Source: Candidatus Nomurabacteria bacterium
GTDB taxonomy: Bacteria; Patescibacteriota; Patescibacteriia; HK-STAS-PATE-3
DNA length: 64,000 nucleotides
Assembly: GCA_023898465.1 (NCBI GenBank)
Contig: CP060223.1
Location: forward strand, 96,001-160,000
Reading direction: 5' to 3'
In this document: piece by piece, positions 1 through 64,000 of the stretch
Numbering within the stretch: position 1 is the first letter of the stretch
Layout of the letters: each line of letters begins with the position of its first letter
Notes under the pieces: model-generated
What the model saw: the letters and a program-made list of their open reading frames with translations, nothing else
What the model was told of the DNA's origin: nothing
Databases searched by the model: none
Made by a program: the position numbers and the translations under genes

Positions 1-2
1 TA

Positions 3-728
3 CTACGCCGCAAAGGCGTGGTCAGCATCGTGGTGTTATTGGCTCTGGCGATGAGCTACGGCGTGCTCTTAACTCAACCTTTTCTTTATCAGGCACGTGT
101 GGAGCTGCTTATTATTCAGCAGCAGTCAGAGAATCAAGATTTACTCTCTGCACTTCGCGCCACTGAACAGGTTGGTAAAGGCTTAGTTGATGTTATTAGC
201 ACCAGTTCATTCTTTGATAAGGTGCTGGCAACCGACTTTCCAATTACTGATGATTTCGGCACAAATCCGGAAGAGCGTCGCTTAGCTTGGCAAAAAACTG
301 CCCATGCATCTATTTCTCAGCAATCTGGAATCTTAACAGTCACCGTGCTGCACAAGAATAAAGAGCAGGCAGCGGTGATTGCCCGCGGCGTGGCGCAAGT
401 ACTTACCACCGAGAGTCAAGAGTTTCACGGTAAGGCAAATATCATTGTGAAGGTAGTAGATGATGTCTATACCAAGCAATGGCCTGTGCAACCAAACATT
501 CTTGGTACTACCGTAGCCGCGCTTTTCTTTGGCATCATTGCCGGTGTTGGAATTGTCGCCCTCCTTCCTTTGCCAAAAGCAAAAGAAGCCGCGCCAGCAA
601 TTCGTCGTACTGAAAATGATATGAGTGGAGCAGCGCCAAGTGCGCGAAAGACTTTGCATGAAATACGTATGAAGTCGACTCCGCCTCCGAGCCTACCGGG
701 CATCGATGAAGAGGAAGACGATCTCTAA
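3..728 (+). CDS. Polysaccharide chain-length determinant-like membrane protein (Wzz/CpsC-like). 5' end probably runs off the window, because the frame is open to nt 3.
   Basis: N-terminal TM followed by a PfLYqArveLLI motif typical of Wzz/CpsC, a long soluble segment, and a C-terminal TM (VAALFFGIIAGVGIVALLPLP). Reading frame is open from the window edge. GC is about 47%. Confidence 0.5.
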   Translation, partial: LRRKGVVSIVVLLALAMSYGVLLTQPFLYQARVELLIIQQQSENQDLLSALRATEQVGKGLVDVISTSSFFDKVLATDFPITDDFGTNPEERRLAWQKTAHASISQQSGILTVTVLHKNKEQAAVIARGVAQVLTTESQEFHGKANIIVKVVDDVYTKQWPVQPNILGTTVAALFFGIIAGVGIVALLPLPKAKEAAPAIRRTENDMSGAAPSARKTLHEIRMKSTPPPSLPGIDEEEDDL

Positions 729-861
729 CACGTCGTGCATTCTCAAGGGATGGAAGAGCTTCCATCCCGGAATGAGTGCGAGACCCGTACTCTGAACGTT
801 GACAATTGAACGTATCAGGACTGGTTCCTGCATACGACGAGATAAACTTGGAGGTTTCCGT

Positions 862-2085
862 ATGCGCTGTTTGACCATGGCGTTGTGCCTTTGGCTCATC
901 TTCGTGGCCAATGCGGCGCATGCAGGTGAGTATCAGAATCTCCGACCCGGTCCGCCGGTGTTGGAGCTGGGTGCGTTTTTCGCATCAACCTTTCCCGAAG
1001 CTCTACCACAGCTGCCAGCTGGCACGGTGGTAGCACACTTCCCGTGTCCGGTGCCGGCGACATTCGTGTTTGCCGATCGGAGTCTCCGCACCTACTCACT
1101 TCCGAGTGAGGCAAAGGTGGTGGCGACGGAGCTGCGTCGGGACGATGGTGGAGCGTACTACCAGTTGCTCTATCTCCTCTCGAATAAGCAGGCGAGCTAC
1201 GCGGAGCGATTCGCGTATCCGATCTGGCTGAATAGCGATCCGGTCTACGTCCCCAACAACACCAAACTCTTGGTATTGGAACGTGGTCCCGAGCAAGCGA
1301 CGGTTGTCACTTCTGCTCCTGTGACTGCGACACCGCAGCAGCAGGGTGAAGCGATCAAGACGACGCCGGTGGTGAGAAACACGCCCGTGTCCTCTGCGCC
1401 ATCGACTGGACGGGTTGAGGGTGAGCACATCATCCATCACCCCTTCATTCGCGGGCAGCTTGATTTGAGGACGGAGTTCCTCGGTGTGAAACCCGAGAAC
1501 ATCTTCACTCATCAAGTGATTCCATCGCTTTGGCTGAACCAACACCTTGGTTTGACCGGACGTTGGGAGCGGCACGAAGCGAAGGATCTCGATCCATCGC
1601 AGGGCTGGGGAGTCGGGCTCTGTTACCGGACAGCTCCTATACATCGATTGTCGGTCGAGTACGCTCGATTGACATTTGGTGAGATGAGTTCGTCCGGGCA
1701 AAGCATTCAGCTCGTGCATTTCGAATCCAGGCTACAAACCTGGTTCCTGCATCACGAGTTGGAAGCAGAGCAGCGGGATAACGACGCGAAGGAAGTTTGG
1801 ACTCGACTACGGTCGGGGCTTGCTTTCCAAGTCGGCTATCGTAGCCGGCTGCAGATGGGCGGAGAGTTAGCTAACCTGAACTACGAACTCGTAGCACAGG
1901 ACGGCTACTACTACGTGTCTGCACTTGGGACGCGCTTCAATCGATCTCACTACGGAGCATTTGCCAGCTTGGATACCCATCTGGGTGATCACTTCCCACT
2001 ACGACTTCTGGTCGGCGGCGGGAAGGGCAGTGTTCCAGAATGGAACTACATCAATGCCGAGCTGAGACTCGGAGTTGATTTCTGA
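862..2085 (+). CDS. Outer-membrane beta-barrel-like protein: signal peptide, N-terminal domain, Thr/Pro linker, C-terminal barrel ending ...LGVDF.
   Basis: ATG at 862 lies 8 nt after GGAGG. Signal peptide MRCLTMALCLWLIFVANAAHA. C-terminal Phe and alternating hydrophobic pattern. Paralogous to the protein at 4011-5207 (shared W-VGL-YR block). GC is about 60%. Confidence 0.6.
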   Translation: MRCLTMALCLWLIFVANAAHAGEYQNLRPGPPVLELGAFFASTFPEALPQLPAGTVVAHFPCPVPATFVFADRSLRTYSLPSEAKVVATELRRDDGGAYYQLLYLLSNKQASYAERFAYPIWLNSDPVYVPNNTKLLVLERGPEQATVVTSAPVTATPQQQGEAIKTTPVVRNTPVSSAPSTGRVEGEHIIHHPFIRGQLDLRTEFLGVKPENIFTHQVIPSLWLNQHLGLTGRWERHEAKDLDPSQGWGVGLCYRTAPIHRLSVEYARLTFGEMSSSGQSIQLVHFESRLQTWFLHHELEAEQRDNDAKEVWTRLRSGLAFQVGYRSRLQMGGELANLNYELVAQDGYYYVSALGTRFNRSHYGAFASLDTHLGDHFPLRLLVGGGKGSVPEWNYINAELRLGVDF

Positions 2086-2335
2086 TGTACGAATCCTGGC
2101 CACTTGGTCAGTACTCATAACTCGTCGGGTGGTCAGGAGATCCGTAAGGATTTCTACAAAAGGACCTAAGGGTCCGCGACCTGTGCCGAACGCACACGGA
2201 GGACAACATGCGAAAGCGTGCTCCGCCGACTATCTGATGAGCTTGTGTAACTGACCATGCCCCAATCAACTTGTTTGGGGCTAGGGATTAACCTGCCCCG
2301 ACAACAAAAAATTGGGGCAAGCCAAGGAGGAAGCC

Positions 2336-3625
2336 TTGTTCAAGCTTCGCATCAGCGCGATCTTCGCGCTTCTCATCCTTCTGGGTGCCGGTCTCTATGG
2401 CTGCGCTCAGGAGCCCATCGTGTTCCAGCCCGATCAGGATGTGCCGACCGATCAGCTGCCGGGCGATGGCACAGCCACGCTCAGTCTGCAGATCGGCGGC
2501 GTACCGGCCCAGCACAATGGAGGCGCTTCGAGTGCTTTCATGGTGACCAATACGGTGCAGGTGATCGGCAACATCTTCCTCACCGGTGACCGACTGGACA
2601 CCGAGTGGAAGATGCAGAACTGGAGCAGCGGCGATGTCCAAATCCAGACCATGAACGGTCGTTGGTATTCGGTCGCTCCTTCGGTCGACGGCAACGTCCA
2701 GATCACCAACTTCCTCATCAACGACATCCAGCCGCAGCATTTCGTGCAGCTGGATGAGATGAAGGGGATCTTCGCCCAGGTCAAGCTGTTGCCGGATTCG
2801 TCTGGCTTCCAGTTGTATCAGCTCGAAGACAACCGGGATCAGCTGATGACGGTGCACTACCGAGTCTACGATCCTGCCCCGGCTGACTTCCAGGGACTCC
2901 AGATCGTGGGAACTTCCACGAACTGGAATCAGATGTATCCGGAGGCGATCTACAGCTCCGACTACGGTATCTGGGAGTGGTGGGGTCCGGCGTTGAAGGC
3001 GAGCGGCAACAAGGTCGCTTTCCGGATTCGCGGAAGTGGGGCTCTGCCGACCTCGTATTTGATCACTGCCCAAGGCGAAGTGAACGGTACGCCGGTTGGT
3101 GAAGAGGTCCAGCTCGACTGTACGGAGTTGGTGGAGAACGTGAATACGTACTTCGCCAGCACGACCTGGTTCACCGACCGCGGTTGGTTGGCTGGGAAGC
3201 GAGTCTACCGACTCATCATCCACGAAGATGGTGGTATCGAACAGGGATGCGGAGGCATCCCGATTCAGACGACCATCTCGATCACGAACAACCGCATTCC
3301 GCAGGATCACCACCTGATGTGTGTCTACGACGGCTACAACGACAATCAGCCGTTCGAGATTCCTCGGGTGAGCGGCAAGTGGGAAACCACGCAGATCACG
3401 CTCCATTCTGGTCCGGCGGCTCTGTCGGTCTGGGATACGAGTGACGGAGACAAGCCGATCATCACCACGGTGAAGATCGGCAGCCAGGAAGTGAAGCACC
3501 TCGAAGTGTTTCAGGATCCTGGTTCGGAGCCGACGGTTCACTTCACCTTCGTCCTTGGCGAGGGTCCGACCCTGCAACAGGGGACGGACAATCGCACTGG
3601 TACGATCGGAGGAGAGAACTACTAA
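2336..3625 (+). CDS. Lipoprotein (lipobox LYGC) with a possible CBM/starch-binding-like segment.
   Basis: TTG start 6 nt after AGGAGG. Signal peptide plus LLGAGLYGCAQ lipobox. Segment QIVGTSTNWNQMY...WEWWGP...VAFRIRG resembles CBM20/48-type glycan-binding modules. Confidence 0.55.
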   Translation: MFKLRISAIFALLILLGAGLYGCAQEPIVFQPDQDVPTDQLPGDGTATLSLQIGGVPAQHNGGASSAFMVTNTVQVIGNIFLTGDRLDTEWKMQNWSSGDVQIQTMNGRWYSVAPSVDGNVQITNFLINDIQPQHFVQLDEMKGIFAQVKLLPDSSGFQLYQLEDNRDQLMTVHYRVYDPAPADFQGLQIVGTSTNWNQMYPEAIYSSDYGIWEWWGPALKASGNKVAFRIRGSGALPTSYLITAQGEVNGTPVGEEVQLDCTELVENVNTYFASTTWFTDRGWLAGKRVYRLIIHEDGGIEQGCGGIPIQTTISITNNRIPQDHHLMCVYDGYNDNQPFEIPRVSGKWETTQITLHSGPAALSVWDTSDGDKPIITTVKIGSQEVKHLEVFQDPGSEPTVHFTFVLGEGPTLQQGTDNRTGTIGGENY

Positions 3626-3663
3626 TCGCCAGCCCTGGGAACGCTGACGATTGCACATTCTTG

Positions 3664-3702
3664 CCCCGCCCGCTACAACACTTTGTGTTGAAGCGCGGCG
3701 GG
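3664..3702 (+). terminator. Rho-independent terminator.
   Basis: GC-rich hairpin ccccgcccgc...gcgcggcgggg followed by cTTTCTTTT. Confidence 0.6.
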
Positions 3703-3781
3703 GCTTTCTTTTACCTTGGCAGGATGGAAATGTAACTAGTCTTCAAGTTCTGATGTTTGTTGAAGCAATGTTTCGTAGGGC

Positions 3782-3810
3782 TTGACAAAATAGCACTTTT
3801 CCTGCTAAAG
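3782..3810 (+). promoter_or_regulatory. Sigma70-like promoter. Its -35 context gcTTGACAaaat is shared with the promoter at 7944.
   Basis: TTGACA at 3782 with a 17 nt spacer to cTAAAg. Confidence 0.4.
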
Positions 3811-4010
3811 TTCGCCGTTAACCAATGCGTAAAACCATCTAAAAAACGAACATTTTTACCACAACGACCTTAGTCGTTTGTGCTACTTATGGACATGAAT
3901 GGCTTGAGAAATGCCTAGCATTCCTCAACCGATTCTGGACCGGAAGTACTGCAGTAATTGTCATTCTTTGACAATTGAATTCAGAAGTCATTCTCACAGA
4001 GGAGGGTCTC

Positions 4011-5207
4011 ATGCGGACCTGGTATGTGGTTCTTGCGCTACTGGCGCTCGTCTCCTTTGGGTCCGCTCGGGCCCAGGTCATCGAAATCCCGATCGACTAC
4101 GTCGCGACGGATTCGGTGATTGCGAACTGGCCGCATCTCAACATCGGGGGCAACCCGGTGTACAAGAGCGGCTACCCGGCTGATTCCTTGGCAGTACATG
4201 CTGCTCGGGACGGCTGGTTCAAGACGACCTTCAACTTTCCCGTCGGGATCTACTGTCTCGATAAGGATGGGAAGATCATCAAGGGACGTGTCGAACCCGG
4301 ACAAACCATGAAGAATGGTGCCCGGGCCGATACGCTGATCGTGTCTATTCTAGCTGAGACGCCGGAGCAGACGCTGTATCAGATCCACGTTATTCAGGCG
4401 TGCGGTAACCCCGTGCTCTGGTCAGGCGTCGGTGTGTTGAAAGCACCGAAGCCGACTGGCCCACTGCCGCCGCCAACCCTGACTGTTCCGAAGCCCCCAG
4501 CACCACCTCCCATTGCGGAGACGGAGCCGCCGATCGTAGTAGAGCCTGAAAAACACTTCAGGCTACCGATCGATGGTTGGGCTGGAGTGGCAGGAAGTAA
4601 GTCACTCGAGTCCAAGGCTTGGTCGCTCTTCGAGGGCGTCTACATCGACTTTCCGTTGATCGTGGACAAGCTCACGTTCAAGTTTGGGGCGGCAACGTCT
4701 CAGGCAAACTACGAGAAGCTCCGTGGTCGGACGAGTTACCGAGGTGTTGGCGGCGATATGAGTCGCTGGCAAGTCGGCCTCTTCTACCGGCCTTGGGACA
4801 ACATCCAGGTTACCGGCCTGATTGGTCAGCAGTATGACCATAAGGCTGGCGACTGGCAGGATGGCGTCCAGCTGGAAGGAGTGCTGGGTTTCCCCATCGG
4901 TCGCTGGTGGAACGATGAGGATGTCAGCTACGGCACTACGACCAAAGCACTTTGGTTCCGCACTCGACATGCCTACAAGCTGTCGGGTGAAGGAATGCAT
5001 TGGTGGTCGATCGGCGGCGAGTTTGTCTATGACTCGTTCATGGACAACGATGGTCGATTCTACACTTCGCGCGTTCACGTATTTGGGAAGCGAGAGTTTC
5101 CCGGATTCTGGAATCGCGAGGCTGTCTTCATCTTCGGTGGCGGAAGAGGGAGTAAAGACGAGGCTTGGGGCCTCATAGCAGAACTAGGGCAGCGGCTCTG
5201 GTTCTAG
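4011..5207 (+). CDS. Outer-membrane beta-barrel-like protein, paralog of 862-2085; Pro-rich linker; ends ...GQRLWF.
   Basis: ATG lies 6 nt after GGAGGG. Signal peptide MRTWYVVLALLALVSFGSARAQ. PPPTLTVPKPPAPPP linker. C-terminal Phe. Motif RWQVGLFYR aligns with GWGVGLCYR of the paralog. Confidence 0.6.
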   Translation: MRTWYVVLALLALVSFGSARAQVIEIPIDYVATDSVIANWPHLNIGGNPVYKSGYPADSLAVHAARDGWFKTTFNFPVGIYCLDKDGKIIKGRVEPGQTMKNGARADTLIVSILAETPEQTLYQIHVIQACGNPVLWSGVGVLKAPKPTGPLPPPTLTVPKPPAPPPIAETEPPIVVEPEKHFRLPIDGWAGVAGSKSLESKAWSLFEGVYIDFPLIVDKLTFKFGAATSQANYEKLRGRTSYRGVGGDMSRWQVGLFYRPWDNIQVTGLIGQQYDHKAGDWQDGVQLEGVLGFPIGRWWNDEDVSYGTTTKALWFRTRHAYKLSGEGMHWWSIGGEFVYDSFMDNDGRFYTSRVHVFGKREFPGFWNREAVFIFGGGRGSKDEAWGLIAELGQRLWF

Positions 5208-5221
5208 AAGGGAGATTCCTG

Positions 5222-6385
5222 ATGCGTTTTCTCCGTTTCATGGCCGCTGCGCTGTTGCTGCTCGGTGCCTTCGGGTGCCAGAAGCTCCCCAGCGAGCCGA
5301 TCGACACCGGTGGCAGTCAGCCGCCGCAGGAGTACAACGGACCTGAGTCTGGTCTCGCGCTCAACTTCGAGCGTGGCGCCGGACAATACGAATTCGTTTC
5401 CGACATGTTCATCCATCAGGGTGGCGTGACGGATTGGGCGACTGTAACAGTCAACCCGGATAACTTCTTCCTCACCACCTACGCTGGACACTGGTATAGC
5501 GACATGCTGACCAGGGACGGTGTGCCGGTGCTGGGAGACTACACTCTGGCCGGTTCGACTCCGTCCAACTACTGGATGGATGAGAACCGCGGTGTTTTCG
5601 CGAGCCACATGGTTCTCGTCAGCGACGCTGACAGTGCCTGGGTCTGGCAGTGGCCCTCCAATGCCAGCCAGTTGGTCGACCTCGACATCGAGGTGCTCAA
5701 CTGGTCATCGGCAACGGATCTTGGCGTGGTCGGTACGCCGACGTGTTACGTCGTGCACCCGGCCATGTTGAACCACTTGCATGACAACGTCTACGGACGC
5801 TCGCTACGCCTCCTGCCCGGTGATGCCAAAATCGCTGTGATGGATATGTACGAGCGAGTTGGTCTGGGTGATGCAGTCACGGTCCGTATCAACGGCACCG
5901 AGCTGGTCGCCTACGTCGATGACTTCACGCATGACAACCAGCCGACGGTACATCGTTACTTCCGCTTTCACGTGAACGCGGATGGGACGGTGAGCTCGAT
6001 CGGTACTGAGAACCGATTCTCGTATGGGAACACGGTCTCGGTCAGCAATTCCAATATCGATCCCAGCGCTACGGTGTATCTCAACGGCACAGGCCTCACC
6101 AACGGTGAGATGATGCCGATGACCTATGTCGGCAGCTGGACCTGGCAGCTCACCGGTCTCACGACCTGGGTGGGCGAGCAGGATTTGAGGGTGAGTATGG
6201 AAGACGGGACTGGTGTGTTTCGTACCGTTCGCTTGAACGGAACGGAGTTGCACCACCTGGCTGCCGTGCCGCTCGACCCGGATCCTCCGATCCAGGTCTT
6301 CCGATGCACGCCCATGCATGACCACACGGTGATGCAGGGCGAGGACAACCGGGCCGCTGACATCGGCATGGAGACCGGCGGATGA
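5222..6385 (+). CDS. Lipoprotein (lipobox LGAFGC).
   Basis: ATG after AGAAGGGAG. Signal peptide MRFLRFMAAALLLLGAFGCQ. High GC. Confidence 0.55.
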   Translation: MRFLRFMAAALLLLGAFGCQKLPSEPIDTGGSQPPQEYNGPESGLALNFERGAGQYEFVSDMFIHQGGVTDWATVTVNPDNFFLTTYAGHWYSDMLTRDGVPVLGDYTLAGSTPSNYWMDENRGVFASHMVLVSDADSAWVWQWPSNASQLVDLDIEVLNWSSATDLGVVGTPTCYVVHPAMLNHLHDNVYGRSLRLLPGDAKIAVMDMYERVGLGDAVTVRINGTELVAYVDDFTHDNQPTVHRYFRFHVNADGTVSSIGTENRFSYGNTVSVSNSNIDPSATVYLNGTGLTNGEMMPMTYVGSWTWQLTGLTTWVGEQDLRVSMEDGTGVFRTVRLNGTELHHLAAVPLDPDPPIQVFRCTPMHDHTVMQGEDNRAADIGMETGG

Positions 6386-7869
6386 GCGAAGAAGGTGATG
6401 CGACAAGTCGTGAGGTGCCTCCCCAAGTAAGAGAGGTACTTCGCCAAATGCAACGAGTCGCGAAGAGAGATCGCAAAAAGAAGGCGAAGCATCGAGCCCG
6501 CAGAGAGGAACGGAAAAAACAGGCAAAGGCAAGAGTGAAAGCTCGAACGGGTGAGCAGTCAACAGGTTCTCCAAGGAAAGGAGATGAACCTCGTCGTCCT
6601 GTTCCGCCGCCTCAGCCTGCACCAAGTGCTTCGCCGTCCTACGCATCTCTACTGGGAGATAAGCTTGGGGGAATTCCTCAAGTAAGACGAAATCCGAAGA
6701 GAGCAGAAACAAACCTGGGAGGCTCGCCGAGCTTCCCCCAAGATGAGGAGGGTCATGTAATGCCCGAGGTGTCCATGCGCGAAGAAGGAGGATCGAGGAA
6801 GCTTTTGATTGCCACTGTGGCGATCTTGTGCGTCCTCTTGGTCGGGGTGCTGATCTACACGCATCCCTGGAGTCCTCAGCAAGGTCTGACGGAGACCGAG
6901 GTGTCGGATATGATCAGGGAGTTCGCTGATCAGATGCCGGCTCCGGTCGCTGAAATCCCCGATGACGTGGTACGCAAGGGTGACCTTGCTTCGATGCAGC
7001 CGGCGGCGATCACTCTCAGCGCTTTCGACGAGACCTATCTCGATACGCTGTGGGCGACGGTCAAGGATCCGGTGACCGGGAAGATCGACTCGACGATGGT
7101 CGTGAAGACCCGGACGAGGAATCCCATCACTGATTTGCAGAAGGACGTGAAGAGTACCAATGCCGAGGCTCGTGCAGCCAAGGTTGCGGCACGGAATGCG
7201 GAGAAGCGTCTCAAGGAGACGCCGACCCAATTCGCCGTGACCGTGCCTTCGACTTCCACATCGACTTCGCTTCACCAGCCTGGTGGAGTGCAGTTGGGTG
7301 GTACCACGACCACGACGGCGCCTGTGCAGATGACGACTCGAACGAGTACGCAAGCCGGGCTGGTGGCTGGTACGATCGGAGGTGGTTCGCCGCCCCCGCC
7401 GCCGGCTAGCAACGTCGCTGTGTCCATGACTACCACGATGGTTCCGGCCGGTGAACAGGTGATGGGTGGGGACGGCTTGATGAAGCAGGGTCCGGCCGTT
7501 GCCTTTGTCTACAACGGTCAGACCTACGTTCGTCGGGATCTGGTGCAGCGCAACAAGTACGGCGACCCGATCAACCCCAGTCGAGCTGACCAGAACTTCT
7601 ACGTGATGGCCGGCGAGCAGGGGATGAACTGGAAGCTCGTCAATCCGGCCAAGCAGAAGATGACGGTCCAGGGCGACTATTTGGTCTGGCCTGGCGTGAT
7701 CAAAGGTCCTTTCCAGGTCGGCTGGGTGGATCCGAACGACCCGGCCTACATGCCTGAAAGTGGCGTAGTCTGGGCTCCGATCGCTGAGTTCTACTCCGGC
7801 TACGACGGGACCTTCTGTCGTGACCCCGACTATCAGTTGAGGGCTGTGGCGATCCAGCAGATGCCGTAG
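6382..7869 (+). CDS. Membrane-anchored protein with a Lys/Arg-rich N-terminal tail, one TM, a Thr-rich linker and a conserved C-terminal domain shared with 8047-9225. An alternative start exists at 6760.
   Basis: ATG at 6382 overlaps the upstream stop. An in-frame ATG at 6760 has a very good GGAGGG RBS. TM LLIATVAILCVLLVGVLIY. C-terminal about 120 aa shares ~45% identity with the 8047 protein. Confidence 0.55.
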   Translation: MSEEGDATSREVPPQVREVLRQMQRVAKRDRKKKAKHRARREERKKQAKARVKARTGEQSTGSPRKGDEPRRPVPPPQPAPSASPSYASLLGDKLGGIPQVRRNPKRAETNLGGSPSFPQDEEGHVMPEVSMREEGGSRKLLIATVAILCVLLVGVLIYTHPWSPQQGLTETEVSDMIREFADQMPAPVAEIPDDVVRKGDLASMQPAAITLSAFDETYLDTLWATVKDPVTGKIDSTMVVKTRTRNPITDLQKDVKSTNAEARAAKVAARNAEKRLKETPTQFAVTVPSTSTSTSLHQPGGVQLGGTTTTTAPVQMTTRTSTQAGLVAGTIGGGSPPPPPASNVAVSMTTTMVPAGEQVMGGDGLMKQGPAVAFVYNGQTYVRRDLVQRNKYGDPINPSRADQNFYVMAGEQGMNWKLVNPAKQKMTVQGDYLVWPGVIKGPFQVGWVDPNDPAYMPESGVVWAPIAEFYSGYDGTFCRDPDYQLRAVAIQQMP

Positions 7870-7897
7870 TCCGCGACTGCAACGTTCTTTACTTCAA

Positions 7898-7936
7898 CCC
7901 CCGCTATATCTACGGATGTAGCGGGGCTTTCTTTTT
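7898..7936 (+). terminator. Rho-independent terminator.
   Basis: Hairpin ccccgctatatctacggatgtagcgggg followed by cTTTCTTTTT. Confidence 0.7.
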
Positions 7937-7943
7937 ACTATGC

Positions 7944-7972
7944 TTGACAAAATGCCAAAAATAGCATACTAT
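7944..7972 (+). promoter_or_regulatory. Sigma70 promoter.
   Basis: TTGACA, 17 nt spacer, TACTAT. Confidence 0.55.
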
Positions 7973-8046
7973 AGCCGGTTCTTTTTGCACCTCACAATCT
8001 AGTTACACAAGCGAGAGACACTACACATCCCAACCGGGAGGACTAC

Positions 8047-9225
8047 ATGCTCCAACGTTTCTTTGCGTGGTCTTTGCTGGCGCTCTTCGCCTTCGGCTGT
8101 GCCGGAGGTAGTGCCACGCTGAAGCAGCATCAGCAGCCCGTCGGGCAGGTCTACGTGGGCGACTGCGTGCCGTCGGATGGCATTCATCCGACTGGCTACC
8201 TTCGCCTGACCAAGCCGCCGGAGGACTTCAACTCGATGCTGTCGATGTGGCACGCTGTTCAGGCCGAGGGTTCATCCGAGCCCTCGAAGATCGAGGTCGA
8301 CTACATCCGGGTCTACGCCCACGTAGCCGGCCGCGATTCACTGCTCGACAGCGACGAGTACAACGACATGATCGGGGACGGAGGTCTCTATCTTCGTCAT
8401 CCCTCGTGGTTCTACAACGATGACCATACGAGTCTGCCCTGCGAGTTCGACATGGTCAACGGTTACTTGGTCTTGCGACCGAGCGACTACCCGGATCGAG
8501 TCTTTCACTGGTGGAATTCCTACCATCCAGCGGAGGATGTCTGGCGTGTCACTATTCCGGCCGGTGCTACCAACTGCTGGGCAGAGACTCGGATTCGGAT
8601 TACGGGTCCAGCCTATGTCCAGGGCGGCATTGACTACTGGCGTTCACTCACTGCTCCGTACGGCGGCGTCGAAGTGAACAACCGGGAAGCCTGCATGTCC
8701 AACTGGACTTGCTCGGCTGATCCGGGTTGGCAGACCATCGTGGTTGGTAAGGACAAGCCGCAGGGCGACAGCGCTGTGGTCGATGCCGATGAGAACGGGA
8801 AACCGAAAGTCGTCCAGGCTCCGGTCTACGATCCTTTCGAGAGCAAGGCCGACGGTCTCCTCAAGAAAGGCGCTGCTGTCTGTTTTGTACAAGACGGACG
8901 CACCTACTTCCCGAAGGAGATCGTGGCGACGAACAAGTACAGCGATCCGGCTCGCCCCAAGAATGGCAAGTACTACTTGCTGGGCGGGGTGAAGCCATGG
9001 GCTATCGCCGGCGACGATCAAGAGCTCCGGGAAAACGGGGATTACCTCTACTATCCCGGCGTGGTCGACAAGGTGTGTCAGGTGGGCTGGGAGGATCCGG
9101 CCGACGCTTCGGCCGATCCGTCCGGAACCGTATGGAGCGCTTCAGCGGAACTTTTCTCGGGTCGCCCGGGATCAGTTTCGAAGAACGGTCAGTACGGCTA
9201 CCTGCCAGTCAATCTCTCCAACTAG
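8047..9225 (+). CDS. Lipoprotein carrying the same C-terminal domain as 6382-7869.
   Basis: ATG lies 7 nt after GGGAGG. Lipobox LFAFGCAG. C-terminal block GLLKKGAAVCFVQDGRTY...NKYSDP...GDYLYYPGV...QVGWEDP...GTVW...AELFSG aligns with the 6382 protein. Confidence 0.6.
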   Translation: MLQRFFAWSLLALFAFGCAGGSATLKQHQQPVGQVYVGDCVPSDGIHPTGYLRLTKPPEDFNSMLSMWHAVQAEGSSEPSKIEVDYIRVYAHVAGRDSLLDSDEYNDMIGDGGLYLRHPSWFYNDDHTSLPCEFDMVNGYLVLRPSDYPDRVFHWWNSYHPAEDVWRVTIPAGATNCWAETRIRITGPAYVQGGIDYWRSLTAPYGGVEVNNREACMSNWTCSADPGWQTIVVGKDKPQGDSAVVDADENGKPKVVQAPVYDPFESKADGLLKKGAAVCFVQDGRTYFPKEIVATNKYSDPARPKNGKYYLLGGVKPWAIAGDDQELRENGDYLYYPGVVDKVCQVGWEDPADASADPSGTVWSASAELFSGRPGSVSKNGQYGYLPVNLSN

Positions 9226-9240
9226 GAGAAGGTGATTCAC

Positions 9241-9277
9241 CCCGGTGCATGCAATGCGTGCGCCGGGTTTTCTTATT
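9241..9277 (+). terminator. Rho-independent terminator.
   Basis: Hairpin cccggtgcatgcaatgcgtgcgccggg followed by TTTTCTTATT. Confidence 0.7.
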
Positions 9278-9304
9278 GACCATGGGCAATATTTTTGCTA
9301 TAGT
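9276..9304 (+). promoter_or_regulatory. Sigma70 promoter.
   Basis: TTGACC, 17 nt spacer, TATAGT. ATG at 9335. Confidence 0.55.
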
Positions 9305-9334
9305 CGCCTGTTCACTTTCTTTTACTGAGTTGTA

Positions 9335-11107
9335 ATGTTACGCAATATTCTTGTCATTCTCGGACTCGCCATTTCACTCACCAGCTTCACGCCAAAGCAG
9401 GAGAGTCGCGATGGCGTGTATGCGTTTACCACGCCTCCTTTAAGTATTGGTCAAGGAGTGGTGGTGACAAATGATGGCATTGTGATTGGCGATGGCGTGA
9501 CTGATTCCCGGCAAGGAATACAGGAGCTGCTTAGTGGTGATGACTTGGAACATTTTCTTGACCAAAGCTCTCAGCAGTTTGATGCCGTAGAGCTGCGTAT
9601 CTGGACATGGTTCCTGGGTCAAAACGATTTTACTATTGGCACGGTGAATAATTTCCTTGCCCGTGCTCATGCCCACGGCTTGCAAGTGTACTTAAATACT
9701 TGGGAATATCCTGGCACACATCCCGACCTTCTGCCTGCTGAGTATCAGGCATATAAACTTGCTGACACCGGACAACGCGTGCCGGCCCTAGTGAATGATG
9801 GACAAATCAGCGCGCAGCACATTGATAAAGCAAACCCCGCTGCACTGGAATGGATGAGTGGGCAACTGCGGAGTGCGCTGACTTCTTTTGACGTTTTCGA
9901 TGGATACCTCATTGTTGAGGATAGGGTTTCCGATTGGGTGCATGGGTCTTTCCCACAGTATGTACGTTATTGGGATTCACCGACCTATTCCGATGCAGCG
10001 CTTGATTCATTTCAACATTATCTCCTACTGCATGGTCAGGATGCAACACAGCGATTCCCAGTGGATCGTCCGGAGTTAGTTTCTCAATTCACCCAGTATG
10101 TTCCTTCAGCCCCAGAAAGTGCTTTATGGAAGTATTGGTATCAATGGCGCTTTGAACTTTTTGCTGACTATGTGGAGAGTCTGAGTAATGCGGTGAAGTC
10201 AGTGCAAAGGGTGCCAGTGCTTTACATGCCTTGGCAACGTGTGGTGGATGAATTTGATTACGCCTACGCTGATGATTGGTCAGCCAATCGTTGGGATGTT
10301 GGATACGGTCCGGGCAATCCCGAGAATGCCATCTTCGGCGTCTCGCTTCACACCCTGGCAAAACGCGGATCAATTGATGCCTACGTGCATGAATTTGGAG
10401 AGGATGGTACGCATGAGCTCTGGCCAATGTCTTTTAATGCGCTGCAGTTAGAAAAAGCCAAAATTGCTTTGTCAGATTCTTATGTTACCCTAGGCAGCTT
10501 TATTCAATTTTTTAATTACGAAGGTAGAGAAATAGTTTCCCCTGAACTACTTCAAGATGCCTTAGCCATCGGACGGCAAAACGAGGCAAAGATTTTTGTA
10601 GCTTACGATGTTGCCACACTGTATGATCGTTCAGGTCGCTATGATGCACATACCTCAGCGCTTTGGCAGCAAGCAAGAACACATGCATATGCCATTGATG
10701 AAGAGGAAATCCGAAACGCAAGTCAGCTAGCGCCAGCGCAGGTTTTTGCTCGAAAATTACCTGAACAGATTCCAGAAGGAGTGGCCGCCTGGACTGCCGA
10801 TGATGGGTATGTGTATGTGCGGACCGAGGCTCTGCCCGGTAACGGACCATACTATGTCGTATACGATCACTGGAATGCACCACTACTTGATGCGCAGCAC
10901 CTTATGGAATACTATCCAGAGCATGGTTTAGTCGCTATACATGCTGATGGGTTAAAAGGCGCTGCTTTTCAAATCATTACTCCGGGACCGCAGGGTAGCG
11001 TCGCGTGGTCAGAAATTCGTGAACAGCTTTGTGAGCTGGGGTATCAAGGGATCGTATGTAGCCCAAATAGTTGGCTTTATCAACCAGTGGGGCTTCATTC
11101 CATGTAG
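9335..11107 (+). CDS. Secreted hypothetical protein, 590 aa, possibly a glycoside-hydrolase-like TIM barrel.
   Basis: Signal peptide MLRNILVILGLAISLTS. No family recognised with confidence. GC about 50%, intermediate between the island and the host. Confidence 0.5.
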   Translation: MLRNILVILGLAISLTSFTPKQESRDGVYAFTTPPLSIGQGVVVTNDGIVIGDGVTDSRQGIQELLSGDDLEHFLDQSSQQFDAVELRIWTWFLGQNDFTIGTVNNFLARAHAHGLQVYLNTWEYPGTHPDLLPAEYQAYKLADTGQRVPALVNDGQISAQHIDKANPAALEWMSGQLRSALTSFDVFDGYLIVEDRVSDWVHGSFPQYVRYWDSPTYSDAALDSFQHYLLLHGQDATQRFPVDRPELVSQFTQYVPSAPESALWKYWYQWRFELFADYVESLSNAVKSVQRVPVLYMPWQRVVDEFDYAYADDWSANRWDVGYGPGNPENAIFGVSLHTLAKRGSIDAYVHEFGEDGTHELWPMSFNALQLEKAKIALSDSYVTLGSFIQFFNYEGREIVSPELLQDALAIGRQNEAKIFVAYDVATLYDRSGRYDAHTSALWQQARTHAYAIDEEEIRNASQLAPAQVFARKLPEQIPEGVAAWTADDGYVYVRTEALPGNGPYYVVYDHWNAPLLDAQHLMEYYPEHGLVAIHADGLKGAAFQIITPGPQGSVAWSEIREQLCELGYQGIVCSPNSWLYQPVGLHSM

Positions 11108-11135
11108 GGAGTTCTTTGTCAGAGGAGGAGTGAAT

Positions 11136-11600
11136 ATGCAGTGGAGGTTGTGGATCTACGTGTTGGCTTGCGTACTGTGCGCATCGCAGTCTGCGTACGG
11201 TCAGTCTGAGCAATTCCAGCCAATGTACAGCATAGCGCCAGAGTATCCACTTTCAGCGTGGATTGCTGGTGAGTCTGGGTCGGTGATGGTGGGAATGCAG
11301 ATTGACCCGGTCGGCCGTGTGGAGGAGGTCTGGGTTCAGTCTTCAACAAGCTCGTTGTTTGAGCGGTATGCGCTCGAGGCGGCGAAGCAGTGGGTTTTTG
11401 TACCGATCATGCCCATGGTGGATCTGATCGACGCGGTGGATGGCGTTATGGTCTTGCGTAGAATTCCGGAGCTTGAAACAGCGAGTTACCTGGAAACACA
11501 TCCGGGAATCATTGACAGTCTCGTCTACGAGTGGACGGAAAAACAGGACCAACCGTCCCCGGTCCGTAGCGTCAGTATCCCTTTCAATTTCAACCACTAA
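11136..11600 (+). CDS. TonB C-terminal-domain protein, short form.
   Basis: ATG 7 nt after AGGAGG. Signal/anchor MQWRLWIYVLACVLCASQSAYG. Block SIAPEYPLSAW..GESGSVMVGMQIDPVGRVEEVWVQSS..LFERYALEAAKQWVFVP matches the TonB_C fold signature (PxYP...G.V.v.f.id..G.v.dv.v..S....LD.aAl.av..w.f.P). Confidence 0.5.
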   Translation: MQWRLWIYVLACVLCASQSAYGQSEQFQPMYSIAPEYPLSAWIAGESGSVMVGMQIDPVGRVEEVWVQSSTSSLFERYALEAAKQWVFVPIMPMVDLIDAVDGVMVLRRIPELETASYLETHPGIIDSLVYEWTEKQDQPSPVRSVSIPFNFNH

Positions 11601-11634
11601 GTACGAGCCGCTTATCCTCTGGGTAGGCGGCTTT

Positions 11635-11832
11635 CTATATATTCAAATCAAGCGATTGAATCAAGACAGGCAGAAGAAGCAGTACGCCAATCAAGGGGAG
11701 TAAGAATAAGAGAAGGTTGGCAACTAAGGACCATAGGAAATATTTCCGCGTTTTTTCTGTTGACTGATAGATGGCCTTGAGTAAAGCATCTTGATCATCA
11801 AGTCGTTTTTTTAGTTCGTCGTCCATATGCAT
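11635..11832 (-). CDS. Small membrane protein, hypothetical.
   Basis: ORF with hydrophobic C-terminal half, immediately downstream of 11832-12221. Confidence 0.3.
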   Translation of the reverse strand: MHMDDELKKRLDDQDALLKAIYQSTEKTRKYFLWSLVANLLLFLLPLIGVLLLLPVLIQSLDLNI

Positions 11833-12221
11833 TAACTTAAGAAATCAAGGTAAATGCCAATAAGAATGGCCAGTGTTGAAGAGGTAAATATGACAATATA
11901 GTTCCAGCGTTCTTTCGATGAGCCAAGCGTTGTAAAGATATAACGCATTGCAGATCGCTCTTCCTCTGATAGGTTATCAAGTGATTGAATACGTTCAGCG
12001 AGCTTATATTCAGCAATGACACGCGCTCTTTTTTTCGCAACTTGGTAACGATGCAAAAAATAGAGCACAAAACCGACCGTACCAAAATACCAGACCACTT
12101 GCACCCAAACTGTTCCGATATTGTTCAGTACAATAATACTGCGATAGGCGATGGTGGCAAGTATGCCTATCCAAAAAAAGAGTAAGCGAAGTCCTGCCGA
12201 ATGAGGTTTCAAGGTTTCCAT
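11832..12221 (-). CDS. Membrane protein, hypothetical (3-4 TM).
   Basis: ORF with several hydrophobic helices, adjacent to the flavodoxin gene. Confidence 0.4.
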   Translation of the reverse strand: METLKPHSAGLRLLFFWIGILATIAYRSIIVLNNIGTVWVQVVWYFGTVGFVLYFLHRYQVAKKRARVIAEYKLAERIQSLDNLSEEERSAMRYIFTTLGSSKERWNYIVIFTSSTLAILIGIYLDFLS

Positions 12222-12700
12222 TACTTGCTGTTTGCTTTATCTAGTACATGTGTAGCCCAGGCCTGTACACGCTGACGATTTTTATCCAAATCGTAGAAAT
12301 AATGAAGCAGCCGAAGTGTTGCGCCTATCTTTTTTCCACCTACATCAGTAACCAATTTTTCGAGGTGGTCAGCAGCCGCGCAAGTTTCTTGATACGATTC
12401 GTCACCTAATCCGTAGACAGCAAAATTTTGCTTATGCAAGGAGACGCCATGAAGTTTTTCAACCAGTTCCCGCATATGTTGTTGCAGTTGACCTTCTAGA
12501 CGTTTACCATCTTCAGTAATATGTTCCCAGGTACAGGAGCCTAGGAAAACAAAATCCGGCTGGCGAAGCTCCTCTGCTTGTACAGAATCGGCCCGGCGGA
12601 TATGTACGGTGTGTCCAGCTTCTTGCCAGACTGATGCGATTTGTTTGGCCACGTCCAGCGTGCCGCCGGAATTCGTGCCATAGACAATGAAAACCTCCAT
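12221..12700 (-). CDS. Flavodoxin, short-chain.
   Basis: MEVFIVYGTNSGGT... C-terminal portion of the 232 aa six-frame ORF. The N-terminal part of that ORF overlaps the tRNA and is not coding. Confidence 0.75.
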   Translation of the reverse strand: MEVFIVYGTNSGGTLDVAKQIASVWQEAGHTVHIRRADSVQAEELRQPDFVFLGSCTWEHITEDGKRLEGQLQQHMRELVEKLHGVSLHKQNFAVYGLGDESYQETCAAADHLEKLVTDVGGKKIGATLRLLHYFYDLDKNRQRVQAWATHVLDKANSK

Positions 12701-12792
12701 ATATATATAGTGTACGGTATTTTCTCGCATTCGGCTACTGTAGGATGTTGTAAAAAAGAAAAAGAACGGACACATAGCCCATTCTTTTTCTT

Positions 12793-12867
12793 TGGCTCCG
12801 GGGACAGGGATCGAACCTGCGACCAAGTGGTTAACAGCCACCTGCTCTACCACTGAGCTACCCCGGA
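12793..12867 (-). tRNA. tRNA-Asn (anticodon GTT).
   Basis: Reverse complement TCCGGGGTAGCTCAGTGGTAGAGCAGGTGGCTGTTAACCAC...GGTTCGATCCC...CCCCGGAGCCA. Anticodon loop CTGTTAA. CCA is encoded. A promoter (TTGCCA, 17 nt spacer, TACACT) lies on the minus strand at 12883-12919. Confidence 0.9.
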
Positions 12868-13047
12868 ATACACCCACTTGAACGAAGCCTAGTGTAGCGT
12901 GCTCAGCCTTTCTTGGCAACTATAGGCTTGAAAGAATAAGGCATTGACAAATGTATCATATATAGTATGATGGAATTGCTTGTTAGCTCTTTGCATCAAC
13001 GAGACACGTTGTTCGGCAAAGCTGACATCTAGAAAAAGGAGTATGAG

Positions 13048-13230
13048 ATGAGTGAAGGTAGCTCTGGGGGCGGACTCGCTTCTTTGTTGGGCCTTCTTTT
13101 CGGCGCTCTGATTTGGCAAGGACTTGCTGAGCGAACGCACGCGAAGGACAAGCCGCCGCCCGTTCAGAAGCCTGAACCTGCACCAGCCCCAGCACCGCGT
13201 CCAGTCATTCCGTTTCGGGAGCACAAGTAA
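13048..13230 (+). CDS. Small Pro-rich membrane protein, hypothetical.
   Basis: AAAGGAG RBS 7 nt upstream. Promoter TTGACA, 16 nt spacer, TATGAT at 12944-12971. Hairpin terminator at about 13259-13300. Confidence 0.4.
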   Translation: MSEGSSGGGLASLLGLLFGALIWQGLAERTHAKDKPPPVQKPEPAPAPAPRPVIPFREHK

Positions 13231-13347
13231 CCAAGGGGTAGGGAATGCGTGTCTTATCAAAGATCCGTCACAGGGATATGACGGATCTTTTCTTTTACAC
13301 AAAACGGAGCCCGTGAGCTCCGCTTTGCCTTCGCCTGAGTATTGCGA

Positions 13348-14580
13348 CTAGTAATCTTTGAGTTTACGCATGCCTTCATGTGACTGGATTTTTTCCAGTG
13401 CCTTAGCTTCAATCTGTCGGATACGCTCACGGGTCACGCCAAATTCCTGACCCACTTCCTCCAGGGTATGTGCGACACCGTCAGTTAGTCCGAAACGCAT
13501 CTCCAGGATTTTTTGCTCGCGAGGTTGTAGCTCGCGAATGATTTGCTGCACGTGATCTTTCAGTAGTTGCATCGCTGCAACACGATCCGGCGAAACCGAT
13601 TTCACATCTTCAATGAAATCGCCCAGGGTTGAGTCTTCGTCACCTTCACCCACGGAAGTTTCCAAGGAGACAGTGTCTTGGCTGATTTTGATGATTTGGT
13701 GAATTTTCTCAACCGGTTCACCCATTTCCGCGGCGATTTCTTCTGGCAGTGGTTCACGACCCAGATCTTGGATAAGCTGCCGTTCAATCTGCTGGAATTT
13801 ATTAATCGTTTCAACCATGTGTACCGGGATGCGGATAGTTCTTGATTGATCAGCGAGAGCGCGAGTAATGGCTTGGCGAATCCACCAAGTAGCATAGGTA
13901 GAGAATTTATATCCTTTACGATAATCGAATTTCTCTACTGCGCGGAAGAGTCCAATGTTACCCTCCTGAATGAGGTCAAGCAGAGAAAGTGATCGACCAG
14001 TAAACTTCTTCGCAATGGACACGACGAGACGTAGGTTTGCTTCAACCAAGCGACGGTGCGCTTCTTGCTCACCTCGTTCTTTACGTTTTGCTAAAGCCAC
14101 CTCTTCTTCAGTGGTTAACAAAGGCACCTTGCCGATTTCTCGAAGGTACATCTGGATAGAGTCGTTGGAGATATCACCCAGGTCGAAGTGTCGTTCCTCA
14201 GTGCTGAGGCCAATTTTTTCTCGAATGCTGGATTGATCGTCGTTGAGATTGAGAATGCTTTCTCCAGTTTCCACCACACTGATGCCTTGCATCTCGAAGC
14301 GATCAAGGAGCGTATCGTAGTAGTCCAGATACTCTTCTAATTCAGGTAGGGCAAAAAGAATCTCCGTTTCAGTTACAAAACCGCGAATACGTCCCTTGTG
14401 CACAAGCTGGTCTACTGCTGCAGCATCTGGTTCAATCGGCGCCTTAGCTTTTGCGCGTGGCTTCGTAGTGGTCTTTGCTTTGCCTGTAGTTTTTTTCTTT
14501 GCTACCGCTTTTGTGCTCTTTACTTTTTTTGTTTTTTTTACACTTTTGGTCGACTTCTTGGCAGGAGACTTTTTCTTCAT
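13348..14580 (-). CDS. rpoD: RNA polymerase primary sigma factor RpoD, with a Lys-rich N-terminal tail.
   Basis: Regions 2-4 motifs present ([40 protein letters not shown]). A terminator hairpin cggagctcacgggctccg followed by TTTTG lies downstream on the minus strand. Confidence 0.95.
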
Positions 14581-14623
14581 ACGTAAAAAGTTGCGCTAGA
14601 GAGTGAGAAATGAGAGCGATGTC

Positions 14624-16411
14624 TTATTCAGACAAGGCGTTGCGGCGAGCGCTTAGCTCACTAAATTGTTCGAGCAAGTGCTGTACCTGCTCCTGATTTT
14701 GCTCTGTCTCTGCCTGACGAAGGGCTGCTTGGACTGTTGCGATGGACTGCTCGATGCTTCGTTTGAGGAGGAAATGTGCGCAAGTGCGCAGCTCTTTTGA
14801 GAGCTCTCCAGTTTGGCGTCCATCAAAATATTGTGCAGCGAATAATTGAAGCTGCGGAATCTCAGAAGCGAGTTCCGGTGCTCGGCGTGTTATTTCGCGT
14901 TGCAAATCGTCAAGACTGACAGAGTGGTTACTAGTATACTGATCTCGTAGTATCTTGTAAAGGGTGTGATAGGGGGGGTGAAGCAGCTCAGCCTGGAAGT
15001 CCGCTGGCAGCGAGTCAAGGAATTCTAGCTGATGGATGAGTAGGGCGGCGAGAAGTTGACTGACCTGCCAATGGCGACCTTGGCGTGGTTGCGCTACTTG
15101 CGCGGGATTTACTGTGCTTGCTTTTGGTCGAGGCGTTTTTCCTTTTTGCATTTGTTCTCGTAGCAACTCCTCATTCACCTGGACGGCCTGCGCAAGTTTC
15201 GAGAGATAGTGACTCTGCTCAACGGGATTTGCCACCATGGTAAGTAAAGGAAGGAGATTTTTTACTGCCTTCTTTTTATCATCAACCTTTGTCAGATCAA
15301 GCGGGGCAAAAGTGCTGCGAAGCGCATAGTCGAGATAAGGCTCTGCTTTTGCCACTGCCTCGGGCCAAGCTTTTGGATCTTGTCGAATTAATTCATCCGG
15401 GTCTTTGCCGCTTGGTACGCTGATGACCTTAATGGTAAATTCTTGCTGCAAGGCTAGCTCAATACCGCGACGGGTAGCTGATTGTCCGGCCATGTCAGTA
15501 TCAAAGCCGATGAGGAGAGTATCAGTGAAGCGTCGGATAAGCTTCAATTGATCAGTGGTAAGCGCTGTTCCACTAGCAGCGATCGCCTGCGTGACGCCAA
15601 CGCGATGTGAGGCAATCACGTCCAGATAGCCTTCCACAACAATTGCATAACCAGCACTTCGGATTGACTGCTTCGCCAGATGCAGGCCATAGAGCACTGT
15701 GCTTTTGTTATACACGTCGCTTTGCGGGGAGTTCACATACTTTGCCGCATCCTCAGGTGCTGGCGGCATTACGCGACCACCAAAGCCAATCACATTGCCG
15801 TGCACATCAGCAATTGGAAACATGAGTCGGTTGCGGAAGCGGTCATAATAGCGAGCGCTACCTTCTTTTTGCTGGAGTAGGCCAGCTCGGGCCATGTCGA
15901 GGTCCTTGATATTTTTTTTGGCTAAAGCGTTTTTTACATTTTCCCAGCCCTCTGGCGCAAAGCCGATTTGGAAGTTTTCAATGTCCTCGCTCGTAATACT
16001 CCTCTGCTCTATATACTGCCGCGCCGAGGCTGCTTCTTTCGCCCGCAGGAGGACTTGGTGATAAAAACGAGACGCAGTAGCCAGGATATCCAGCAGGTGC
16101 GTTCGTTGATCTTGCAGTTTGGGGTCAAAGCGAGGAATCTCGACATTGGCCTTCTTTGCCAGCAGGCGGAGTGTCTCAGGGAAGTCCATACCTTCCATCT
16201 CTTGGATAAAGGTAAAGAGATCACCACCTTTACCACAGCCAAAGCAGTGCCAGATGCCATTTGCTCGATCCACCATAAAGGAAGGTGTCTTTTCATGGTG
16301 AATAGGACACAGAGCCTTATGATACTTCCCGGATGGTTTGAGCGTGACGTACTCGCCAATCAGCTCAACCAGGTCCAGACGCTGCTTAATTTCATCGGTG
16401 ACTTGGGCCAT
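14624..16411 (-). CDS. dnaG: DNA primase DnaG.
   Basis: CHC2 zinc finger CPIHHEKTPSFMV..WHCFGCGKGGD, followed by TOPRIM region. Immediately upstream of rpoD, which is the classic operon arrangement. Confidence 0.95.
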   Translation of the reverse strand: MAQVTDEIKQRLDLVELIGEYVTLKPSGKYHKALCPIHHEKTPSFMVDRANGIWHCFGCGKGGDLFTFIQEMEGMDFPETLRLLAKKANVEIPRFDPKLQDQRTHLLDILATASRFYHQVLLRAKEAASARQYIEQRSITSEDIENFQIGFAPEGWENVKNALAKKNIKDLDMARAGLLQQKEGSARYYDRFRNRLMFPIADVHGNVIGFGGRVMPPAPEDAAKYVNSPQSDVYNKSTVLYGLHLAKQSIRSAGYAIVVEGYLDVIASHRVGVTQAIAASGTALTTDQLKLIRRFTDTLLIGFDTDMAGQSATRRGIELALQQEFTIKVISVPSGKDPDELIRQDPKAWPEAVAKAEPYLDYALRSTFAPLDLTKVDDKKKAVKNLLPLLTMVANPVEQSHYLSKLAQAVQVNEELLREQMQKGKTPRPKASTVNPAQVAQPRQGRHWQVSQLLAALLIHQLEFLDSLPADFQAELLHPPYHTLYKILRDQYTSNHSVSLDDLQREITRRAPELASEIPQLQLFAAQYFDGRQTGELSKELRTCAHFLLKRSIEQSIATVQAALRQAETEQNQEQVQHLLEQFSELSARRNALSE

Positions 16412-16492
16412 ACCTGCATTCTGTCTTAGCTGAGCAAAAAGAACAAGTCAAGCTTCCTTGACAGCAGGGTGATGCTACAGTAGGCTCTGAAT

Positions 16493-16700
16493 ACGCACAT
16501 TAGTATCTCACTTCATAGATGAGGAACTCCGGTGAAAATCCGGGGCACTGCCGGTACGGTATCCTACCTTCGCTAAAGCTATGGTGGGGAGCCCGATACT
16601 CAGCTATGTTGTTTCAATCGTTCTTCCTCCGAGCAGAGGACAAGGCGTGCAAGTGCACTGTGCGTTATGACTTCTGCTCGAAACAGAAGTTTTATTCTTA
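16493..16700 (+). ncRNA. Candidate cobalamin (B12) riboswitch leader ending in an intrinsic terminator.
   Basis: Promoter TTGACA(16458), 17 nt spacer, TAGGCT. Leader contains gAGGAActCCGGTGAAAATCCggggCactGCCggtACGGTA, which resembles the B12-element core. Terminator acttctg-ctcgaaa-cagaagt followed by TTTTATTCTT at 16670-16700. The downstream gene is DUF4430. Confidence 0.45.
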
Positions 16701-16712
16701 TCTCAAAAAAGT

Positions 16713-17555
16713 ATGCGAGTATTTCAGGTATTCTTGTTTGTCCTCATGATGAGTTTCAGTTTGCCCGTAGTGGCGCAGACGAGCGCTCCTCAAGTAAATG
16801 TAAGAGTTGAATCCGCGGATTCCACCTTGTTCAATAGTTCGGTGCTGGTCGACGCCTGTACGGTGACTGATACCAGTGGAGATGTGCATGAGTATGCTGC
16901 TGGCGCAGGAGTTTGTGCAATGGTGGCAGCGGCCGATCAAGCGGGAATCAGCTACAGTTTTCAAAATTTTGATTTTGGTCTTTTGTTGGCTGCGGTGAAT
17001 GGTGTAGATAATGGAACTGATGAAAACTGGATCTATTGGGTGAATGATAAGGCGGCAACAGTTGGGATGACAGACTATGTATTGCAAGAAGGTGATGAGT
17101 TTCTATTAGCGTACGTGCCCTGGACTGCCTCACCACTTCGCTTAACGCTTGAAGAAAGTGCAACACAGGCAGGTGAAGCTATCGCGCGGGTGACTGCGTA
17201 TTCGATTGATGATGATGCTTTTCTCCCAGTCGATGGAGCAAAGGTGAAGGTAGGAGAAGTCGAGGGTGTAAGCAACGCAGCTGGTGAAGTAACCCTGCGA
17301 GCAAGTGCAGCTGGTCGCTATATGGTGCAAGCGGAAAAAGAAGGATATGTCCGCAGCACTATGCAAGATTTTCATCCAGAGGATGTTGCGACAGATGCCG
17401 AATCTGATGAAGAAGGTGTAGTGGTGCTCAGCTCAGCCGATGCTACGGCCTCAGAGTCTGATCAATTCTCTACTACGCAAAGAACCGTGCTTTGGTTAGC
17501 CGGAATCGGCGTCCTACTTGCCTTTAGTATTGGCTTTTTCCGTCGAAACGGATAA
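16713..17555 (+). CDS. DUF4430-family surface protein (B12-binding BtuG-like family) with a C-terminal TM anchor.
   Basis: Signal peptide. Core ...LVDACTVTD...ENWIYWVNDKAATVGMTDYVLQEGDEFLLAYV matches the DUF4430 signature (W.Y.VNg..a.vG...Y.l.dGD.i.f.Y). C-terminal hydrophobic anchor. Confidence 0.6.
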   Translation: MRVFQVFLFVLMMSFSLPVVAQTSAPQVNVRVESADSTLFNSSVLVDACTVTDTSGDVHEYAAGAGVCAMVAAADQAGISYSFQNFDFGLLLAAVNGVDNGTDENWIYWVNDKAATVGMTDYVLQEGDEFLLAYVPWTASPLRLTLEESATQAGEAIARVTAYSIDDDAFLPVDGAKVKVGEVEGVSNAAGEVTLRASAAGRYMVQAEKEGYVRSTMQDFHPEDVATDAESDEEGVVVLSSADATASESDQFSTTQRTVLWLAGIGVLLAFSIGFFRRNG

Positions 17556-17600
17556 GGGTTTGGTCAGGGCAGTATCAACTTGATATACTGATACTGCCCT

Positions 17601-18599
17601 ATGACCACCTTATCAAAAAACGAACAGGGGATACTCGCCACCTTGGCATATTTTGATGTATTTGATTATCCTTTGCGTGAAGAGGAAATACTGCGCTGGT
17701 TTTACGTCACCTCTCCAAGCGAGCATTGGGAAAAGTCGACCGTCCAAGAAACCCTACGACACAGTCAGGCTTTGTCCGAGTATATTGAGCAGCGTGAGGG
17801 TTGGTATACCTTAAAACATCGAGGTCAGCTCATTGAACGTCGAGTTCAGCGAAGGAGGATAAGTATGCGAAAATGGCGAATCGCTCGTTTTGCTACTCGC
17901 TTGCTTCGGGTTATTCCTTTTATTCGCATGGTGGCGGTTTGCAACACGCTGGCTTTAAATAATGCCAGAGAAGAGAGTGACATTGATTTTTTCATTATTG
18001 CGCGTCAGGGTCGTATGTGGACCATGCGTTTCCTCACAACGACCCTGCTTGATTTTGCTCGCATACGGCGCAAGGGCGCGGCGATTAAGGATAAAATTTG
18101 TCTGAGTTTCTATGTAACTGACGCGGCTATGAATTTGGAGCCTTTGCGTTTGCAGCCGGTTGACCCGCACTTTGTGTATTGGGCTGATCAGTTTGTCCTG
18201 TTGTATGACACTGCCGCAGTGTTTCAGGACTACCAGCAGGCGAATGTCTGGGGCAAGCAATATTTGCCCTTTGCCTTTTCTCAGTCTTCCCAGCCACAGA
18301 TACGAGATACCTTATTGACCAGCATGATGAAGCAAAGCGCGGAGTGGATTTTAGGTGGGCGTATTGGCGATTGGTTTGAGAAGTTCTTCCGTCGCATTCA
18401 GCTGCGCAAGATGGATCGGAATGTGCATAGCCGAGCATGGGAGAATGACAGTCAGGTGATTATCTCTGACAACATCCTCAAATTTCATGAGCAAGATCGA
18501 CGCGAAGAATATCGCCGTCTTTTTGAAGGCCGCTTATGGGAAATTTTGCGCAAGCCACGACCCGTAGTAGGGGAAGAGCATAGACCGCCTTTGGAGTGA
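17601..18599 (+). CDS. Hypothetical protein with a nucleotidyltransferase-fold-like motif.
   Basis: CNTLALNNAREESDIDFFII resembles the pol-beta NTase G[SG]..(D/E)h(D/E)h motif. No confident family assignment. Confidence 0.45.
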   Translation: MTTLSKNEQGILATLAYFDVFDYPLREEEILRWFYVTSPSEHWEKSTVQETLRHSQALSEYIEQREGWYTLKHRGQLIERRVQRRRISMRKWRIARFATRLLRVIPFIRMVAVCNTLALNNAREESDIDFFIIARQGRMWTMRFLTTTLLDFARIRRKGAAIKDKICLSFYVTDAAMNLEPLRLQPVDPHFVYWADQFVLLYDTAAVFQDYQQANVWGKQYLPFAFSQSSQPQIRDTLLTSMMKQSAEWILGGRIGDWFEKFFRRIQLRKMDRNVHSRAWENDSQVIISDNILKFHEQDRREEYRRLFEGRLWEILRKPRPVVGEEHRPPLE

Positions 18600-18619
18600 G
18601 TTTTCAATTATCTCTTAAC

Positions 18620-18648
18620 TTGACAGGGATTTTGCTTTTTCTTATACT
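18620..18648 (+). promoter_or_regulatory. Sigma70 promoter of groESL.
   Basis: TTGACA(18620-18625), 17 nt spacer, TATACT(18643-18648). Confidence 0.7.
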
Positions 18649-18661
18649 GCGAACGCAGTAT

Positions 18662-18688
18662 TTAGCACTCTATAAATTTGAGTGCTAA
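18662..18688 (+). promoter_or_regulatory. CIRCE operator (HrcA binding site).
   Basis: TTAGCACTC-N9-GAGTGCTAA, a perfect match to the CIRCE consensus, between the promoter and groES. Confidence 0.9.
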
Positions 18689-18734
18689 TTTACTCCCTTA
18701 GATACTTATCTCATTAGTAATACCGTAATCTACT

Positions 18735-19010
18735 ATGCAATTACGTCCTCTCGGAGATCGGATTGTAGTGAAGCCTTCCACCGAGGAAGAAGTCACTAAG
18801 TCCGGTATTGTCTTACCTGACACTGTTGAAAAAGAAAAAAAGGAGCAAGGTGAAATCGTTGCCATTGGCAGCGGTGAAAAAATTCAAAAGCTCGGCCTCA
18901 AAGTTGGTGATATGGTCGTCTTTGGTAAATATGCCGGAGATGAATTCGAGCATGAAGATGTCGAATACAAAATCCTCAAGGAAGAGGATGTCTTAGCCGT
19001 ACTAGAATAA
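18735..19010 (+). CDS. groES: Co-chaperonin GroES.
   Basis: 91 aa with the characteristic sequence; immediately followed by groEL. Confidence 0.95.
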   Translation: MQLRPLGDRIVVKPSTEEEVTKSGIVLPDTVEKEKKEQGEIVAIGSGEKIQKLGLKVGDMVVFGKYAGDEFEHEDVEYKILKEEDVLAVLE

Positions 19011-20678
<1,668 letters not shown>

Positions 20679-20702
20679 TTTTGCTCTGACGAATTGAATA
20701 GA

Positions 20703-20740
20703 CATAGGCGAGGATGATCATCCTCGCCTATGTTGTATTT
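20703..20740 (+). terminator. Rho-independent terminator after groEL.
   Basis: 12 bp stem cataggcgagga/tcctcgcctatg followed by a T-rich tract. Confidence 0.65.
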
Positions 20741-20786
20741 ACTCCTTCAAGCACTTCACGCTATACTGCAAGTGAAGCGGGGAAGT

Positions 20787-21266
20787 ATGGAACAAGCAAC
20801 ATCACAAAATACATCCGAGCAAGAAGTCTACGTAGCTGGTCTACGTTTGAGTGATTATTGGCGTATGGCTAGATGGCCAGTAGCCGCCGCAACGCTTGTG
20901 AACGCGGCGCTTCTCGCTGCCCAGCAGCCCTGGCCTTATCTCTGGGGAATAAATGTCCTAAGCTTTCTAGGTTTAGCCTATTGGCTGCAGCTAAAAAAGC
21001 GTCTTACTTTTGGCAGCGCCAGTGCGATGGGAATTGTCGCTGGTCTCAGTTTAGGTTTCTTTGTTGCGATATTCCGCTTAGTGATTGAGCGACACGCCTA
21101 CCTCTTCTTCAATCTGATTACCGAGCCGCTACTCACCGCGGCTGGCGGCTTTCTTTTTTCTACGCTACTCTATAGTCTCTTACATCGGAAGCCAAAAAAA
21201 CCGGCCACCGATGTCAAAATGCGAAAGGAGGTGAAAACGAATGAGCGAACCAATGACCAAGAATAA
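20787..21266 (+). CDS. Hypothetical membrane protein.
   Basis: ATG after a GCGGGGA RBS. Several TM helices. The ORF start at 20730 overlaps the terminator, so I used the later ATG. Confidence 0.4.
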   Translation: MEQATSQNTSEQEVYVAGLRLSDYWRMARWPVAAATLVNAALLAAQQPWPYLWGINVLSFLGLAYWLQLKKRLTFGSASAMGIVAGLSLGFFVAIFRLVIERHAYLFFNLITEPLLTAAGGFLFSTLLYSLLHRKPKKPATDVKMRKEVKTNERTNDQE

Positions 21267-21540
21267 TAATGACGACCGACTGCTTGCTTTAGCTTCGTAT
21301 GTTTGGATACTCAGCGTGTTGATCTTATTGTTGAAGAAGGACAGTGACTTTGTACGTTTTCATGCGCGACAGGGTTTTGTTCTCTTTATTATCTCAGTAA
21401 TCTGCTCCATCTTGGCAATTTTCTGGTGGGTGAATCTTATTGTCGCCGTGATGGCGTTAATAGGTATGTACAAGGCCTACCAAGGCGAGAAATGGAAAAT
21501 GCCTTTAGTTGGCATGTTAGCAGAAAAAATAAATTTCTAA
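21241..21540 (+). CDS. Small membrane protein, DUF4870-like.
   Basis: Perfect RBS AAAGGAGGTG. LALASYVWILSVLILL...DFVRFHARQGFVLF pattern. Confidence 0.5.
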   Translation: MSEPMTKNNNDDRLLALASYVWILSVLILLLKKDSDFVRFHARQGFVLFIISVICSILAIFWWVNLIVAVMALIGMYKAYQGEKWKMPLVGMLAEKINF

Positions 21541-21687
21541 CCCAAGCTTTATCAAGGCAATCAGCGTCCTTATCGATTCTCTGTGTGCGTAGAATCGTTC
21601 GGGGCGCTTTGGGTTTGACTCCGTTGTTGCTCAAGCGATTTTCGCGTATACTAAGCATGTTTCTACTATTGAGATTATTAGGGGACT

Positions 21688-24099
21688 ATGGCACAACGCG
21701 CAAAAGAACACATCCTTTGGTTCAACCAGGTAAGTAATAAGGACGTAGGATTAGTTGGAGGCAAGAATGCAAGCTTGGGTGAAATGTATCGTCGTTTAAC
21801 CAAGAAGGGCGTGTATGTGCCAAATGGCTTCGCTATCACGGCTGAGGCCTACCAGCATTTTATTACCAAGGGCGGCATTAAGAAGGAAATTCGCCGCATT
21901 TTAAAGACCCTCAATACGCGAGATACTCGTAACTTGATGGCGCACGGTGAAAAAGTGCGTGCACTGTTACTAAAGACTCCAATGCCAGCTGACCTGGAGG
22001 AGGAGATTAAGCTAGCCTATGACAAGCTTTCGAAGGAGTTTGGGACGGCTAACGTGGATGTCGCCGTCCGTTCGTCGGCAACAGCTGAGGATTTGCCTGA
22101 TGCTTCTTTCGCTGGCCAACAAGAGACCTATTTGAATATTCGAGGTCATGAGGCTTTACTCGATGCCTGCCGCAAAGGTTTTGCCTCACTCTTCACTAAC
22201 CGTGCAATTTCTTATCGCGAAGATAAGGGCTTTGATCACTTCAAAATCTCCCTTTCCCTTGGCGTGCAAAAGATGGTCCGATCTGACTTGTCATCCTCTG
22301 GTGTGATGTTCTCGATTGATACCGAGTCTGGTTTCCGCGATGCTGTATTGGTCAGCGGTTCCTACGGTCTAGGTGAAAACATTGTCCAGGGCGCTGTGAC
22401 GCCAGATGAGTGGTATGTATTTAAGCCAACCCTAGCTCAAGGCTATCAGGCGATTATCTCCCGCAAGTTGGGCGATAAGAAGATTAAAATGATCTACACA
22501 AAGGATTTGAAAAATCCAACTAAGAATGTTCCTGTTCCAACGGTAGATCGTCCAAAATATTGTTTAACAGATAAAGAAGTCACGCAGTTGGCAAAGTGGG
22601 CCGTGCTCATTGAAAAGCACTATAAGAAGCCAATGGATATGGAGTGGGCTAAGGATGGTCAGACTGGTCAGCTCTATATTGTGCAGGCTCGACCGGAAAC
22701 GGTTATGAGTCAGCGTGATACCAGCGTGCTTGAGGAATACAGCATTGGCAAGCGTGGCCGTGTCCTAAGCGAAGGTACGAGCGTCGGCAGTAAGATCGGC
22801 GTGGGTAAAGTACGAGTCATTAAGGATGTTTCCCAAATTCACAGCTTCAAAGCCGGCGAGGTTTTGGTAACGCGCATGACAGATCCGGACTGGGAACCAA
22901 TTATGAAAATCGCCAGCGCGATTGTTACTGAAGAGGGTGGACGCACTTCGCACGCGGCAATTGTTTCTCGTGAGTTAGGTTTACCAGCTGTGGTTGGTAC
23001 AGGAAACGCCACCAAGAAGCTGAAGACCGGCCAAATGGTCACGATAAGCTGTGCGGAAGGTGAGCGTGGATATATTTACGCTGGCAAGCTTCCTTTCACG
23101 GTGAATACAACCAATTTGAAGAATCTCAAAAAGCCAAAGACCAAGATACAAATTATCTTTGGTACGCCGGAATTCGCCTTCCAGACCTCGCAGATTCCAA
23201 ACGATGGCGTGGGGTTGGCTCGTGAAGAAGTAATCACTGCTTCACACATTCAGGTCCACCCGCTTGCTTTGATTCACTTTGCGAAATTGAAGGACCAAGA
23301 GGCAAAGAAGAAAATTGAAGCGCTGACCGTAGGCTACGACAACAAGAAGCAATACTACGTTGATACTTTGGCGCAAGGTATTGCCATGATTGCGGCAGCC
23401 TTTTATCCCAAAGAAGTTATTCTACGTTTGGCTGACTTCCGATCAAACGAATATGCTGAGTTAATCGGTGGGCATGAATTTGAGCCGGAGGAGCGTAACC
23501 CGATGATTGGTTGGCGCGGCGCTTCCCGCTACTATGATCCAAAATACCGACCAGCCTTTGATCTGGAGTGTAAGGCAATTAAAAAAGTGCGTGATGAGAT
23601 GGGTCTGAAAAACCTCAAGATCATGGTGCCGTTCTGCCGTACCGTAGAAGAGGGTAAAAAGGTTATCGCTATTTTGAAGGAGAATGGCCTGGTCCAGCAC
23701 AAAGATGGTTTGGAAATCTTCGTCATGTGTGAAATTCCTTCCAACGTTGTTTTAGCTGATAAGTTTGCTGATATCTTTGATGGCTTCTCCATTGGTTCGA
23801 ACGACCTGACGCAGTTAACTCTAGGACTCGACCGTGACTCCGCCCTGATTGCGCACGTGGGGAATGAAAACAACGAGGCAGTGCATCGACTCCTCGCTCA
23901 GGTGATTGAAGTAGCGAAGCGCCGTAAGAAAAAGATCGGTATTTGCGGACAAGGTCCATCAGACTATCCGCAGCTAGCTCGCTTCCTGGTTGAGCAAGGT
24001 ATTGATGCGCTCTCGATTAACCCTGATACGGTTTTGAAGACCATGGTTGATATAACAAAGTTTGAGAAGCGCAAACGCGGGAAGCGCCGTAAGAAGTAA
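21688..24099 (+). CDS. ppsA: Phosphoenolpyruvate synthase (pyruvate, water dikinase).
   Basis: About 800 aa with N-terminal ATP-grasp, a central phospho-His swivelling domain, and a C-terminal PEP-utilising TIM domain (GGRTSHAAIVSRELGLPAVVG). Confidence 0.92.
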   Translation: MAQRAKEHILWFNQVSNKDVGLVGGKNASLGEMYRRLTKKGVYVPNGFAITAEAYQHFITKGGIKKEIRRILKTLNTRDTRNLMAHGEKVRALLLKTPMPADLEEEIKLAYDKLSKEFGTANVDVAVRSSATAEDLPDASFAGQQETYLNIRGHEALLDACRKGFASLFTNRAISYREDKGFDHFKISLSLGVQKMVRSDLSSSGVMFSIDTESGFRDAVLVSGSYGLGENIVQGAVTPDEWYVFKPTLAQGYQAIISRKLGDKKIKMIYTKDLKNPTKNVPVPTVDRPKYCLTDKEVTQLAKWAVLIEKHYKKPMDMEWAKDGQTGQLYIVQARPETVMSQRDTSVLEEYSIGKRGRVLSEGTSVGSKIGVGKVRVIKDVSQIHSFKAGEVLVTRMTDPDWEPIMKIASAIVTEEGGRTSHAAIVSRELGLPAVVGTGNATKKLKTGQMVTISCAEGERGYIYAGKLPFTVNTTNLKNLKKPKTKIQIIFGTPEFAFQTSQIPNDGVGLAREEVITASHIQVHPLALIHFAKLKDQEAKKKIEALTVGYDNKKQYYVDTLAQGIAMIAAAFYPKEVILRLADFRSNEYAELIGGHEFEPEERNPMIGWRGASRYYDPKYRPAFDLECKAIKKVRDEMGLKNLKIMVPFCRTVEEGKKVIAILKENGLVQHKDGLEIFVMCEIPSNVVLADKFADIFDGFSIGSNDLTQLTLGLDRDSALIAHVGNENNEAVHRLLAQVIEVAKRRKKKIGICGQGPSDYPQLARFLVEQGIDALSINPDTVLKTMVDITKFEKRKRGKRRKK

Positions 24100-24104
24100 G
24101 GGTT

Positions 24105-24809
24105 ATGCCAACTCAATCTGAACATATTCATGAGCGATACGGGGATGACTCGTATCGCTCAGTGGAATTACGAAACCCGGAAGAACTTCGAGAGTTTGCA
24201 TTAGCATTTCGTCAGTACTACGGTAAGTCTATAGCGGATGTGACACAGGAAGAGAAAGAGGTAGATGCTTTGACTGAGCGTTTACTTGAGCAGCAAAAGG
24301 ATTCGGCGGCGAGTGTGCGTTTCTATGGTATGCGATACGGCACGAAGTTGGTTGCTACTGGACGCTTAAAAGTGAGCACTGATCCAAGTACTGGAGAGCG
24401 AGTTGCTTTACTTTCGCATTTGTCAGTTGATCCAGATCATCGTGGCAAAAAAATAAGCACTCGATTAAGTGTTGAACGTATTGCAGAAGCGCAGCACCTA
24501 GGGGCAAGTCGTATCCTGGCTCATGTAGCGCAGCATAATGTTGCCTCACTAAGCTTGAAGCTGCGTGAAGGATTTCAGGTGACCGGATTTGTCTATTATG
24601 ATGCAGCGAAGCAGCACGGTCGTTTTGAGCTATCGCAAAACCTTCCCAGCAATAAGGCCGGCTCAGTTTCATTTGAACAACGTGAAGTGTTGCTGAGCGA
24701 CACAAAAACGCTTGATGAGCTATTACACTCGGACTGGGTGGGGATTGCGCTTAGGGGCACTAGAGAGGAACCAAGCCTGGAGATTCGCAAACATCTCTCT
24801 TCCCAATAG
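24105..24809 (+). CDS. GNAT-family acetyltransferase-like protein.
   Basis: LLSHLSVDPDHRGKKISTRL resembles GNAT motif A. Confidence 0.45.
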   Translation: MPTQSEHIHERYGDDSYRSVELRNPEELREFALAFRQYYGKSIADVTQEEKEVDALTERLLEQQKDSAASVRFYGMRYGTKLVATGRLKVSTDPSTGERVALLSHLSVDPDHRGKKISTRLSVERIAEAQHLGASRILAHVAQHNVASLSLKLREGFQVTGFVYYDAAKQHGRFELSQNLPSNKAGSVSFEQREVLLSDTKTLDELLHSDWVGIALRGTREEPSLEIRKHLSSQ

Positions 24810-24812
24810 ATA

Positions 24813-24902
24813 TGGCGGAGAGGGGGAGATTCGAACTCCCGAAGGGCTTTCACCCTTACTTGCTTTCCAAGCAAGCGCACTAGGCCACTATGCGACCTCT
24901 CC
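24813..24902 (-). tRNA. tRNA-Ser (anticodon GGA), class II with a long variable arm.
   Basis: Reverse complement GGAGAGGTCGCATAGTGGCCTAGTGCGCTTGCTTGGAAAGCAAG-TAAGGGTGAAAGCCCTTC-GGGAGTTCGAATCTCCCCCTCTCCGCCA. Anticodon loop TTGGAAA. Confidence 0.9.
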
Positions 24903-25207
24903 ACGAATTATTTTTTTCTTATCGTGCCGTTCAGTAAGGCGTGAAATTGCACACCGCCTTTGTATTTCTTTATTCTTAACTCTGCTTTTCGTGCCTCGCT
25001 CCTTGTTCCATACTTTTCCGCATATATTATTTCCAGGGAACTCCAGACTTCGTTGATCGAACACGAGACGCATTGTGCTCAATTATTCTTGTGGATATAT
25101 TTTCACAATGGCCTATATAATACCTTCCTGTTTTTTCGCTTTGTAGAATATATGTTATAAACATACATTTTGCTTTCTGCCGCGGAGCGGCATCCCGCCC
25201 CGCGGGA

Positions 25208-25242
25208 CAAGCAAGCGCACTAGGCCACTATGCGACCTCTCC
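25208..25242 (-). repeat. 35 nt direct copy of the 5' half of tRNA-Ser, a pseudo-tRNA fragment.
   Basis: caagcaagcgcactaggccactatgcgacctctcc is identical to 24868-24902. The match continues upstream (ttgctttc) across a 30 nt GC-rich hairpin insertion at 25178-25207. Confidence 0.8.
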
Positions 25243-25346
25243 AGGTTGCGTGATTTGTAACGGGACAATCCTAGCGAAAAATTACCTATTTGGCAAGGCG
25301 AAAATACAGAGTAAAATTCGACAAACAGGTCCCGCTCGGCTAGGAT

Positions 25347-25922
25347 ATGGATATGCGCGTAGAAGCAAGTCCAGAAACCCAGGTAGTAAAAAAGAAAAAA
25401 GGGAGCTGGCGGAAACTCGTCCTTTCGCTCTTTGTGTTGACCGCTCTAGTAGTAATCGTGCAGCAAGCTTTTGACACTTCCACATCCTCAAGCGAAACAG
25501 ACACTCAGGAGCAAAACGTCTTAGGTGAGAGTACGAGTCAACCCGAAAATACTGTTCGAGTACGTTTGAGTGAGGAAGAATTGAATAACCGTTTACAAGA
25601 ACAGATTGGACAGAGTAGTCAGGGAAATACTTTAGCTGATGCACATATAGAGATCCAAGACAGCCTCGGCATTTTACGTATGCGCTGGGAGGGAGGACAA
25701 ACTCTCGAAGCGCAAATTGTGGTAGGTGATTCTCAAAAGGAATTAGTTGTACGTAATGCGAGAGTTGAGGGTGCCGGAATTCTCAATAGCGTTTTTGAAA
25801 CGCTGGCCAAAAGTACGATTGATCAAGCATTGAAGATTATTACCAATAAGCAGGGAGATCGATTGGTTTCTCTGGCGATGGTGGATGGTGCACTTCACGC
25901 GTATTATCGCTTAGCACAATAA
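25347..25922 (+). CDS. Hypothetical membrane-anchored protein.
   Basis: Lys-rich N-terminus followed by a TM helix. Confidence 0.4.
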   Translation: MDMRVEASPETQVVKKKKGSWRKLVLSLFVLTALVVIVQQAFDTSTSSSETDTQEQNVLGESTSQPENTVRVRLSEEELNNRLQEQIGQSSQGNTLADAHIEIQDSLGILRMRWEGGQTLEAQIVVGDSQKELVVRNARVEGAGILNSVFETLAKSTIDQALKIITNKQGDRLVSLAMVDGALHAYYRLAQ

Positions 25923-26185
25923 TGCCTCGCACATTGCCGAAGGACGTGTTGCTAGAAATCCCCGGTGTAGGAAAAAGTATTGCAAAGGATTTACACGAAT
26001 TAAACATCCATAAGGTAGAAGATTTGCGCCGGCAAAACCCGGAACAACTTTATGAAAACCTGCAGCGTCAGCAAGGAGCGCCAATTGATCGTTGTATACT
26101 CTATGTATTTCGTTGTGCAGTGTATTACGCGAGTCATACTCGTCACGATGTAGAAAAATTGAAATGGTGGAATTGGAAAGATTAA
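25922..26185 (+). CDS. Helix-hairpin-helix protein, Cdd1-like (PF11731-type).
   Basis: LLEIPGVGKSIAKDL...NPEQLYENL pattern. Confidence 0.5.
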   Translation: MPRTLPKDVLLEIPGVGKSIAKDLHELNIHKVEDLRRQNPEQLYENLQRQQGAPIDRCILYVFRCAVYYASHTRHDVEKLKWWNWKD

Positions 26186-26189
26186 AAAT

Positions 26190-27395
26190 ATGTGGAAGCA
26201 TTCATTTATAGTTATCCTTACCTGCCTCTTCTTCCTTTTCGGTGTAGGTTTTGCAATACAAACTTCTACCTTTAACGCCCCAGATGAGCGAGGGCATTAT
26301 TTATATGTGCAATACGTGCATGAGACCGGGTTATTGCCGGTGCTCTCGGCTGATTCACCAAATAAGGAGGCGCATCAACCACCCTTGTACTATTGGCTGA
26401 GTCAGCCAGTCTTTTCTTTGACCCAGCATTGGTCAGAGCGGGCGCAGGTACTAGCACTTCGTTTTTGGTCGCTTATACTCAGTAGTGGTGTGGTCTTGCT
26501 GACCTATGCGGCAATTCGCCGACTCCTCCCAACCCGTCGACTCCTTGCCTACCTCGCCACGGTTTTTGTGGCCCTAAATCCTCAGTTTCTTTTCATGAGC
26601 AGCGTGATTAATAATGATGCGCTCACAAATCTTCTGGGTGCAGCATGGGTCTTTGCCATTGTTTTTCTTTTTACGCGACAAAGTGTTTTATTAAAAAAAT
26701 CTACCAATGTTTGGATGGTGCTTTTAGCTGCGGCAATGTTTCTCACAAAAGCATCACTCTGGCCATTAGTCGCGCTTCTTGGTCTTGTGCATTTTTTCCG
26801 AGTGCCCATCTCAGAGCGTAAACGTGTAGCGTTGTATTGGATACCCGCCCTTCTGATTATGCTTTGGTGGCTGACTCGAAATACTCTTATCTACGGTGAT
26901 CCGACGGTACATCAAGTGCAGCATGATTTGTGGTATGCTGAGCAGCATCGAAATTTTCTTAGCCCTTCAGGTGTATGGCAGTGGCTAGTTACCCTGGTTG
27001 AAAGTTTTTGGGCGAGATTTGCCTATTTTAATATTGCCCTGCCTGGGATTTTTTATCTTTTTATCAAGCTAGGTCTCATGATGGGGGCGATTGGTTTTCT
27101 GCGCTACACCTTCCAGCATTGGAGTGAAAAATGGCAGCCTCGAATGCAAGCGATCTGGATACTTTGTTTGGGCGCGCTGAGTGTTTTTGTCGGTGTGTTC
27201 TGGTATAGCTTGAGTTTTTATCAGCCACAAGGGCGTTATCTCTTTGCTGTCCTGCCCGTTTTTAGTGCGCTGCTTAGTCTGGGTCTCCTGGTATGGTTGC
27301 CAAAAAAACTTCAATGGTTAGTATTTGCTCTTATCGTTGTTGCTCTCGTCCTGGCTGATGTGAAGAGCTATGCATTGCTCAGTAAGTACGGATAA
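26190..27395 (+). CDS. Membrane glycosyltransferase, GT39/GT83-like (PMT/ArnT family).
   Basis: Multi-TM protein. NAPDERGHYLYVQYV...PPLYYWL matches the family's conserved N-terminal loop. Confidence 0.6.
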   Translation: MWKHSFIVILTCLFFLFGVGFAIQTSTFNAPDERGHYLYVQYVHETGLLPVLSADSPNKEAHQPPLYYWLSQPVFSLTQHWSERAQVLALRFWSLILSSGVVLLTYAAIRRLLPTRRLLAYLATVFVALNPQFLFMSSVINNDALTNLLGAAWVFAIVFLFTRQSVLLKKSTNVWMVLLAAAMFLTKASLWPLVALLGLVHFFRVPISERKRVALYWIPALLIMLWWLTRNTLIYGDPTVHQVQHDLWYAEQHRNFLSPSGVWQWLVTLVESFWARFAYFNIALPGIFYLFIKLGLMMGAIGFLRYTFQHWSEKWQPRMQAIWILCLGALSVFVGVFWYSLSFYQPQGRYLFAVLPVFSALLSLGLLVWLPKKLQWLVFALIVVALVLADVKSYALLSKYG

Positions 27396-27525
27396 ACTTC
27401 GAAACCTCAATACCGAAATACTAAGCAAATTCTAAATAAGAACTTCAAAATACGCCAAATTACTTTGGGAAGCATGTTTAGATATAGTTTTTGTTTCGAG
27501 ATTCGAACTTAGAATTTAGGAATTA

Positions 27526-28661
27526 TTATTCGCATTCCGGATCGTCGTAGCGATGTACGATTCCATGAATAACTTGTCCCAGCATGAGTAGGCTAAGTGC
27601 GAGAAGGAAGAAAGTGGCACCAAGTCGTGGAGCAAAAGTTCCTACGAGGATAATAAGCAGTGCGCCACCAAAGCGAATGCCGCGATCGCTTTTTTTATGC
27701 TCAACATCGTGTTGGTCAGGCACCAGAGTCAGCTCTAGTAAGCCATTAAAGAGGAGAGTAATAGCTGCTCCGCCACAGAGGAGCCATATGATTTCGCTGC
27801 GCAGGAGATTAGCCCCATTTGCAATGATGGCTAACATGGCAGCTCCAATTGCGCCAGTGCCGATATGCAAGGGCAAATGTCCATAGCCCCAAGCTGCCTT
27901 AACCCATTCGTTCTGTCTCACTCGGCGTACCGGTATGGTATTGAAGTAGAGCCACCATAATCCAAATGCGAGTAACATTCCTAGACCGCCAATGAGGAGA
28001 GAGTGAGTAGTCATAACAGGAAGGTCAGCAATTTTTTCTGCTGTTGCGATAATGGTCTCACCTAGGACAATAATCACTAATAAACCAAAACGTTCAGGTA
28101 GATGAGAGTTGCTGAAGCGTGGAAGCTTGCTTTGCTCTCCAAAGGTAAGCGCTGGAGTAAACAGGTCGATAGCGAGTCCAAGTCCTCGTAATATAAGTTG
28201 GAGTGGGGCTGGGACAAAGAGTGAAATGGTCCACAGGATAACTGAGGTGCTGAAGCCAATGGAATAGATACCGGTAGTTTTTCGGATTTCTGGATTATGA
28301 TATCCGCCCCGTATCCAAAGGAAGATGAGTACAAGTCGGGCAAGAATATATGAGACCCCGAAGCCAAATGCGGTACTATCGAGTCCATCGCGTGCAAATA
28401 TTGCCAATCCAGCGATCGGCAGCATCATCAGGAAGGTCAGGAGCTTGTGACTCACATCGTCTGTCTCAAAGCGATCGTTGTAGAGCGTGTGTCCAATCCA
28501 AACCCACCAGATTGGGATAAAGAGTAAAACAAAGCGAAGTACGCCGCTCCAGTCTGGCTGGTCAGCGAGAGCATGGATAAGCTCTCTGATTGCCGCAACA
28601 AAAACAAGGTCAAAAAATAGCTCTAATCACGTTGCTCGACGCTCTTGATTTTCATCTTCAT
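27526..28661 (-). pseudogene. ltrA: Low-temperature-requirement LtrA-family membrane protein gene with an apparent 1-nt frameshift near its 5' end.
   Basis: The long frame LELFFDLVFVAAI...FIPIWWVWIGHTLYNDRFETDD...ERFGLLVIIVLGE carries LtrA signatures. It has no in-frame start before an upstream TGA at 28627-28629. The predicted N-terminus MKMKIKSVEQRD sits in the -1 frame starting at 28661. Confidence 0.55.
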
Positions 28662-28807
28662 CACGCCGTAAAACCGGATGTTGCCACCAGTGTTTGTGAG
28701 GATTCCATTCGTGTCCCGTATGCATTGCGCGCCGATTGTAGCACATATTTTTAAGCTTGTCATGGCTGGCCTGAGCGATAAAAATGTGTTAAAGTTGTGA
28801 TGAAAAT

Positions 28808-29194
28808 ATGCCACGAGTCATTCATTTTGAAATTCATGCCAGTGATCCAGAACGAGCTGCGCAGTTTTATGCACGCGTTTTTGATTGGGATATACAGAAG
28901 TGGGATGGTCCAGAAGAGTACTGGCTAGTAAACACCGGTGCAGATACGCAAGCCGGTATCAATGGCGCAATTTTTAGGCGTCAGGGTGAATTAAGCCAGC
29001 ATGATGCGGTGATCGCCTTTGTGTGTACTATTGATGTGCCGAATGTTGATGCGTATATAGAGAAAGTGAAGCAACATGGTGGACATGTCGAATTGCAAAA
29101 AATGGCCGTGCCCGGAGTGGGCTGGATGGCATATTGCAAAGACACCGAAGGAAATATTTTTGGGATGATGCAAGCTGACCCGGAGGCAGTTTAA
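28808..29194 (+). CDS. VOC/glyoxalase-family protein.
   Basis: 128 aa, beta-alpha-beta(3)-like. FYARVFDW...GNIFG. Confidence 0.7.
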   Translation: MPRVIHFEIHASDPERAAQFYARVFDWDIQKWDGPEEYWLVNTGADTQAGINGAIFRRQGELSQHDAVIAFVCTIDVPNVDAYIEKVKQHGGHVELQKMAVPGVGWMAYCKDTEGNIFGMMQADPEAV

Positions 29195-29195
29195 G

Positions 29196-29774
29196 ATGCA
29201 ACACGAACTACTCGATATTATCAATGAAGAGGACGAGGTAATAGGCCAAGCAACTCGGCAAGAGTTGTATGATAAGGGCCTTACTTGTCGCATCGTGCAT
29301 GTGTTTGTGCAAAATAGCCAAGGCCAGTTTGCCATTCAGAAACGCAGTGAAGTGGTGAGCTTTCTCCCGGGCCACTGGAGCTCCTCGGCCAGTGGACATG
29401 TCAAAAAAGGCGAGTCATATGACGAAGCGGCTGCACGTGAACTGCAAGAAGAGTTAGGCATTGAAGCACCTTTAGAAAATGCCTTAACAACTTGGTACAC
29501 CGTGCCAGACCGAAATATCCGCCGTCGTATTGGCGTTTACCTTGCTAAGCACGAGGGACCTTTTGAGCTTGAGGCAATTGAAGTGGCTGAAGTTGTTTGG
29601 CATGAGCCTGAAGAAGTCTTAGCAATGGCCAAGAAAGGCGAGCCATTCCAACCGGAATTGGCAATTAGGAAATCATATTCACCCTATCGAAAGAGTATCT
29701 GGTCATTACATTGCTTTATTGCTCGTAATTGTCAGAAGGCAGGCGAACCACAATTGGACGGGGGAGAAAAATAG
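29196..29774 (+). CDS. NUDIX hydrolase. Its last ~39 aa are specified by the adjacent AT-rich insertion.
   Basis: Nudix box GHVKKGESYDEAAARELQEELGI. Nucleotide identity with the copy at 30595-31061 ends at 29659. Confidence 0.8.
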   Translation: MQHELLDIINEEDEVIGQATRQELYDKGLTCRIVHVFVQNSQGQFAIQKRSEVVSFLPGHWSSSASGHVKKGESYDEAAARELQEELGIEAPLENALTTWYTVPDRNIRRRIGVYLAKHEGPFELEAIEVAEVVWHEPEEVLAMAKKGEPFQPELAIRKSYSPYRKSIWSLHCFIARNCQKAGEPQLDGGEK

Positions 29775-30596
29775 AAGACCAGCTTATTACTTTTGAAGAC
29801 TTCTCGCGTGTAATGATTATGTTTACTGAGCGCGAGACTTGTTCCAGGTTTTACCAGATGCGACTGGATCCACAGAAGAAGAAAGAATTCTATAAGATTC
29901 TTTTAATACCTAAAATGGAAGAATCCGGAAATATTAAAATATTCGGCATGGATTGGCTGAAATTTGCACGATCTTTTAATTTTCACTTGCAGGGGCTGGG
30001 TGTGATGTTATTTTACAATCAAAAACTCATAAAGATAAACGATTGAATATTGATTTTTATCTCCATCAATTCTTTTTAACATTAAACATTCATTAGAGTT
30101 GTTTGTAAAAATGACAATGGAGATATTAGATCAAAAAGTTAAAAGACAACACAATACATTAAGCAATTTAATAATAGTCGAAGGTGTTATAAGGAAGTTG
30201 GATAATATCGTTTGTAGATATTTGGCTTCAAAGCAGACTAAGTAAATCAAAAGGTAAGTATGATACGTATTATCTAGACACATGGAGGAACGGATGGAGG
30301 GAAATTCGAGTGATGGTGGAGTACTACAGCAATTTAAACTTTTGAAAGATCGTGGACTTTCTCAAAAATTATTAAAAGATACTGAGAACACCTTATTTCG
30401 ATATCCTGATTCCAGCATGATAAAGAAGTTGAAGTATAATGAGGTTTTTGCAAAAATTAATATTCTTGACGTTAAAAACTTTAAGAAAGACGTTAATAAT
30501 TCCGGAACACTATTTACAGATCTTTTTCTCATACTTTTATTTTTTCGATACGAGATAGTCGAAGGTGTTGATTAGAGAGTTATTATATAAATATGT

Positions 30597-31110
30597 ATGC
30601 AACATGAACTACTCGATATTATCAACGAAAGGACGAAATGTCAGGCCAAACAACTCGGCAAGAGTTGTATGATAAGGAGCCTTACTTGTCGTATCGTGCA
30701 TGTGTTTGTGCAAAATAGCCAAGGCCAGTTTGCCATTCAGAAACGCAGTGAAGTGGTGAGAGCTTTCTCCCGGGCCACTGGAGCTCCTCGGCCAGTGGAC
30801 AGTCAAAAAGGCGAGTCATATGACGATGCGGCTGCACGTGGAGTGCAAGAAAGAGCTAGGCATTGAAGCACCTTTAGAAAATGCCTTAACAACTTGGTAC
30901 ACCGTGCCAGATCGAGATATTCGTCGTCGTATTGGTGTTTATCTTGCCAAGCACGAGGGACCATTTGAGCTTGAGGCAATTGAAGTGGCCGAAGTTGTTT
31001 GGCATAAGCCCGAAGAAGTCTTAGCAATGGCTAAGAAAGGTGAGCCATTCCAACCAGAATTTCTCGACATGTTTAAGCTTGTTATTGAGAGGGACACCAA
31101 TGAAAATTAA
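30597..31110 (+). pseudogene. Frameshifted second copy of the NUDIX gene.
   Basis: About 93% nt identity to 29194-29659 with several indels (+1, +2, -2), which splits it into ORFs 30597-30866 and 30820-31110. Confidence 0.8.
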
Positions 31111-31750
31111 AAAGTATCTTCATTCCTGTCTCCTCATTGAAGAAAATGGAAAGCGCTTGTTGATTGATCCGGGCAAGTTTTCTTTTGGAGATGAGGGGAT
31201 AAAAGCTGAAGAAGTAGGTGCAGTGGATGCAATACTAATCACGCACGAACATCAGGATCATTACTTTCCCGAAGCACTACGCGCTTTTAAAAACCTAGGC
31301 GATTGCGAGATTATCACCCATGCAGCAATTGGTAAGCTGCTTGATGAGGAAGGAATCGCTCATACACTTCTACAGGATGGTGAAGAAAGGGAGGTGGTTG
31401 GTTTTCATGTAAAGGGCTTTGCACGAAGTCACGGTCCTCTACCTTTACCTGTGCCAGACAACTTTGCATATCTTATTAATAGTAGATTATTGCATCCAGG
31501 TGATTCCTATGAGGCAAGTGATATTAGCTGCGAAGTGCTCGCCTTACCAGTCGTCGCGCCCTGGGCCAAGCTGACCGAAACAGTGGAATATGCAAAAGCG
31601 GTTGGCGCAAAAACAGTTATTCCAATTCACGACGCCTTTCTCAAAGACTTTATGCGTCACGGCGTGTACTACAATGTAGCAAAGATGAAGCTTGAGGAGC
31701 AGCATATTGCTTTTCAGGTTTTAGAAAGCGGCGACGAATTCGAGATCTAA
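31100..31750 (+). CDS. MBL-fold metallo-hydrolase.
   Basis: ILITHEHQDHYF (HxHxDH) motif. Confidence 0.75.
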   Translation: MKIKKYLHSCLLIEENGKRLLIDPGKFSFGDEGIKAEEVGAVDAILITHEHQDHYFPEALRAFKNLGDCEIITHAAIGKLLDEEGIAHTLLQDGEEREVVGFHVKGFARSHGPLPLPVPDNFAYLINSRLLHPGDSYEASDISCEVLALPVVAPWAKLTETVEYAKAVGAKTVIPIHDAFLKDFMRHGVYYNVAKMKLEEQHIAFQVLESGDEFEI

Positions 31751-32043
31751 AATGAGTTAAAAAGACGGCAGTTGAGACAAGCCCAACTGCCGCGTGGACG
31801 CCTTCTCTGTGTTTCAGAGATGGTGTGGACCTGTTTGGTCCAACTCGACTGTAGTACAGTTGAGGGGATTTGTATAGCGGCATTTTTATTAGAAAAAGTC
31901 CCATACCACACTGGAATGTAAGGTATCTTTTTAAGCGGGACAGGAAACGCTGACATTTTTGCTTGACGACTTCCTTCTTAAGGAGTATGTAAAGAAGGCT
32001 AGTTTTTTGTTCTTTGCATTTCAGAGTAACAGGAGGTTGGGGA

Positions 32044-32369
32044 TGCATATATGTGGGGTACGTCCGGCAGCTCAAGTTGTGAGAGAGGCTCCTGGAGCAC
32101 GAGTGCCTGTTGGTCGGAGCGTTTACTACTATTCTCAGCTGAAAGTAGCGGCGCTTTCCTTGGATCCAGGTGCTATGGTCAAGGTTGGTGATGTGATCGA
32201 ATTCGAGGCGAGCAGGAGACGAAGGTTGTGTATTGTGGTTGGAGAAATGGAGGTCAACGGAAGACGTGTCGAGGAAGTTTCAGGCCCTTGCGAGGTCGGT
32301 GTCCAGGTCGGAAGGTGGATTCGCTGGGGTCAGCATCCGATTTACCGTATCGATGCTCCCTCCGCATGA
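32044..32369 (+). CDS. Hypothetical small high-GC protein.
   Basis: CAGGAGG RBS 7 nt upstream of ATG. 58% GC. No confident family. Confidence 0.35.
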
Positions 32370-32446
32370 AGCGCGTACGAGCCGTCAGCATTTTGTTGGC
32401 GGCTTTTTCATTGACTAAGCTTAGGGAAAACTGCTAGCGTGCACAT

Positions 32447-34192
32447 ATGGAAATTTTCTTTCGTGCCCTCAAACAATACAAAAAGATTGCTATTAGCGCG
32501 CTTGTGCTTGCAGCTATTAATCAGGTTTTTTCCTTACTTGATCCCCAGATATTCAGAATCCTAGTTGATCGCTATGCCAGTCGACCAGAGGAATATAGTT
32601 CACCTGACTTTTTCCGAGGAGCTTTCCTGTGGGCGCTCGGCATTATCGGCGTTGCGTTTATTTCTCTAGTCGCGAGAAGCTTCCAGGATTATTACGTCAA
32701 TGTTATTAGTCAGAGAGTAAGTACCAATCTTTACGCACAGAGTGTAGGATATGCCTTTGCATTGCCTTTTGCCGTGTTTGAGGACCAGCGTTCCGGTGAG
32801 CTGCTTCAAAAGATGCAGAAGGCAAAGACCGACATTGAAAAGGTGATTCGTAGTTTTGTAAATGTGGTTTTCTTGTCAGTCATCGGAATGCTCTTTGTAC
32901 TTGTCTATGCCTTTTTTGTGCATTGGCTGGTTGGTTTGGTCTATACGCTCATTATTCCGACGATTGCTTTCTCTGTGTTAACGCTTAGTCGTCGTATTAA
33001 GAAGGCGCAGTCAGCTATTGTGACAGAGACCGCCGCATTATCTGGGTCCACCACGGAAACATTGCGCAATGTTGAGTTAGTAAAGAGCTTGGGATTGGAA
33101 GAGCAAGAAGTGAGTCGATTGAATCAAGTGAATGATCGCATTCTTGATTTGGAGCTTAAAAAAGTGCGCCTCGTCCGAGCGCTGAGTTTTGTGCAAGGCA
33201 CTTTATTGAATGCTTTACGATCCGGACTCATCCTGCTTATGCTTTGGCTTATCTACCAAGGCAACATTTCCATTGGCGAATTTCTAAGTTTATTTATTTA
33301 TTCCTTCTTTGTATTTCAACCGTTGACTGAGCTTGGCACTGTTATAACTGATTTCCAAGAAGCTCGGGCCAGCAGTGAAAAGCTGCAGGAGATTCTAGCC
33401 ATGCCCGAGGCGCCTAAGCCCGAGCAGCCGGTTTCACTGAATGCGCTGCAGTCAATTATTTTTGACAATGTAGTATTTCAATATCAATCTAATAGCGTGA
33501 GTTCAGTCGAGCATATTCACGCGGAGGTTCACTCGGGTGAAACCATTGCTTTTGTCGGTCCGTCTGGCTCGGGTAAGACGACGCTCATGAAATTAGTCTT
33601 GGGTTTATACCAACCAAGCCAAGGACAACTTCGTTATAATGATATACCCGGATCGGCTATTCAGATTGATGAGCTGCGGAAGAAAATTGGTTTTGTCGGG
33701 CAGGAGACGCAACTTTTTGCCGGGACCATCCGTGAGAATTTGCAGTTTGTCCAGCCCGAGGCTGATGAGGTTACGTGTTTGGAGGCGCTTAAAAAAGCCG
33801 CGGCCATGAATATTATTGAGCGAGGCAAGCAAGGGCTAGACACAAAGATCGGCGAAGGTGGTTTGAAACTTTCCGGTGGCGAGCGTCAACGTCTAGCCAT
33901 TGCACGGGCACTGTTGCGTAATCCAGAGCTCCTCATTTTTGATGAAGCTACCAGCAGCCTTGATTCCCTGACTGAAAAAGAAATCACCCAGACTATCCAG
34001 GAGCTCGGAAAAGAAAATAATCAGCGCATGACTTTATTGATTGCGCATCGACTCTCAACAGTTGCTCACGCTGATCGCATTTATGTTTTAGAGAAGGGGA
34101 AGATTGTTGAGCAGGGTAAGCATGAGGAATTGGTCCAAGCTGGCGGATTGTATGCAGCGTTGTGGCGTCAGCAAAGCGGCGCGACTGAATAA
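32447..34192 (+). CDS. ABC transporter, fused permease and ATPase (type I exporter, MsbA-like).
   Basis: Six TM helices followed by Walker A GPSGSGKTT, signature LSGGERQRLAIARAL, and Walker B LLIFDEATSSLD. Confidence 0.9.
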   Translation: MEIFFRALKQYKKIAISALVLAAINQVFSLLDPQIFRILVDRYASRPEEYSSPDFFRGAFLWALGIIGVAFISLVARSFQDYYVNVISQRVSTNLYAQSVGYAFALPFAVFEDQRSGELLQKMQKAKTDIEKVIRSFVNVVFLSVIGMLFVLVYAFFVHWLVGLVYTLIIPTIAFSVLTLSRRIKKAQSAIVTETAALSGSTTETLRNVELVKSLGLEEQEVSRLNQVNDRILDLELKKVRLVRALSFVQGTLLNALRSGLILLMLWLIYQGNISIGEFLSLFIYSFFVFQPLTELGTVITDFQEARASSEKLQEILAMPEAPKPEQPVSLNALQSIIFDNVVFQYQSNSVSSVEHIHAEVHSGETIAFVGPSGSGKTTLMKLVLGLYQPSQGQLRYNDIPGSAIQIDELRKKIGFVGQETQLFAGTIRENLQFVQPEADEVTCLEALKKAAAMNIIERGKQGLDTKIGEGGLKLSGGERQRLAIARALLRNPELLIFDEATSSLDSLTEKEITQTIQELGKENNQRMTLLIAHRLSTVAHADRIYVLEKGKIVEQGKHEELVQAGGLYAALWRQQSGATE

Positions 34193-34907
34193 GCTTGCCT
34201 CACTATAGGTATCTTGCTAGGCTCTAGATACCGTTCTTTCGTATTGAGTGATGATCAGCTCAGATTCTGGCTTTCTTCCCCGAGCCGTTCAGAGTCAGCT
34301 TATCATTACTCATACCGCGCAGTCTCAACTTGCACCTCCTCATGCGGCTCCCGCCCATGTCGCAAGAACCAGACTGCGCGGTTTTTTCATACACCAAAGA
34401 AGAAGAGGCGGCTGAATCTAGGAGATCCAGCCGCCGAGAGAAGCTCGCACAGATCTGCGCGAGCGCCATTGTTCCCCGTACGTAGGGGAGTTAGGCGCTA
34501 TTGCAGAACCGACGAGCCAGTTTCGGGATCTTCATCGTGCGTCTCCTTGTGGATTGCATCGAGTCTTGTCCCTCGCTTTTGTTCAGAGAACGCAAGCGGT
34601 AGTGCCTAAGGTACACTGCATAAAAGTAGGTGTCAAGTGTGGGTGTGTTTCTTGACTACACCTCTTTTTTCAACTAGAGTAGCACAGCACATTAATCAAC
34701 GTGGGACTGCGTCATGGTGGAACGGGTGTTGAGTCCACTGCCGCCAGCTCAGCGCCTTGTTACGCAGTCCCACCCCTTTCCCGCCGCGCAGCTTGTTGTG
34801 AGTCTACCTACCGACACGCTCCTTAGACTCATGACACTGCGCGGCTTTTTCTTTTCCACTTGAATTATTGCGTCGGAGTGCTATACCAAAAGAGTTAGGA
34901 AAACATT

Positions 34908-35975
34908 ATGCGCCAAGTACTACTTCTCCTCACTTTGATTTTATTATGTACAGGAGGATTGTATCTAGCGAATACTGCGCAAGCCCAGGAAAAGCCCGAG
35001 CTGTTGTTTTTTTACGGCCAAGGTTGTCCGCACTGCGCTGTAGTTGAGCAATATATTGAGGATGAAAATCTTGACGAGCGTTTTCGTATTATAGCGAAAG
35101 AGGTGTATGGAGACCCGGAAAATGCTCGCGACCTTACCCAGCAGTTTCAAGTTTTTCACGTGCCAGAGTCAAAGCAAGGAGTTCCCTTTATGGTGCTTGG
35201 GGCTAAATATTATGTTGGGGACGTGTATATTATTGAGGCAATAGAAAACTATGCGGATTCGGAAATTATTCATACCGAAGCGCCGAATGTTGCTGAAGAG
35301 CAAGGAGACGATCAGCTTCATTTTTTTCCGGTAGTTGGCGCCGCCTTGGTTGATGCTATCAATCCATGCGCTTTTGCTGTTCTGATTATTCTTATGGCTA
35401 CAGTGATTGCCTCGCAAGACAGGCGACGAGCCTTGCTGGCTGGCTTAAGTTTTTCTTTCGCTATATTCCTTTCATATTTGGCAATGGGCTTTGGTCTGTA
35501 TTCAGCAATTGCCGCAGCCAGTGCGACGACTTGGGTCACAAAGCTGGCCGCCGGGATGGCAATCTTGCTCGGGTTATTCAATCTCAAAGATGCGCTTTGG
35601 TATGGAAAAGGTGTGTTGATGGAAGTGCCAATGTCATGGCGACCTCGGATGAAAAAATTAATTCGCTCAGTCACGCATCCGCTGAGCGCCTTTGGAGCAG
35701 GCATTTTGGTAAGCTTATTTCTCTTACCCTGCACCTCTGGTCCCTACATTGTTATTATTGGTATGTTGAGCTCTACGGAATCAATAAACGCGGCAGTCCT
35801 TTGGTTGATACTCTACAATGTTATTTTTATCTTACCGATGTTGGGATTAACCTTAGCAGTATATTTCGGATTACAACCGAGTCGGCTTGAAGAAATACGG
35901 CAAAGTCGCCTGCGCCTACTTCATGCCATTGCCGGAATCATTTTACTAAGCTTAGGTTTGTATTTGTTGTTGTAG
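34908..35975 (+). CDS. Thioredoxin-like domain fused to a CcdA/DsbD-type membrane thiol-disulfide transporter.
   Basis: Signal peptide, then a YGQGCPHCAV CxxC motif, then TM domain with ..INPCAF.. and ..LLPCTSGP.. conserved Cys pairs of CcdA/DsbD. Confidence 0.75.
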   Translation: MRQVLLLLTLILLCTGGLYLANTAQAQEKPELLFFYGQGCPHCAVVEQYIEDENLDERFRIIAKEVYGDPENARDLTQQFQVFHVPESKQGVPFMVLGAKYYVGDVYIIEAIENYADSEIIHTEAPNVAEEQGDDQLHFFPVVGAALVDAINPCAFAVLIILMATVIASQDRRRALLAGLSFSFAIFLSYLAMGFGLYSAIAAASATTWVTKLAAGMAILLGLFNLKDALWYGKGVLMEVPMSWRPRMKKLIRSVTHPLSAFGAGILVSLFLLPCTSGPYIVIIGMLSSTESINAAVLWLILYNVIFILPMLGLTLAVYFGLQPSRLEEIRQSRLRLLHAIAGIILLSLGLYLLL

Positions 35976-36023
35976 ATAAACCAAAACCGACCTGAGCGGC
36001 CGGCTTTAGTTTTGACGCGAGAC

Positions 36024-36212
36024 TTAGTAGAGCCCAGCCAAATGGAGCAGGAGGATGAAGACTCCGATAGAGATCAGAAAGAGTCCGAGCCCCGTGGCTG
36101 ATCCCCAACTGTACCAGGAGCCCCAGGCGCGCCAGGGGAGTTGCGGGTAAGCCTCTCGGTAGCGCTTCCAGTCCTCGAGTTGCTCTTCTTGTTTTTTATC
36201 CATAGTTGCCAA
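36024..36212 (-). CDS. Small membrane protein, hypothetical.
   Basis: 62 aa ORF with a C-terminal TM helix. Weak evidence. Confidence 0.25.
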   Translation of the reverse strand: MATMDKKQEEQLEDWKRYREAYPQLPWRAWGSWYSWGSATGLGLFLISIGVFILLLHLAGLY

Positions 36213-36393
36213 TGTTTGCTTGATAAGTCGACCTTTGGCAACCCATCTGTGCGGAATGATGTGCCCGTCTGTATGTTCAGGGTTGGAGAACGCGGGCGTG
36301 GTGTCAGTTCGCGCATTCGGAGTATAGCGGATGGCAATATTCTGTCAAAAAAGGATAGTAGCGCAGAAGGGGAAATAAGGCTATGCTTCAATC

Positions 36394-37086
36394 ATGAGCT
36401 ACTATGCTGAGCAAAAAAAGGCTTTTGAAAGGGTAGAAAATGCTGTAAAAAAAGGAAAGGCAGAAGGATCGGTAGTTGACCCGGTACAAGACTATGTTCA
36501 GGATAAGCGCTTATCGCTTACGAGCTTGAGTTTTTTGCCTCCGGCAGTGCAGCAAAAAATCTATCATACACTCATTATTCCGCTTCAGGTGGTAGACTCG
36601 CAGCAGGCGTATTTTGAAGCACGTAGTCTCCATGTCACGGTGCAAAATATTCGGACAGTCGCTGATCCGCCTCTGTATACTTCAGCTGACATAGAAAAAG
36701 CACGCGAGATATTTCATAACATAGTTCCTAAATACCCATTGCTAAAATGTCGACTTGAAGGTTTAAATATCTTTCCTGCAAGCGTTGCGATCCGTGCATT
36801 CGTGAGCGAGGAGTTTCGGGATCTGGTGCTTGAGCTGCGCGAAGCTCTACGACGTAATGGTGTGCCAGATAATAAAGTGTATGCTTCTGGAAATGTTATT
36901 TTTGGTAATGTTACTTTTGTTCGTTTTACGACTACTCCTAACAAGGATTTTTTTGCCAAAGTCGAGGAGTTAAAAGAGTGTTCATTTGGCGAAGTGCATT
37001 TAGAAAAAGTTTCCCTCATGGAGGTCAATGCGCTGTGTCATCCGAGCAGTATGCGGGTCATTGATACTTATTCTTTCCAGAAATAA
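36394..37086 (+). CDS. Hypothetical protein, possibly 2H-phosphoesterase (LigT)-like.
   Basis: One HxTx motif (SLHVTVQN). The second motif is not clear. Confidence 0.35.
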   Translation: MSYYAEQKKAFERVENAVKKGKAEGSVVDPVQDYVQDKRLSLTSLSFLPPAVQQKIYHTLIIPLQVVDSQQAYFEARSLHVTVQNIRTVADPPLYTSADIEKAREIFHNIVPKYPLLKCRLEGLNIFPASVAIRAFVSEEFRDLVLELREALRRNGVPDNKVYASGNVIFGNVTFVRFTTTPNKDFFAKVEELKECSFGEVHLEKVSLMEVNALCHPSSMRVIDTYSFQK

Positions 37087-37090
37087 ATAC

Positions 37091-37624
37091 ATGCTATATA
37101 TCACATACTTTGTTCATGGCACCACAACTGACAATGAGCATGATCTTTGTATGGGTTGGGCGCCGGGTCAACTGTCTGAATTAGGGAAGCGGCAAGCAAA
37201 AGATCTTGGAGAGCAGGTTGACGCGTCACAGTTTGCAGTCATGTTTTGTTCTGATTTGCAACGGGCAGTTGATTCAGCTGAGCTAGGTTTTGGAGGGATG
37301 TTGAAGATAATTCAAGATCAGCGTTTGCGTGAATGCAACTATGGTGACTTAACACAGAGGTCTGAGGATCTTGTGGACTACGCCAAGCATATTGCAGAAC
37401 CATTTCCAAATGGTGAGAGCTTACATGACGTTGAGCAGCGGATGCGGGAATTTTTAGAAATGCTTAACACTGGCTATGCAGATAAACATGTGGCCCTTAT
37501 GGCCCACAAGGCACCTCAACTTGCGCTCGAAGTGCTCCTGAATGGAAAAACGTGGGAGCAAGCGATTACGGAAGACTGGCGTAAAAAGAAAGCTTGGCAA
37601 CCGGGGTGGAGCTATTTGTTTTAG
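37091..37624 (+). CDS. Histidine phosphatase family protein (phosphoglycerate-mutase-like).
   Basis: N-terminal ITYFVHGTTTDNE (RHG-like motif) plus a downstream His. Confidence 0.6.
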   Translation: MLYITYFVHGTTTDNEHDLCMGWAPGQLSELGKRQAKDLGEQVDASQFAVMFCSDLQRAVDSAELGFGGMLKIIQDQRLRECNYGDLTQRSEDLVDYAKHIAEPFPNGESLHDVEQRMREFLEMLNTGYADKHVALMAHKAPQLALEVLLNGKTWEQAITEDWRKKKAWQPGWSYLF

Positions 37625-37672
37625 TTGCTATTTTTTTCATAGAGCGCATAATAACATAAGGAGGAAAATTAT

Positions 37673-38026
37673 ATGGAAAAAATATTTGGGGTCGACCCGA
37701 AAAGTAAGTTCACAGCAGAAGATGTTCGAGACGCTATTGTGGAGTGTTTCTATCAAGCCCATAAAGAGGTGGCTGAGAAGCAATTCCAATTTGCAGGCGA
37801 GGATTTTGGTGAAGAAGCATTGAAGAAGATGACCTCTAATTTCACTGAAGGCATAGTACGCCGCGCGTTTACAGAAACAAGTGGTGACTTTTCCCAGCCT
37901 ACTAAGGCATCTCTACAGAAGGCCATAGATTATATGAAGGAGTTTGCTATGGAATTTCGCACTAAGGAAATTATTGACGCGAATTATCAACAGATTAAAA
38001 GCTTGATAGACGGGTTGTCGGAGTAG
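37673..38026 (+). CDS. Hypothetical protein.
   Basis: 117 aa ORF preceded by a GGAGG RBS. Confidence 0.4.
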   Translation: MEKIFGVDPKSKFTAEDVRDAIVECFYQAHKEVAEKQFQFAGEDFGEEALKKMTSNFTEGIVRRAFTETSGDFSQPTKASLQKAIDYMKEFAMEFRTKEIIDANYQQIKSLIDGLSE

Positions 38027-38091
38027 CCTTGGGAGCTTGCGAAAAAAGGAAAAACAAGTATACTTCGCATACGTAGTGTTCTGATTTTGCT

Positions 38092-39075
38092 ATGCCATAT
38101 TTTTTCCGTGGACCATTTCTCATAATGATTGCGGCTATGCTGTGGGCCTTAGACGGTTTACTGCGCTCACAGCTTACTGCGTCAATTCCCTCCACCGCCA
38201 TTGTTTTTTATGAGCACCTGGTAGGCTTTGTCCTTCTTCTCCCTTTTTTCTGGAGAGCTCTACCTAAAGTAAAAACATTGCATCGAGCTGATTGGTTTCG
38301 ACTCATTTTACTTACCATAGTGAGTAGTGTGCTTGGCACTATTCTTTTTACCGAGGCATTTGCCCGGAGCGCTGTTTCTTATGACTTCATCACTCCAACC
38401 TTACTGCAAAAACTCCAACCAGTTTTTGTGGTGCTACTCTCAGCTATTCTCTTACGCGAGCGAGTGACATGGCGTTTCATTGGTTTAGCCATACTCGCTT
38501 TAGTAGGTAGCTATATGGTTACTTTTGGATCCGAATCTGTTTCGCTAAGCTGGAGCGGTAAAGAGATAGTGTTTCTCTTATCTATCGGCGCTGCCTTAGC
38601 CTGGGGATCGGGTACTATTTTGAGCAAGAAGATTTTAGAGAAGCTTTCATTTAGCGAGGCGACTTCCTTGCGTTTCTTATTAGCCATTCCTATTAGTGCT
38701 ATCGCGATGCTAACACTTAATCATGGCTATAGTCCGGTGGAAATTTCCGGGGCTTCTTGGCTCCGCTTCGTCGCTATTGGTTTGACTACTGGAGCAGCGG
38801 CGATTCTTATCTACTACCGTGGCTTGCGAATTACACCAGCGAAAGTCTCCACTTTTGCTGAGTTGATGTTTCCCGTCACAAGTATTCTCATAGCCGTGAC
38901 AGCGCTTAATCCCTTTGGCGCGCCGCAGCCCATTAGCTTTGGCCAGGGCCTAGGTATTCTTATCCTCATCGTTTCCATTTTACTTATTGGAACGAGTGAG
39001 CTACCCGCGCCTAAAGTAAAAGAGAGTGAAGCATATGAAGGAGCTACCCAGTCCGAGCCAGTATCTACAACATAA
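38092..39075 (+). CDS. EamA/DMT-family transporter.
   Basis: Ten TM helices in two EamA-like halves. Confidence 0.7.
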   Translation: MPYFFRGPFLIMIAAMLWALDGLLRSQLTASIPSTAIVFYEHLVGFVLLLPFFWRALPKVKTLHRADWFRLILLTIVSSVLGTILFTEAFARSAVSYDFITPTLLQKLQPVFVVLLSAILLRERVTWRFIGLAILALVGSYMVTFGSESVSLSWSGKEIVFLLSIGAALAWGSGTILSKKILEKLSFSEATSLRFLLAIPISAIAMLTLNHGYSPVEISGASWLRFVAIGLTTGAAAILIYYRGLRITPAKVSTFAELMFPVTSILIAVTALNPFGAPQPISFGQGLGILILIVSILLIGTSELPAPKVKESEAYEGATQSEPVSTT

Positions 39076-40078
39076 ACTTGAAACCTGCGGTCAGTATACA
39101 TTGACCGAGTCTGATCACGCTCTTCTCAAAGAAAAAGGCATGGAGGAGTTTTTGTACGCAAAACTTACTTCCAAGAAATTTCGGAAGTGGAGAATAACTC
39201 AAAAAGCAGAAGACCGCATCCGTAATGCACTTTCTGTCACGGTGCCAAAGAATAAGCCACTACAGTTACGTTTTCCCTTTGGGGCATATAAACTTTGGCG
39301 CTTGCCATCAAGTCCAGAAGTGGACTGGGCTGAGTTTTTTACCTTGGCGTATTTCTCAGAGTTCCTCGCACCAATTTTAGCCGCATATCAACCGGGGGTG
39401 GAGTTGTATTTTTCTTCAGATGAGGTAATTGTCGAACCTATGAACAATGTATCTCGAGAAGAAACAGATGCATACCAAGAATCATTCAGGCGTTTGTTGG
39501 CAGAATTTAAAAAGTATTGGCCAAATAATTTCATTGTTGATATTCGACCTGTGCGCAATCTCTATAACAATGCAGAAGAAATTTTCAATGAAGCTCAGCA
39601 AATGATTCCGATAATTGAAGAAAGATATGCGGCCATGTCAAAAGAGGAAGTCGCTTCTGCTGAAAAAACCTCAGCCATGAATATTCGCTGGGATGGAGTT
39701 CAGGATTGGCAGAAGCTTACTGAGGATGAAAAGAAGGAAAAAATTCACTACGGCACAATATTACACGATGCCTATTGCGCGATTAGCAAACGACAACAAT
39801 TCATGCGTAGTGACGATACGATTTTACTTTTTGTAAATAGACAAGTTTCTGATGGTATTCCACTAGGTAGCACTAAGAATTCAATTGCGAAGTTTTGGCC
39901 GGGCTACGGAGTGTTGGAACAAAAAGAAGCAGGCTATATAGAGAGAGTGCTGACCCCGCAACAACTTACTTCATTGCAGCATGAGAAAGCTCAAATTGAA
40001 GCAATCGATTGGCTGCCAATGAAAAACTTTCACGAGATCCAAGTGTATCCTGAGCTGAATTTTACGCTTACTAAATAG
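39035..40078 (+). CDS. Hypothetical cytoplasmic protein, paralog A of a tandem pair.
   Basis: The N-terminal ~45 aa and the C-terminal 25 aa (QIEAIDWLPMKNFHEIQVYPELNF) are nearly identical to those of 40141-41181. Confidence 0.55.
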   Translation: MKELPSPSQYLQHKLETCGQYTLTESDHALLKEKGMEEFLYAKLTSKKFRKWRITQKAEDRIRNALSVTVPKNKPLQLRFPFGAYKLWRLPSSPEVDWAEFFTLAYFSEFLAPILAAYQPGVELYFSSDEVIVEPMNNVSREETDAYQESFRRLLAEFKKYWPNNFIVDIRPVRNLYNNAEEIFNEAQQMIPIIEERYAAMSKEEVASAEKTSAMNIRWDGVQDWQKLTEDEKKEKIHYGTILHDAYCAISKRQQFMRSDDTILLFVNRQVSDGIPLGSTKNSIAKFWPGYGVLEQKEAGYIERVLTPQQLTSLQHEKAQIEAIDWLPMKNFHEIQVYPELNFTLTK

Positions 40079-40140
40079 TTCTAGACAGGATCCATCAGAA
40101 CACTTAGTATGCACTAGGAGAACTTTCTTATTGCAGTCGT

Positions 40141-41181
40141 ATGTCACATTTTAGTCCGAGTCAGTATTTACAACATAGACTCGAAAGTTGTGGTCACTAC
40201 GAGTTGACCGCGTCAGACCATGTTCTACTCAAAGAAAAAGGCATGGAAGAGTTCTTGTACGCCAAGCTTACTTCCAAGAAATTTCGGAAGTGGAGAATTC
40301 AAGAAAGTTACCAAAAAGAGATTCGTGAACAGATTCGCTATTGTGTAGAAAAAAATATTCCAATAGAGCCAACTTGGTTTTTTGGTGGATATAAATTATG
40401 GAGCTTACCCGGCTCGCCTGAACCAAACTGGGCTGAGTTTTTTACTATCGCATATTTTCTACAATTTATTTCTCCAATCGCGGCGGCTTATTCTCCCGGT
40501 GTGACTTTCAAATTTTGGGTTGCTCATGCTTCAATTATGCTGCAGCAAAGCAATATACCCATTAAAGAGTGTATAAAATATAGAGAGGAATTTAATCGAT
40601 TGCTTTCCTTTTTTAGAAAGTACCTTCCCTCAAATATTGTTGTAGAGCTTCATGACTATTCTGAACTTTATCCAGATCAAAACGAATACGAGCAAGAATT
40701 AGAGCAATGTATCCTAAATACAGAAAGAAAATATCACGAAGAATGGACTGAGGATAGAAAAAGAATTAAGAGAACAACTTCAGAATTAAATATACAGTGG
40801 TCTGGAGCAGAGGATTGGACCAAGTTGGGTGAAAGTGAAAGAGAAGAAAAGATTTTTCGTGGACCATTGGTTCATGATGGGTATTGTGCTTTATCAAGAG
40901 TGAACGAAGCATTACGCGGGTCAGGTAAACTTGACTTGAGTGCTACGCCTTTGCCTTCAGGATCAATTCCAGTTGGCACAAGTGCAAGTTCCGTGACTAA
41001 ATTCTGGACCGGAGTTGGTGTGCTTGAAAAACATGATAGTCGCTATGTGGAGCGAATTTTATCCCCTCAGCAATGGAATGCTGTTCAGGGTCTATCTGTT
41101 CAAATTGAAGCAATCGATTGGCTGCCAATGAAAAACTTTCACGAGATCCAAGTGTATCCTGAGCTGAATTTTTCTCGCTAG
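40141..41181 (+). CDS. Hypothetical cytoplasmic protein, paralog B of a tandem pair.
   Basis: See paralog A. The middle region is divergent. Confidence 0.55.
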   Translation: MSHFSPSQYLQHRLESCGHYELTASDHVLLKEKGMEEFLYAKLTSKKFRKWRIQESYQKEIREQIRYCVEKNIPIEPTWFFGGYKLWSLPGSPEPNWAEFFTIAYFLQFISPIAAAYSPGVTFKFWVAHASIMLQQSNIPIKECIKYREEFNRLLSFFRKYLPSNIVVELHDYSELYPDQNEYEQELEQCILNTERKYHEEWTEDRKRIKRTTSELNIQWSGAEDWTKLGESEREEKIFRGPLVHDGYCALSRVNEALRGSGKLDLSATPLPSGSIPVGTSASSVTKFWTGVGVLEKHDSRYVERILSPQQWNAVQGLSVQIEAIDWLPMKNFHEIQVYPELNFSR

Positions 41182-41237
41182 ATAAGACTGGACAATTTTA
41201 TCCTCTCTACGTACTATGCAAGTAGTCCGTCTTCAGA

Positions 41238-41966
41238 ATGGCTGTACACAATATTAAGGGGCATAGCATGTTTTCTCGTAATATCTTGATCGCCCTTTCT
41301 CAACCTGAGGATGGGGACATGCGGGCGCAAGCGTCCGATGGAAACGGCCTAGAACGCCGTAGGATTTTTTTGGAGTCCGAGGGCTTTAGGTCTGATCAGG
41401 CTGTCTACGCTGGACTTGATCATGGCACGAATGTGATTGCAGTCCGCGGGACAGACGCTGGTCAAACTGTTCCAGACGTGGACGGTTTAGTAACGAACGA
41501 AGCAGGTCTAGTCCTGGGTCTGACCGTAGCTGATTGTTTGCCAGTTTATTTGTATGACCCAAGGACCGAGGCGATTGGACTCCTCCATGCCGGGTGGCGC
41601 GGCTTGGAGCAAGGTGTGCTGAGGCAGGGGATTGAACGAATGCAGCAAAGCTTCCGAGTGCACCCAGAGGATGTATTCGCAGCAATTGGTCCGAGTATCC
41701 GATCCTGCCACTATCAAGTAGGCGAGGAAGTGGCGAGACGATTTCGGGCACGCTATTCACTAGCTTTGGAACAGCGGGGACTCGAAACAAGACTGGATCT
41801 TACCAGGGTTGCTCGTATGCAGCTCGGTGAGGTAGGAGTCATTGCGCGTCACATCGAGGTTCATCCTCATTGCACCTACTGTCGGCCGGGTTTGTACTTT
41901 TCTCGTCGGAGGCAGGGCACAGGCTTTGGTCTGATGCTTGCTACAATCGCACGCTTACCAAGTTAG
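41238..41966 (+). CDS. PgeF/YfiH-family (DUF152, laccase-domain, purine-nucleoside-phosphorylase-like) protein.
   Basis: ADCLPVYLYD...GLLHAGWRGL motif. Local GC about 57%. Confidence 0.75.
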   Translation: MAVHNIKGHSMFSRNILIALSQPEDGDMRAQASDGNGLERRRIFLESEGFRSDQAVYAGLDHGTNVIAVRGTDAGQTVPDVDGLVTNEAGLVLGLTVADCLPVYLYDPRTEAIGLLHAGWRGLEQGVLRQGIERMQQSFRVHPEDVFAAIGPSIRSCHYQVGEEVARRFRARYSLALEQRGLETRLDLTRVARMQLGEVGVIARHIEVHPHCTYCRPGLYFSRRRQGTGFGLMLATIARLPS

Positions 41967-42188
41967 TCCACCTCAGGTAAAAGCAATCCTTCGGGATTGC
42001 TTTTCGCTAATCCTAGCAGAATTTTTTTGGCGTCTTTTCCATTTTGCTCTTTTATTTTTGCACTCTCTTGACAAAGTTTCGTACCGTAGAGGGGCTGTGG
42101 ATGATTTTACCCCTATAAACATTGGCGGAAATTAACTTTTCGGTTATACTATCTCAAGAACTTTCGATAATTAATTTAAGGAGATGCT

Positions 42189-42470
42189 ATGGCAAAAATG
42201 ACCAAATCTCAACTCCTCACCATGTTGGCTGAAAAGAGCAACATGTCAAAGAAGGATGTTGGCGAGTTTCTCGACATGCTGGCCCAGATGGCCTATGACG
42301 AGACCAAGCGAAATGGCGAGTTTACCCTCCCAGGTCTTGGTAAGCTGGTGAAGAAGCACCGTGCTGCTCGTTCCGGTCGTAACCCTGCTACTGGCGAAAC
42401 GATCCAGATCCCGGCCAAGACCGTGGTGAAGTTCCGTGTTGCCAAGGCAGCCAAAGAAGCAATTCTGTAA
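42189..42470 (+). CDS. DNA-binding protein HU.
   Basis: 93 aa, GFGKF-arm-like region RNPATGETIQIPAKTVVKF. Confidence 0.9.
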   Translation: MAKMTKSQLLTMLAEKSNMSKKDVGEFLDMLAQMAYDETKRNGEFTLPGLGKLVKKHRAARSGRNPATGETIQIPAKTVVKFRVAKAAKEAIL

Positions 42471-42495
42471 TTTCAACAAGATAGTTTCTGATCAA

Positions 42496-42519
42496 GATCC
42501 CCGCGAGGGGATTTTGGTT
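42496..42519 (+). terminator. Rho-independent terminator after the HU gene.
   Basis: gatcccc-gcga-ggggat followed by TTTTGGTT. Confidence 0.65.
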
Positions 42520-42533
42520 ATGTAGAATAAACT

Positions 42534-42561
42534 TGATACAAAGGAATTTTTGTGGTATACT
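42534..42561 (+). promoter_or_regulatory. Sigma70 promoter with an extended -10.
   Basis: TTGATA, 16 nt spacer, TGgTATACT. Confidence 0.55.
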
Positions 42562-42659
42562 TTATGTGAAATAAAAATATGCGGGGGATTTGCAGCTAAC
42601 AATCAAAACTTCCGAACTCACCAAATGGTGGGGTTTTCGTTCTGTGATAGTAATTTTTT

Positions 42660-44894
42660 ATGCCAAATAAATCATTAAAAAAATCTATGCCAAGTACAAA
42701 AGGATCACGCACGGAGGAGGTTGGAGTAAAGACTCGCACTCGAGTTGATACCGCATTTGGTTTGTTGTTGATAGGTGGAGCACTTAGCGTTGGTATGTTT
42801 GCCTTTTTCTTCTTTAGCCAGGGATTCTCAAAGGAAGCTACTTCATTTGGCAATAAGGTGAACGAGCAACATCGCGCATCAAGCCTTTGGCCACATGTGA
42901 GAACGGCGATTCACTTCAATCATCGGCCTGTAAATAGCACAACAGAGGCAAATTTCTTAGCCACGCACTTTGACTATTATGTTGGTCAAGTCGGTACTTA
43001 TGCAAATTATTTACGTCAGGTTAATCCAAACATCAATCTGGCCTTTATGCGCAGCGTACGAGCTATTAACAGCGTGCCGGAATTAGAAACTTGGCTGGCA
43101 GATCATCCTGAATATGATGAGGAAGAATTTTTCTTGCACTACACCCAAGATACCTTGGTTGGACCTAGTGGAAATCAGATTCTCGTAAAGGGTTGGCGAG
43201 AGGAGTGCTCACCAAATTGTGAGCCAGCCGCAACGGCAACTACACGTGAAGAGAGTCGAGTGCCAGATTCTGGTGAGTTTGCCCGGGGTTGGTATGTGCC
43301 AAATCCAAACTATGAAGGTCTGCCTGTTTTTCAAGCTGACATGCTTGCTTTGCGACAAAGTTGGTACGGAATTGATGGCACTTTCTTTGATTGGTGTGCT
43401 GGAGCATCTGTACAAAGCGAGAATCACCTGAGTCGCACTGCTGAGTATGCCGACATAGATGATTCAGATAATTTTCGCCATCCTTTTGTAGGTGATTCAA
43501 TCGCTATCATGGATAAGGTTTTGGATCGCTATAACGAGGAATATGCCGATCAGTATGGATCAATTGATTGGATTCCTTGTAACACGGTAGCTGGATATTG
43601 GACCTATGATCACGGCAACATTGAAAACAATGACTACCGAGACGCTTTACTTGCCAGCGAGTCAAACAGCGAGTTTTTCTGGGAAGTGTGGATGCAATAT
43701 AATGATACTTATCCACTTACCTCAGGGCCAAGTCGAGATGTGCATTTGAAGTATCTCAAAGATACCATTGCGCTATCAAACCAGAAACAAACTGGACTCG
43801 AATTGGTTGCCCTGGGTGATCAGGCTAGCGATCGAACAAACACCTTCTTACTCGGCTTAGCGTATCTCGTCCAAACACCTGATCGCTCGGTAGTGTCATA
43901 TCGACTTGATGTGCCAGCTCATAATTCAGATGAGCATCTACAAAATTGGGCCTGGTTACCACAGTTAGCTTACGACATTGGCCAACCTGCTCAGAACCCA
44001 GCTGGTATTCGAGATGTCTTTGGCAATCAAAACACCAGTGAATTCTATGAATGGGCGACCGGAGCTGATCCGGGAAATTCAGGACATACCTATTCGATTT
44101 ATGCTCGACAATACGAGAATGCATTGGTGCTTACCAAAATGCGTCAGGCTCGTGAGGATGCTTGGGGAGATGCAACCGCGACCACGCATGAGCTTGATCA
44201 GCCATATCGAGTCTTACGGGCAGATGGAAGTGTAGGAGATGAAGTGAGTCAAGTTACTTTGCGTGATAACGAAGCAGTTATCCTCATTCGTACAGAAGCT
44301 CCATTAATCCAAAATGTGCAGACCGACCGTGTCTGGAGCACCCGAGCTTTAATTAGCGCTAAGGTGCAGGACGCACAATCAGTTGTTGTGCAGTACGGTA
44401 AGACCACCCAGTATGGCAATGAACTGGTTTTGAAGCGCTCACGGGTTGATGGTACTTACTCCGTCAATATTAATCGCCTCACTCAAGGCACGCTCTATCA
44501 CTATCGAATAAAGGCAACGGGTCAAAACGGCGCGACAGTGTATTCAAACGATTACAACTTCCGCACGCTGCAGAATTCCTTATCTTTGAAAGATGTTATT
44601 CATGTTTTACGAGATGATGGGACCATCGATGTCACCGTGGAATCGCCAAATGCGGATTTAGTCCAGCTGACGTATAACTCAAAGAAAACACCAAACGTTA
44701 CTGTTACCCTTGAGGAAGCGAGTGAGGGCGTCTTCACCACAACACTTTCTGGATTATTGCCTAATGAGCAATATACCTACAAGGTGCTCACACAACAGGG
44801 AAAAACAAAAGCGTATGCCTCGGGCAGTTTTACCCCTCGGAAGATAGATGAAGATATGTTCCCCAGCATCACACGCACGACAGTAGAAGAATAA
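42660..44894 (+). CDS. Large secreted/anchored hypothetical protein with C-terminal FN3-like beta-sandwich repeats.
   Basis: N-terminal TM. Two C-terminal FN3-like modules (VQYGKTTQYGNEL... and ...YTYKVLTQQGKTKAYASGSF). Confidence 0.55.
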   Translation: MPNKSLKKSMPSTKGSRTEEVGVKTRTRVDTAFGLLLIGGALSVGMFAFFFFSQGFSKEATSFGNKVNEQHRASSLWPHVRTAIHFNHRPVNSTTEANFLATHFDYYVGQVGTYANYLRQVNPNINLAFMRSVRAINSVPELETWLADHPEYDEEEFFLHYTQDTLVGPSGNQILVKGWREECSPNCEPAATATTREESRVPDSGEFARGWYVPNPNYEGLPVFQADMLALRQSWYGIDGTFFDWCAGASVQSENHLSRTAEYADIDDSDNFRHPFVGDSIAIMDKVLDRYNEEYADQYGSIDWIPCNTVAGYWTYDHGNIENNDYRDALLASESNSEFFWEVWMQYNDTYPLTSGPSRDVHLKYLKDTIALSNQKQTGLELVALGDQASDRTNTFLLGLAYLVQTPDRSVVSYRLDVPAHNSDEHLQNWAWLPQLAYDIGQPAQNPAGIRDVFGNQNTSEFYEWATGADPGNSGHTYSIYARQYENALVLTKMRQAREDAWGDATATTHELDQPYRVLRADGSVGDEVSQVTLRDNEAVILIRTEAPLIQNVQTDRVWSTRALISAKVQDAQSVVVQYGKTTQYGNELVLKRSRVDGTYSVNINRLTQGTLYHYRIKATGQNGATVYSNDYNFRTLQNSLSLKDVIHVLRDDGTIDVTVESPNADLVQLTYNSKKTPNVTVTLEEASEGVFTTTLSGLLPNEQYTYKVLTQQGKTKAYASGSFTPRKIDEDMFPSITRTTVEE

Positions 44895-44901
44895 GCTAAT
44901 C

Positions 44902-44934
44902 AAAAAAACGCCTCGGTCATCCGGGGCGTTTTTC
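44902..44934. terminator. Bidirectional intrinsic terminator between convergent genes.
   Basis: A-run, then hairpin acgcctcgg-tcat-ccggggcgt, then T-run. Confidence 0.6.
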
Positions 44935-44937
44935 GTA

Positions 44938-45465
44938 TCAAACTTTGGGAAGAATGCGTAGAGCGAGTAATACTAAACCTAGACTCAGACTTACAAAAAG
45001 CAATTGATCAATGAACCCACCAGTACGAATCCGCAGCATTTTTGGTGGACGCACCCGTAACTTCCATGGATAAAAAAGTGGAATGCCTGATGGCGTAACT
45101 CCATCAAGAAGTAGGTGGCTTGCATATCCTATGGCAACCGCAATGATGATAGCAATGGGTGGCTGCCAGAGGCTTGTCAGCGCGATAACTATGCCGAGGG
45201 CGAGAAGTGAATGCAGTAGGCCACGATGACCAAAAAGCGCATGGAGGAGCATTCCAAGAGGTCGCAAAAGTGGCAGACGTGGTCCTCGTCGACCAAGCTG
45301 AATACTGCTTTGTTGGAGCATTGAATTCGAGGCATCGAGATCAGGCAGGAGTGCGGCCACCCCTCCTATCAGCGTAATGAGAGCGACCTCCTGGCCAGGA
45401 AGGCTTGCAGCAAAAGTCCAGGCCGCTGCATTCGCGCCAGCTAAGAAGTGCGTTTTACCGGTCAT
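44938..45465 (-). CDS. Membrane-bound metal-dependent hydrolase (YdjM/DUF457-like).
   Basis: MTGKTHFLAG... with several TM helices and His residues. Confidence 0.55.
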   Translation of the reverse strand: MTGKTHFLAGANAAAWTFAASLPGQEVALITLIGGVAALLPDLDASNSMLQQSSIQLGRRGPRLPLLRPLGMLLHALFGHRGLLHSLLALGIVIALTSLWQPPIAIIIAVAIGYASHLLLDGVTPSGIPLFYPWKLRVRPPKMLRIRTGGFIDQLLFVSLSLGLVLLALRILPKV

Positions 45466-45467
45466 AC

Positions 45468-46412
45468 TTATTCGTGAGAAAGATTGTTGAGGTAACTCAC
45501 GGCTGAGAGGGCGGCGGCAACTCCTTGACCAACTGCCACGCCGATTTGCTTGTACGGAGTATTTGTTACATCACCAGCAGCAAAAATGCCAGGCACGCTT
45601 GTTTTCGCAGCCATGTCGGTGATAATCTCTCCGGCCTTATTTTTCTCAATATCCTGGATAAAGTCAGCATTAGGAATAGTGCCGATGTGAATAAAGACGC
45701 CATCAGCCTCAACGGTTTTTTCCTCACCACTTGCACTGTCTGTATAGCGTACACTTTTTACCTGAGCGTCACCTTCAATTGCCTGAGTAAGTGCGTTATA
45801 GCGAATATCTACATTTTGACATTTACTAAGCTTATCAATGAGGACTTGCTCACCTTTAAAGTGGTCGTTCTTATTAATAACAGTAACCTGACTGGCTAGT
45901 TCGCTCATCATCAGTCCTGACTCAAGGGCTGAGTTGCCGCCGCCAATAGTTACGACGCGCTTACCTTTAAACAGTGGGCCATCGCAGGTGGTGCAATAGG
46001 TTACCCCTTTGCCGCGCAGTTCAGTTTCACCTGCCACACCGAGATGCCGTGGATGAGCTCCTGTGGCAATAATAATTGCTTTGACTTGCCACTGAGCTGG
46101 GCCCTGTAGAGTGTCTGCTTCAACTAGGAATCCTTTATCCTGTTTTTGGATGGATTTCACTGTCACGCCTTCTTGTACAGGAATATTGTTATGCTGCAGC
46201 TGTTTACGAAATTGTTCAGTCAGAGTGAATCCGTCTGTCGAAGGGAATCCGGTATAGTTTTCAATCTCGCCACTAGTAAAAACCTCACCGCCAATATCCA
46301 AACTGACATGAGTGAATTTTAGAGAACGTCGAGCAGCATAGACTGCCGCGGTCACGCCGGCGGCTGATCCGCCAATAATCAAAAGGTCGCTTTGGGTTGG
46401 GGTTGAGCTCAT
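45468..46412 (-). CDS. trxB: Thioredoxin-disulfide reductase.
   Basis: GGSAAG FAD motif, redox CTTC, GGGNSA NADPH motif. 314 aa. Confidence 0.9.
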   Translation of the reverse strand: MSSTPTQSDLLIIGGSAAGVTAAVYAARRSLKFTHVSLDIGGEVFTSGEIENYTGFPSTDGFTLTEQFRKQLQHNNIPVQEGVTVKSIQKQDKGFLVEADTLQGPAQWQVKAIIIATGAHPRHLGVAGETELRGKGVTYCTTCDGPLFKGKRVVTIGGGNSALESGLMMSELASQVTVINKNDHFKGEQVLIDKLSKCQNVDIRYNALTQAIEGDAQVKSVRYTDSASGEEKTVEADGVFIHIGTIPNADFIQDIEKNKAGEIITDMAAKTSVPGIFAAGDVTNTPYKQIGVAVGQGVAAALSAVSYLNNLSHE

Positions 46413-46558
46413 ACAGGGTAAAACTAAGGAATGAAGCAGTAGGAGTATAGCAGATACTTCCCACCTAATCGAGCGAAAGCAGCACTTTCACTAGTAAAGT
46501 AAGGCTTTTTCTGCTATACTACTTATATCAATCATTGATTTTAAAGGTAAGGAACGAT

Positions 46559-46918
46559 ATGGACAGCGCAACTCTTGAACAAATCAAAGCCAAATTATTG
46601 CAACAAAAGGAGCAGCTACAATCTGAGTTACAGCGAGAATCTTCGCCAACTCCGGATGAGGTAGATGGTCGCACCGCATCTTTCCCTGACTATGGCGATC
46701 ATGATGATGAAAACGCCTCTGAGGTAGCAGATTATGCGACCAATATGCAGGTGGAGGAAAACCGGGAGGAATTGCTTGCTTCGATAGAAAAAAGCTTGAC
46801 CGAAATTGAGCAGGGTAGCTATGGGAAGTGTCAGAGCTGCGGCAAAGAAATTGCAGCTGAACGGCTCTTAGCAAATCCAACCGCGCAAACGTGTCTGAGC
46901 TGCGCCAATCAAGCTTAA
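46559..46918 (+). CDS. DksA/TraR-family C4 zinc-finger protein.
   Basis: Coiled-coil N-terminus followed by CQSCGKEI...CLSC. Confidence 0.7.
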   Translation: MDSATLEQIKAKLLQQKEQLQSELQRESSPTPDEVDGRTASFPDYGDHDDENASEVADYATNMQVEENREELLASIEKSLTEIEQGSYGKCQSCGKEIAAERLLANPTAQTCLSCANQA

Positions 46919-47376
46919 GTCTCTTTAGCAGCACACATCGGTTTAGCATAGTACTAGGCCTTTGCCTTTTGGTGCTTGATCGTTTTTTTAAAGCCCTAGT
47001 GCTGCATGGGTTTACTTGGCCAAACCCTGATGCTTGGTTAAGTATTGGATATTATCCAAATCCAAATTTTTTTGCAGATACTAATTTAGCTTACCCGCTC
47101 ATCATTGGTATTACCACAGTTGTTCTCTTGTTCGTCATTGGACTATTTGTGTATGGCATACGCTATCGTTATCCAGGGATTGTGGCAGCTGGTGTGTGGA
47201 TTATTCTGGGAGGAATGAGCAATTTTTGGGATCGACTCAAGTATCAGCACGTGCTTGATTATGTTGGTGTCGCACATTGGCCGGTATTTAACATTGCCGA
47301 TATCCTTATTTTTATCGGCGTGATTTGGTATGGTGTGATTATCCTACGTAGTTGGAAAAGTCAGGGGATGCGTTGA
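46891..47376 (+). CDS. lspA: Lipoprotein signal peptidase (signal peptidase II).
   Basis: GGMSNFWDR plus VFNIADILIFIGV, which are the LspA C-terminal motifs GNxxDR and FNxAD. Four TM helices. Confidence 0.65.
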   Translation: MSELRQSSLSLFSSTHRFSIVLGLCLLVLDRFFKALVLHGFTWPNPDAWLSIGYYPNPNFFADTNLAYPLIIGITTVVLLFVIGLFVYGIRYRYPGIVAAGVWIILGGMSNFWDRLKYQHVLDYVGVAHWPVFNIADILIFIGVIWYGVIILRSWKSQGMR

Positions 47377-47442
47377 CATCCTCGCCAAGTTAAGGTTAAT
47401 GTATAGACAGACAAGACGGTGGCGCAAAAAGGCCATCGTATT

Positions 47443-48957
47443 ATGTTTCAGAGGATTCGTAGCGCCGCGGTCTATGGTTTAGACGCAGAGTTGGTTGAGG
47501 TAGAAGCGTATATTGCGGCAGGGTTGCCGAAATTTTTAGTTGTGGGCTTGCCTGATGCCGCGGTGCAGGAAGCTCGTGAGCGAGTCCGATCAGCAATACT
47601 GAGCTCGGGTTTTGATTTTCCCAATCATCATGTGATTGTGAATTTGGCGCCGGCTGATATGCGTAAGGCAGGACCGGCCTATGATTTACCGATTGCTCTG
47701 GCTATTCTCTTAGCCTCAGGTCAGATTCCAGCACCTGAGGGTGAGTTGTGCTTTATAGGTGAGCTTGCGCTGGATGGTAGTCTCCGCTCAGTACGAGGCG
47801 CTTTACCGATTGCTGAACATATATCTCGCTCAGGTATTCGTGAATTGTTTTTACCAGCTTGTAATGCCCGAGAGGCATCAATCATCTCCGGTTTTGCTAT
47901 CCGGCCGGTTACAACACTTCAAGACATTGTCGCACATATTCGTGGACAAAAAGAGCTTCCGGTACTACGCGAGCATCTCGACTTTGCTCAGATTCGGAGT
48001 GAAGAAAGTTTCCCAGTTGACTTTAGTGAAATACGCGGTCAGCAATTTGGTAAACGAGCCCTAGAGGTCGCGGCAGCCGGCGGCCACAATGTGCTCTTCA
48101 CCGGTCCACCAGGGTCTGGAAAAACTATGTTGGCCCGCGCTTTACCGAGCATCCTCCCGCCCTTAGAATTTACCGAAGCACTGGAAGTAACCAAGCTCTA
48201 TAGCGTTGCCGGATTACTCGACGAAAAAGAGCCGCTCAAAATTACCCGGCCATTTCGCCAACCGCATCATACGGCTTCCTCAGCAGCAATTGTAGGTGGA
48301 GGGAGGATTCCTAAGCCCGGTGAGATTTCCTTAGCGCATCGGGGAGTGTTATTTCTTGACGAGTTGCCTGAATTTCCTCGACCCGTTTTAGAAACTTTGC
48401 GACAGCCCCTAGAAGAAGGTCGAGTTACTATTGCACGTGTTTCAGCGACCTTACAATATCCAGCTGCACATATCTTCTTAGCAGCTCGTAATCCTTGTCC
48501 CTGCGGTTTTGCCGGTGATCCTGAGCGTGCGTGTACTTGTCATCCTAGTGCTCGTGTACGATATGCCAAGAGAATTTCCGGCCCATTACTCGATAGGATA
48601 GATTTGCACGTGACTATTCCCCGCTTACCAGTTGAGGAGCTTCTCCACACTGAAAAAGGTGAGTCATCGTCAATTATTCGTTCGAGGGTAATAAATGCCC
48701 GGAAACGGCAGCTTCATCGGGCTGCGCGCACGCAGGTACAAACAAACAGTGAGCTTCGAAACCGACAGCTAGAAAAGCTCGTGCAGGTAGATGCAGATGC
48801 TCGCGCTTTACTTGAAACGGCGGTACAGCGTTTCCAACTATCAGCTCGGGCTTATTACCGCCTCTTAAAAGTAGCACTCACCATTGCAGATTTAGCCAGC
48901 AGTGATGAAATAAAAAGTGAACACGTAGCAGAAGCGGTGCAATATAGAGGAAATTAA
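47443..48957 (+). CDS. comM: YifB/ComM-family Mg-chelatase-like AAA+ ATPase.
   Basis: N-terminal Lon-like domain and AAA+ module GPPGSGKTMLA. Confidence 0.85.
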   Translation: MFQRIRSAAVYGLDAELVEVEAYIAAGLPKFLVVGLPDAAVQEARERVRSAILSSGFDFPNHHVIVNLAPADMRKAGPAYDLPIALAILLASGQIPAPEGELCFIGELALDGSLRSVRGALPIAEHISRSGIRELFLPACNAREASIISGFAIRPVTTLQDIVAHIRGQKELPVLREHLDFAQIRSEESFPVDFSEIRGQQFGKRALEVAAAGGHNVLFTGPPGSGKTMLARALPSILPPLEFTEALEVTKLYSVAGLLDEKEPLKITRPFRQPHHTASSAAIVGGGRIPKPGEISLAHRGVLFLDELPEFPRPVLETLRQPLEEGRVTIARVSATLQYPAAHIFLAARNPCPCGFAGDPERACTCHPSARVRYAKRISGPLLDRIDLHVTIPRLPVEELLHTEKGESSSIIRSRVINARKRQLHRAARTQVQTNSELRNRQLEKLVQVDADARALLETAVQRFQLSARAYYRLLKVALTIADLASSDEIKSEHVAEAVQYRGN

Positions 48958-49058
48958 ATGAGAAATAAGAATTTACAAATGCGAAACAAGCACTAATGAC
49001 ACAATCACTAAATTCAAAACTCCTATTTGTTTAGGAATTCGATTTTCTTATTTAGAGC

Positions 49059-50402
49059 TTAGAAGTAGTTGAACGGATTGGTGCGTCGGCCGTTTACCCA
49101 GACTTCGAAGTGCAGGTGGTCGCCAGTACACCAGCCAGTACAACCGGAAATGCCGATAGTTTCGCCCTTGCTCACTGTTTGGCCTACGCTGACATAGGAC
49201 TTGCTTAGGTGAGCATAGAGGGTTTGCAGACCATTACCGTGGTCGATGATGATGTTATTGCCGTAGCCAGTTCCCCAGTTTGTGCGGACAACTCGTCCTC
49301 CATCTGATGCATAAATAGGTGAGGTGCGAGTATGAATATCAATACCGGTGTGACGTGCGCTATAACCCTGGTTAATTTTGTGACTGACCGTAGGCCAGAA
49401 CATTCCAGCACCAACGTTGGTGGCGGAGGCTGGTCGAGGACCACTGCTGACGCTGCTGGCAACTTGAGTGGAACTAACAGTTGTTTTAGGCGCTGGAGGA
49501 GGTTCAATTTTACCGCCCGGAATGATGAGTTGCTGCCCAACTTCAATAGCACTTGCATCAGCCAATTGGTTAAACTCTAGGATATCATCAGCGTTTGCTT
49601 CGTACTTCTTTGCGAGCGATGCAATGGTATCGCCGCTTTGTACTGAGTGGACAACACCGCTGACCGGAGGGATTTTTAATGTTTGACCAGGCTTAATGAC
49701 TGAGGAGTCGTTAAGGTTATTTGCCCAGAGGAGCGTGTTGGTGCTGACAGAAAATTGTGAGGCAATGATACTGATAGTATCGCCACCCTCAACGACATAT
49801 TCACGGACCTGGTCGCGGGGCACTCCTAATTCGCTGGTGCTTGGGATATTTGCCTTGGCTAGCGCTTCACCACTTCCTTCATTTCGGGCGATAGCTAAGA
49901 GCTGACGCTGCTGTTCAGATTCCTCGGTATTTCGATGATAGCGGTCAATTGCTCCGTCGCGGGTGATTGAGCTCAGTGCAGAATTCGGCGCCACCACCGC
50001 GTACTCGACATATTCTTCGTCAGTTTCTTGATTATGCAGAATAGTATTTACTAAAGTGCCACTGGCAAAGTCTTCAATAGCGGCTTCTCGAGCTAATACA
50101 TTATTAGTAAGTACTCCGAAGATTACGACAATAACGACCACGTGAAGCAAATAGCGCGTGGTGATTGGATACCACCATGAGGACTTACTTCCGGCAAGAG
50201 ATTTCTCAAGCCGTTGGGTTACACGTAAATATTGTCGATAGATTGGAACTGCCAATACCATAAAGGTGGCATTCCAAAACCACGCCAGAGGTTTAAAAAT
50301 TCCGTAGATAACAATAAGCACGACCAACTTCCAAAGATAGCGGACGAGATGGTAGACGCCAAAAGCTAATTTGAGTACCTGCGATTTGAGCTGTAAACTC
50401 AC
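49059..50402 (-). CDS. M23-family metallopeptidase with two LysM domains and an N-terminal TM region.
   Basis: LysM motifs (GDTISIIASQFSV..., GDTIASLAKKYEA...). M23 HxxxD/HxH (GIDIH...GDHLHFEVW). Confidence 0.85.
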   Translation of the reverse strand: MSLQLKSQVLKLAFGVYHLVRYLWKLVVLIVIYGIFKPLAWFWNATFMVLAVPIYRQYLRVTQRLEKSLAGSKSSWWYPITTRYLLHVVVIVVIFGVLTNNVLAREAAIEDFASGTLVNTILHNQETDEEYVEYAVVAPNSALSSITRDGAIDRYHRNTEESEQQRQLLAIARNEGSGEALAKANIPSTSELGVPRDQVREYVVEGGDTISIIASQFSVSTNTLLWANNLNDSSVIKPGQTLKIPPVSGVVHSVQSGDTIASLAKKYEANADDILEFNQLADASAIEVGQQLIIPGGKIEPPPAPKTTVSSTQVASSVSSGPRPASATNVGAGMFWPTVSHKINQGYSARHTGIDIHTRTSPIYASDGGRVVRTNWGTGYGNNIIIDHGNGLQTLYAHLSKSYVSVGQTVSKGETIGISGCTGWCTGDHLHFEVWVNGRRTNPFNYF

Positions 50403-50613
50403 GCGGGGCCTATGTGCCGATCCAGTGTCGACTTGCTTGCAACCGTTTTTTTTCTGCGCAAGGATTAAGGGAACAGCTTACGGGAAAACGCAAAGAACTA
50501 TACCAGTCTAGGCAATAACTGTCAATCGTATATCGTATGACCTTTTTCCTAAGTTTAGCAGCCGTACTATATAGTTGCGAAAACAGGGGATTTTCAGGTA
50601 GACTGAGCCTAGT

Positions 50614-53600
50614 ATGAGTATGAAAAACGTTGTACCGGAAGGGGAATACAACCCAGCAAGTATTGAAGCAAAATGGCAGGAGCACTGGAACAAAAAACCA
50701 GATCAGGCTAAGGATTTTGCGCATGATCCAAAGCGCTATCTTCTCATTGAATTTCCTTACCCCTCAGGTGATGGACTGCATGTGGGGCATGTGCGAAGCT
50801 ATGCCGCTCTCGATGTGTTGGCGCGTTATTCTCGCTTAAAGGGTTTTAATGTGCTTTACCCCATCGGCTGGGATGCTTTTGGTTTACCCACCGAGAATTA
50901 TGCGATTAAGACTGGCGTACACCCACGTGTTGCGACTGATAAGAATATTGCCACCTTTCGCCGCCAGCTTAAGGCGCTAGGCCTTTCATTTGATTGGTCT
51001 CGAGAAGTGGATACAACAGATCCAAAATACTATCGATGGACACAGTGGATTTTTTTGCAGTTCTATAAGGCAGGCTTAGCCTATCAGGCAGAGATTCCTA
51101 TTAACTGGTGTCCAAAAGATAAAATCGGTTTGGCCAATGAAGAAGTGGTTGATGGCAAATGCGAACGCTGCGGCACTGAAGTAACGCGTAAAATGCAAAA
51201 GCAGTGGATGTTAAAAATCACCGCCTATGCAGATCGCTTACTACGTGATCTCGATACAGTTGAGTACGTTGAAAAAATTAAAACACAGCAGAAAAACTGG
51301 ATAGGTAAGAGCGAGGGTGCTGAAATATCTTTTCAAATAGCTAGTAAGGAGTCGCAAAAACCTCGCTTCGTACTTCTCCATGGTTTTCAGGGCTCAGCTA
51401 AAGGTAACTTTTTCCCATGGCTAAAAGATGAGTTGGTCGCAAAGGGCTATGAGGTGGAAGTACCTGAATTACCAAACAGCGCTCATCCGACTGAAGAGGA
51501 ACAGGTAAGTTATGTACTTGAACATTGTCGCTTTGATGAAAACACCATCGTGTTTGGTCATTCGCTTGGTACAGTCGTGGCCATGAAGGTTATAGAAAAG
51601 CTTCCCACAAAAGTAGCTGGCTTGGTTATGGCCGGTGGATTTACCCAGGCTGATTTTTCTGATCACGATCGACCATTCCGCGATACCTTTACATGGAATT
51701 TTGATTTCCAGGCGATTCGAGATAAAGCAGGTTTTATAAAAGTGCTACATGACGTGCATGATGATGCCGTGCCCGAGGGAGCTGGAGAGGCTTTAGCAAA
51801 AGCGCTCGAAGTGCCGTGCTACAAGGTGACCGCAAATGAAGAGCATTTCTGCGCAAAGCAAGAGCCTTATCTATTAGCGCATCTCATGCCAAACACACTT
51901 TTGGTTGGTACGCAAAATCAGGCAAAGGTGGAAATGCTTCGACGAGCATTGGCCCCTTACCCAAATATTCACCTCATCAGTTTAAGTGATATTGGTAAGG
52001 TCGATGATCAGGCTTTAGTAGAGGGCGATGACTTTCGTGCTAATGCAAAAATGAAAGCAGATTTTTATCACCGAGCCACAGGTTTACCAACCATATCGAC
52101 GGATCATATTCTTTGGATAGAGAAATGGCCTGAGGATAATGGCTTCATTACGCATATTCGCAAATTAGCAAATCCGAAATCTGGACGAGCAACAGATGAA
52201 GAACTAGCAGAATGGATAAAAAAATTTATCGATAAAAATGGTGAGTCGCGTACAGCCTTTCATTATGCTATTGGTTATGCCGATGAGAAGGGAGTGCAGG
52301 GCTTTGTGAGTATTCAGCGCGAATACATGTTGAAGGCTAATCCGGCTAAAGCACGATGGGAAGGCTATGCGGTCGGTGCATTTTTGCGTGACCCCGTGAC
52401 TGATGCGTATCGAGAAGAGATGCCCGCAGAGATCGCTTTTGATCGCTTCTTCGCCACAGTGCGCAATGAAATTGTGCCGCAGGTTTTCGATATGAGCACC
52501 TTGACGGTCTTTACCACACGACCCGATACCATCTTCGGTGTCACGTATATGGTTGTAGCCCCTGAACATGAACTCCTTGCCAAGTATCAATCACACATTA
52601 CAAATTGGGATGAAGTTCAAAAGTATGTGCGAGAGGCCGCCAAGAAATCCGATATGGAGCGGACCGAGTTGGCCAAAGAAAAAAGTGGCGTTGAGCTCAA
52701 AGGTATTCAGGCAGTAAATCCGGCAAATGGTGAAGTAATCCCGATTTGGGTAGCTGACTATGTGCTGAGTTCTTATGGCACCGGAGCGATAATGGCTGTG
52801 CCGGCGCATGATCAGCGAGACAATGAGTTTGCAAAAAAGTACTCCCTGCAAATAAGAGAAGTAGTAAGAGGTTTTAATCGTGTAGGAGAGAAAAAAGATA
52901 TTGTATATTCTGGCGAGGGGGTCCTAGTAAATTCTCAGGACTTTGATGGAGAAAAAAGCGAAGACGCAAAAAAGAACATTGTAAGGTGGTTAGAAGAAAA
53001 AGGACTCGGTCATTCAGCAGTCAATTTTAAACTTCGCGACTGGGTATTTTCACGTCAGCACTACTGGGGCGAGCCGATTCCGATTATTCATTGTCCTAAG
53101 TGCGGAGCTGTTCCAGTGCCGGAGAAAGACCTACCAGTGGAATTGCCTCATGTAGAAAAATACCAACCCACTAATACTGGGGCTTCACCATTAGCTGCGA
53201 TCGAGGATTGGGTGCAGGTGAAATGTCCGAAGTGTAAGGGCGAAGCGAGTCGAGAAACCGACACCATGCCGAATTGGGCCGGGAGCTCGTGGTATTTCCT
53301 GCGCTATTCGGATCCGCACAATAGTAAAGCCTTTGCTGATAAGAAAAAGCTAGAGTATTGGCTGCCGGTGGATATTTACAATGGTGGCAATGAGCACACC
53401 ACCCTCCATTTACTCTACTCGCGTTTCTGGCATAAGTTTTTATTTGATCAGGGCTTGGTACCAACTCCAGAACCATACCAGCATCGTCATTCGCATGGGA
53501 TTGTGTTAGCTGAGGATAATCGCAAGATGTCAAAGAGTTGGGGGAACGTGGTCAATCCGGATGATTATGTGCAGGAGTACGGTGCAGATAGCGTGCGCAT

Positions 53601-54198
53601 GTACGAGTTATTTATGGGACCATTTGAGGATATGATTCCGTGGTCAACCAAGGGTATCGTGGGTGTGCATCGCTTCTTAAATCGTGTGTGGGAACTTTAT
53701 CGTAAAGTTACAGAAGAGACGGCCCAAGTAACAGAAGAGAGGGACATTCACAAAGCTGTGAAAAAGGTTGGGGAAGACCTCGAGGCTTTTCGTTTCAACA
53801 CCGCGGTGAGCACTTTGATGGAATATTTTAATCACTTCCGTGATGAAGTGCAGCAGGGTAGGCTCGATAAAGAAGCAGCAGAAAAGTTTCTCGTGATCCT
53901 TTTCCCATTTGCGCCGCACCTTGCCTCAGAGCTCTGGGAGCAGTTAGGAAAGAAGAGCGATATTCGCGAACAATCATGGCCAAACTTTGATCCAAACGCT
54001 TTACAAGCGGAGACCGTCACGATCGGTGTGCAGATTAATGGCAAAGTGCGCGCCTCCATAAGCCTTTCACCAGAAGCAAGCGAAGCAGAAGCGCTGGAGC
54101 TAGCCTTAGCCGAAGAAAATATTCAACGCTATCTTCAAAAGGGACAGCCCAAGAAGGTTATTTATCGTGCAGGAAAAATTCTCAATCTGATCGCCTGA
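50614..54198 (+). CDS. leuS: Leucyl-tRNA synthetase carrying a ~385 aa insertion (YdeN/RBBP9-like serine hydrolase plus Ham1/ITPase-like domain) at about aa 243-627, nt 51340-52495.
   Basis: HIGH (HVGHVRSY), KMSKS, CP1 editing domain TTRPDTIFGVTYMVVAPEH, C-terminal tRNA-binding domain. The insertion lies between KNWIGKSEGAEISF and TVFTTRPDT, where E. coli LeuRS has about 9 aa. Confidence 0.93.
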   Translation: MSMKNVVPEGEYNPASIEAKWQEHWNKKPDQAKDFAHDPKRYLLIEFPYPSGDGLHVGHVRSYAALDVLARYSRLKGFNVLYPIGWDAFGLPTENYAIKTGVHPRVATDKNIATFRRQLKALGLSFDWSREVDTTDPKYYRWTQWIFLQFYKAGLAYQAEIPINWCPKDKIGLANEEVVDGKCERCGTEVTRKMQKQWMLKITAYADRLLRDLDTVEYVEKIKTQQKNWIGKSEGAEISFQIASKESQKPRFVLLHGFQGSAKGNFFPWLKDELVAKGYEVEVPELPNSAHPTEEEQVSYVLEHCRFDENTIVFGHSLGTVVAMKVIEKLPTKVAGLVMAGGFTQADFSDHDRPFRDTFTWNFDFQAIRDKAGFIKVLHDVHDDAVPEGAGEALAKALEVPCYKVTANEEHFCAKQEPYLLAHLMPNTLLVGTQNQAKVEMLRRALAPYPNIHLISLSDIGKVDDQALVEGDDFRANAKMKADFYHRATGLPTISTDHILWIEKWPEDNGFITHIRKLANPKSGRATDEELAEWIKKFIDKNGESRTAFHYAIGYADEKGVQGFVSIQREYMLKANPAKARWEGYAVGAFLRDPVTDAYREEMPAEIAFDRFFATVRNEIVPQVFDMSTLTVFTTRPDTIFGVTYMVVAPEHELLAKYQSHITNWDEVQKYVREAAKKSDMERTELAKEKSGVELKGIQAVNPANGEVIPIWVADYVLSSYGTGAIMAVPAHDQRDNEFAKKYSLQIREVVRGFNRVGEKKDIVYSGEGVLVNSQDFDGEKSEDAKKNIVRWLEEKGLGHSAVNFKLRDWVFSRQHYWGEPIPIIHCPKCGAVPVPEKDLPVELPHVEKYQPTNTGASPLAAIEDWVQVKCPKCKGEASRETDTMPNWAGSSWYFLRYSDPHNSKAFADKKKLEYWLPVDIYNGGNEHTTLHLLYSRFWHKFLFDQGLVPTPEPYQHRHSHGIVLAEDNRKMSKSWGNVVNPDDYVQEYGADSVRMYELFMGPFEDMIPWSTKGIVGVHRFLNRVWELYRKVTEETAQVTEERDIHKAVKKVGEDLEAFRFNTAVSTLMEYFNHFRDEVQQGRLDKEAAEKFLVILFPFAPHLASELWEQLGKKSDIREQSWPNFDPNALQAETVTIGVQINGKVRASISLSPEASEAEALELALAEENIQRYLQKGQPKKVIYRAGKILNLIA

Positions 54199-55385
54199 TG
54201 TCACATCATTTTCCACATACGCAAAGTTTAGAGTATTCGCTTCGACGAGAAGTGACCGAAATTTATCTCAGCGTGACAATCAAGCACTTTGGCTTGGCGC
54301 TTTTGTCAGTCTTCGAGGTCATTTATCTTTTCGAGTGGTTTGGATCTTCTCTAGCTTTATTGCTCTTATTCTACGGCATGAATTATGTGCTGCACGCGCT
54401 TTTTACTCCTTTTGCTGCCATGCTCGTAAATCGGATTGGCGTGAAAAAGAGTATCCTCCTGGCCAATCCATTTATTATACTGTTTTTCGTTTCATTACTT
54501 TTTCTACCTAGCTGGCCCTGGTTAATTATTCCTGCATTACTCAGTATCGCGATTTATCACGCGATTTTTTGGTTGGCCTTTCACATTGATTTTTCGCGAT
54601 TTGCCAATCCAGAGCACCGAGGTCGGCAGACGAGCATGCTCCTTGCTATACCAATGATTGCGCACGCCATTGGGCCTTTGCTCGGGGGCTTTCTTATTAC
54701 AGAGTTCGGCTTCTCAGTGCTTTTTCTCGTTGTCATTATTTGTTTAGGAGTTTCCGTTCTTCCGCTTTTCTTTTCTCGAGAGGTACATGAGCCATTTCAC
54801 TTACACTGGCGACAGACTTTTCACTACGCTTTTTCTTTTCGTCATTGGCGCCGGAATCTTGTTTTTATAGGCGATGGCATTAGCGGAAAGATTAGCGTTG
54901 TTGTGTGGCCGGTTTTTCTTTTTCTCGCCATTACAAATTTTGTTGACTTAGGTGTTATTAATTCCGTAGCCTTTTTACTCACGCTATTGATGGGTTTATA
55001 TATTGGACATTTGACTGATTCGCCACGTCGCCGAGTGGTTTTGACTCTTGGGGCAATTTTTACTTCCTTTGGCTGGCTTGCCCGAATTTTACTCAAAACA
55101 CCTTGGCAACTTTTTGCCTTTGACGCATATGGTCGGGTTTCTCGCCGGATCATTGATGTACCCTATAATGCACTTTTTTATAAAAGCGCCTATGAACATG
55201 GCGAAAATAAAGCAGCTTTTATTGCTTCCTACGAAATAGTAACAAATCTTTTCGGTGGATTTTTCCTTATTCTCCTCGCGGCATTAGCAAATATGGTGGA
55301 TCCCTTTATTGCCGCTTTTGTTACCGCTGGTATTTTTACGGCCTTTTTCCCAATTATGCCTGACAGTAATAAGAAGGAAAAATAA
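54198..55385 (+). CDS. MFS-type transporter.
   Basis: About 12 TM helices. ATG overlaps the leuS stop (ATGA). Confidence 0.6.
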   Translation: MSHHFPHTQSLEYSLRREVTEIYLSVTIKHFGLALLSVFEVIYLFEWFGSSLALLLLFYGMNYVLHALFTPFAAMLVNRIGVKKSILLANPFIILFFVSLLFLPSWPWLIIPALLSIAIYHAIFWLAFHIDFSRFANPEHRGRQTSMLLAIPMIAHAIGPLLGGFLITEFGFSVLFLVVIICLGVSVLPLFFSREVHEPFHLHWRQTFHYAFSFRHWRRNLVFIGDGISGKISVVVWPVFLFLAITNFVDLGVINSVAFLLTLLMGLYIGHLTDSPRRRVVLTLGAIFTSFGWLARILLKTPWQLFAFDAYGRVSRRIIDVPYNALFYKSAYEHGENKAAFIASYEIVTNLFGGFFLILLAALANMVDPFIAAFVTAGIFTAFFPIMPDSNKKEK

Positions 55386-55999
55386 TGCGACGCTTGCTAA
55401 TCCATGACCCAGAAGCATTATCTACTGCTGTTCGTGCGCTCAAAAACGGACAACTTATTATCTATCCTACTGACACTGCCTATGCTATTGGCGCAGATGC
55501 GACAAATGCGGCGGCTGTCCGGGCAGTCCAACAAGTGAAACAGCGTAGCGAGGCAAAACCACTTCCATTAATTGCTGCTGATAGTGCCCAAGTTGCTCAG
55601 GTGGCTATTTTACACCCTGATGAAGAGCTGCTGGCGAAGAAACATTGGCCCGGTCCGCTCAGCCTCTTACTTGACCGGAAAGGTGGATTACCAGAAGAAG
55701 TCACGTTAGGCCTGCCAAAAGTAGCCATTCGAGTACCACATATGCCGTTTGCTCGTGAGTTAGCCTTGCGACTCGGTCATCCAGTTGTGGCAACTTCAGC
55801 AAATATGGCTGGCATGGGCCCAAAGTATGATCCTGATGAGGTGCTGCATGAGCTAGTAAATAATAACCACAGCCCGGTCGTACTGATAGACGGAGGAGTA
55901 TTAGCAGAAGTACCGCCCTCAACCATTGCGGAGTGCCATAACGGAGAAGTGAAGATACATCGTCAGGGGCCAATTGTGATCCCGGGCGCCACAATATGA
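55385..55999 (+). CDS. tsaC: L-threonylcarbamoyladenylate synthase (YrdC/Sua5 family).
   Basis: LIIYPTDTAYAIGADATNAAAV...KPLPLIAAD motif set. Confidence 0.8.
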   Translation: MRRLLIHDPEALSTAVRALKNGQLIIYPTDTAYAIGADATNAAAVRAVQQVKQRSEAKPLPLIAADSAQVAQVAILHPDEELLAKKHWPGPLSLLLDRKGGLPEEVTLGLPKVAIRVPHMPFARELALRLGHPVVATSANMAGMGPKYDPDEVLHELVNNNHSPVVLIDGGVLAEVPPSTIAECHNGEVKIHRQGPIVIPGATI

Positions 56000-56823
56000 G
56001 CGTGTATTCGCCAACTCAGTTGCAAGCCCTTTGCCGTCAATTTGGCATACGGCCTCAGCGACGTCGCGGGCAAAACTTTGTTATTGATCAACATTTGATT
56101 GATCGTATGCTGCAAGCGGCTGAAATAGACTCCGAGCATCCGATATTAGAAATTGGGCCGGGTTTTGGCGTTTTAACAGAAGCATTAGTGCAAAAAGCGT
56201 CTCAGGTAATAGCAATTGAACTAGAAAAAAAGCTAGCTGAACATTTGCAAAAGCGTTTTTCTTCCCAAAAAAATTTGACCATAGTGCAGAATGATTTTCG
56301 TTTTACTGATCTTGCTGCGCTGGGTCTCCAAGAGGCGGCATATGATGTAGTGGCTAATTTGCCGTATCAAATAACCTCCTTAGTTATTCGGCGTTTATGT
56401 AGCACGCATCCTCGTCCACGTCGTATCACCCTGCTCGTGCAAAAAGAAGTAGCTGAAAGGATTATTGCGCCATCAGGAGAGGCAAGCACGTTAAGTATTG
56501 CGGTGGCTTTTTATGCTCAGGCAAAGCTGGTCAGAACCGTTTCTCCGGCAGCTTTTTGGCCGCGGCCTCAGGTGAAATCAGCTATTCTGCGTCTTGATTT
56601 GCATAGTACCATTCCAAATGTTGACGAAAAACGCTTTTTCTCCATTGTGCGTTCGGCCTTTCAAGGTAAGCGCAAAAAATTGCGCAATTCACTTGCTTCA
56701 GTACTCGGAGTTGAACCAATAAAAGTCGAGGAAATATTGAGAAAACAGGGTATAAATCCAGAAGTACGAGCTCAAGATCTCTCACTTGAGAACTGGTTGA
56801 CAATCGCACAAGAAAAGCTTTGA
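55996..56823 (+). CDS. rsmA: 16S rRNA (adenine1518/1519-N6)-dimethyltransferase.
   Basis: GQNFVIDQHLIDRM...ILEIGPGFGVLTEAL SAM motif. Confidence 0.9.
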   Translation: MSVYSPTQLQALCRQFGIRPQRRRGQNFVIDQHLIDRMLQAAEIDSEHPILEIGPGFGVLTEALVQKASQVIAIELEKKLAEHLQKRFSSQKNLTIVQNDFRFTDLAALGLQEAAYDVVANLPYQITSLVIRRLCSTHPRPRRITLLVQKEVAERIIAPSGEASTLSIAVAFYAQAKLVRTVSPAAFWPRPQVKSAILRLDLHSTIPNVDEKRFFSIVRSAFQGKRKKLRNSLASVLGVEPIKVEEILRKQGINPEVRAQDLSLENWLTIAQEKL

Positions 56824-56848
56824 CGTAGCGGGACGAAAGTGCTATAAT
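56820..56848 (+). promoter_or_regulatory. Sigma70 promoter upstream of the 56887 and giant-protein genes.
   Basis: TTGACG, 17 nt spacer, TATAAT. Confidence 0.6.
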
Positions 56849-56886
56849 GATGGGGATTTCAAAAGGATTTTTTTCACTACACGATT

Positions 56887-57759
56887 TTGGCTTTTCAGGG
56901 GGAACAACCAGGGGAGAATGACAATACAAAGCTTTTCAATAATGCCCCAGAGCAAGGTAATCAGGTTCCGCCTGAGCAAAGTGGCTCGCGGGGCTTTTTT
57001 ATTGCGTTAATTTCCTTTGGCGCAGTTGGGCTTTTGCTCGGAATTGTGAGCTTGGCAAAGAATATTCAGTCACCTTTTGTACCAAATGCCAACCTCATTG
57101 CGGTGCAGCAGGACACCAATCAAGAAAACATCTCTGATTTGCAGCAAAGAGACACGGATGGAGATGGGTTAAGTGATTACGAAGAACTTTATCAATACAA
57201 CACTAGCCCGTATTTAGCTGATTCTGACTCGGATACCATTGATGATAAGAAAGAAATCGAGAGTGGAAACGATCCGAATTGTCCAAGTGGCCAGGATTGT
57301 ACCGGATTAGGCGTAAATACAAACACGAGTACAGTTGACGATGCATTGGGGCTTACTAATAGCTCCACCAATACATCCGCGACAAATACCAGTACGAGCA
57401 CGAGTGCGGTTGATATGGCACAGTTGCGTGAAGTGTTAAAGGCCTCGGGTGCTCCTGCCTACGTCGTGGATTCAACCGATGATGCTACTTTGCTTGAGCT
57501 TTACAACGAATTAGTAGCTGAGCAGGGTGGTGACTCGCTTGATACCAACTCGACAGATACAAATGCGAGTAACACGTCGACTGTTGATGACGCTACCACC
57601 TTACAACTTCTGCAAAGCTTATCAGCCAGCGAGATACGCGCACTTCTCATTCAAAGTGGCGTTGATCAATCATTAATCGATCAAGTAGACGATTCTGAGC
57701 TGCAGCAAATATTCCTTGATGCAGTGCAATCCGAGTTTTCCTCTGACTCCTCATCATGA
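56887..57759 (+). CDS. Secreted/anchored acidic Ser/Thr/Asp-rich protein with a thrombospondin-type-3-like Ca-binding repeat.
   Basis: TTG start. TM FFIALISFGAVGLLLGIV. DTDGDGLSDYEELYQYNTSPYLADSDSDTIDD. Confidence 0.5.
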   Translation: MAFQGEQPGENDNTKLFNNAPEQGNQVPPEQSGSRGFFIALISFGAVGLLLGIVSLAKNIQSPFVPNANLIAVQQDTNQENISDLQQRDTDGDGLSDYEELYQYNTSPYLADSDSDTIDDKKEIESGNDPNCPSGQDCTGLGVNTNTSTVDDALGLTNSSTNTSATNTSTSTSAVDMAQLREVLKASGAPAYVVDSTDDATLLELYNELVAEQGGDSLDTNSTDTNASNTSTVDDATTLQLLQSLSASEIRALLIQSGVDQSLIDQVDDSELQQIFLDAVQSEFSSDSSS

Positions 57760-60700
57760 TTCTGCCTTCTGAGCAATCAAAGAAGAAAAAGAGCGTGCGA
57801 GCAATCGCTAGTTTTCTGTTGCCAATGGTTTTACTGGTGACAGTGTTGGGAGTTGCCTTACCACGAGAAAGCAAAGCTCAAATTGGCGCAGTTGGCAGTT
57901 TGGCGGGATTTATTTGGAAGGAAGTAAAAGATTCAGCCCGTTATATTGCCACGCAGGCAAAAGCTGCTTTTGAAAAAGCTCAGGATACCAGTTACGCCAT
58001 TGCGTTTAAGAATAGCTTACGAGTTTTCTTAGGTAAGGTGGCAGAAGATACCGCCGTGTGGGTTTCCAGTGCCGGGACGGGCCAAAAGCCGCTCTTCATC
58101 ACTGATCCGCATTATTGGCGAAATTTGACCGATGCGGCTGGCGGCGACTTTTTGGATTCTATTTCCAAAGATGTTTTTGGAGTAAGTCTGTGTGAGCCGC
58201 TCGATGTGCAAAAGAAGGTTCAACTAGAAATTGCCACCCGCAATCTTATCAATCCTTTAAACGTGTGTGAGAACAGTTGTAACACGACATACAACAATAC
58301 AGCCGAGCAGCTAGGGAACATGAAATCGTATCTTGATCTTCAAGAACGTAAATCACAAGCAAGTCCGAATGCGCTTACCTATTGTCCTGATGAAGAGTTT
58401 CTGCTTGGCATTAGCACTCCAGACAATCCGAATGATCCCTCAACCTATGGCACACAGATGTCAGAGCTTGAGTGTTTTCAACTCATCTCAAACAACTACA
58501 ATCGTCGAAGGCAGCAGGCGACTTCAGAATTGACCTCATGTTTGCAAGATTGTAATCGCGGATCTCGTAAGTCATCCTGTACCGCAACCGCAGTATGGGG
58601 AAACATTCGAGACATTCAGGATTTCTCAGTAGAATTTCAAACTTACTTTAAGCCTGAGCAAAATGATATTGGTCAGATTCTTACCCTTTTCGGCTTGACT
58701 CAGCAAGCAGAAGAAGAGGCGAAGATTGCCGAAGAGACAATTCAGAATAGTAAGTTAGGCGCGGTAACTTCAACGCTTCGTACAGACATCCTTACCCCGG
58801 CCAGCTTGGTAGAAGAAAAAGCAGCCCAGCCTATTCGAGAGTCTTCAACAATTGATACTACGCAAACCGGATCCTTACTCGCTGATGTGGGTAATATTTT
58901 TGCGAACACCTTAACGCAGCGTTTAATGGAGAGATTCTTCCGCAGTAAGTGTGGATTAAATCCAAGCGCATGCGAGGGCCCAGGCCAAACAGACTCCAAA
59001 CTCGGCTCCTTACTCTTTAGCACACGGACTCCAAGCGGTCTGGCAGCTGCGCGACTCCAGTTCGCCAGCTTAGCTCGAATCGATTACACAACAGGAGATC
59101 CAGGTCGTTCACAAATAGCAGTATCAAATCAATTAGAAGCGCAAGGTATAATTAATTCCGGTTTCCGACAGGCTATTGATGAGCACATGACAGTGCGAGA
59201 AGCGTTGAACGCCGGCTTGCTAAATGCCAGCGCAACCTTTGGCTACGACGAAACAGACAATGAAGCGGAAAATGGAATTCCATACCGCTCCATCCTTTAT
59301 CTGCGTAAATATCGAGTCGTCCCTGTTGGCTGGGAGTTGGCCGCTGTGTATATCGGTTCAGATGCAGATAGACAGTCACATGGCTTAGGCGAACTCGTCG
59401 ACCTCTATGATTGGTGTGGACAGGACGCTGCACATGGTTTACCAAATCCAGATGATCCAGAGACACCATTGCCTTCACCATTCTGCGGATTGGTTGACCC
59501 GAGTTGGGTATTAAAAGCTCCTGACACGTACTGTCGACGTCAGGGCGCTGGTGATGAAATTATCCAACGTCGCTATGTGTGTGACACTGATACCAATGGC
59601 GATGGTCGAATTAATTGTAGCCTGAGCGATTTGGGTGGAGGGGATATTGGCTCCTGGATTATTTCACGAAATCAAGATACCTGCGTTGATGAGCCTAGCT
59701 GTGTGGCCGAAGATAGTGATGGGAATTGTCTCGCCTATGGATATTGCTATGAAGAAAAGCCGATTTGGCGTTTCGGCGGTGAAACCTGTAACGGGTACTA
59801 TGCTTCTTGTCGATCTTATACAAATTCAAGTGGCATTCAACTCGCTTACTTAAAAGATACCCTTGATGAGGGCGATTGTAATCCAGAGAATGCCGGTTGT
59901 CGCGCGTACTGCAGCGATGGCGAATACAATGCCGTAAATCAGACCTGGAGTTGTCGCTCTGATTCAGGTGATACTATATACTTTGATCGGGACGCGAGCT
60001 CATGTCCAGATGGTGCGGTTGGATGTACTGAATTAATTCGCACCGAAGCTGGATCAAACGTTTTAGCAAACGCTGGATTTGAATACTATACAGGTACCAG
60101 CGATGACGGCACTCGAGATACTTTTGGCTTCTGCAGTAATAATGGCGCTGCCTGTCAAACCAATGGAGACTGTGGACTCGGGGCAAGTTGTGAAGGTTGG
60201 AAAACTGATAACGGTGCCGTCCAACTACAAGCAGTCAGCGATGATGTGAGTGGCGTTGGTTCACCAGACACCATTGCAGTGCAAATGAGCGCCGGGGTTG
60301 GCAAGCTCATTCACGAAGCTGATGCCTATCAAGATTTGAGCGGCATGCAGATGACTTTCTCATACTACGCAAAAGCGCTTGGAGCAAGTTGTAGCGGCAC
60401 CTTTGGCGTACAAAGCGCTGATGCAATTTATGTGCCAGCCGCTGATGAAGAGGGTAGCGCTGAGTACACCGATCTCTGGCAGCAATATGCTGGAGTCTTC
60501 ACCTTCCCAGAATCAGCTTATACTAAGAGTAAGGTGCAGGCGTACATAAATAATCCGGGCTGCGGTATTTTGGTTGACTCAGCTAAATTAGAATTTAGTG
60601 CTGCGCAAACAGTGTACTCGGATTATCAGACGGTGAATGAAATTTCCATGCAAGTTCCACAGACCACTCTGCTGTCCAACGGAGACTTCAGCTTAGATGA

Positions 60701-63700
60701 TGGAACTGACTTCTTTAGCTACCCAGCCCCAGTTGATGGAGATAACTCTACCGCAGATGACAATATTCCAGACGGCTGGACACCACGAGCAGTAGGAAGT
60801 ATCGCAATTGATCGCACGCAAGGCCACTTTGATGATGAATCACTTCGGATTGACGCTAGTGGAGTGCGTAGCTATGCGGGCCAGCTTGTTCCAGTTGAAC
60901 AAGGTAAAACCTATGAAGTGAGCGGTTGGGTAAAGAGTCAATTGACTCCAAGTGGTGGTGATACTCCATTTGGCGCACTCATGACCGAATGTGTGTACAG
61001 TGCCAGCCATCCAAATGCTTACGAAACATTTAATCCTTCGGCTGATGAGCCAAGCGAGTGTCTCTTGTCTAACTTCGAAACCTACATTCGTCCTTCAGTT
61101 GAAGACGGTAACAATTATTATGTAACAACTGGGACGAGCGACTGGACTTATCTCCGCTATACCGTGACCGCAAATAATCCTGATATCGGCTTTATGCGAG
61201 TTGCTTGTACAAATGTGTCTCAGGATACAGGAGGCATTCAAGCTGATGGTTCTGGTACGGTTTGGTGTGATGATGTGAAGGTGGTGGAAACTCCACTAAG
61301 TTGTGACCGCGAAGAAGTTGGTTGTCAAAAATATCGACCAGTTGGGGCTGGTGATGCCGTAAATGGCGTAGTGCGTTCCAGCGACATTTGTCCGCTTGAT
61401 CAGGTTGGTTGCCGCCAATTCCGTGAAATGCCGATTGAACATGTGCCTCAGCGTGATGGCATTGATCCAGTCTACATTATTGAAAGTTCGGGAAACCAAT
61501 GTACAGCTGCCAGTGTGGGTTGTGAGGAATACACTAACCTTGACCTGGGTGAGTCAGGCGGAGAAGCCTTAGCGTACTTCTCACAAATTAAACAGTGTGT
61601 GAAGCCGACAGATCCAAACGCAGGTAACTTCTATACTTGGGAAGGTAGCGAACAAGCTGGTTATAACCTTCGTGCATACAAACTTCTCACGAGTAATGTT
61701 GATCAAGGTCCATGTACAAATCTTTCGGTCGGTACAACTACCAGCGATCCAATCTGTGAAGACGATAGCAATCCAATCGCTGAGTGTAGTGTGGATGACC
61801 TAGGCGTGAACCCTGATTGTACTGAATACTTTAACGATTCCGGCGAAGTCTTTTATCGCTTGAAGAGTCGAACAGTCACCGTCTCCAATGATTGTCACCC
61901 ATTCCGTAATTCAATTGACGCAGCTGCAGGTGAGGATAGTGTGTATCACGTGATTCCGAGCGAAGCAGTCACTTGTTCCGCCGCTGCAGCTGGTTGTCGT
62001 CAGTACAAGGGAACAACTGCAGATAGTAGCCGTACCGTCTACAATGAGAATTTTGAAAACGGCTCGGTGAACGGTTGGAGTGGGGGCGTGACCTATTCAA
62101 ATGAGTCAGTTAACTTAGGCGGTCACTCCATGCGCACGAGCGACGACACTCTTTTCTCAATCGATCTCTCAAACACCATTACTAACGGCCGAACCTACAG
62201 TATTCAGTTCTCCTATAAGGCTCGGCAGACCGGTGACCTAGCCTTTCAAATTCGCGATGAGCTAGGCGAGAGCTTTGGCAGCACGGTAGCTATTCGGCCG
62301 GGTGAAGAATGGGCGCAGTATGAGCTCGGACCAGTCTTTGTGAATTCAACCGGCGACCCGACCGAGTTTATCTTAGAATTTACCACTCCTTCAAGCCTAC
62401 CAGGCGGGTGGATCGATAATATTAAATTACGCGAATCAGTTGACAGTATTTATCGTATCAAGGGTACGACCTCGTCCTGTGATCCAGCAAATGCCGGATG
62501 TCGCCTCTATGTTGATAGCGCAAATAGCCCGGTGGCAGTTACCTCATTTAGTCATCTCTGCTCTGATCGGGCAGTCGGCTGTGAGGCAATGACAGTGACG
62601 CAAAATTCAGATTATCCTTTTGTGCAGGATGTACAAGATAATCCTGATAAGTTTATTCAAGGTGATCTGACTCTCGCGTATGTAAACTCCTCAAGCGCTT
62701 ATTGTCGGGCAGAGTACCAGGGCTGTACTGAGTATGGCGTTGCTTCCTATGATCAAAATAATGAAGTACTTGCATGGTCAAGCACGAATTTGATTAATGA
62801 TCCAGACACTTATCCGGTAGCACTTTGTCATCCGAGTCAGAATCGCTGTGAAGAGTACACCGAGAGTATTAGTGGCAGTAAGGCCTATTTCCGCGATCCA
62901 GGCAATCAAACCTGTGAATATCGTGAATCAGCTGCCTATGCTGGATTATTAGTAGACGGTTGGTTTATCACGGGCACAAATGAGCCATGTCCATCACAGT
63001 CGTTGACTTGCTTCGGCGGCACTCTGGCTGGTGAACCGTGTATGACGTCGGATCAGCAGCAAGCTTGTCTAAACAATAATGGCTACTGTATCGCCTATCC
63101 ATTAGACGGAGAAGTGAAAGAGGTAAATCTTATCTGTGGTTCAACCTGTTCAACTGGTGGATCAGTTGGTCAGGCTTGTGTGAATAATGGTCAATGCTCG
63201 AATGTGTGTGTAGGCGGCACGAATGCTGGTGCATCTTGTCTACGCAATGATGATTGTGGTGGAGGTGGTACCTGTGAGATAGGGCAGTGCGGTGATGGTG
63301 GTGTGCGGCCTTTCTGTGATGGTCGTCAAACCGGATCAACTCGACAAGATCAGGAAAATTGTTTGGCTGATGATGGGCTCTGTACGGCCATTCCTCAGGT
63401 AGGTCAGCCAGGGCGAACCTGTCAGGGTGGTCCAAACGACGGCCTGTCTTGTGCCAATGATGCATACTGTTCCAGTGTTTGTGCTGGTGGTACAAATGCT
63501 GATAACGCTTGCTTTAACGATAGCGATTGTCCAGGGAGTACCTGTGGCGTGGAAGCGAGTTGTGCAAATTACTGGGTTGGCACCTGCGAGCCGGCCGCTG
63601 CGGGATGTACGGAATTCCGTGACCCTCTTGATCCGCCGCAACAAGGAGCCTATCCAAATGGTTGTCAGGTGAATTGTACGCTGGCCACTGACCGTAATGA

Positions 63701-63896
63701 TAATCTCATTGAGGTAGATGCTGAGTGTCGACCTGGCTCAACAGCAGCGTCACAACCTGGCTGTCAGCCTTACTACATCTTGCGGCAAAGTATTACTTCG
63801 CAAGTTTCCGAATGTAATTCAACTATTGATTTCACTACCGGGTGTCAGCCATTCTATGACACCGCTAATCCAAATGCTAATTTTATAGGGGGTTAA
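57756..63896 (+). CDS. Giant (2046 aa) secreted Cys-rich protein with a reiterated C-x4-GC-x2-[YF] motif and at least two CBM/galactose-binding-like beta-sandwich domains.
   Basis: Signal/TM at the N-terminus. More than 10 copies of the motif (CDREEVGCQKY, CPLDQVGCRQF, CTAASVGCEEY, CSAAAAGCRQY, CDPANAGCRLY, CSDRAVGCEAM, CPDGAVGCTEL, CNPENAGCRAY...). CBM-like segments around nt 60050-60900 and 62040-62430. Cys-dense C-terminal 350 aa. Confidence 0.85.
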   Translation: MILPSEQSKKKKSVRAIASFLLPMVLLVTVLGVALPRESKAQIGAVGSLAGFIWKEVKDSARYIATQAKAAFEKAQDTSYAIAFKNSLRVFLGKVAEDTAVWVSSAGTGQKPLFITDPHYWRNLTDAAGGDFLDSISKDVFGVSLCEPLDVQKKVQLEIATRNLINPLNVCENSCNTTYNNTAEQLGNMKSYLDLQERKSQASPNALTYCPDEEFLLGISTPDNPNDPSTYGTQMSELECFQLISNNYNRRRQQATSELTSCLQDCNRGSRKSSCTATAVWGNIRDIQDFSVEFQTYFKPEQNDIGQILTLFGLTQQAEEEAKIAEETIQNSKLGAVTSTLRTDILTPASLVEEKAAQPIRESSTIDTTQTGSLLADVGNIFANTLTQRLMERFFRSKCGLNPSACEGPGQTDSKLGSLLFSTRTPSGLAAARLQFASLARIDYTTGDPGRSQIAVSNQLEAQGIINSGFRQAIDEHMTVREALNAGLLNASATFGYDETDNEAENGIPYRSILYLRKYRVVPVGWELAAVYIGSDADRQSHGLGELVDLYDWCGQDAAHGLPNPDDPETPLPSPFCGLVDPSWVLKAPDTYCRRQGAGDEIIQRRYVCDTDTNGDGRINCSLSDLGGGDIGSWIISRNQDTCVDEPSCVAEDSDGNCLAYGYCYEEKPIWRFGGETCNGYYASCRSYTNSSGIQLAYLKDTLDEGDCNPENAGCRAYCSDGEYNAVNQTWSCRSDSGDTIYFDRDASSCPDGAVGCTELIRTEAGSNVLANAGFEYYTGTSDDGTRDTFGFCSNNGAACQTNGDCGLGASCEGWKTDNGAVQLQAVSDDVSGVGSPDTIAVQMSAGVGKLIHEADAYQDLSGMQMTFSYYAKALGASCSGTFGVQSADAIYVPAADEEGSAEYTDLWQQYAGVFTFPESAYTKSKVQAYINNPGCGILVDSAKLEFSAAQTVYSDYQTVNEISMQVPQTTLLSNGDFSLDDGTDFFSYPAPVDGDNSTADDNIPDGWTPRAVGSIAIDRTQGHFDDESLRIDASGVRSYAGQLVPVEQGKTYEVSGWVKSQLTPSGGDTPFGALMTECVYSASHPNAYETFNPSADEPSECLLSNFETYIRPSVEDGNNYYVTTGTSDWTYLRYTVTANNPDIGFMRVACTNVSQDTGGIQADGSGTVWCDDVKVVETPLSCDREEVGCQKYRPVGAGDAVNGVVRSSDICPLDQVGCRQFREMPIEHVPQRDGIDPVYIIESSGNQCTAASVGCEEYTNLDLGESGGEALAYFSQIKQCVKPTDPNAGNFYTWEGSEQAGYNLRAYKLLTSNVDQGPCTNLSVGTTTSDPICEDDSNPIAECSVDDLGVNPDCTEYFNDSGEVFYRLKSRTVTVSNDCHPFRNSIDAAAGEDSVYHVIPSEAVTCSAAAAGCRQYKGTTADSSRTVYNENFENGSVNGWSGGVTYSNESVNLGGHSMRTSDDTLFSIDLSNTITNGRTYSIQFSYKARQTGDLAFQIRDELGESFGSTVAIRPGEEWAQYELGPVFVNSTGDPTEFILEFTTPSSLPGGWIDNIKLRESVDSIYRIKGTTSSCDPANAGCRLYVDSANSPVAVTSFSHLCSDRAVGCEAMTVTQNSDYPFVQDVQDNPDKFIQGDLTLAYVNSSSAYCRAEYQGCTEYGVASYDQNNEVLAWSSTNLINDPDTYPVALCHPSQNRCEEYTESISGSKAYFRDPGNQTCEYRESAAYAGLLVDGWFITGTNEPCPSQSLTCFGGTLAGEPCMTSDQQQACLNNNGYCIAYPLDGEVKEVNLICGSTCSTGGSVGQACVNNGQCSNVCVGGTNAGASCLRNDDCGGGGTCEIGQCGDGGVRPFCDGRQTGSTRQDQENCLADDGLCTAIPQVGQPGRTCQGGPNDGLSCANDAYCSSVCAGGTNADNACFNDSDCPGSTCGVEASCANYWVGTCEPAAAGCTEFRDPLDPPQQGAYPNGCQVNCTLATDRNDNLIEVDAECRPGSTAASQPGCQPYYILRQSITSQVSECNSTIDFTTGCQPFYDTANPNANFIGG

Positions 63897-63897
63897 T

Positions 63898-64000
63898 ATG
63901 CATAATGCGCAGAAAGGAATTTTTACTCGATTCTCGATAAGCTTGGTTGCGGTTGCTACCCTCGCATTATTTGGAATTATAGGGTGGAGTGCGCCTACGC
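63898..64000 (+). CDS. Start of a further secreted/membrane protein, truncated by the window end.
   Basis: MHNAQKGIFTRFSISLVAVATLALFGIIGW... has a signal-peptide-like N-terminus. Confidence 0.4.
   Translation, partial: MHNAQKGIFTRFSISLVAVATLALFGIIGWSAPT

Follow-up and report, generated by a model that had tools for sequence, protein, structure and literature searches.

The closest described 12-stranded porins belong to the KdgM/NanC family (e.g. VhGalP, 8xua; KdgM, 4pr7; NanC, 2wjr). Other barrels that invite comparison are the beta-domains of type Va autotransporters and of intimin/invasin (BrkA, 3qq2; Hbp, 3aeh; NalP, 1uyo; intimin, 4e1s), the pore of autotransporters being plugged by a helix, and the amyloid secretion channel FapF (5o65), whose N-terminal domain is a coiled coil. 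SusE/SusF-type SGBPs are surface glycan-binding lipoproteins made of tandem beta-sandwich or CBM-like domains, and TonB/TolA-type proteins combine an N-terminal TM anchor with a long poly-Pro linker and a globular C-terminal domain. Export systems of the Wzp/GfcD class pair a PCP (Wzz) protein with a beta-barrel porin (PMC9603273).

The locus described here lies in a 64-kb stretch of DNA (the window) from a genome of 'Candidatus Nomurabacteria' (CPR/Patescibacteria). Its barrel proteins (A1 and A2) have no sequence or Pfam relationship to the KdgM/NanC porins; A2 and the window's A1 possess an N-terminal domain and a Pro-rich linker, a lipoprotein gene accompanies each A gene without exception, and the host belongs to the CPR rather than to the proteobacteria. 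No Autotransporter Pfam match was obtained for A, whose linker is Pro-rich and predicted to be disordered, and whose N-terminal domain is small (about 110 aa), variable, and absent in some orthologs. Unlike FapF, A has a beta N-domain; it shows no sequence similarity to this channel and lacks the partners of a fap operon. The lipoproteins (B1 and B2) can be likened to SusE/SusF-type proteins and CBM20/CBM48 modules in their flexible tether, in their several beta-sandwich domains and in the position of their genes next to that of an outer-membrane-type barrel. However, the partner barrel has 12 strands, in contrast to the 22-stranded TonB-dependent SusC, SusD is missing, no CBM is detectable in B by sequence (Pfam), and glycan binding is a prediction. 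Protein C has the TM anchor, the poly-Pro linker and a C-terminal domain of about 120 aa in common with the TonB/TolA type, and a TonB_C protein is encoded nearby, but profile comparison shows no relationship between the C-terminal domain of C and TonB_C, and neither ExbBD nor TolQR genes were found in the 64-kb window. Searches of the block proteins against Pfam, NCBIfam, PHROGs, PADLOC and PDB sequences revealed no named system, in agreement with the preliminary description of this DNA.

With moderate confidence, we interpret the block as an envelope module that is native to its host, inherited vertically, probably expressed at a very high level, and restricted to a small clade of Nomurabacteria-like Patescibacteria. 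Its gene content, predicted folds, synteny, rarity, and codon and Shine-Dalgarno (SD) signatures are treated below as established.

Gene content of the block

The core consists of two tandem pairs, each composed of a predicted 12-stranded OMP-type beta-barrel protein (A) and a multi-domain beta-sandwich lipoprotein (B) with a predicted CBM20/48-like fold. The pairs are followed by a bitopic membrane protein (C), with a long linker ending in a novel C-terminal domain, and usually by a lipoprotein (D) carrying that same domain:

18–728, + strand: Wzz/PCP-like two-TM protein, cut at the window start (full 254 aa in L001/L018)
862–2085, + strand: A1; signal peptide ...AAHA/G, variable N-terminal domain, C-terminal OMP-like beta-barrel ending ...RLGVDF
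2336–3625, + strand: B1 lipoprotein; lipobox LYGC, multi-domain beta-sandwich, paralog of B2
3663–3710, + strand: GC-rich hairpin and T-run after B1, terminator-like, read from the sequence
3782–3811, + strand: sigma-70-like promoter match (TTGACA-18-TAAAGT with TG) upstream of A2
4011–5207, + strand: A2; signal peptide ...ARA/Q, ends ...RLWF
5222–6385, + strand: B2 lipoprotein; lipobox AFGC, disordered tether, several beta-sandwich domains, CBM20/48-like fold
6382–7869, + strand: C, bitopic membrane protein; one TM segment, long coiled and poly-Pro linker, novel C-terminal domain of about 120 aa
7899–7926, + strand: intrinsic-terminator-like hairpin after C (12-bp stem, T-run)
7944–7972, + strand: sigma-70-like promoter match upstream of D
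8047–9225, + strand: D lipoprotein; lipobox AFGC, C-terminal domain as in C
9241–9267, + strand: intrinsic-terminator-like hairpin after D (12-bp stem, 9 GC pairs)
9276–9304, + strand: sigma-70-like promoter match upstream of E590
9335–11107, + strand: E590, conserved exported 590-aa protein, family unknown
11136–11600, + strand: secreted TonB_C-domain protein (PF03544, E = 3e-11)
11605–11633, + strand: intrinsic-terminator-like hairpin (13-bp stem), closing the locus

The preliminary description held that all six block proteins are exported, and the signals read from the translations bear this out: signal peptides in A1 and A2, lipoboxes in B1, B2 and D, and one TM segment in C. Its further proposal of a duplicated module, made of barrel/lipoprotein pairs and two proteins with a common C-terminal domain, is supported by the paralogy of B1 and B2 (E = 1e-10, 23% identity over 345 aa) and of C and D, whose common domain (38% over 130 aa, E = 1e-21) was found in 4/4 long loci. 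As for the two barrels, both match the barrel-only ortholog of relative L004 (A1, 7e-12; A2, 1e-6), and A1 is also homologous to a barrel-only ortholog in L007, but the direct comparison of A1 with A2 gives only E = 0.12. The strongest terminator-like and promoter-like sites are located in spacers, which agrees with the view that the block has promoters and terminators of its own.

C does contain a single TM segment, but the basic tail ascribed to it is in doubt: low GC3 and a strong SD favour a start other than that of the long ORF, which includes this tail and begins at 6382. Translation probably begins mainly at Met127 (position 6760), as indicated by a GC3 jump at about 6742, an open frame with an RBS, and an SD of -12.0 at Met127 compared with -6.4 at Met1. 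NCBI annotates the 369-aa form of C that has this start. The N-terminal domain of D is also present in secreted dockerin-bearing proteins of other organisms, and in proteins apparently possessing a T9SS-type tail.

Predicted barrels and the cell envelope

A2 is modelled as a conserved beta N-domain with two conserved Cys residues, a Pro-rich linker and a 12-stranded OMP-like barrel, and B2 as a chain of domains (pLDDT 77.5) whose best PDB matches are starch/glycogen-binding CBM48/20/25/26 modules, the two alignments behind these models being shallow, with 7 and 9 sequences. The B lipoproteins possibly bind glycans. For A, the 7-sequence alignment yielded an overall pTM of 0.47 and a mean pLDDT of 69, the dyad contrast is modestly significant (p = 0.03), and no OMP family is matched at the sequence level in Pfam, NCBIfam or PDB sequences. 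These values are what might be seen if A1 and A2 were beta-rich proteins that are soluble or attached to the wall in a monoderm envelope, with a spurious likeness to OMPs, a reading which we hold to be improbable. In 11/11 members of the A family the C-terminal residue is F or W, and the C-terminus carries a beta-signal.

According to the preliminary description, the locus implies a diderm host. This deduction from OMP-like barrels is logical in itself. It is, however, contradicted by taxonomy, as Patescibacteria (CPR), including Nomurabacteria, have been described as having no outer membrane, and are regarded as lacking BAM as well (PMC12102498; bioRxiv 10.1101/2021.05.31.446380). The host is therefore not a classical diderm, the Nomurabacteria group being regarded as monoderm. 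It is the clash between OMP-type barrels and this accepted view that makes the locus notable: a cell regarded as having neither an outer membrane nor BAM offers no obvious site or route for beta-barrel assembly, which counts against a native envelope module. The gene lspA is present within the window.

One way around the clash would be for an episymbiotic CPR cell to secrete the barrels, which would then insert into its bacterial host's outer membrane. The N-domain and Pro-rich linker would act as a tether, B, C and D would be exposed on the symbiont, and the whole would form an attachment and feeding channel. Such a conduit would account for genuine-looking OMPs with a beta-signal in cells thought to have no outer membrane of their own, and is compatible with the faster evolution of the block relative to its flanks, with the variability or absence of the A N-domains, and with a signature suggestive of high expression. 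It is purely inferential, though, the beta-signal implies BAM assembly from the periplasmic side, and monomeric OMP-type barrels are not known to insert into the membrane of another cell; we give this scenario little chance.

On the native-module reading, which we prefer, each barrel A may serve as a membrane-embedded channel or anchor, while its partner B would bind glycan at the cell surface, and C and D would tie the assembly to the cytoplasmic membrane via their common domain. Both A–B complex formation and the membrane location of the barrels are what we infer from these data.

Codon usage and Shine-Dalgarno sites

The GC content of positions 730–9330 is 57.1%, versus 46.4% in 9331–64000 and a mean of 46.1% (sd 1.07, maximum 48.3) in equal-sized windows elsewhere; calculation thus confirmed the GC excess noticed earlier, although not the value of about 60%. 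The six block coding sequences each have 56.6–59.6% GC. The excess sits at third codon positions (mean GC3 of 0.70, versus 0.433 +/- 0.054 in 38 other genes; Mann-Whitney p = 2.8e-7) and is limited to coding DNA, the intra-block spacers having a GC of 0.45–0.53. Values of GC3 and SD in the window are 0.63 and -10.5 for A1, 0.76 and -11.2 for B1, and 0.73 and -10.3 for D, and the GC3 ranking is broadly kept across loci, with the B genes at the top in most and A1 lowest or near-lowest. Every genome of the clade has strong SD sites (-10 to -14.6 kcal/mol) ahead of the block genes, whereas the flanking genes mostly have no strong SD and most genes in the clade have none.

The codon usage of the block is unlike that of its own genome (RSCU r = -0.04) and close to that of the L007 and L004 blocks (r = 0.90 and 0.83) and of the native L004 flanks (r = 0.71), and a preference for NCG codons is common to the block and the higher-GC relatives. 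This speaks against a native block, and could also be produced by cassette exchange, in which the A1–D block, and separately the TonB_C gene, would have been replaced through homologous recombination by the versions of a higher-GC relative with the same locus, which kept the donor's composition. The absence of the signature from groEL fits such an exchange, as does the variation of the 3' part of the block (D, a 161-aa lipoprotein and DUF4832) between lineages. We nevertheless regard it as unlikely. The block has a higher GC3 than its flanks in the window and in L007 and L008 alike; the shifts occur exactly at gene boundaries, low-GC3 E590 lying between high-GC3 D and TonB_C; and GC3 is low, in two genomes, in the C 'tail', which is untranslated or weakly translated. 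The signature also occurs, in two genomes, in a vertically conserved GAPDH-like gene that low-GC3 genes set apart from the block (RSCU r = 0.70 with the block and 0.16 with the rest), its ortholog in a relative exceeding its own flanks in GC3. Moreover, the strong-SD contrast holds in L004, a relative of uniform GC, the block proteins (25–49% similar) stand further from every sampled relative than the flanks do, and Gly and Ala codon usage is host-like.

We read the GC3 and SD pattern as probably a signature of high expression, and the special codon usage fits very high expression better than foreign origin. The high GC would then result from selection for C/G-ending codons in strongly translated genes, namely the block, the GAPDH-like gene and TonB_C. 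As an observation that does not suit the high-expression reading, groEL and rpoD, which are usually highly expressed, do not carry the codon signature, and the groEL SD is only moderate.

Neighbourhood and inheritance of the locus

In all relatives examined the block occupies the same multi-gene neighbourhood, with the conserved order ABC, MacB, GAPDH-like, baeRF, HAMP, TSP3, Wzz, [A1 B1 A2 B2 C ...], E590, m129, flavodoxin, and every contig found has B following A. The block has neither flanking repeats nor mobility genes, and plasmid or phage relatives of it were not found. Together with a codon signature that extends to the conserved GAPDH-like gene and changes at gene boundaries, and with SD sites that accompany the block throughout the clade, the uniform-GC relative included, this argues against the horizontal acquisition initially proposed; the block is probably not an acquired island. 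Three independent assemblies are identical across both block borders, and the NCBI locus tags of its genes are consecutive (H6760_00405, which is A1, to 00430).

The Wzz-like gene directly upstream of the barrel and lipoprotein genes recalls the PCP-plus-porin arrangement, and the locus could accordingly be pictured as a polysaccharide exporter, with the Wzz-like protein as co-polymerase, the barrels as outer channels, the lipoproteins as accessory components, and E590 and DUF4832 as glycan-processing enzymes. We assign this a low probability. Neither a glycosyltransferase, flippase or polymerase nor an OPX (Wza-like) protein or tyrosine kinase was seen in roughly 8.5 kb of upstream or 50 kb of downstream sequence, and the A barrels, with 12 strands, are much smaller than known polysaccharide porins, which have 16–18 strands. 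The Wzz-like neighbour, 51–61% identical in relatives, gave weak matches to GNVR and TIGR01006, the Wzz match being far below family cut-offs, and it stands outside the codon and SD class of the block (GC3 0.44, no strong SD).

Downstream, E590 (38–49% identical in L007 and L008) has no match in Pfam, NCBIfam or PDB, and is of host-typical composition (GC3 0.43, no SD) despite its place within the conserved locus. A short TonB-C protein had been noted as following the block; it is indeed present, but only beyond this 590-aa gene. The TonB_C gene shows the block-like signature (GC3 0.65, SD -12.2), and its secreted product may be co-expressed with the block.

The gene cluster and its products

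The compositional island at 730-9330 is occupied by six genes of the same strand. Their export features, read from the translations, are as follows:

862-2085, +: A1, predicted beta-barrel; cleavable signal peptide
2336-3625, +: B1, lipoprotein; lipobox LYGC
4011-5207, +: A2, predicted beta-barrel; cleavable signal peptide
5222-6385, +: B2, lipoprotein; lipobox AFGC
6382-7869, +: C, protein with one transmembrane (TM) segment
8047-9225, +: D, lipoprotein; lipobox AFGC

A signal peptidase II gene is present in the window at 46891-47376. In the NCBI record the genes carry consecutive tags (H6760_00405 to 00430), every product being a "hypothetical protein". The reading of this block as an exported envelope module, put forward in the preliminary description, is borne out. 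The paralogy proposed there holds for B1 and B2 (E = 1e-10) and for C and D, which have a C-terminal domain of about 130 aa in common (38% identity, E = 1e-21). The link between A1 and A2 is weak: their direct similarity is marginal (E = 0.12), and they are joined indirectly, via the barrel-only ortholog of a related locus (E = 7e-12 and 1e-6).

The strongest promoter-like and terminator-like matches are located in the spacers of the block, in agreement with the earlier claim that it has promoters and terminators of its own, and these sites would divide the genes into the transcription units A1-B1, A2-B2-C, D and E590-TonB_C (E590, an exported 590-aa protein, 9335-11107; TonB_C, a secreted TonB_C-domain protein, 11136-11600). 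The packing of A2-B2-C is tight, with a 14-nt gap followed by an overlap. In a relative (L008, 4487-5365, -), an IS element encoding an rve-family transposase lies within the B1-A2 spacer, a position that fits two barrel-lipoprotein pairs forming separate transcription units.

The start of C deserves separate mention. The first 120 or so codons of the long ORF are low in GC at third codon positions (GC3), both in the window and in the related locus L007, and GC3 jumps at an internal Met that has AGGAGG ahead of it; Met127 is the start given by NCBI and by one gene caller. The 126-codon basic "tail" ahead of it (6382-6759, +) is A-rich, low in GC3 and open, as in 0.4% of shuffles. Since C of L007 has the same two-part structure, two isoforms of the protein are possible.

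Predicted barrels, lipoproteins and their relation to known systems

For the A family, a closed antiparallel transmembrane beta-barrel of 12 strands is predicted. When the model was submitted to Foldseek, outer-membrane barrels were the sole matches, and the C-terminal domains are predicted to be barrel-like, as the preliminary description had supposed; Hbp, a COG4313 channel, intimin, FapF and NalP are listed among the fold-level likenesses. Fold searches with A2 were dominated by barrel matches in both runs, which left its N-terminal domain without a fold assignment. The last residue is F or W in all 11 members of the family, and the hydrophobic residues before it alternate, as in the classical beta-signal of outer membrane proteins (OMPs). 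The predicted strands also suggest a hydrophobic/polar dyad (64% versus 30% hydrophobic faces), whose contrast, calculated on these predicted strands, reaches a modestly significant 0.34, where the null gives 0.235 +/- 0.049 (p = 0.03). That the barrels are an artefact of modelling seems to us very unlikely.

The resemblance to described barrels is one of fold. With KdgM/NanC porins the A proteins have no more than this in common, as the family gave no Pfam or NCBIfam match at E <= 0.1 and no PDB sequence match. The likeness to the translocator domains of autotransporters, intimin and FapF is likewise at the fold level: A has no match to Pfam Autotransporter, and in A2 the linker (residues 147-185) is rich in Pro, has no helix and is modelled at a pLDDT below 50, whereas type Va autotransporters have a helical linker in the pore. 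Sus-like systems differ in that SusC is a 22-stranded TonB-dependent barrel with a plug, and no Pfam match to TonB_dep_Rec, Plug or SusD was found among the block proteins; moreover, SusD has a helical fold, while B is all-beta in the model and hence not SusD-like. Judged by the models, the A proteins would be OMP-type barrels by fold, with no sequence-based membership of a known family.

The preliminary description had noted a CBM-like segment in the first lipoprotein. A beta-sandwich of the CBM20/CBM48 type is indeed predicted for B, but no Pfam CBM sequence match was obtained. The lipoproteins resemble CBM-based surface glycan-binding proteins at the level of fold, and glycan binding is putative. 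Their conserved motif "VVGT.T.W/Y/F" resembles, in our reading, the "GSFNNW" motif of AMPK-beta. Weak matches of the B profile to giant Ig/cadherin/sushi repeat proteins were considered spurious.

A relationship of the domain shared by C and D to TonB_C was ruled out: alignment of this domain with the TonB_C protein of the window (hhalign) gave a probability of 0.3%, and there was no Pfam match. C, lacking a TonB_C C-terminal domain, differs in this from the TonB family. The N-domain of D (window 8047-8750; proteins P0004-P0011) looks like an undescribed secreted module, to judge from its motifs (IEVDYIRVY...GGLYLR...HWW...RITG.A.VQGGIDY), which also occur in secreted proteins of unrelated organisms. 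One of these homologues contains dockerin repeats and others an extra E-set-like domain; the tail of the latter is presumably a T9SS-type C-terminal sorting signal, as read by eye.

The view that the block matches no described system stands, since the six proteins, and E590 as well, gave no match in Pfam, NCBIfam, PHROGs or PADLOC. Comparison of A, B, D, the C/D C-terminal domain and E590 with PDB sequences and profiles yielded nothing meaningful; the sole match below E = 0.1, to the capsid protein 7yjl (E = 0.007), was disregarded as weak. Homologues are few. D has 11 matches in 5.8 billion proteins, mostly to the N-domain only; a protein search with A returned 6 matches; B gave 2 by word-indexed search and, when 1.84 billion representatives were scanned exhaustively with HMMER, 9 real members. 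A search anchored on the adjacent Wzz-like gene recovered no more than two GTDB genomes and a single additional metagenome contig. By these counts the block families are extremely rare, being confined to about ten lineages, and at the sequence level four unrecognised families (A, B, the C/D C-terminal domain and E590) appear to make up the system. Its type, a barrel plus a surface lipoprotein, is known; what is new is the families of which it is built, and such a system is unexpected in this phylum.

Locus conservation and the nature of the GC excess

The same gene order recurs on all contigs of sufficient length, as was found when it was searched for. Upstream it runs ABC, MacB/FtsX, 2-Hacid_dh, GAPDH-like, baeRF/Host_attach, HAMP, u60, TSP3 and Wzz, and downstream E590, (TonB_C), m65, m129 and flavodoxin. 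Relatives keep this order at 42-82% identity, the block genes (25-49% identical) being less conserved than their flanks. Behind every barrel gene comes a lipoprotein gene. The 3' part varies in a modular way: the window and L004 are the only loci with D, L007 encodes instead a DUF4832 protein and a 161-aa lipoprotein that has the C-terminal domain of C and D, and in L008 C stands alone. The metagenome-assembled genome that contributes L007 and L012 (GCA_964637345.1, "uncultured Gammaproteobacteria bacterium") retains synteny of at least 15 genes with the Nomurabacteria genome at 38-82% identity, so its label looks unreliable and is probably wrong.

No gene of the locus is better conserved (60-66% identity) than the one always found ahead of the Wzz-like gene; its product is a TM protein of 196 aa with TSP3 calcium-binding repeats of the bacterial type (L001 1326-1916 / L018 7088-7678, +, just upstream of the window); we take a motif seen in it by eye to be of the pseudopilin (GspG) type. 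The Wzz-like protein (18-728) might point to polysaccharide export, a reading that we consider quite unlikely: its match to TIGR01006 is weak (E = 5.6e-8, far below the cut-off), and, in contrast to a Wzz/PCP-dependent export locus, no OPX (Wza), polymerase/flippase or glycosyltransferase genes occur in the neighbourhood of the block.

Actual calculation confirmed that GC content is not uniform and that the compositional island is real: 730-9330 has 57.1% GC versus 46.4% in the remainder, equal-sized windows elsewhere averaging 46.1% (sd 1.07, max 48.3), and its GC3 is 0.70 against 0.433 +/- 0.054 (p = 2.8e-7). Codon usage of the island (RSCU) is uncorrelated with that of the host genome (r = -0.04) and resembles that of the corresponding block in relatives of higher GC (r = 0.83-0.90), which alone would suggest transfer. 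These correlations also speak for an exchange of cassettes among relatives as the source of the composition.

Four lines of evidence argue otherwise and suggest that the "island" belongs to a special, strongly translated gene class. First, GC3 of the block exceeds that of its own flanks in the window, L007 and L008; B genes rank highest in most loci and A1 lowest or near-lowest. Second, a type II (archaeal-type) GAPDH-like gene 4 kb upstream (L018 3573-4673, +; about 5 kb ahead of the window start), separated from the block by low-GC3 genes and 82% identical between two lineages, has GC3 of 0.63, NNY to C of 0.66 and RSCU correlated with the island (r = 0.70) rather than with the rest (0.16); its ortholog in a relative has GC3 of 0.76 versus 0.56 in the flanks. 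Third, the basic tail of C is low in GC3. Fourth, TonB_C and every gene of the block are preceded by strong Shine-Dalgarno (SD) sites (-10 to -12.7 kcal/mol), against a mean of -2.2 for the other 32 genes (p = 2e-5). This dichotomy is also seen in L004, L007, L008, L014 and L015, L004 being telling because its GC is uniform. Cassette exchange is, in view of these four lines, an unlikely origin of the composition.

The steps in GC3 coincide exactly with gene boundaries (the value stays low up to the end of wzz, is high at the start of A1 and still so at the end of D, is low in all of E590 and rises again in TonB_C), and the spacers inside the block are genome-typical in GC. We read the block as a cluster within a strongly translated gene class, not as foreign DNA, and on codon and SD signals its genes are apparently among the most strongly translated of the cell. 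The secreted TonB_C protein bears the same expression signature. A generic high-expression codon bias at first looked excluded, as groEL and rpoD are without the codon signature of the block, but the GAPDH-like gene and the SD sites brought it back into consideration; groEL and rpoD still count against it. We disfavour GC-biased gene conversion, since enrichment is absent from both the spacers and the C tail and the usage of Gly, Ala and Arg codons has not shifted. For genome scanning this is a cautionary case: a sharp 10-point GC "island" can mark an expression class, not transfer, the marks here being codons that end in C or G together with strong SD sites. Throughout the window and L004, L007, L008, L012 and L018, most genes have no detectable SD and a minority have a very strong one (GGAGG, -10 to -14.6 kcal/mol), which implies two classes of translation initiation in the clade.

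The horizontal acquisition proposed in the preliminary description is probably wrong, given that the block occupies the same site in all relatives and shares its expression-class signature with the GAPDH-like gene. Although the composition deviates, relatives without the block at this site and marks of mobility were not found: neither repeats nor mobility genes occur at its borders, the locus in the window contains no integrase, and no relatives were detected among plasmids or phages. Origin from a mobile element was ruled out on the absence of border repeats and of plasmid or phage similarity, and chimerism of the assembly by the NCBI record and three independent Logan assemblies, 100% identical across both borders. 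A tRNA-Asn gene (12793-12867, -) lies 3.5 kb beyond the block; its 3' 34 nt are identical in a related genome (L009 6867-6900). Beside the tRNA, L008 (12294-16363) carries a large serine recombinase, a Toprim primase and a DUF5659 gene, in what looks like an integrative element at tRNA-Asn absent from the window. The IS and the recombinase of L008 are lineage-specific insertions.

Predicted barrels and lipoproteins in a CPR genome

The most interesting point, not apparent from the sequence at first reading, is the presence of OMP-like barrels in a genome of the Candidate Phyla Radiation (CPR). Housekeeping proteins encoded in the window match exactly NCBI entries from a 1,082,586-bp contig of "Candidatus Nomurabacteria bacterium", which belongs to the CPR (Patescibacteria). 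These bacteria are described as lacking an outer membrane (PMC12102498; bioRxiv 10.1101/2021.05.31.446380), and we found no literature report of OMP-type barrels in them. The earlier inference of a diderm host follows logically from the proteins, but is at odds with the envelope generally accepted for the phylum; in the approximately 72 kb read of the 1.08-Mb genome, genes for BamA, Lpt and Lol were not found.

The invariable order of barrel and lipoprotein genes and the tight packing of A2-B2-C suggest A-B complexes. In such an assembly a 12-stranded channel or anchor (A) would pair with a surface lipoprotein (B), a putative glycan binder. C, composed of a TM anchor, a long linker with poly-Pro and the C-terminal domain, could connect the assembly with the cytoplasmic membrane, and D, or the 161-aa lipoprotein of L007, would present the same C-terminal domain from a lipid anchor. 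The membrane of the barrels might be an outer layer of the CPR cell itself or the outer membrane of its host cell. It is a tentative possibility, and one we would not yet favour, that a small Nomurabacteria-like clade makes abundant genuine OMP-type barrels and surface lipoproteins, either for its own outer layer or as a device inserted into the host.

If this were true in the first way, some CPR bacteria would have a previously unrecognised outer lipid or protein layer, and the group would not be uniformly monoderm; in the second, self-contained barrels would be exported into the host outer membrane for attachment and feeding. Either way, four new families would define an envelope system without a described counterpart. 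Whether CPR cells have one membrane or two bears on how bacteria gained or lost the outer membrane in the course of evolution, and on the ways in which ultra-small episymbionts attach to their hosts and feed from them. The locus offers a compact, testable gene set, with predicted OMP-type barrels bearing a classical C-terminal assembly signal in a lineage where they are unexpected.

Further genes of the window may be mentioned here. Two encode proteins that are probably surface-exposed, namely a 744-aa protein with CBM48/fn3/purple-acid-phosphatase-N-like domains (42660-44894, +) and a giant ORF of 2046 aa (57756-63896, +). A third encodes a leucyl-tRNA synthetase of 1194 aa (50614-54198, +), in which an alpha/beta-hydrolase domain (Abhydrolase_1/Ser_hydrolase, residues ~250-450) is inserted in the catalytic core.

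Follow-up and report, generated by a model that had tools for sequence, protein, structure and literature searches.

Paralogous barrel-lipoprotein modules and a shared upstream 12-mer in a Wzz-linked locus of Parcubacteria

The stretch of DNA analyzed here (64,000 nucleotides, referred to as the window) comes from a genome of the Parcubacteria (CPR) and encodes two exported proteins, A and B, whose genes are preceded by the same 12-mer and whose C-terminal halves resemble outer-membrane barrels. What are such proteins doing in this host, and does the repeated 12-mer have a function? Outer-membrane-style barrels are odd here because CPR are considered devoid of an outer membrane: the group has been reported to be without an outer membrane, TonB-ExbBD and PilQ (PMC6744442, PMC7137472, PMC12102498), and without an outer membrane also in bioRxiv 10.1101/2021.05.31.446380. 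The best explanation, to which we give roughly even probability when it is taken as a whole, is that the region holds duplicated barrel-lipoprotein modules sharing a cis-regulatory site that acts once transcription has begun, in a Wzz-linked cell-envelope locus confined to a small Parcubacteria (CPR) clade.

Gene A (862..2085; USN53622.1, 407 aa) starts at the ATG at 862 with GGAGG just 5' of it, and gene B (4011..5207; 398 aa) starts at the ATG at 4011 with GAGGAGGG just 5' (all window features given here are on the + strand). The first-pass annotation had described both proteins as having a signal peptide, an N-terminal domain, a Pro/Thr linker and a C-terminal half with Phe as its last residue. 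This architecture was borne out; both signal peptides are of the AxA type and B ends in LWF. In B, a beta-rich N-domain (about residues 36-143) is followed by a disordered Pro linker (147-185), and an AlphaFold model built on six sequences showed residues 188-396 as a predicted 12-stranded barrel of the outer-membrane type. Gene A had no Pfam or NCBIfam match and, because its AlphaFold model failed (pLDDT 28), we infer its barrel from homology to B. Pairwise BLASTP of A against B was not significant (E 0.11), but profile-profile comparison was: hhalign gave 99.5% (E 3e-22, 351 columns) for the A family against the B family, and 98.7% (E 2e-16) for the barrels alone. The block L.GR...(G/R)W.VGL.YR, earlier proposed as common to the two, was found in both and is aligned by hhalign. 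As judged by these profile alignments, the A and B barrels are shown to be paralogous. The family has 12 representatives among 1.84 billion proteins.

The duplicated unit takes in the downstream lipoprotein gene as well as the barrel gene. L1, the partner of A (2336..3625; TTG start, lipobox LYGC), aligned with L2, the partner of B (5222..6385; lipobox AFGC, beginning 14 nt past B), at a BLASTP E of 1e-10 over 345 aa, and it aligns full-length in the 15-sequence family alignment A5. These alignments show the two putative lipoproteins to be paralogous; L1 had no match in Pfam or among PDB sequences. The final gene of the B operon, X (6382..7869), encodes a protein with a membrane anchor, a coiled-coil/Thr-Pro region and a conserved domain at the C-terminus, occupies the identical position in all loci and has a terminator behind it (7899-7926). 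On sequence comparison, the region comprises the modules A-L1 and B-L2(-X), the products of an ancient duplication. The A-L1 spacer contains a conserved element, CCTGGCCACTTGGTCAG ... GGTGGTCAGG (2095..2137), nearly invariant in seven loci, for which RNAalifold predicted a 14-bp stem; the changes in it are G-U and one-sided only, with no compensatory double changes. A GC-rich hairpin and T-run after L1 (3663..3712) appear terminator-like from the sequence, and equivalent hairpins follow L1 in L001, L010, L014 and L016.

Directly 5' of A lies a Wzz/CpsC-like polysaccharide co-polymerase gene (1..728; its 5' end precedes the window, the full gene being L008 5954-6718), and a Wzz-like gene has this position before the A-type barrel gene in every locus with a contig extending far enough. 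Its matches to TIGR01006 (E 5.6e-8) and GNVR (E 0.005) are both below the curated cut-offs, and its resemblance to the Gram-positive CpsC type is weak (32.5 bits, cut-off 296). In the composite OPX/beta-barrel translocons of Wzx/Wzy-dependent export (PMC9601211, PMC9603273) the barrel is likewise associated with a PCP/Wzz-like gene of the kind that the module barrel gene follows. A further likeness is found in L019, where a single module runs directly into genes for Wzy_C, a MurJ/MATE-type flippase and glycosyltransferases, although Wzx/Wzy genes adjoin the module in this locus only. Unlike the OPX translocons, the module partners have no Poly_export or SLBB (OPX) domain, and Pfam and PDB sequence searches matched none of L1, L2, X and Y to polysaccharide-export families. 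OPX translocons differ further in that their barrels have 18 strands and that they operate in true diderms. The Wzz-linked locus probably has a role in surface polysaccharide, and we infer from it a polysaccharide link of the modules.

The 12-mer itself, TTGACAATTGAA, occurs as an exact match at 799..810 in the Wzz-A intercistronic region (copy 1) and at 3968..3979 in the B leader (copy 2, ~150 nt into the leader and 20 nt before the Shine-Dalgarno), confirming the identity first reported; its placement within 60 nt of each ATG was approximately right, the 12-mer starting 43 nt before the ATG of B and 63 nt before that of A. There was no third copy in the window, even with one mismatch allowed. 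On its own a repeated 12-mer means little, and a functionless chance repeat would be in keeping with the 200 maximal same-strand repeats of at least 12 nt in the window, the two or more 12-mer matches in 9 of 100 shuffles, and the zero bases by which the match between the copies extends on either side. It is its position and conservation that make the 12-mer non-random. A conserved element, about 9-14 nt long and with the core yTGAyArYT, lies 5' of all 16 A-type and B-type barrel genes examined, in about ten divergent genomes; beyond the window these are the A-type genes of L002 (exact), L007, L010, L016, L017 and L019 and the B genes of L013, L002, L001, L010, L014, L015, L016 and L017. In a fixed-query test, the window's 12-mer was compared with the regions upstream of 14 orthologous genes from other genomes (protein identity 27-47%); it matched with at most two mismatches in 6 of the 14 and with at most three in 11 (background 10 matches in 209,106 positions; binomial P about 6e-12). 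The motif was found nowhere else in the orthologous loci of about ten other genomes: PWM matches of at least 14 bits were restricted to sites upstream of barrel genes, one stray excepted, and L019, whose protein is 27% identical, gave an out-of-sample match. Copies within a genome were more alike than copies between genomes, a weak tendency (permutation p 0.05, five genomes). The fixed-query test and the presence of the motif before all barrel genes, including that of L019, refute the chance repeat, which keeps next to no probability. Together, these comparisons supported the assignment of the motif as a conserved cis-element specific to both modules.

At what level might this element act? The best promoter-like site in our scan was the canonical sigma-70-type promoter of the B operon, TTGACA-18-TAAAGT with TG (3782..3811), with the B motif site ~185 nt downstream of it; a TTGACA-N17/18-TAAGGT arrangement recurs 208-244 nt 5' of the B start codon in seven loci. 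The canonical promoter of the TSP3-Wzz-A operon is at L008 5313-5341, about 1.45 kb 5' of the A site. The first-pass suggestion of duplicated promoters, one per barrel gene with the motif as -35 box, has in its favor that TTGACA, the perfect sigma-70 -35 consensus, forms the first six motif bases at 11 of 16 sites and that the true promoters of the locus also start cTTGACAAa. None of the 16 sites has the -10 hexamer at 16-18 nt, however; the best match there is 4 of 6, and A2 and T6 occur together at two sites. The motif positions also clash with translation signals, as a start derived from the motif would leave a 5' UTR of 4-12 nt at most B sites, deleting the Shine-Dalgarno, and of -8 nt for L002 A, that is, within the coding region. 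In addition, five sites read CTGACA or CTGATA, conservation runs 3' into AAyT past the end of the hexamer, and the canonical promoters (TTGACA-N17/18-TAnnnT) were found elsewhere, one with a -10 box and TG extension 5' of B and another 5' of the TSP3-Wzz-A operon. We therefore consider duplicated promoters highly improbable; a variant of this reading, in which the motif would be the promoter of an alternative sigma factor, keeps a small probability. The companion suggestion of a shared operator fares better in the broad sense of a module-specific conserved cis-element, but not as a promoter site, since the motif is in transcribed leader or intercistronic RNA.

The B gene has a long structured 5' leader. 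Hairpin H1 (3901..3930) has ten pairs, eight of them with compensatory changes across nine sequences, and hairpin H2, AAUUGUCA-UUCUU-UGACAAUU (3956..3976), uses the 5' part of the motif as its 3' arm; the other loci have a hairpin equivalent to H2, which shows covariation and contains G-U pairs. The leader hairpins were 87.8% paired with 11 covarying pairs, a result matched by 0 of 500 shuffles (slid controls 32-46%), and their G-U pairs occur on the sense strand. The RNA contexts of the motif copies had fold z-scores of -3.3 and -3.0, and in the predicted fold of copy 1 the core is in the 8-nt loop of an ACGUU/AACGU hairpin. In B the motif sits in the 3' arm of a hairpin, in A in the loop or the 5' arm; because its presentation differs in this way between leaders, no single RNA structure accounts for it.

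Based on these observations, we propose that each module would provide a Sec-exported protein whose C-terminal part is a 12-stranded outer-membrane-type barrel, encoded beside a putative cognate lipoprotein. With one copy inside the Wzz-A spacer, far past the operon promoter, and the other in the B leader, the motif would most likely act as an operator at the RNA level, recognized by a trans-acting protein or a small RNA that determines how well the barrel mRNAs are translated or how stable they are. It could instead control elongation, as ops does; either version would give joint control of both modules. The ops/JUMPStart elements read by RfaH-type NusG paralogs are about 12 nt long and orientation-specific, lie in transcribed regions of envelope and polysaccharide operons, are repeated within a locus and have no promoter association; other leader elements are read by UpxY or LoaP. 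The motif is likewise short (about 12 nt), orientation-specific, within transcribed leader or intercistronic regions, repeated in the locus and not promoter-associated. Its sequence is unrelated to ops (GGCGGTAG) and, unlike in ops systems, no NusG paralog was seen in the window or loci; neither a regulator nor a small RNA was identified.

A double-stranded DNA operator, at which a dedicated transcription factor blocks elongation or binds near an unrecognized promoter, is rather unlikely in our estimation, although a protein-bound site acting as a roadblock repressor suits the data about equally well. The strong conservation of primary sequence without a single RNA structure and the variation of motif positions 1-8 by transitions only count for it, as do partial TGACA/TGTCA inverted repeats nearby (window B AATTGTCA-N5-TGACAATT; L016 A TTGACAA-N4-TTGTCAA; L017 A GTTGAC-N5-GTCAAC). 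The repeat partner, however, is variably upstream, downstream or absent and differs in spacing and polarity, a poor fit to one dimeric DNA-binding protein; all motif copies share the sense strand and a single orientation, the A site is remote from its promoter, and the neighborhood has no conserved DNA-binding protein. Base composition brings in another reading, in which the motif is a recombination or cassette boundary and the modules are exchangeable cassettes of foreign composition, inserted or exchanged there. GC3 is 43-51% in the window's Wzz, Y and housekeeping genes and 63-76% from A through the third lipoprotein, with the step at motif copy 1; the three module genes of L019 are 54-57% GC against flanks of 40-44%, the motif again marking the left edge; and A is a mosaic relative to its homolog P0001 (72% identity in the N-domain, 34% in the barrel). 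Yet gene order and flanks are identical across all genomes compared, the right-hand edge of the modules has no matching site, and the B copy sits within an operon leader whose spacing from the promoter is conserved. The locus has no conserved integrase or recombinase beside it, a serine recombinase and IS element being present in L002 and L003 only, and we regard a cassette boundary as very doubtful.

The membrane in which the A and B barrels would reside is a separate matter. Known 12-stranded barrels used for comparison were autotransporter translocators (BrkA 3qq2, Hbp 3aeh), the KdgM/NanC/VhGalP oligosaccharide porins, the COG4313 channel, FapF, the intimin/invasin beta-domain and PcoB. 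The B barrel has 7-14% identity to them and matches no Pfam or NCBIfam model. It differs from them in its disordered Pro-rich linker in place of a pore-filling helix, in an N-domain of about 110 aa versus a large passenger, in having no C-terminal passenger, unlike intimin, and in a host phylum considered to be without an outer membrane. As in the pairs Slam/TbpB (type XI secretion), SusC/SusD, LptD/LptE, PelB/PelC, PgaA/PgaB and AlgE/AlgK, the lipoprotein gene is immediately 3' of the barrel gene; the two genes of the module, whose products are putative partners, were copied as one unit and have stayed together in every genome. Those barrels have 14-26 strands versus 12 here, and Pfam and PDB searches of the module proteins found no DUF560, TPR, SusD, LptE or other partner-family signature.

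It is a tentative possibility that the cell's own membrane is not where the C-terminal halves form barrels. They might be beta-barrels that are soluble or secreted, or the cell, as an episymbiont, might insert them into the outer membrane of the Gram-negative host it is attached to. The reports on CPR cited above are consistent with this, as are a moderate lipid-facing hydrophobicity (0.64) and the relatives P0015 and P0016, in which a B-type N-domain and Pro linker are carried on a C-terminal transmembrane helix, with the barrel absent, an architecture of Gram-positive-style surface display. Against it, the barrel fold matches integral outer-membrane barrels only, the aromatic residue at the C-terminus, a typical feature of BAM substrates, is conserved, and no system for delivery into a host is evident. 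Distant relatives, moreover, have a borderline LysM-like wall-binding N-domain (19 bits, cut-off 20.9), as found in proteins that anchor the outer membrane to the cell wall.

Three more exported or lipid-anchored products are encoded beyond X. A protein of 154 aa (11136..11600; gene call L008 17126-17590) consists of a signal peptide and a TonB_C-fold domain only (Pfam TonB_C E 3e-11); its sequence has no membrane anchor or Pro-rich arm, and we rejected it as a canonical TonB. The third lipoprotein (8047..9225; lipobox AFGC) has an X-like C-terminal domain and its own promoter (7944-7972). Y (9335..11107) is exported, is 590 aa long and matched no family; it also has its own promoter (9276-9304), and L001, L002 and L016 have orthologs of 613-618 aa.

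The open reading frames A (ATG 862 to 2085, 407 aa) and B (ATG 4011 to 5207, 398 aa) each have a good Shine-Dalgarno sequence before the ATG. Both products have the architecture described in the first-pass annotation, namely a signal peptide (of AxA type) and an N-terminal domain, followed after a Pro/Thr-rich linker by a C-terminal half with a final Phe. Protein A was identified as USN53622.1 by exact-sequence look-up. The deposited annotation gives B (USN53624.1) as 288 aa, a form in which the signal peptide is missing, as is most of the N-terminal domain; the longer, 398-aa form is preceded by a strong Shine-Dalgarno sequence and conserved across all orthologues. Neither protein matched a Pfam (E <= 0.1) or NCBIfam model, and the barrel-family profile found no match among PDB sequences (E <= 10). 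The AlphaFold2 model of B (mean pLDDT 70, about 80-90 in the barrel) comprised 12 antiparallel strands (188-396), which a disordered linker (147-185) joins to a beta-rich N-domain (about 36-143), and outer-membrane barrels were its only matches in Foldseek. Residues alternate along the B strands (hydrophobic face 0.64 versus polar face 0.29), and all family members have a C-terminal aromatic residue. The AlphaFold model of A, made from a two-sequence alignment, had a pLDDT of 28; because there were too few sequences for a model of A, we infer its barrel by homology. As modeled, the family has the predicted fold and the C-terminal signature of BAM-type outer-membrane barrels.

Comparison with known barrel systems did not place the family in any of them. 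Type Va autotransporters have a C-terminal 12-stranded outer-membrane barrel, as is predicted for B; however, neither A nor B matched the autotransporter beta-domain model (PF03797; Pfam, E <= 0.1), and B has neither the helical linker within the pore nor the large N-terminal passenger of that class, its residues 147-185 being Pro-rich, with pLDDT below 50 and no helix, and its N-domain being about 110 aa. The family also does not conform to porins of the KdgM/NanC type (PF06178), which are 12-stranded barrels that match their family model and have no additional domain. The intimin/invasin (inverse autotransporter) order of LysM, 12-stranded barrel and C-terminal passenger was also not found. 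Slam proteins (type XI secretion) have adjacency to a lipoprotein in common with this family, but they have a 14-stranded DUF560 barrel and an N-terminal TPR, whereas here 12 strands are predicted and there was no DUF560 or TPR match.

The proposal that A and B are paralogous barrels was not supported by pairwise BLASTP (E 0.11, not significant), and an initial, shallow profile comparison was ambiguous (68%). After the profiles had been deepened with orthologues from related contigs (alignment A3) and by exhaustive HMM search (alignment A4), hhalign related A to B with a probability of 99.5% (E 3e-22, 351 columns), and the proposal is upheld. The barrel domains alone gave 98.7% (E 2e-16) versus 17% for the N-terminal domains alone, so homology is shown for the barrels and is not demonstrable for the N-domains. 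The signature positions W-R-R, GGE, G-G-[KR]-GS, E and the terminal aromatic are aligned between the A and B families. The genes that follow the barrels, L1 (2336-3625, after A) and L2 (5222-6385, after B), both encode lipoproteins, which are themselves paralogues (BLASTP E 1e-10 across 345 aa) and can be aligned from end to end within a 15-sequence family alignment. The unit that was duplicated is the gene pair of barrel and lipoprotein. The order A-L1 then B-L2-X, where X is a membrane-anchored protein, is constant in every related genome with two barrel genes; a more distant genome (locus L019) has one barrel-lipoprotein-X module, which is likely the ancestral state. Protein A and its homologue P0001 (L007 1097-2281) are 72% identical over the first 145 residues and just 34% identical in the barrel. 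At the nucleotide level their similarity ends at about residue 78 and returns in the A-L1 spacer, a pattern that would indicate either a mosaic or a barrel that is diversifying fast.

The family is very rare. An exhaustive search with HMMER, covering 1.84 billion representative proteins, gave 12 matches to the barrel family, three of which (P0012-14) have the same barrel behind another N-domain that is LysM-like, although the LysM assignment in these distant relatives is borderline. In two others of the 12, P0015 and P0016, the B-type N-domain and Pro linker are joined to a C-terminal transmembrane helix. A profile search of metagenome contigs with alignment A1 found no match. The GroEL of the window is 72-85% identical to GroELs labeled Patescibacteria or Parcubacteria where named, a few of the relatives carrying the label "bacterium" alone. 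The two closest GroELs are encoded on the same contigs as the related clusters L002 and L001, so three assemblies show the cluster in physical linkage with CPR housekeeping genes. The contig of L001 and L005 (CAZWTD010000006.1) is titled "uncultured Gammaproteobacteria bacterium", has the same synteny and encodes a GroEL 83% identical to the CPR GroEL of the window; its label is probably wrong.

The module genes also differ in composition from their neighbors. GC3 is 63-76% in A, L1, B, L2, X and a third lipoprotein gene (together 862-9225) versus 43-51% in the Wzz/CpsC-like gene 5' of A, Y (an exported protein, 9335-11107), groEL, pps and leuS, and the single module of L019 (6001-9032) has 54-57% GC in surroundings of 40-44% GC. 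Transfer from GC-richer relatives is one possibility for the high GC of these genes. A foreign GC-rich island introduced by mis-assembly was ruled out, as independent assemblies repeat the same synteny.

Both copies of the 12-mer TTGACAATTGAA that had been noted upstream of A and B are present (799-810 and 3968-3979), their identity ends exactly at 12 nt, and there is no third copy in the window, even at one mismatch. A repeated 12-mer alone is not unusual, the window holding 200 maximal repeats of at least 12 nt. The exact 12-mer, however, also precedes the A orthologue of L002, a protein just 28% identical, and all other A-type and B-type genes are preceded by close variants with the consensus yTGAyArYT and a more variable tail. 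With the window 12-mer as a fixed query, 6 of the 14 orthologous upstream regions had a match with at most two mismatches and 11 of 14 with at most three, against a background of 10 matches in 209,106 positions (P about 6e-12). A PWM built from 15 instances reached 14 bits or more at barrel-gene sites only, with the addition of one unconserved stray, and L019, an out-of-sample locus, had a PWM site where one was expected; upstream of the barrel gene of LysM type in L018 no PWM site was found. Within a genome, the A and B copies are slightly more alike than copies from different genomes (p 0.05).

Two known elements were rejected as identities for the motif. The idea of a Fur box and an iron regulon had been prompted by TGATAAT-like variants, a PWM match preceding a flavodoxin gene of L001 and the proximity of a TonB_C gene, but the flavodoxin-gene match lacks conservation in L016 and the window, the TonB_C protein is merely a secreted domain, and the inverted repeats misfit 7-1-7 boxes. 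The integron attC core (GTTRRRY) was also a misfit, and no integrase accompanies it.

Duplicated promoters, one of the two explanations offered in the first-pass annotation, are rejected. The best match to a -10 hexamer at 16-18 nt among 16 motif sites was 4/6 (none 5/6), and a promoter scan reported no promoter at either 12-mer. Transcription starts implied by the motif would remove the Shine-Dalgarno sequence at most B sites, would lie inside the coding region in L002, and at 8 of the 16 sites would leave unusable UTRs of -8 to 12 nt. Canonical promoters were found elsewhere. One, TTGACA-18-TAAAGT, is at 3782-3811, with a counterpart 208-244 nt before B in seven loci, always after the L1 terminator hairpin; another, TTGACA-17-TAGTAT, precedes the TSP3-Wzz-A operon (5313-5341 of L008, the wider locus of the window genome). 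Based on these positions, the B copy lies about 150 nt into a leader of roughly 190 nt, and the A copy, in the intercistronic spacer between Wzz and A, lies about 1.45 kb downstream of its promoter. The other explanation, a shared operator, holds in so far as there is a conserved, shared cis-element, with the modification that this element is in a leader or intercistronic region and not at a promoter. An ECF-sigma promoter was considered for the GAAC...CGT on either side of the A copy and rejected, the spacer being just 10-13 nt long and unconserved. GACAAT as a -10-like element or sigma-dependent pause was ruled out by the C that replaces the final T in 5 sites.

In L002 and L003 an IS element with an rve integrase (L002 4487-5377, minus strand) lies between L1 and the B promoter, and the promoter, leader and motif of B are still intact. 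The TSP3-Wzz-A operon is preceded, in L016 and L017 as in the window genome, by a gene for a conserved 301-aa membrane protein (L008 4020-4925) that combines a HAMP domain with an extracytoplasmic region and has no output domain.

The B leaders of nine loci have two hairpins in common, which are 87.8% paired and have compensatory changes in 11 pairs. None of 500 shuffles reached this pairing or covariation, and slid controls gave 32-46%. G-U pairs on the sense strand of these leaders point to RNA. In the second hairpin the 3' arm consists of the 5' bases of the motif (in the window, AAUUGUCA-UUCUU-UGACAAUU), whereas upstream of A the motif core is part of a 5' arm in L016 and L017 and of a hairpin loop in the window and L002. 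A single conserved hairpin that holds the motif was ruled out by this variation between loci, and it is thus the primary sequence that is conserved, not one structure. The predicted folds of both motif regions are better than those of shuffles (z -3.3 and -3.0). Rfam 15 covariance models gave no relevant match in window 1-12000 at E <= 1.

A further element, CCTGGCCRCTTGGCCAG ... CGTCAAGTGGCCAGG, is nearly invariant after the A stop codon in all seven loci (window 2095-2137, in the A-L1 spacer; L001 690-740, L002 2910-2960, L010 6170-6220, L016 6322-6372, L017 6255-6305, L007 2290-2335), and it had no Rfam match. Judged from its sequence, two alternative folds are available to it, a local CTGGCC/GGCCAG hairpin and a long-range stem of 14 bp, and these would amount to an attenuator-like choice; the changes between loci are one-sided or G-U only and do not constitute covariation proof.

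The best reading of the motif is that it would be a shared cis-element that is read after initiation. We would favor an RNA operator on which a protein or small RNA acts, followed by an elongation-control site analogous to ops and then by a DNA roadblock site. Antitermination by RfaH at ops/JUMPStart involves a leader that carries GGCGGTAG (ops) and a genome that encodes a NusG paralogue. The motif and ops differ in sequence, and no KOW/NusG match was found among the scanned proteins of the window, which is 64 kb of a 1.08-Mb genome.

A connection of the envelope module with surface polysaccharide is suggested because the Wzz-like gene, a weak match that scores under the curated cut-offs, directly adjoins the A-type gene upstream in every locus where the contig extends that far, because the L019 module, and only this one, is within a cluster of Wzy_C, flippase and glycosyltransferase genes, and because the best structural matches include known 12-stranded oligosaccharide channels such as KdgM and NanC. 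In OPX and composite OPX-barrel translocons the barrel has a partner with Poly_export or SLBB. There is no such partner here: L1, L2, X and the third lipoprotein (8047-9225) had no Pfam match (E <= 0.1), and so no Poly_export (PES) or SLBB domain, and the lipoprotein family profile had no PDB sequence match.

Gene regulation in CPR is, to our knowledge, essentially unstudied, and the motif with its structured leader is a rare case of a defined, clade-wide cis-regulatory element in these bacteria. On the basis of genomics and cryo-EM, CPR/Patescibacteria are regarded as being without an outer membrane, outer-membrane proteins and TonB (PMC6744442, PMC7137472, PMC12102498), and the reported absences extend to TonB-ExbBD and PilQ (these reports and bioRxiv 10.1101/2021.05.31.446380); an outer-membrane-type barrel family is therefore unexpected here. 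We speculate, while considering it rather doubtful, that a small Parcubacteria clade makes true 12-stranded outer-membrane-type barrels with lipoprotein partners. Either this clade would have an unrecognized outer lipid layer across which polysaccharide made by Wzx/Wzy is exported, or the episymbiont would plant the barrels in the outer membrane of its host as an attachment or feeding pore, with a wall-spanning Pro-rich linker as the tether, and either way the modules would be co-regulated by the new leader element. The main interest is that a phylum thought to be without an outer membrane has a barrel-lipoprotein system that is very rare, unannotated and equipped with a conserved leader element of its own. 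The family offers a concrete means of testing what envelope architecture at least one CPR clade has and how an episymbiont makes contact with its host. If the barrels are not membrane proteins, the finding shrinks to a duplicated, lineage-specific operon and its shared regulatory site, which would be of modest interest.

Several other genes were also noted. The C-terminal domain of X (6382-7869; ..G.TY......Y..G......W..) recurs in the third lipoprotein and in an extra 186-aa lipoprotein of L001 (6191-6751), with no family match. The TonB_C-fold protein (11136-11600), which occurs in a phylum reported to be without TonB-ExbBD, consists of a signal peptide and the domain only, without a membrane anchor or Pro-rich arm. 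The leucyl-tRNA synthetase (50614-54198, 1194 aa) has an alpha/beta-hydrolase domain (residues about 250-450) inserted in the catalytic domain, before the editing domain. The region 56887-63896 encodes a second protein with TSP3 repeats (290 aa) and, after it, a protein of 2046 aa that has carbohydrate-binding domains of the CBM_4_9 family; it may be a further surface or adhesion locus.

Follow-up and report, generated by a model that had tools for sequence, protein, structure and literature searches.

The DUF4430 gene and its leader

The locus lies in a 64-kb window (the whole stretch of 64,000 nt that was analysed) of a Candidatus Nomurabacteria (Patescibacteria) genome, and consists of a gene for a 280-aa DUF4430 protein, a structured leader directly upstream of it on the forward strand, and a hairpin that separates the gene from its downstream neighbor. 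The coordinates of these features are collected in Table 1.

Table 1. Features of the leader, the regulated gene and its 3′ boundary, in coordinates of the window.
Feature	Position	Strand	Basis
Putative promoter	16459..16487	+	Read from sequence
Cobalamin (AdoCbl-type) riboswitch aptamer including P13 hairpin	16497..16650	+	RF01482 positions 1-149 of 149, 43.5 bits
P1 5′ strand ACUUCAUAGAU, pairing with AGCUAUGUUGU (16602-16612)	16510..16520	+	Rfam alignment
Hairpin C-UCCGG/CCGG-G, loop inside conserved GGUGAAAAUCC (16531-16541)	16527..16545	+	Rfam alignment
P5 mini-hairpin ACU-GCC-GGU	16547..16555	+	Rfam alignment
P6 (CGG/CCG) and short extension hairpin	16557..16595	+	Rfam alignment, MFE fold
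B12 box GAGCCCGAUACUCAGC	16589..16604	+	Aligned to the AAGUCAGGUCUUU region of the model
P13 hairpin	16619..16647	+	Rfam alignment, folding energy
Antiterminator hairpin	16630..16680	+	MFE fold of full leader, -25.7 kcal/mol
Intrinsic terminator, stem GACUUCUG/CAGAAGUU (16669-16691)	16669..16700	+	Terminator scan
Regulated gene, 280 aa	16713..17555	+	Pfam DUF4430, family profile, AlphaFold, Foldseek
12-bp hairpin AGGGCAGUAUCA/UGAUACUGCCCU closing the cassette	17566..17600	+	Read from sequence

A preliminary description of this DNA had placed a sigma70 promoter ahead of the leader, a claim that was overstated: the -35 hexamer, TTGACA (16459-16464), is perfect, but the -10 box TAGGCT (16482-16487), found after a 17-nt spacer, matches only three of six consensus positions and the consensus promoter scan returned no sigma-70 promoter under its criteria. 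An alternative extended -10-like motif, TGcTACAGT, lies at 16474-16482, and transcription would start at about 16489-16495. The same description had noted the lack of a Shine-Dalgarno sequence. Such a sequence is truly missing upstream of the gene starting at 16713, but it is equally missing upstream of groES, dnaG, rpoD, and leuS in the window; since its absence is usual there, it is uninformative on the mechanism, and its significance had been exaggerated. The possibility that the leader is instead coding, through a 76-aa open reading frame (16519-16749), was rejected, since stops and indels interrupt this frame in L001, the only other lineage in which the gene was found.

Leader and gene constitute a lineage-specific cassette acquired by insertion, because both are absent from six relatives, in which a synteny walk found dnaG or other genes upstream of the downstream neighbor. 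The hairpin closing the cassette abuts the ATG of the next gene (17601) and contains a TATACT box (17584-17589). L001 bears an 8-bp hairpin with compensatory changes at the same place, and the relatives devoid of the cassette have TATACT at an equal distance from the ATG. The hairpin may mark the 3′ end of the cassette transcript, the promoter of the neighbor gene, or both.

A probable minimal aptamer of the cobalamin clan

When Rfam was applied to the window at its gathering thresholds, two tRNAs only and no cobalamin element were returned; the riboswitch match becomes visible only under E-value thresholds. In the permissive scan, RF01482 aligned with the forward strand at 16497-16650 over the full length of the model, P13 included, with a score 6.5 bits short of the curated gathering score of 50. 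The E-value of this match is 7e-07 in a local scan and 1.1e-04 for both strands of the 64-kb window and all 4227 Rfam families, a setting in which it is the sole non-tRNA match with E < 0.01, which makes a chance resemblance unlikely. The aptamer core alone (16497-16616) scores 33.1 bits. RF00174 fell below its own cut-off of 31.5 bits in the gathering-threshold scan of the window, and its score is known only as below that value since the permissive scans suppressed lower-scoring matches of the same clan. The cmsearch with both models that the preliminary description had called for therefore gave a mixed answer: both models remain under their curated cut-offs, but RF01482 matches at full length and significantly.

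The consensus architecture is complete with respect to RF01482, with P1, the GGAA junction, the GGUGAAAAUCC hairpin, P5, P6, the B12 box, and P13. The motifs initially reported are all present, namely GGTGAAAATCC at 16531-16541, GAGGAA at 16521-16526, and CACTGCCGGTACGGTA at 16546-16561. In the RF01482 alignment, the pairs of P3/4, P5, and P6 are all standard, whereas three of the 11 pairs of P1 (two U-U and one A-G) and one pair in the lower stem of P13 are not, leaving 8/11 and 10/11 standard pairs, respectively. The hairpin at 16527-16545, directly 3′ of the GAGGAA junction, has 5/5 standard pairs with maximal posterior probability and appears in both the MFE and the centroid folds. The P6 extension is formed by CCUACC (16563-16568) and GGUGGG (16583-16588). 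P13 has UCCUC/GAGGA as its upper stem and CGAGCA (16630-16635) as its loop, L13. L5, the loop of P5, is presumed to be the docking partner of L13; their complementarity amounts to just 2-3 bp, either UGC (16549-16551) with GCA (16633-16635) or GC with GC, and the L001 sequence does not include L5.

The expression platform

Over its full length, the leader adopts as its MFE fold an antiterminator in which CGAGCAGAGG (16630-16639) pairs with CUUCUGCUCG (16671-16680), and a further helix inside it encloses the conserved loop AGUGCAC. This structure consumes the loop and the 3′ arm of P13 and can coexist with neither P13 nor the terminator, which is the classic layout of a ligand-OFF switch. An alternative pairing of this kind, incompatible with the terminator, was the structure to be looked for according to the preliminary description, and it was found. 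The antiterminator folds with -25.7 kcal/mol, P13 alone with -7.8 kcal/mol, and the terminator with about -8 kcal/mol, while the leader fold as a whole has a z-score of -2.4.

The terminator directly upstream of the gene had been called canonical. Its hairpin (16669-16691, loop CUCGAAA) and the TTATTCTTAT that follows it, with the U-rich tail UUAUUCUUAU, are real and stop 12 nt short of the start codon (ATG, 16713); however, with 8 bp, three G-C pairs, an energy of -7.7 to -8.2 kcal/mol, and an interrupted U-tract, the terminator is modest, and the adjective was too strong. A long-range 7-bp pairing between ACGCACA (16493-16499) and UGUGCGU (16659-16665) was set aside: a leader of this length should contain one match of this kind by chance, and the 5′ strand of the pairing may be located upstream of the transcription start.

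The leader thus combines a significant covariance-model match with a structure exclusive with the terminator, and the claim that it is a cobalamin riboswitch is supported. In all likelihood it is a true RNA switch that senses vitamin B12, and it is an unusually minimal new member of a well-known riboswitch class rather than a novel type of element. We consider it highly likely that the segment 16497-16700 of the forward strand is, more precisely, a minimal AdoCbl-type cobalamin riboswitch (clan CL00101, closest model RF01482) that controls a single target gene by transcription termination.

The probable target protein

The product of the gene matches Pfam DUF4430 (PF14478) with 32.9 bits (gathering score 23.8) over residues 69-134 and carries a predicted C-terminal membrane anchor, both in keeping with the preliminary description; a match to CarboxypepD_reg is weak. 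From its N terminus, the product comprises a signal peptide (about aa 1-22), a DUF4430/transcobalamin-beta-like domain (about aa 27-140) and an Ig-like one (about aa 142-220), from which an acidic linker leads to a transmembrane helix (aa 254-279); the MR... start is conserved in the homologous protein P0002. The AlphaFold model (pLDDT 80.4) includes an N-terminal helix and the C-terminal helix 254-279, and the DUF4430 domain is modeled with a pLDDT of about 76-94, mostly 87-94. The family profile matched the beta domain of transcobalamin-2 with E = 4.7e-05, and Foldseek returned as best match the transcobalamin beta domain 5no0 (TM 0.70, probability 1.00), followed by 4kki, 3u7z, and 3kq4, a top group comprising the transcobalamin beta domain, haptocorrin, intrinsic factor, and the Ruminococcus gnavus protein 3u7z. 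Sequence profile and predicted structure therefore agree in assigning the DUF4430 domain the fold of the transcobalamin beta domain.

In the proposed reading, the protein would be exported and its C-terminal helix would tether it to the external side of the membrane, with the Ig-like domain as a stalk displaying the DUF4430/SLBB domain, and its role would most likely be the capture of external B12. Bacterial transcobalamin-like SLBB proteins with Ig domains have been predicted to act as surface B12 scavengers where B12 synthesis is absent (Burroughs et al., 2007; PMC1796856). Pfam scans of the main open reading frames of the 64-kb window (those other than a 2046-aa frame and a few shorter ones) revealed no btuFCD-type gene, as had been said of the adjacent genes, and no other B12 gene, B12-dependent enzyme, or B12 transporter.

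Conservation of the probable switch and association of homologues with riboswitches

The L001 protein is 47% identical to that of the window. The 5′ half of the aptamer is missing from the L001 sequence, and the part that can be compared contains, in identical form, the B12 box GGGGAGCCCGATACTCA (17 nt), the top and loop of P13 CCTCCGAGCAGAGG (14 nt), and the 5′ arm of the terminator. The closing pair of P13 changes from U-A to G-U in L001, and all six pairs of the P6 extension are kept through one two-sided and two one-sided changes, as counted in this single partial comparator from structure-anchored coordinates, given that in the MAFFT alignment of window and L001 the 3′ side of P6 is one column out of register. 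The evidence from covariation is therefore a handful of pairs in one independent comparator. The same antiterminator folds in L001 (-22.1 kcal/mol), and a terminator occurs at the corresponding position, although its 3′ arm differs; it has a UUGUUUUGUUUUU tail and an energy of -8.4 kcal/mol. DNA identity between the window and L001 is 71% over the span that starts with the B12 box and ends with the terminator, vs. 58% for the coding sequence. Pieces of the switch that are identical or compensated across such diverged lineages point to purifying selection on the switch.

Beyond L001, canonical RF00174 elements (cut-off 31.5 bits) are located upstream of the DUF4430 homologues of L020 (96.7 bits), L021 (77.3 bits), and L003 (36.6 bits), such that three of the four informative distant homologues are preceded by canonical cobalamin riboswitches. 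Together with the homology to the transcobalamin beta domain, by which the gene downstream of the leader is itself B12-related, as are the targets of the cobalamin clan, these elements confirm that DUF4430 genes are recurrent targets of cobalamin riboswitches, as had been proposed. Searches for further orthologous leaders added few sequences: a word-index protein search with the DUF4430 protein as query recovered the query itself and P0002 only, a trimmed six-sequence profile only three further distant proteins, and a GTDB genome scan with a five-sequence alignment nothing beyond L003 and a fragment of archaeal origin (L004) that was uninformative. A metagenome search for the pattern GAGCCCGATAC-N(10-40)-CCGAGCAGAGG yielded eight loci, which were discarded as chance matches within coding DNA with no GGTGAAAATCC upstream.

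Proposed mechanism and alternative explanations

In the mechanism that we propose, the gene would be ON in the absence of ligand, when the nascent RNA forms the antiterminator (16630-16680) and RNA polymerase continues into the coding sequence (16713-17555). Adenosylcobalamin or a related corrinoid would be bound by the P3-P6 junction and the B12 box, and P13 (16619-16647) would then be stabilized, presumably through the docking of L13 on L5. As long as P13 is held, its 3′ half would be denied to the antiterminator, the weak terminator (16669-16691 and its U-tail) would form, and transcription would stop 12-20 nt upstream of the start codon, turning the gene OFF. Synthesis of a protein that captures external B12 for a bacterium presumably unable to make the vitamin would in this way be repressed once the cell is supplied.

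The selectivity classes of the cobalamin clan differ in precisely those peripheral elements that are reduced here, and a genuine riboswitch of this clan with the same mechanism could respond to methyl- or aquocobalamin, or to a cobamide of the host community, instead of AdoCbl. The single short P6 extension, the lack of a large peripheral domain, and scores that reach neither the RF01482 nor the RF00174 cut-off, which make the minimal element atypical of either seed, are consistent with such a ligand. However, the AdoCbl model scores best and does so over its full length, P13 included, and the sequence gives no positive sign of another ligand, so this reading is rather unlikely. It is much less likely still that the leader exerts its main effect on translation or mRNA stability instead of transcription termination. 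Many cobalamin riboswitches act on translation, and the terminator, with its -8 kcal/mol and interrupted U-tract, is weak; yet no Shine-Dalgarno sequence is available to be sequestered, the start codon is reached 12 nt past the U-tail through an unstructured A-rich stretch, and the hairpin with its U-tail as well as the matching antiterminator are both kept in L001.

A score under the curated cut-off, the mismatches of P1 (two U-U and one A-G), an antiterminator whose stability exceeds that of P13 and terminator combined by about 10 kcal/mol, and a cassette that is a recent lineage-specific insertion, missing from the six relatives, would all suit a decaying, ligand-unresponsive remnant that was acquired with the DUF4430 gene and allows constitutive expression through its dominant antiterminator. 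Thermodynamically dominant antiterminators are, however, normal in riboswitches under kinetic control, and the B12 box, the top of P13, both antiterminator strands, and the terminator are identical or compensated despite a protein identity of 47%, so that a remnant is improbable. The least probable explanation, which we regard as highly implausible, is that the similarity to the aptamer is fortuitous and that the sequence has no link to B12, being a common type of structured 5′ leader or an attenuator that ends in a terminator. The lack of any match at Rfam curated thresholds and a fold z-score of only -2.4 could be quoted in its favor; against it stand an E-value of 1.1e-04 for the whole window and all families, the position of the match, on the correct strand and just ahead of a gene whose product is homologous to a B12-binding domain, the canonical cobalamin riboswitches carried by relatives of the gene, and the perfect conservation of the B12 box in L001.

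Relation to known systems and implications

Among known systems, the element is best compared with RF01482, a type exemplified by the structurally solved AdoCbl riboswitches of Thermoanaerobacter tengcongensis and Symbiobacterium thermophilum. It shares with RF01482 the P1 helix, the GGAA junction, the GGUGAAAAUCC hairpin, P5, a short P6 extension, the B12 box, and a 3′ P13, and its L13, CGAGCA, resembles the consensus CGAGGCA, from which it differs in being one nucleotide shorter. As in the kissing-loop mechanism of this class, the expression platform would operate via P13. On the other hand, the element falls 6.5 bits under the cut-off, has three mismatches in P1 and an L5 complementarity of 2-3 bp, and belongs, unlike the exemplars, to a Patescibacteria metagenome-assembled genome; in the literature searched, no native cobalamin riboswitch was described in Patescibacteria, CPR, or Parcubacteria. 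It shares its core and B12 box with RF00174, the classic model of the btuB/cob leaders, and follows a common regulatory logic, but it contains neither the P2 hairpin nor a large peripheral extension of P6.

The protein resembles the SLBB/DUF4430 surface proteins (PMC1796856; R. gnavus RUMGNA_00854, 3u7z) in its signal peptide, beta-grasp domain, Ig fold, and surface attachment, except that its anchor is a C-terminal transmembrane helix and not an LPXTG motif. Unlike in those systems, no CbiO/CbiQ-type or BtuFCD transporter is adjacent and the cassette is monocistronic; it does not include an alpha/alpha-toroid partner, whereas L003 has such a gene between its riboswitch and its DUF4430 gene (the match to SQHop_cyclase_N is weak). 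The C-terminal beta domain of human transcobalamin, intrinsic factor, and haptocorrin provides the best structural matches (5no0, 4kki, 3kq4), at a sequence identity of ~20%, and the alpha domain, from which the second half of the binding site comes in the human proteins, is missing here. According to the title of PDB entry 5np4, the isolated beta domain has been crystallized with cyanocobalamin. A more speculative and doubtful possibility is that, in this lineage, B12 uptake begins at this stand-alone, anchored beta half on its Ig-like stalk, under the control of a minimal riboswitch overlooked by standard annotation, and follows a route that dispenses with the known importers (BtuFCD, ECF-CbrT, and BtuM); the vitamin might even be taken directly from the surface of a host cell. 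If so, native riboswitches and vitamin piracy would have been systematically overlooked in ultrasmall bacteria, their RNAs being below curated thresholds.

How cobalamin riboswitches work, and which genes they target, is understood no differently in the light of this element. The curated thresholds of Rfam miss it, which suggests that riboswitches may be under-counted in the reduced and fast-evolving genomes of Patescibacteria. The switch also marks the surface protein as a probable B12-capture device, and thereby offers a handle on the vitamin dependence of an uncultivated and probably host-dependent bacterium. Finally, regulatory parts are wanted for the engineering of Patescibacteria (PMC11665869), for which a compact, native, ligand-controlled terminator could serve.

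Architecture of the Probable Aptamer and Putative Promoter Region

The leader of the DUF4430 gene is very probably a true, minimal AdoCbl-type cobalamin riboswitch, which would act by transcription termination on a gene for a surface B12-capture protein. The motifs that the preliminary description had named in this leader are all found in the sequence, as is the terminator preceding the gene, which was also detected by a terminator scan. In the covariance-model search proposed as a check (RF00174 and RF01482), the curated cut-offs are not reached: at the Rfam gathering scores, the 64-kb window yields two tRNAs only and no cobalamin element. Under E-value thresholds, however, RF01482 (AdoCbl aptamer) aligns end to end (model positions 1-149, full length) with 43.5 bits (cut-off, 50), at E = 7e-07 in a 401-nt scan and E = 1.1e-04 over the whole window and all 4227 families, where it is the sole non-tRNA match with E < 0.01. 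RF00174 remains below its own cut-off, probably because neither the P2 hairpin nor the large P6 periphery of this classic model is present in the element.

In the RF01482 alignment, the GGUGAAAAUCC hairpin, P5 and P6 consist of standard pairs throughout, P1 has 8 standard pairs out of 11 (the mismatches are two U-U and one A-G), and the B12 box reads GAGCCCGAUACUCAGC. The aptamer core without P13 scores 33.1 bits in the Rfam scan, so that P13, whose loop CGAGCA is similar to the consensus CGAGGCA, is worth about 10 bits.

The sigma70 promoter is the weakest part of the preliminary description: the -35 is perfect, but the -10 at 17-nt spacing is merely TAGGCT, with an extended -10-like sequence as an alternative, and a promoter consensus scan reported none for the leader. 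A perfect palindrome overlapping this -35, within the divergent dnaG/riboswitch intergenic region, could be an operator; the scan lists a terminator-like site there on the minus strand. The ATG follows the end of the U-tail by 12 nt and is indeed not preceded by a Shine-Dalgarno sequence, but this absence is uninformative because most well-identified genes of the window, including groES, dnaG, rpoD and leuS, do not have one either.

Features of the riboswitch cassette and of the surrounding window (free energies are for elements folded alone)
Feature	Position	Strand	Basis or remark
Palindrome GTCAAG-cttc-CTTGAC	16447-16462
-35 TTGACA	16459-16464	+	sequence reading
Extended -10-like TGcTACAGT	16474-16482
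RF01482 match	16497-16650	+	Rfam scan
GAGGAA	16521-16526	+	sequence reading
GGTGAAAATCC	16531-16541	+	sequence reading
CACTGCCGGTACGGTA	16546-16561	+	sequence reading
P13			-7.8 kcal/mol
Antiterminator	16630-16680		MFE fold; -25.7 kcal/mol
Terminator hairpin, then TTATTCTTAT	16669-16691	+	sequence and terminator scan; -7.7 to -8.2 kcal/mol
DUF4430 gene, 280-aa ORF	ATG at 16713	+	ORF call
12-bp hairpin, no U-tail, cassette end	17566-17600		between DUF4430 stop codon and neighbor ATG
Neighbor gene	17601-18599	+	332 aa
ABC half-transporter	32447-34192	+	ABC_membrane + ABC_tran
Long ORFs	18-9225; 9335-11107		no Pfam match
TonB C-terminal domain protein	11019-11600	+	E = 3.2e-11
Flavodoxin ORF, as listed	12221-12919	-	overlaps tRNA 12796-12867
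Leucyl-tRNA synthetase	50614-54198	+	1194 aa
2046-aa ORF	57756-63896	+	window end

Predicted Expression Platform and Comparison with a Second Lineage

The leader shows a moderate excess of structure over shuffled controls (z = -2.4). Its MFE fold contains a long antiterminator hairpin that joins CGAGCAGAGG (P13 loop and 3′ arm) by base pairing to CUUCUGCUCG (terminator 5′ arm). The alternative pairing sought by the preliminary description is thus found, and it is incompatible with both the terminator and P13. In these predicted folds, such mutual exclusivity is the pattern expected for a ligand-OFF transcriptional switch: if ligand-stabilized P13 formed first, the antiterminator could not nucleate and the terminator would form, and without it the antiterminator would prevail.

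Close relatives of the DUF4430 protein are very few: the Logan contig L002 encodes an identical protein, and the 1.7-kb contig L001 encodes P0002, which is 47% identical. L001 starts inside P6, and the 5′ half of the aptamer is absent from the comparison. The coding sequences share 58% DNA identity; identical in both leaders are the B12 box GGGGAGCCCGATACTCA, the P13 top and L13 CCTCCGAGCAGAGG, the antiterminator loop region GTGCACTGTG and the strand common to antiterminator and terminator, TGACTTCTGC. In L001, the P6 extension retains all six pairs, with one change on both sides and two on one side only, and P13 is closed by G-U in place of U-A. The same antiterminator forms in L001 (-22.1 kcal/mol), as does a terminator (-8.4 kcal/mol) whose 3′ arm differs and whose U-tail is better. 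A 76-aa ORF spanning the leader is interrupted in L001, and the leader is therefore not coding. Protein searches, a genome scan and a metagenome pattern scan gave no additional orthologous leaders, which limits covariation support to few pairs.

The E-value and the nature of the target gene, taken together, speak against a chance resemblance to a cobalamin riboswitch, and the conservation pattern against a decaying, unresponsive relic. Translational control is disfavored as well, by the conservation of the terminator and by the lack of a Shine-Dalgarno sequence that could be sequestered. A preference of the riboswitch for a different corrinoid, a less probable reading, would leave the mechanism the same.

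Termination control by a minimal AdoCbl riboswitch, the favored reading, involves nothing new in RNA class, mechanism or target protein class. What is new is an instance lying under the curated thresholds, and hence unannotated, its host, a Patescibacteria genome (no native cobalamin riboswitch is described for this group in the searchable literature), and the joint movement of leader and gene as a compact cassette without an adjacent transporter. That it reflects a transporter-independent or host-directed route of B12 acquisition in ultrasmall bacteria is a rather doubtful proposition.

The Putatively Regulated Protein and its Homologous Loci

The 280-aa product matches Pfam DUF4430 with 32.9 bits (cut-off 23.8) and, weakly, the CarboxypepD_reg Ig-like domain; a profile of 20 family members matches the C-terminal (beta) domain of transcobalamin-2 (E = 4.7e-05). 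Its AlphaFold model (mean pLDDT 80.4; about 76-94, mostly 87-94, over the two domains) starts with an N-terminal signal helix, continues with a beta-grasp domain and an Ig-like sandwich and ends, after a disordered acidic linker, in a C-terminal helix (254-279). In a Foldseek search of the PDB, the isolated transcobalamin beta domain comes first (5no0, TM 0.70, probability 1.00), followed by haptocorrin, intrinsic factor and the R. gnavus DUF4430 structure 3u7z. The protein belongs to the class of bacterial transcobalamin-like SLBB proteins bearing signal peptides and Ig-fold domains, which occur in organisms without B12 synthesis and for which B12 scavenging was predicted (Burroughs et al., 2007, PMC1796856).

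Loci with distant homologues were gathered by protein similarity alone and then tested for riboswitches. A canonical element is present at three of the four informative loci, which bears out the earlier statement that DUF4430 genes are recurrent cobalamin-riboswitch targets: RF00174 matches immediately before a tandem pair of DUF4430 genes in L020 (96.7 bits), directly upstream in L021 (77.3 bits) and upstream of a two-gene operon in L003 (36.6 bits, cut-off 31.5). No riboswitch was found at L019; L004, cut at the gene, was left out of the count. The homologue is the second gene of the L003 operon (1458-4143, riboswitch included), and the first (469 aa) has a weak alpha/alpha-toroid (SQHop_cyclase_N) match recalling the transcobalamin alpha domain; L003 looks like a transcobalamin divided between two genes.

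Genomic Setting

The product of the neighbor gene, directly 3′ of the cassette, is identical to H6760_00480, annotated in a Candidatus Nomurabacteria MAG, and is widespread in Patescibacteria. It has no Pfam match, is labeled "predicted nucleotidyltransferase" by some sources, and is syntenic with dnaG and groES-groEL. Its homologues number more than 850, nearly all of them from Patescibacteria. Four relatives (52-61% identity) have the order rpoD-dnaG / neighbor-groES-groEL without the DUF4430 gene; dnaG adjoins the neighbor gene in a fifth, and a sixth has other genes upstream. L001 has the cassette, together with the most similar neighbor protein (162 of 218 residues identical). Relatives without the cassette and L001 with it thus indicate a lineage-specific insertion of leader and gene between dnaG and the neighbor gene.

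The hairpin ending the cassette is kept in L001 (about 1001-1036) with compensatory changes, and a TATACT box lies within its loop and 3′ arm. Relatives lacking the cassette also have TATACT at the same distance, about 11-13 nt before the neighbor ATG, a spacing that suggests a near-leaderless transcript. On account of this shared position, the neighbor gene is probably still transcribed from a promoter of its own, with the cassette probably monocistronic.

Pfam matches to a B12-dependent enzyme, an adenosyltransferase or a B12 importer are absent from the main ORFs of the window (the 2046-aa ORF and some shorter ones excepted), in agreement with the reported lack of adjacent btuFCD genes. At a distance of 16 kb from the riboswitch lies the gene for an ABC half-transporter with the exporter fold. 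This fold is also that of BacA, the B12 importer of mycobacteria, and by this analogy the protein is, speculatively, a candidate for the missing uptake step.

Other Features of the Window

The first 10,000 nt (1-10000), whose long ORFs are without Pfam matches, have a G+C content of 0.53-0.58 vs. 0.40-0.49 elsewhere in the window. This part may be of foreign origin, or it may be a cluster of surface protein genes that evolve fast. The TonB C-terminal domain protein is unexpected for a Patescibacteria genome. The true start of the flavodoxin is probably the internal MEVFIVYG... In leucyl-tRNA synthetase, an alpha/beta-hydrolase domain (Pfam Abhydrolase_1/6 and Ser_hydrolase, residues about 250-450) follows the first part of the catalytic core and precedes the editing domain.
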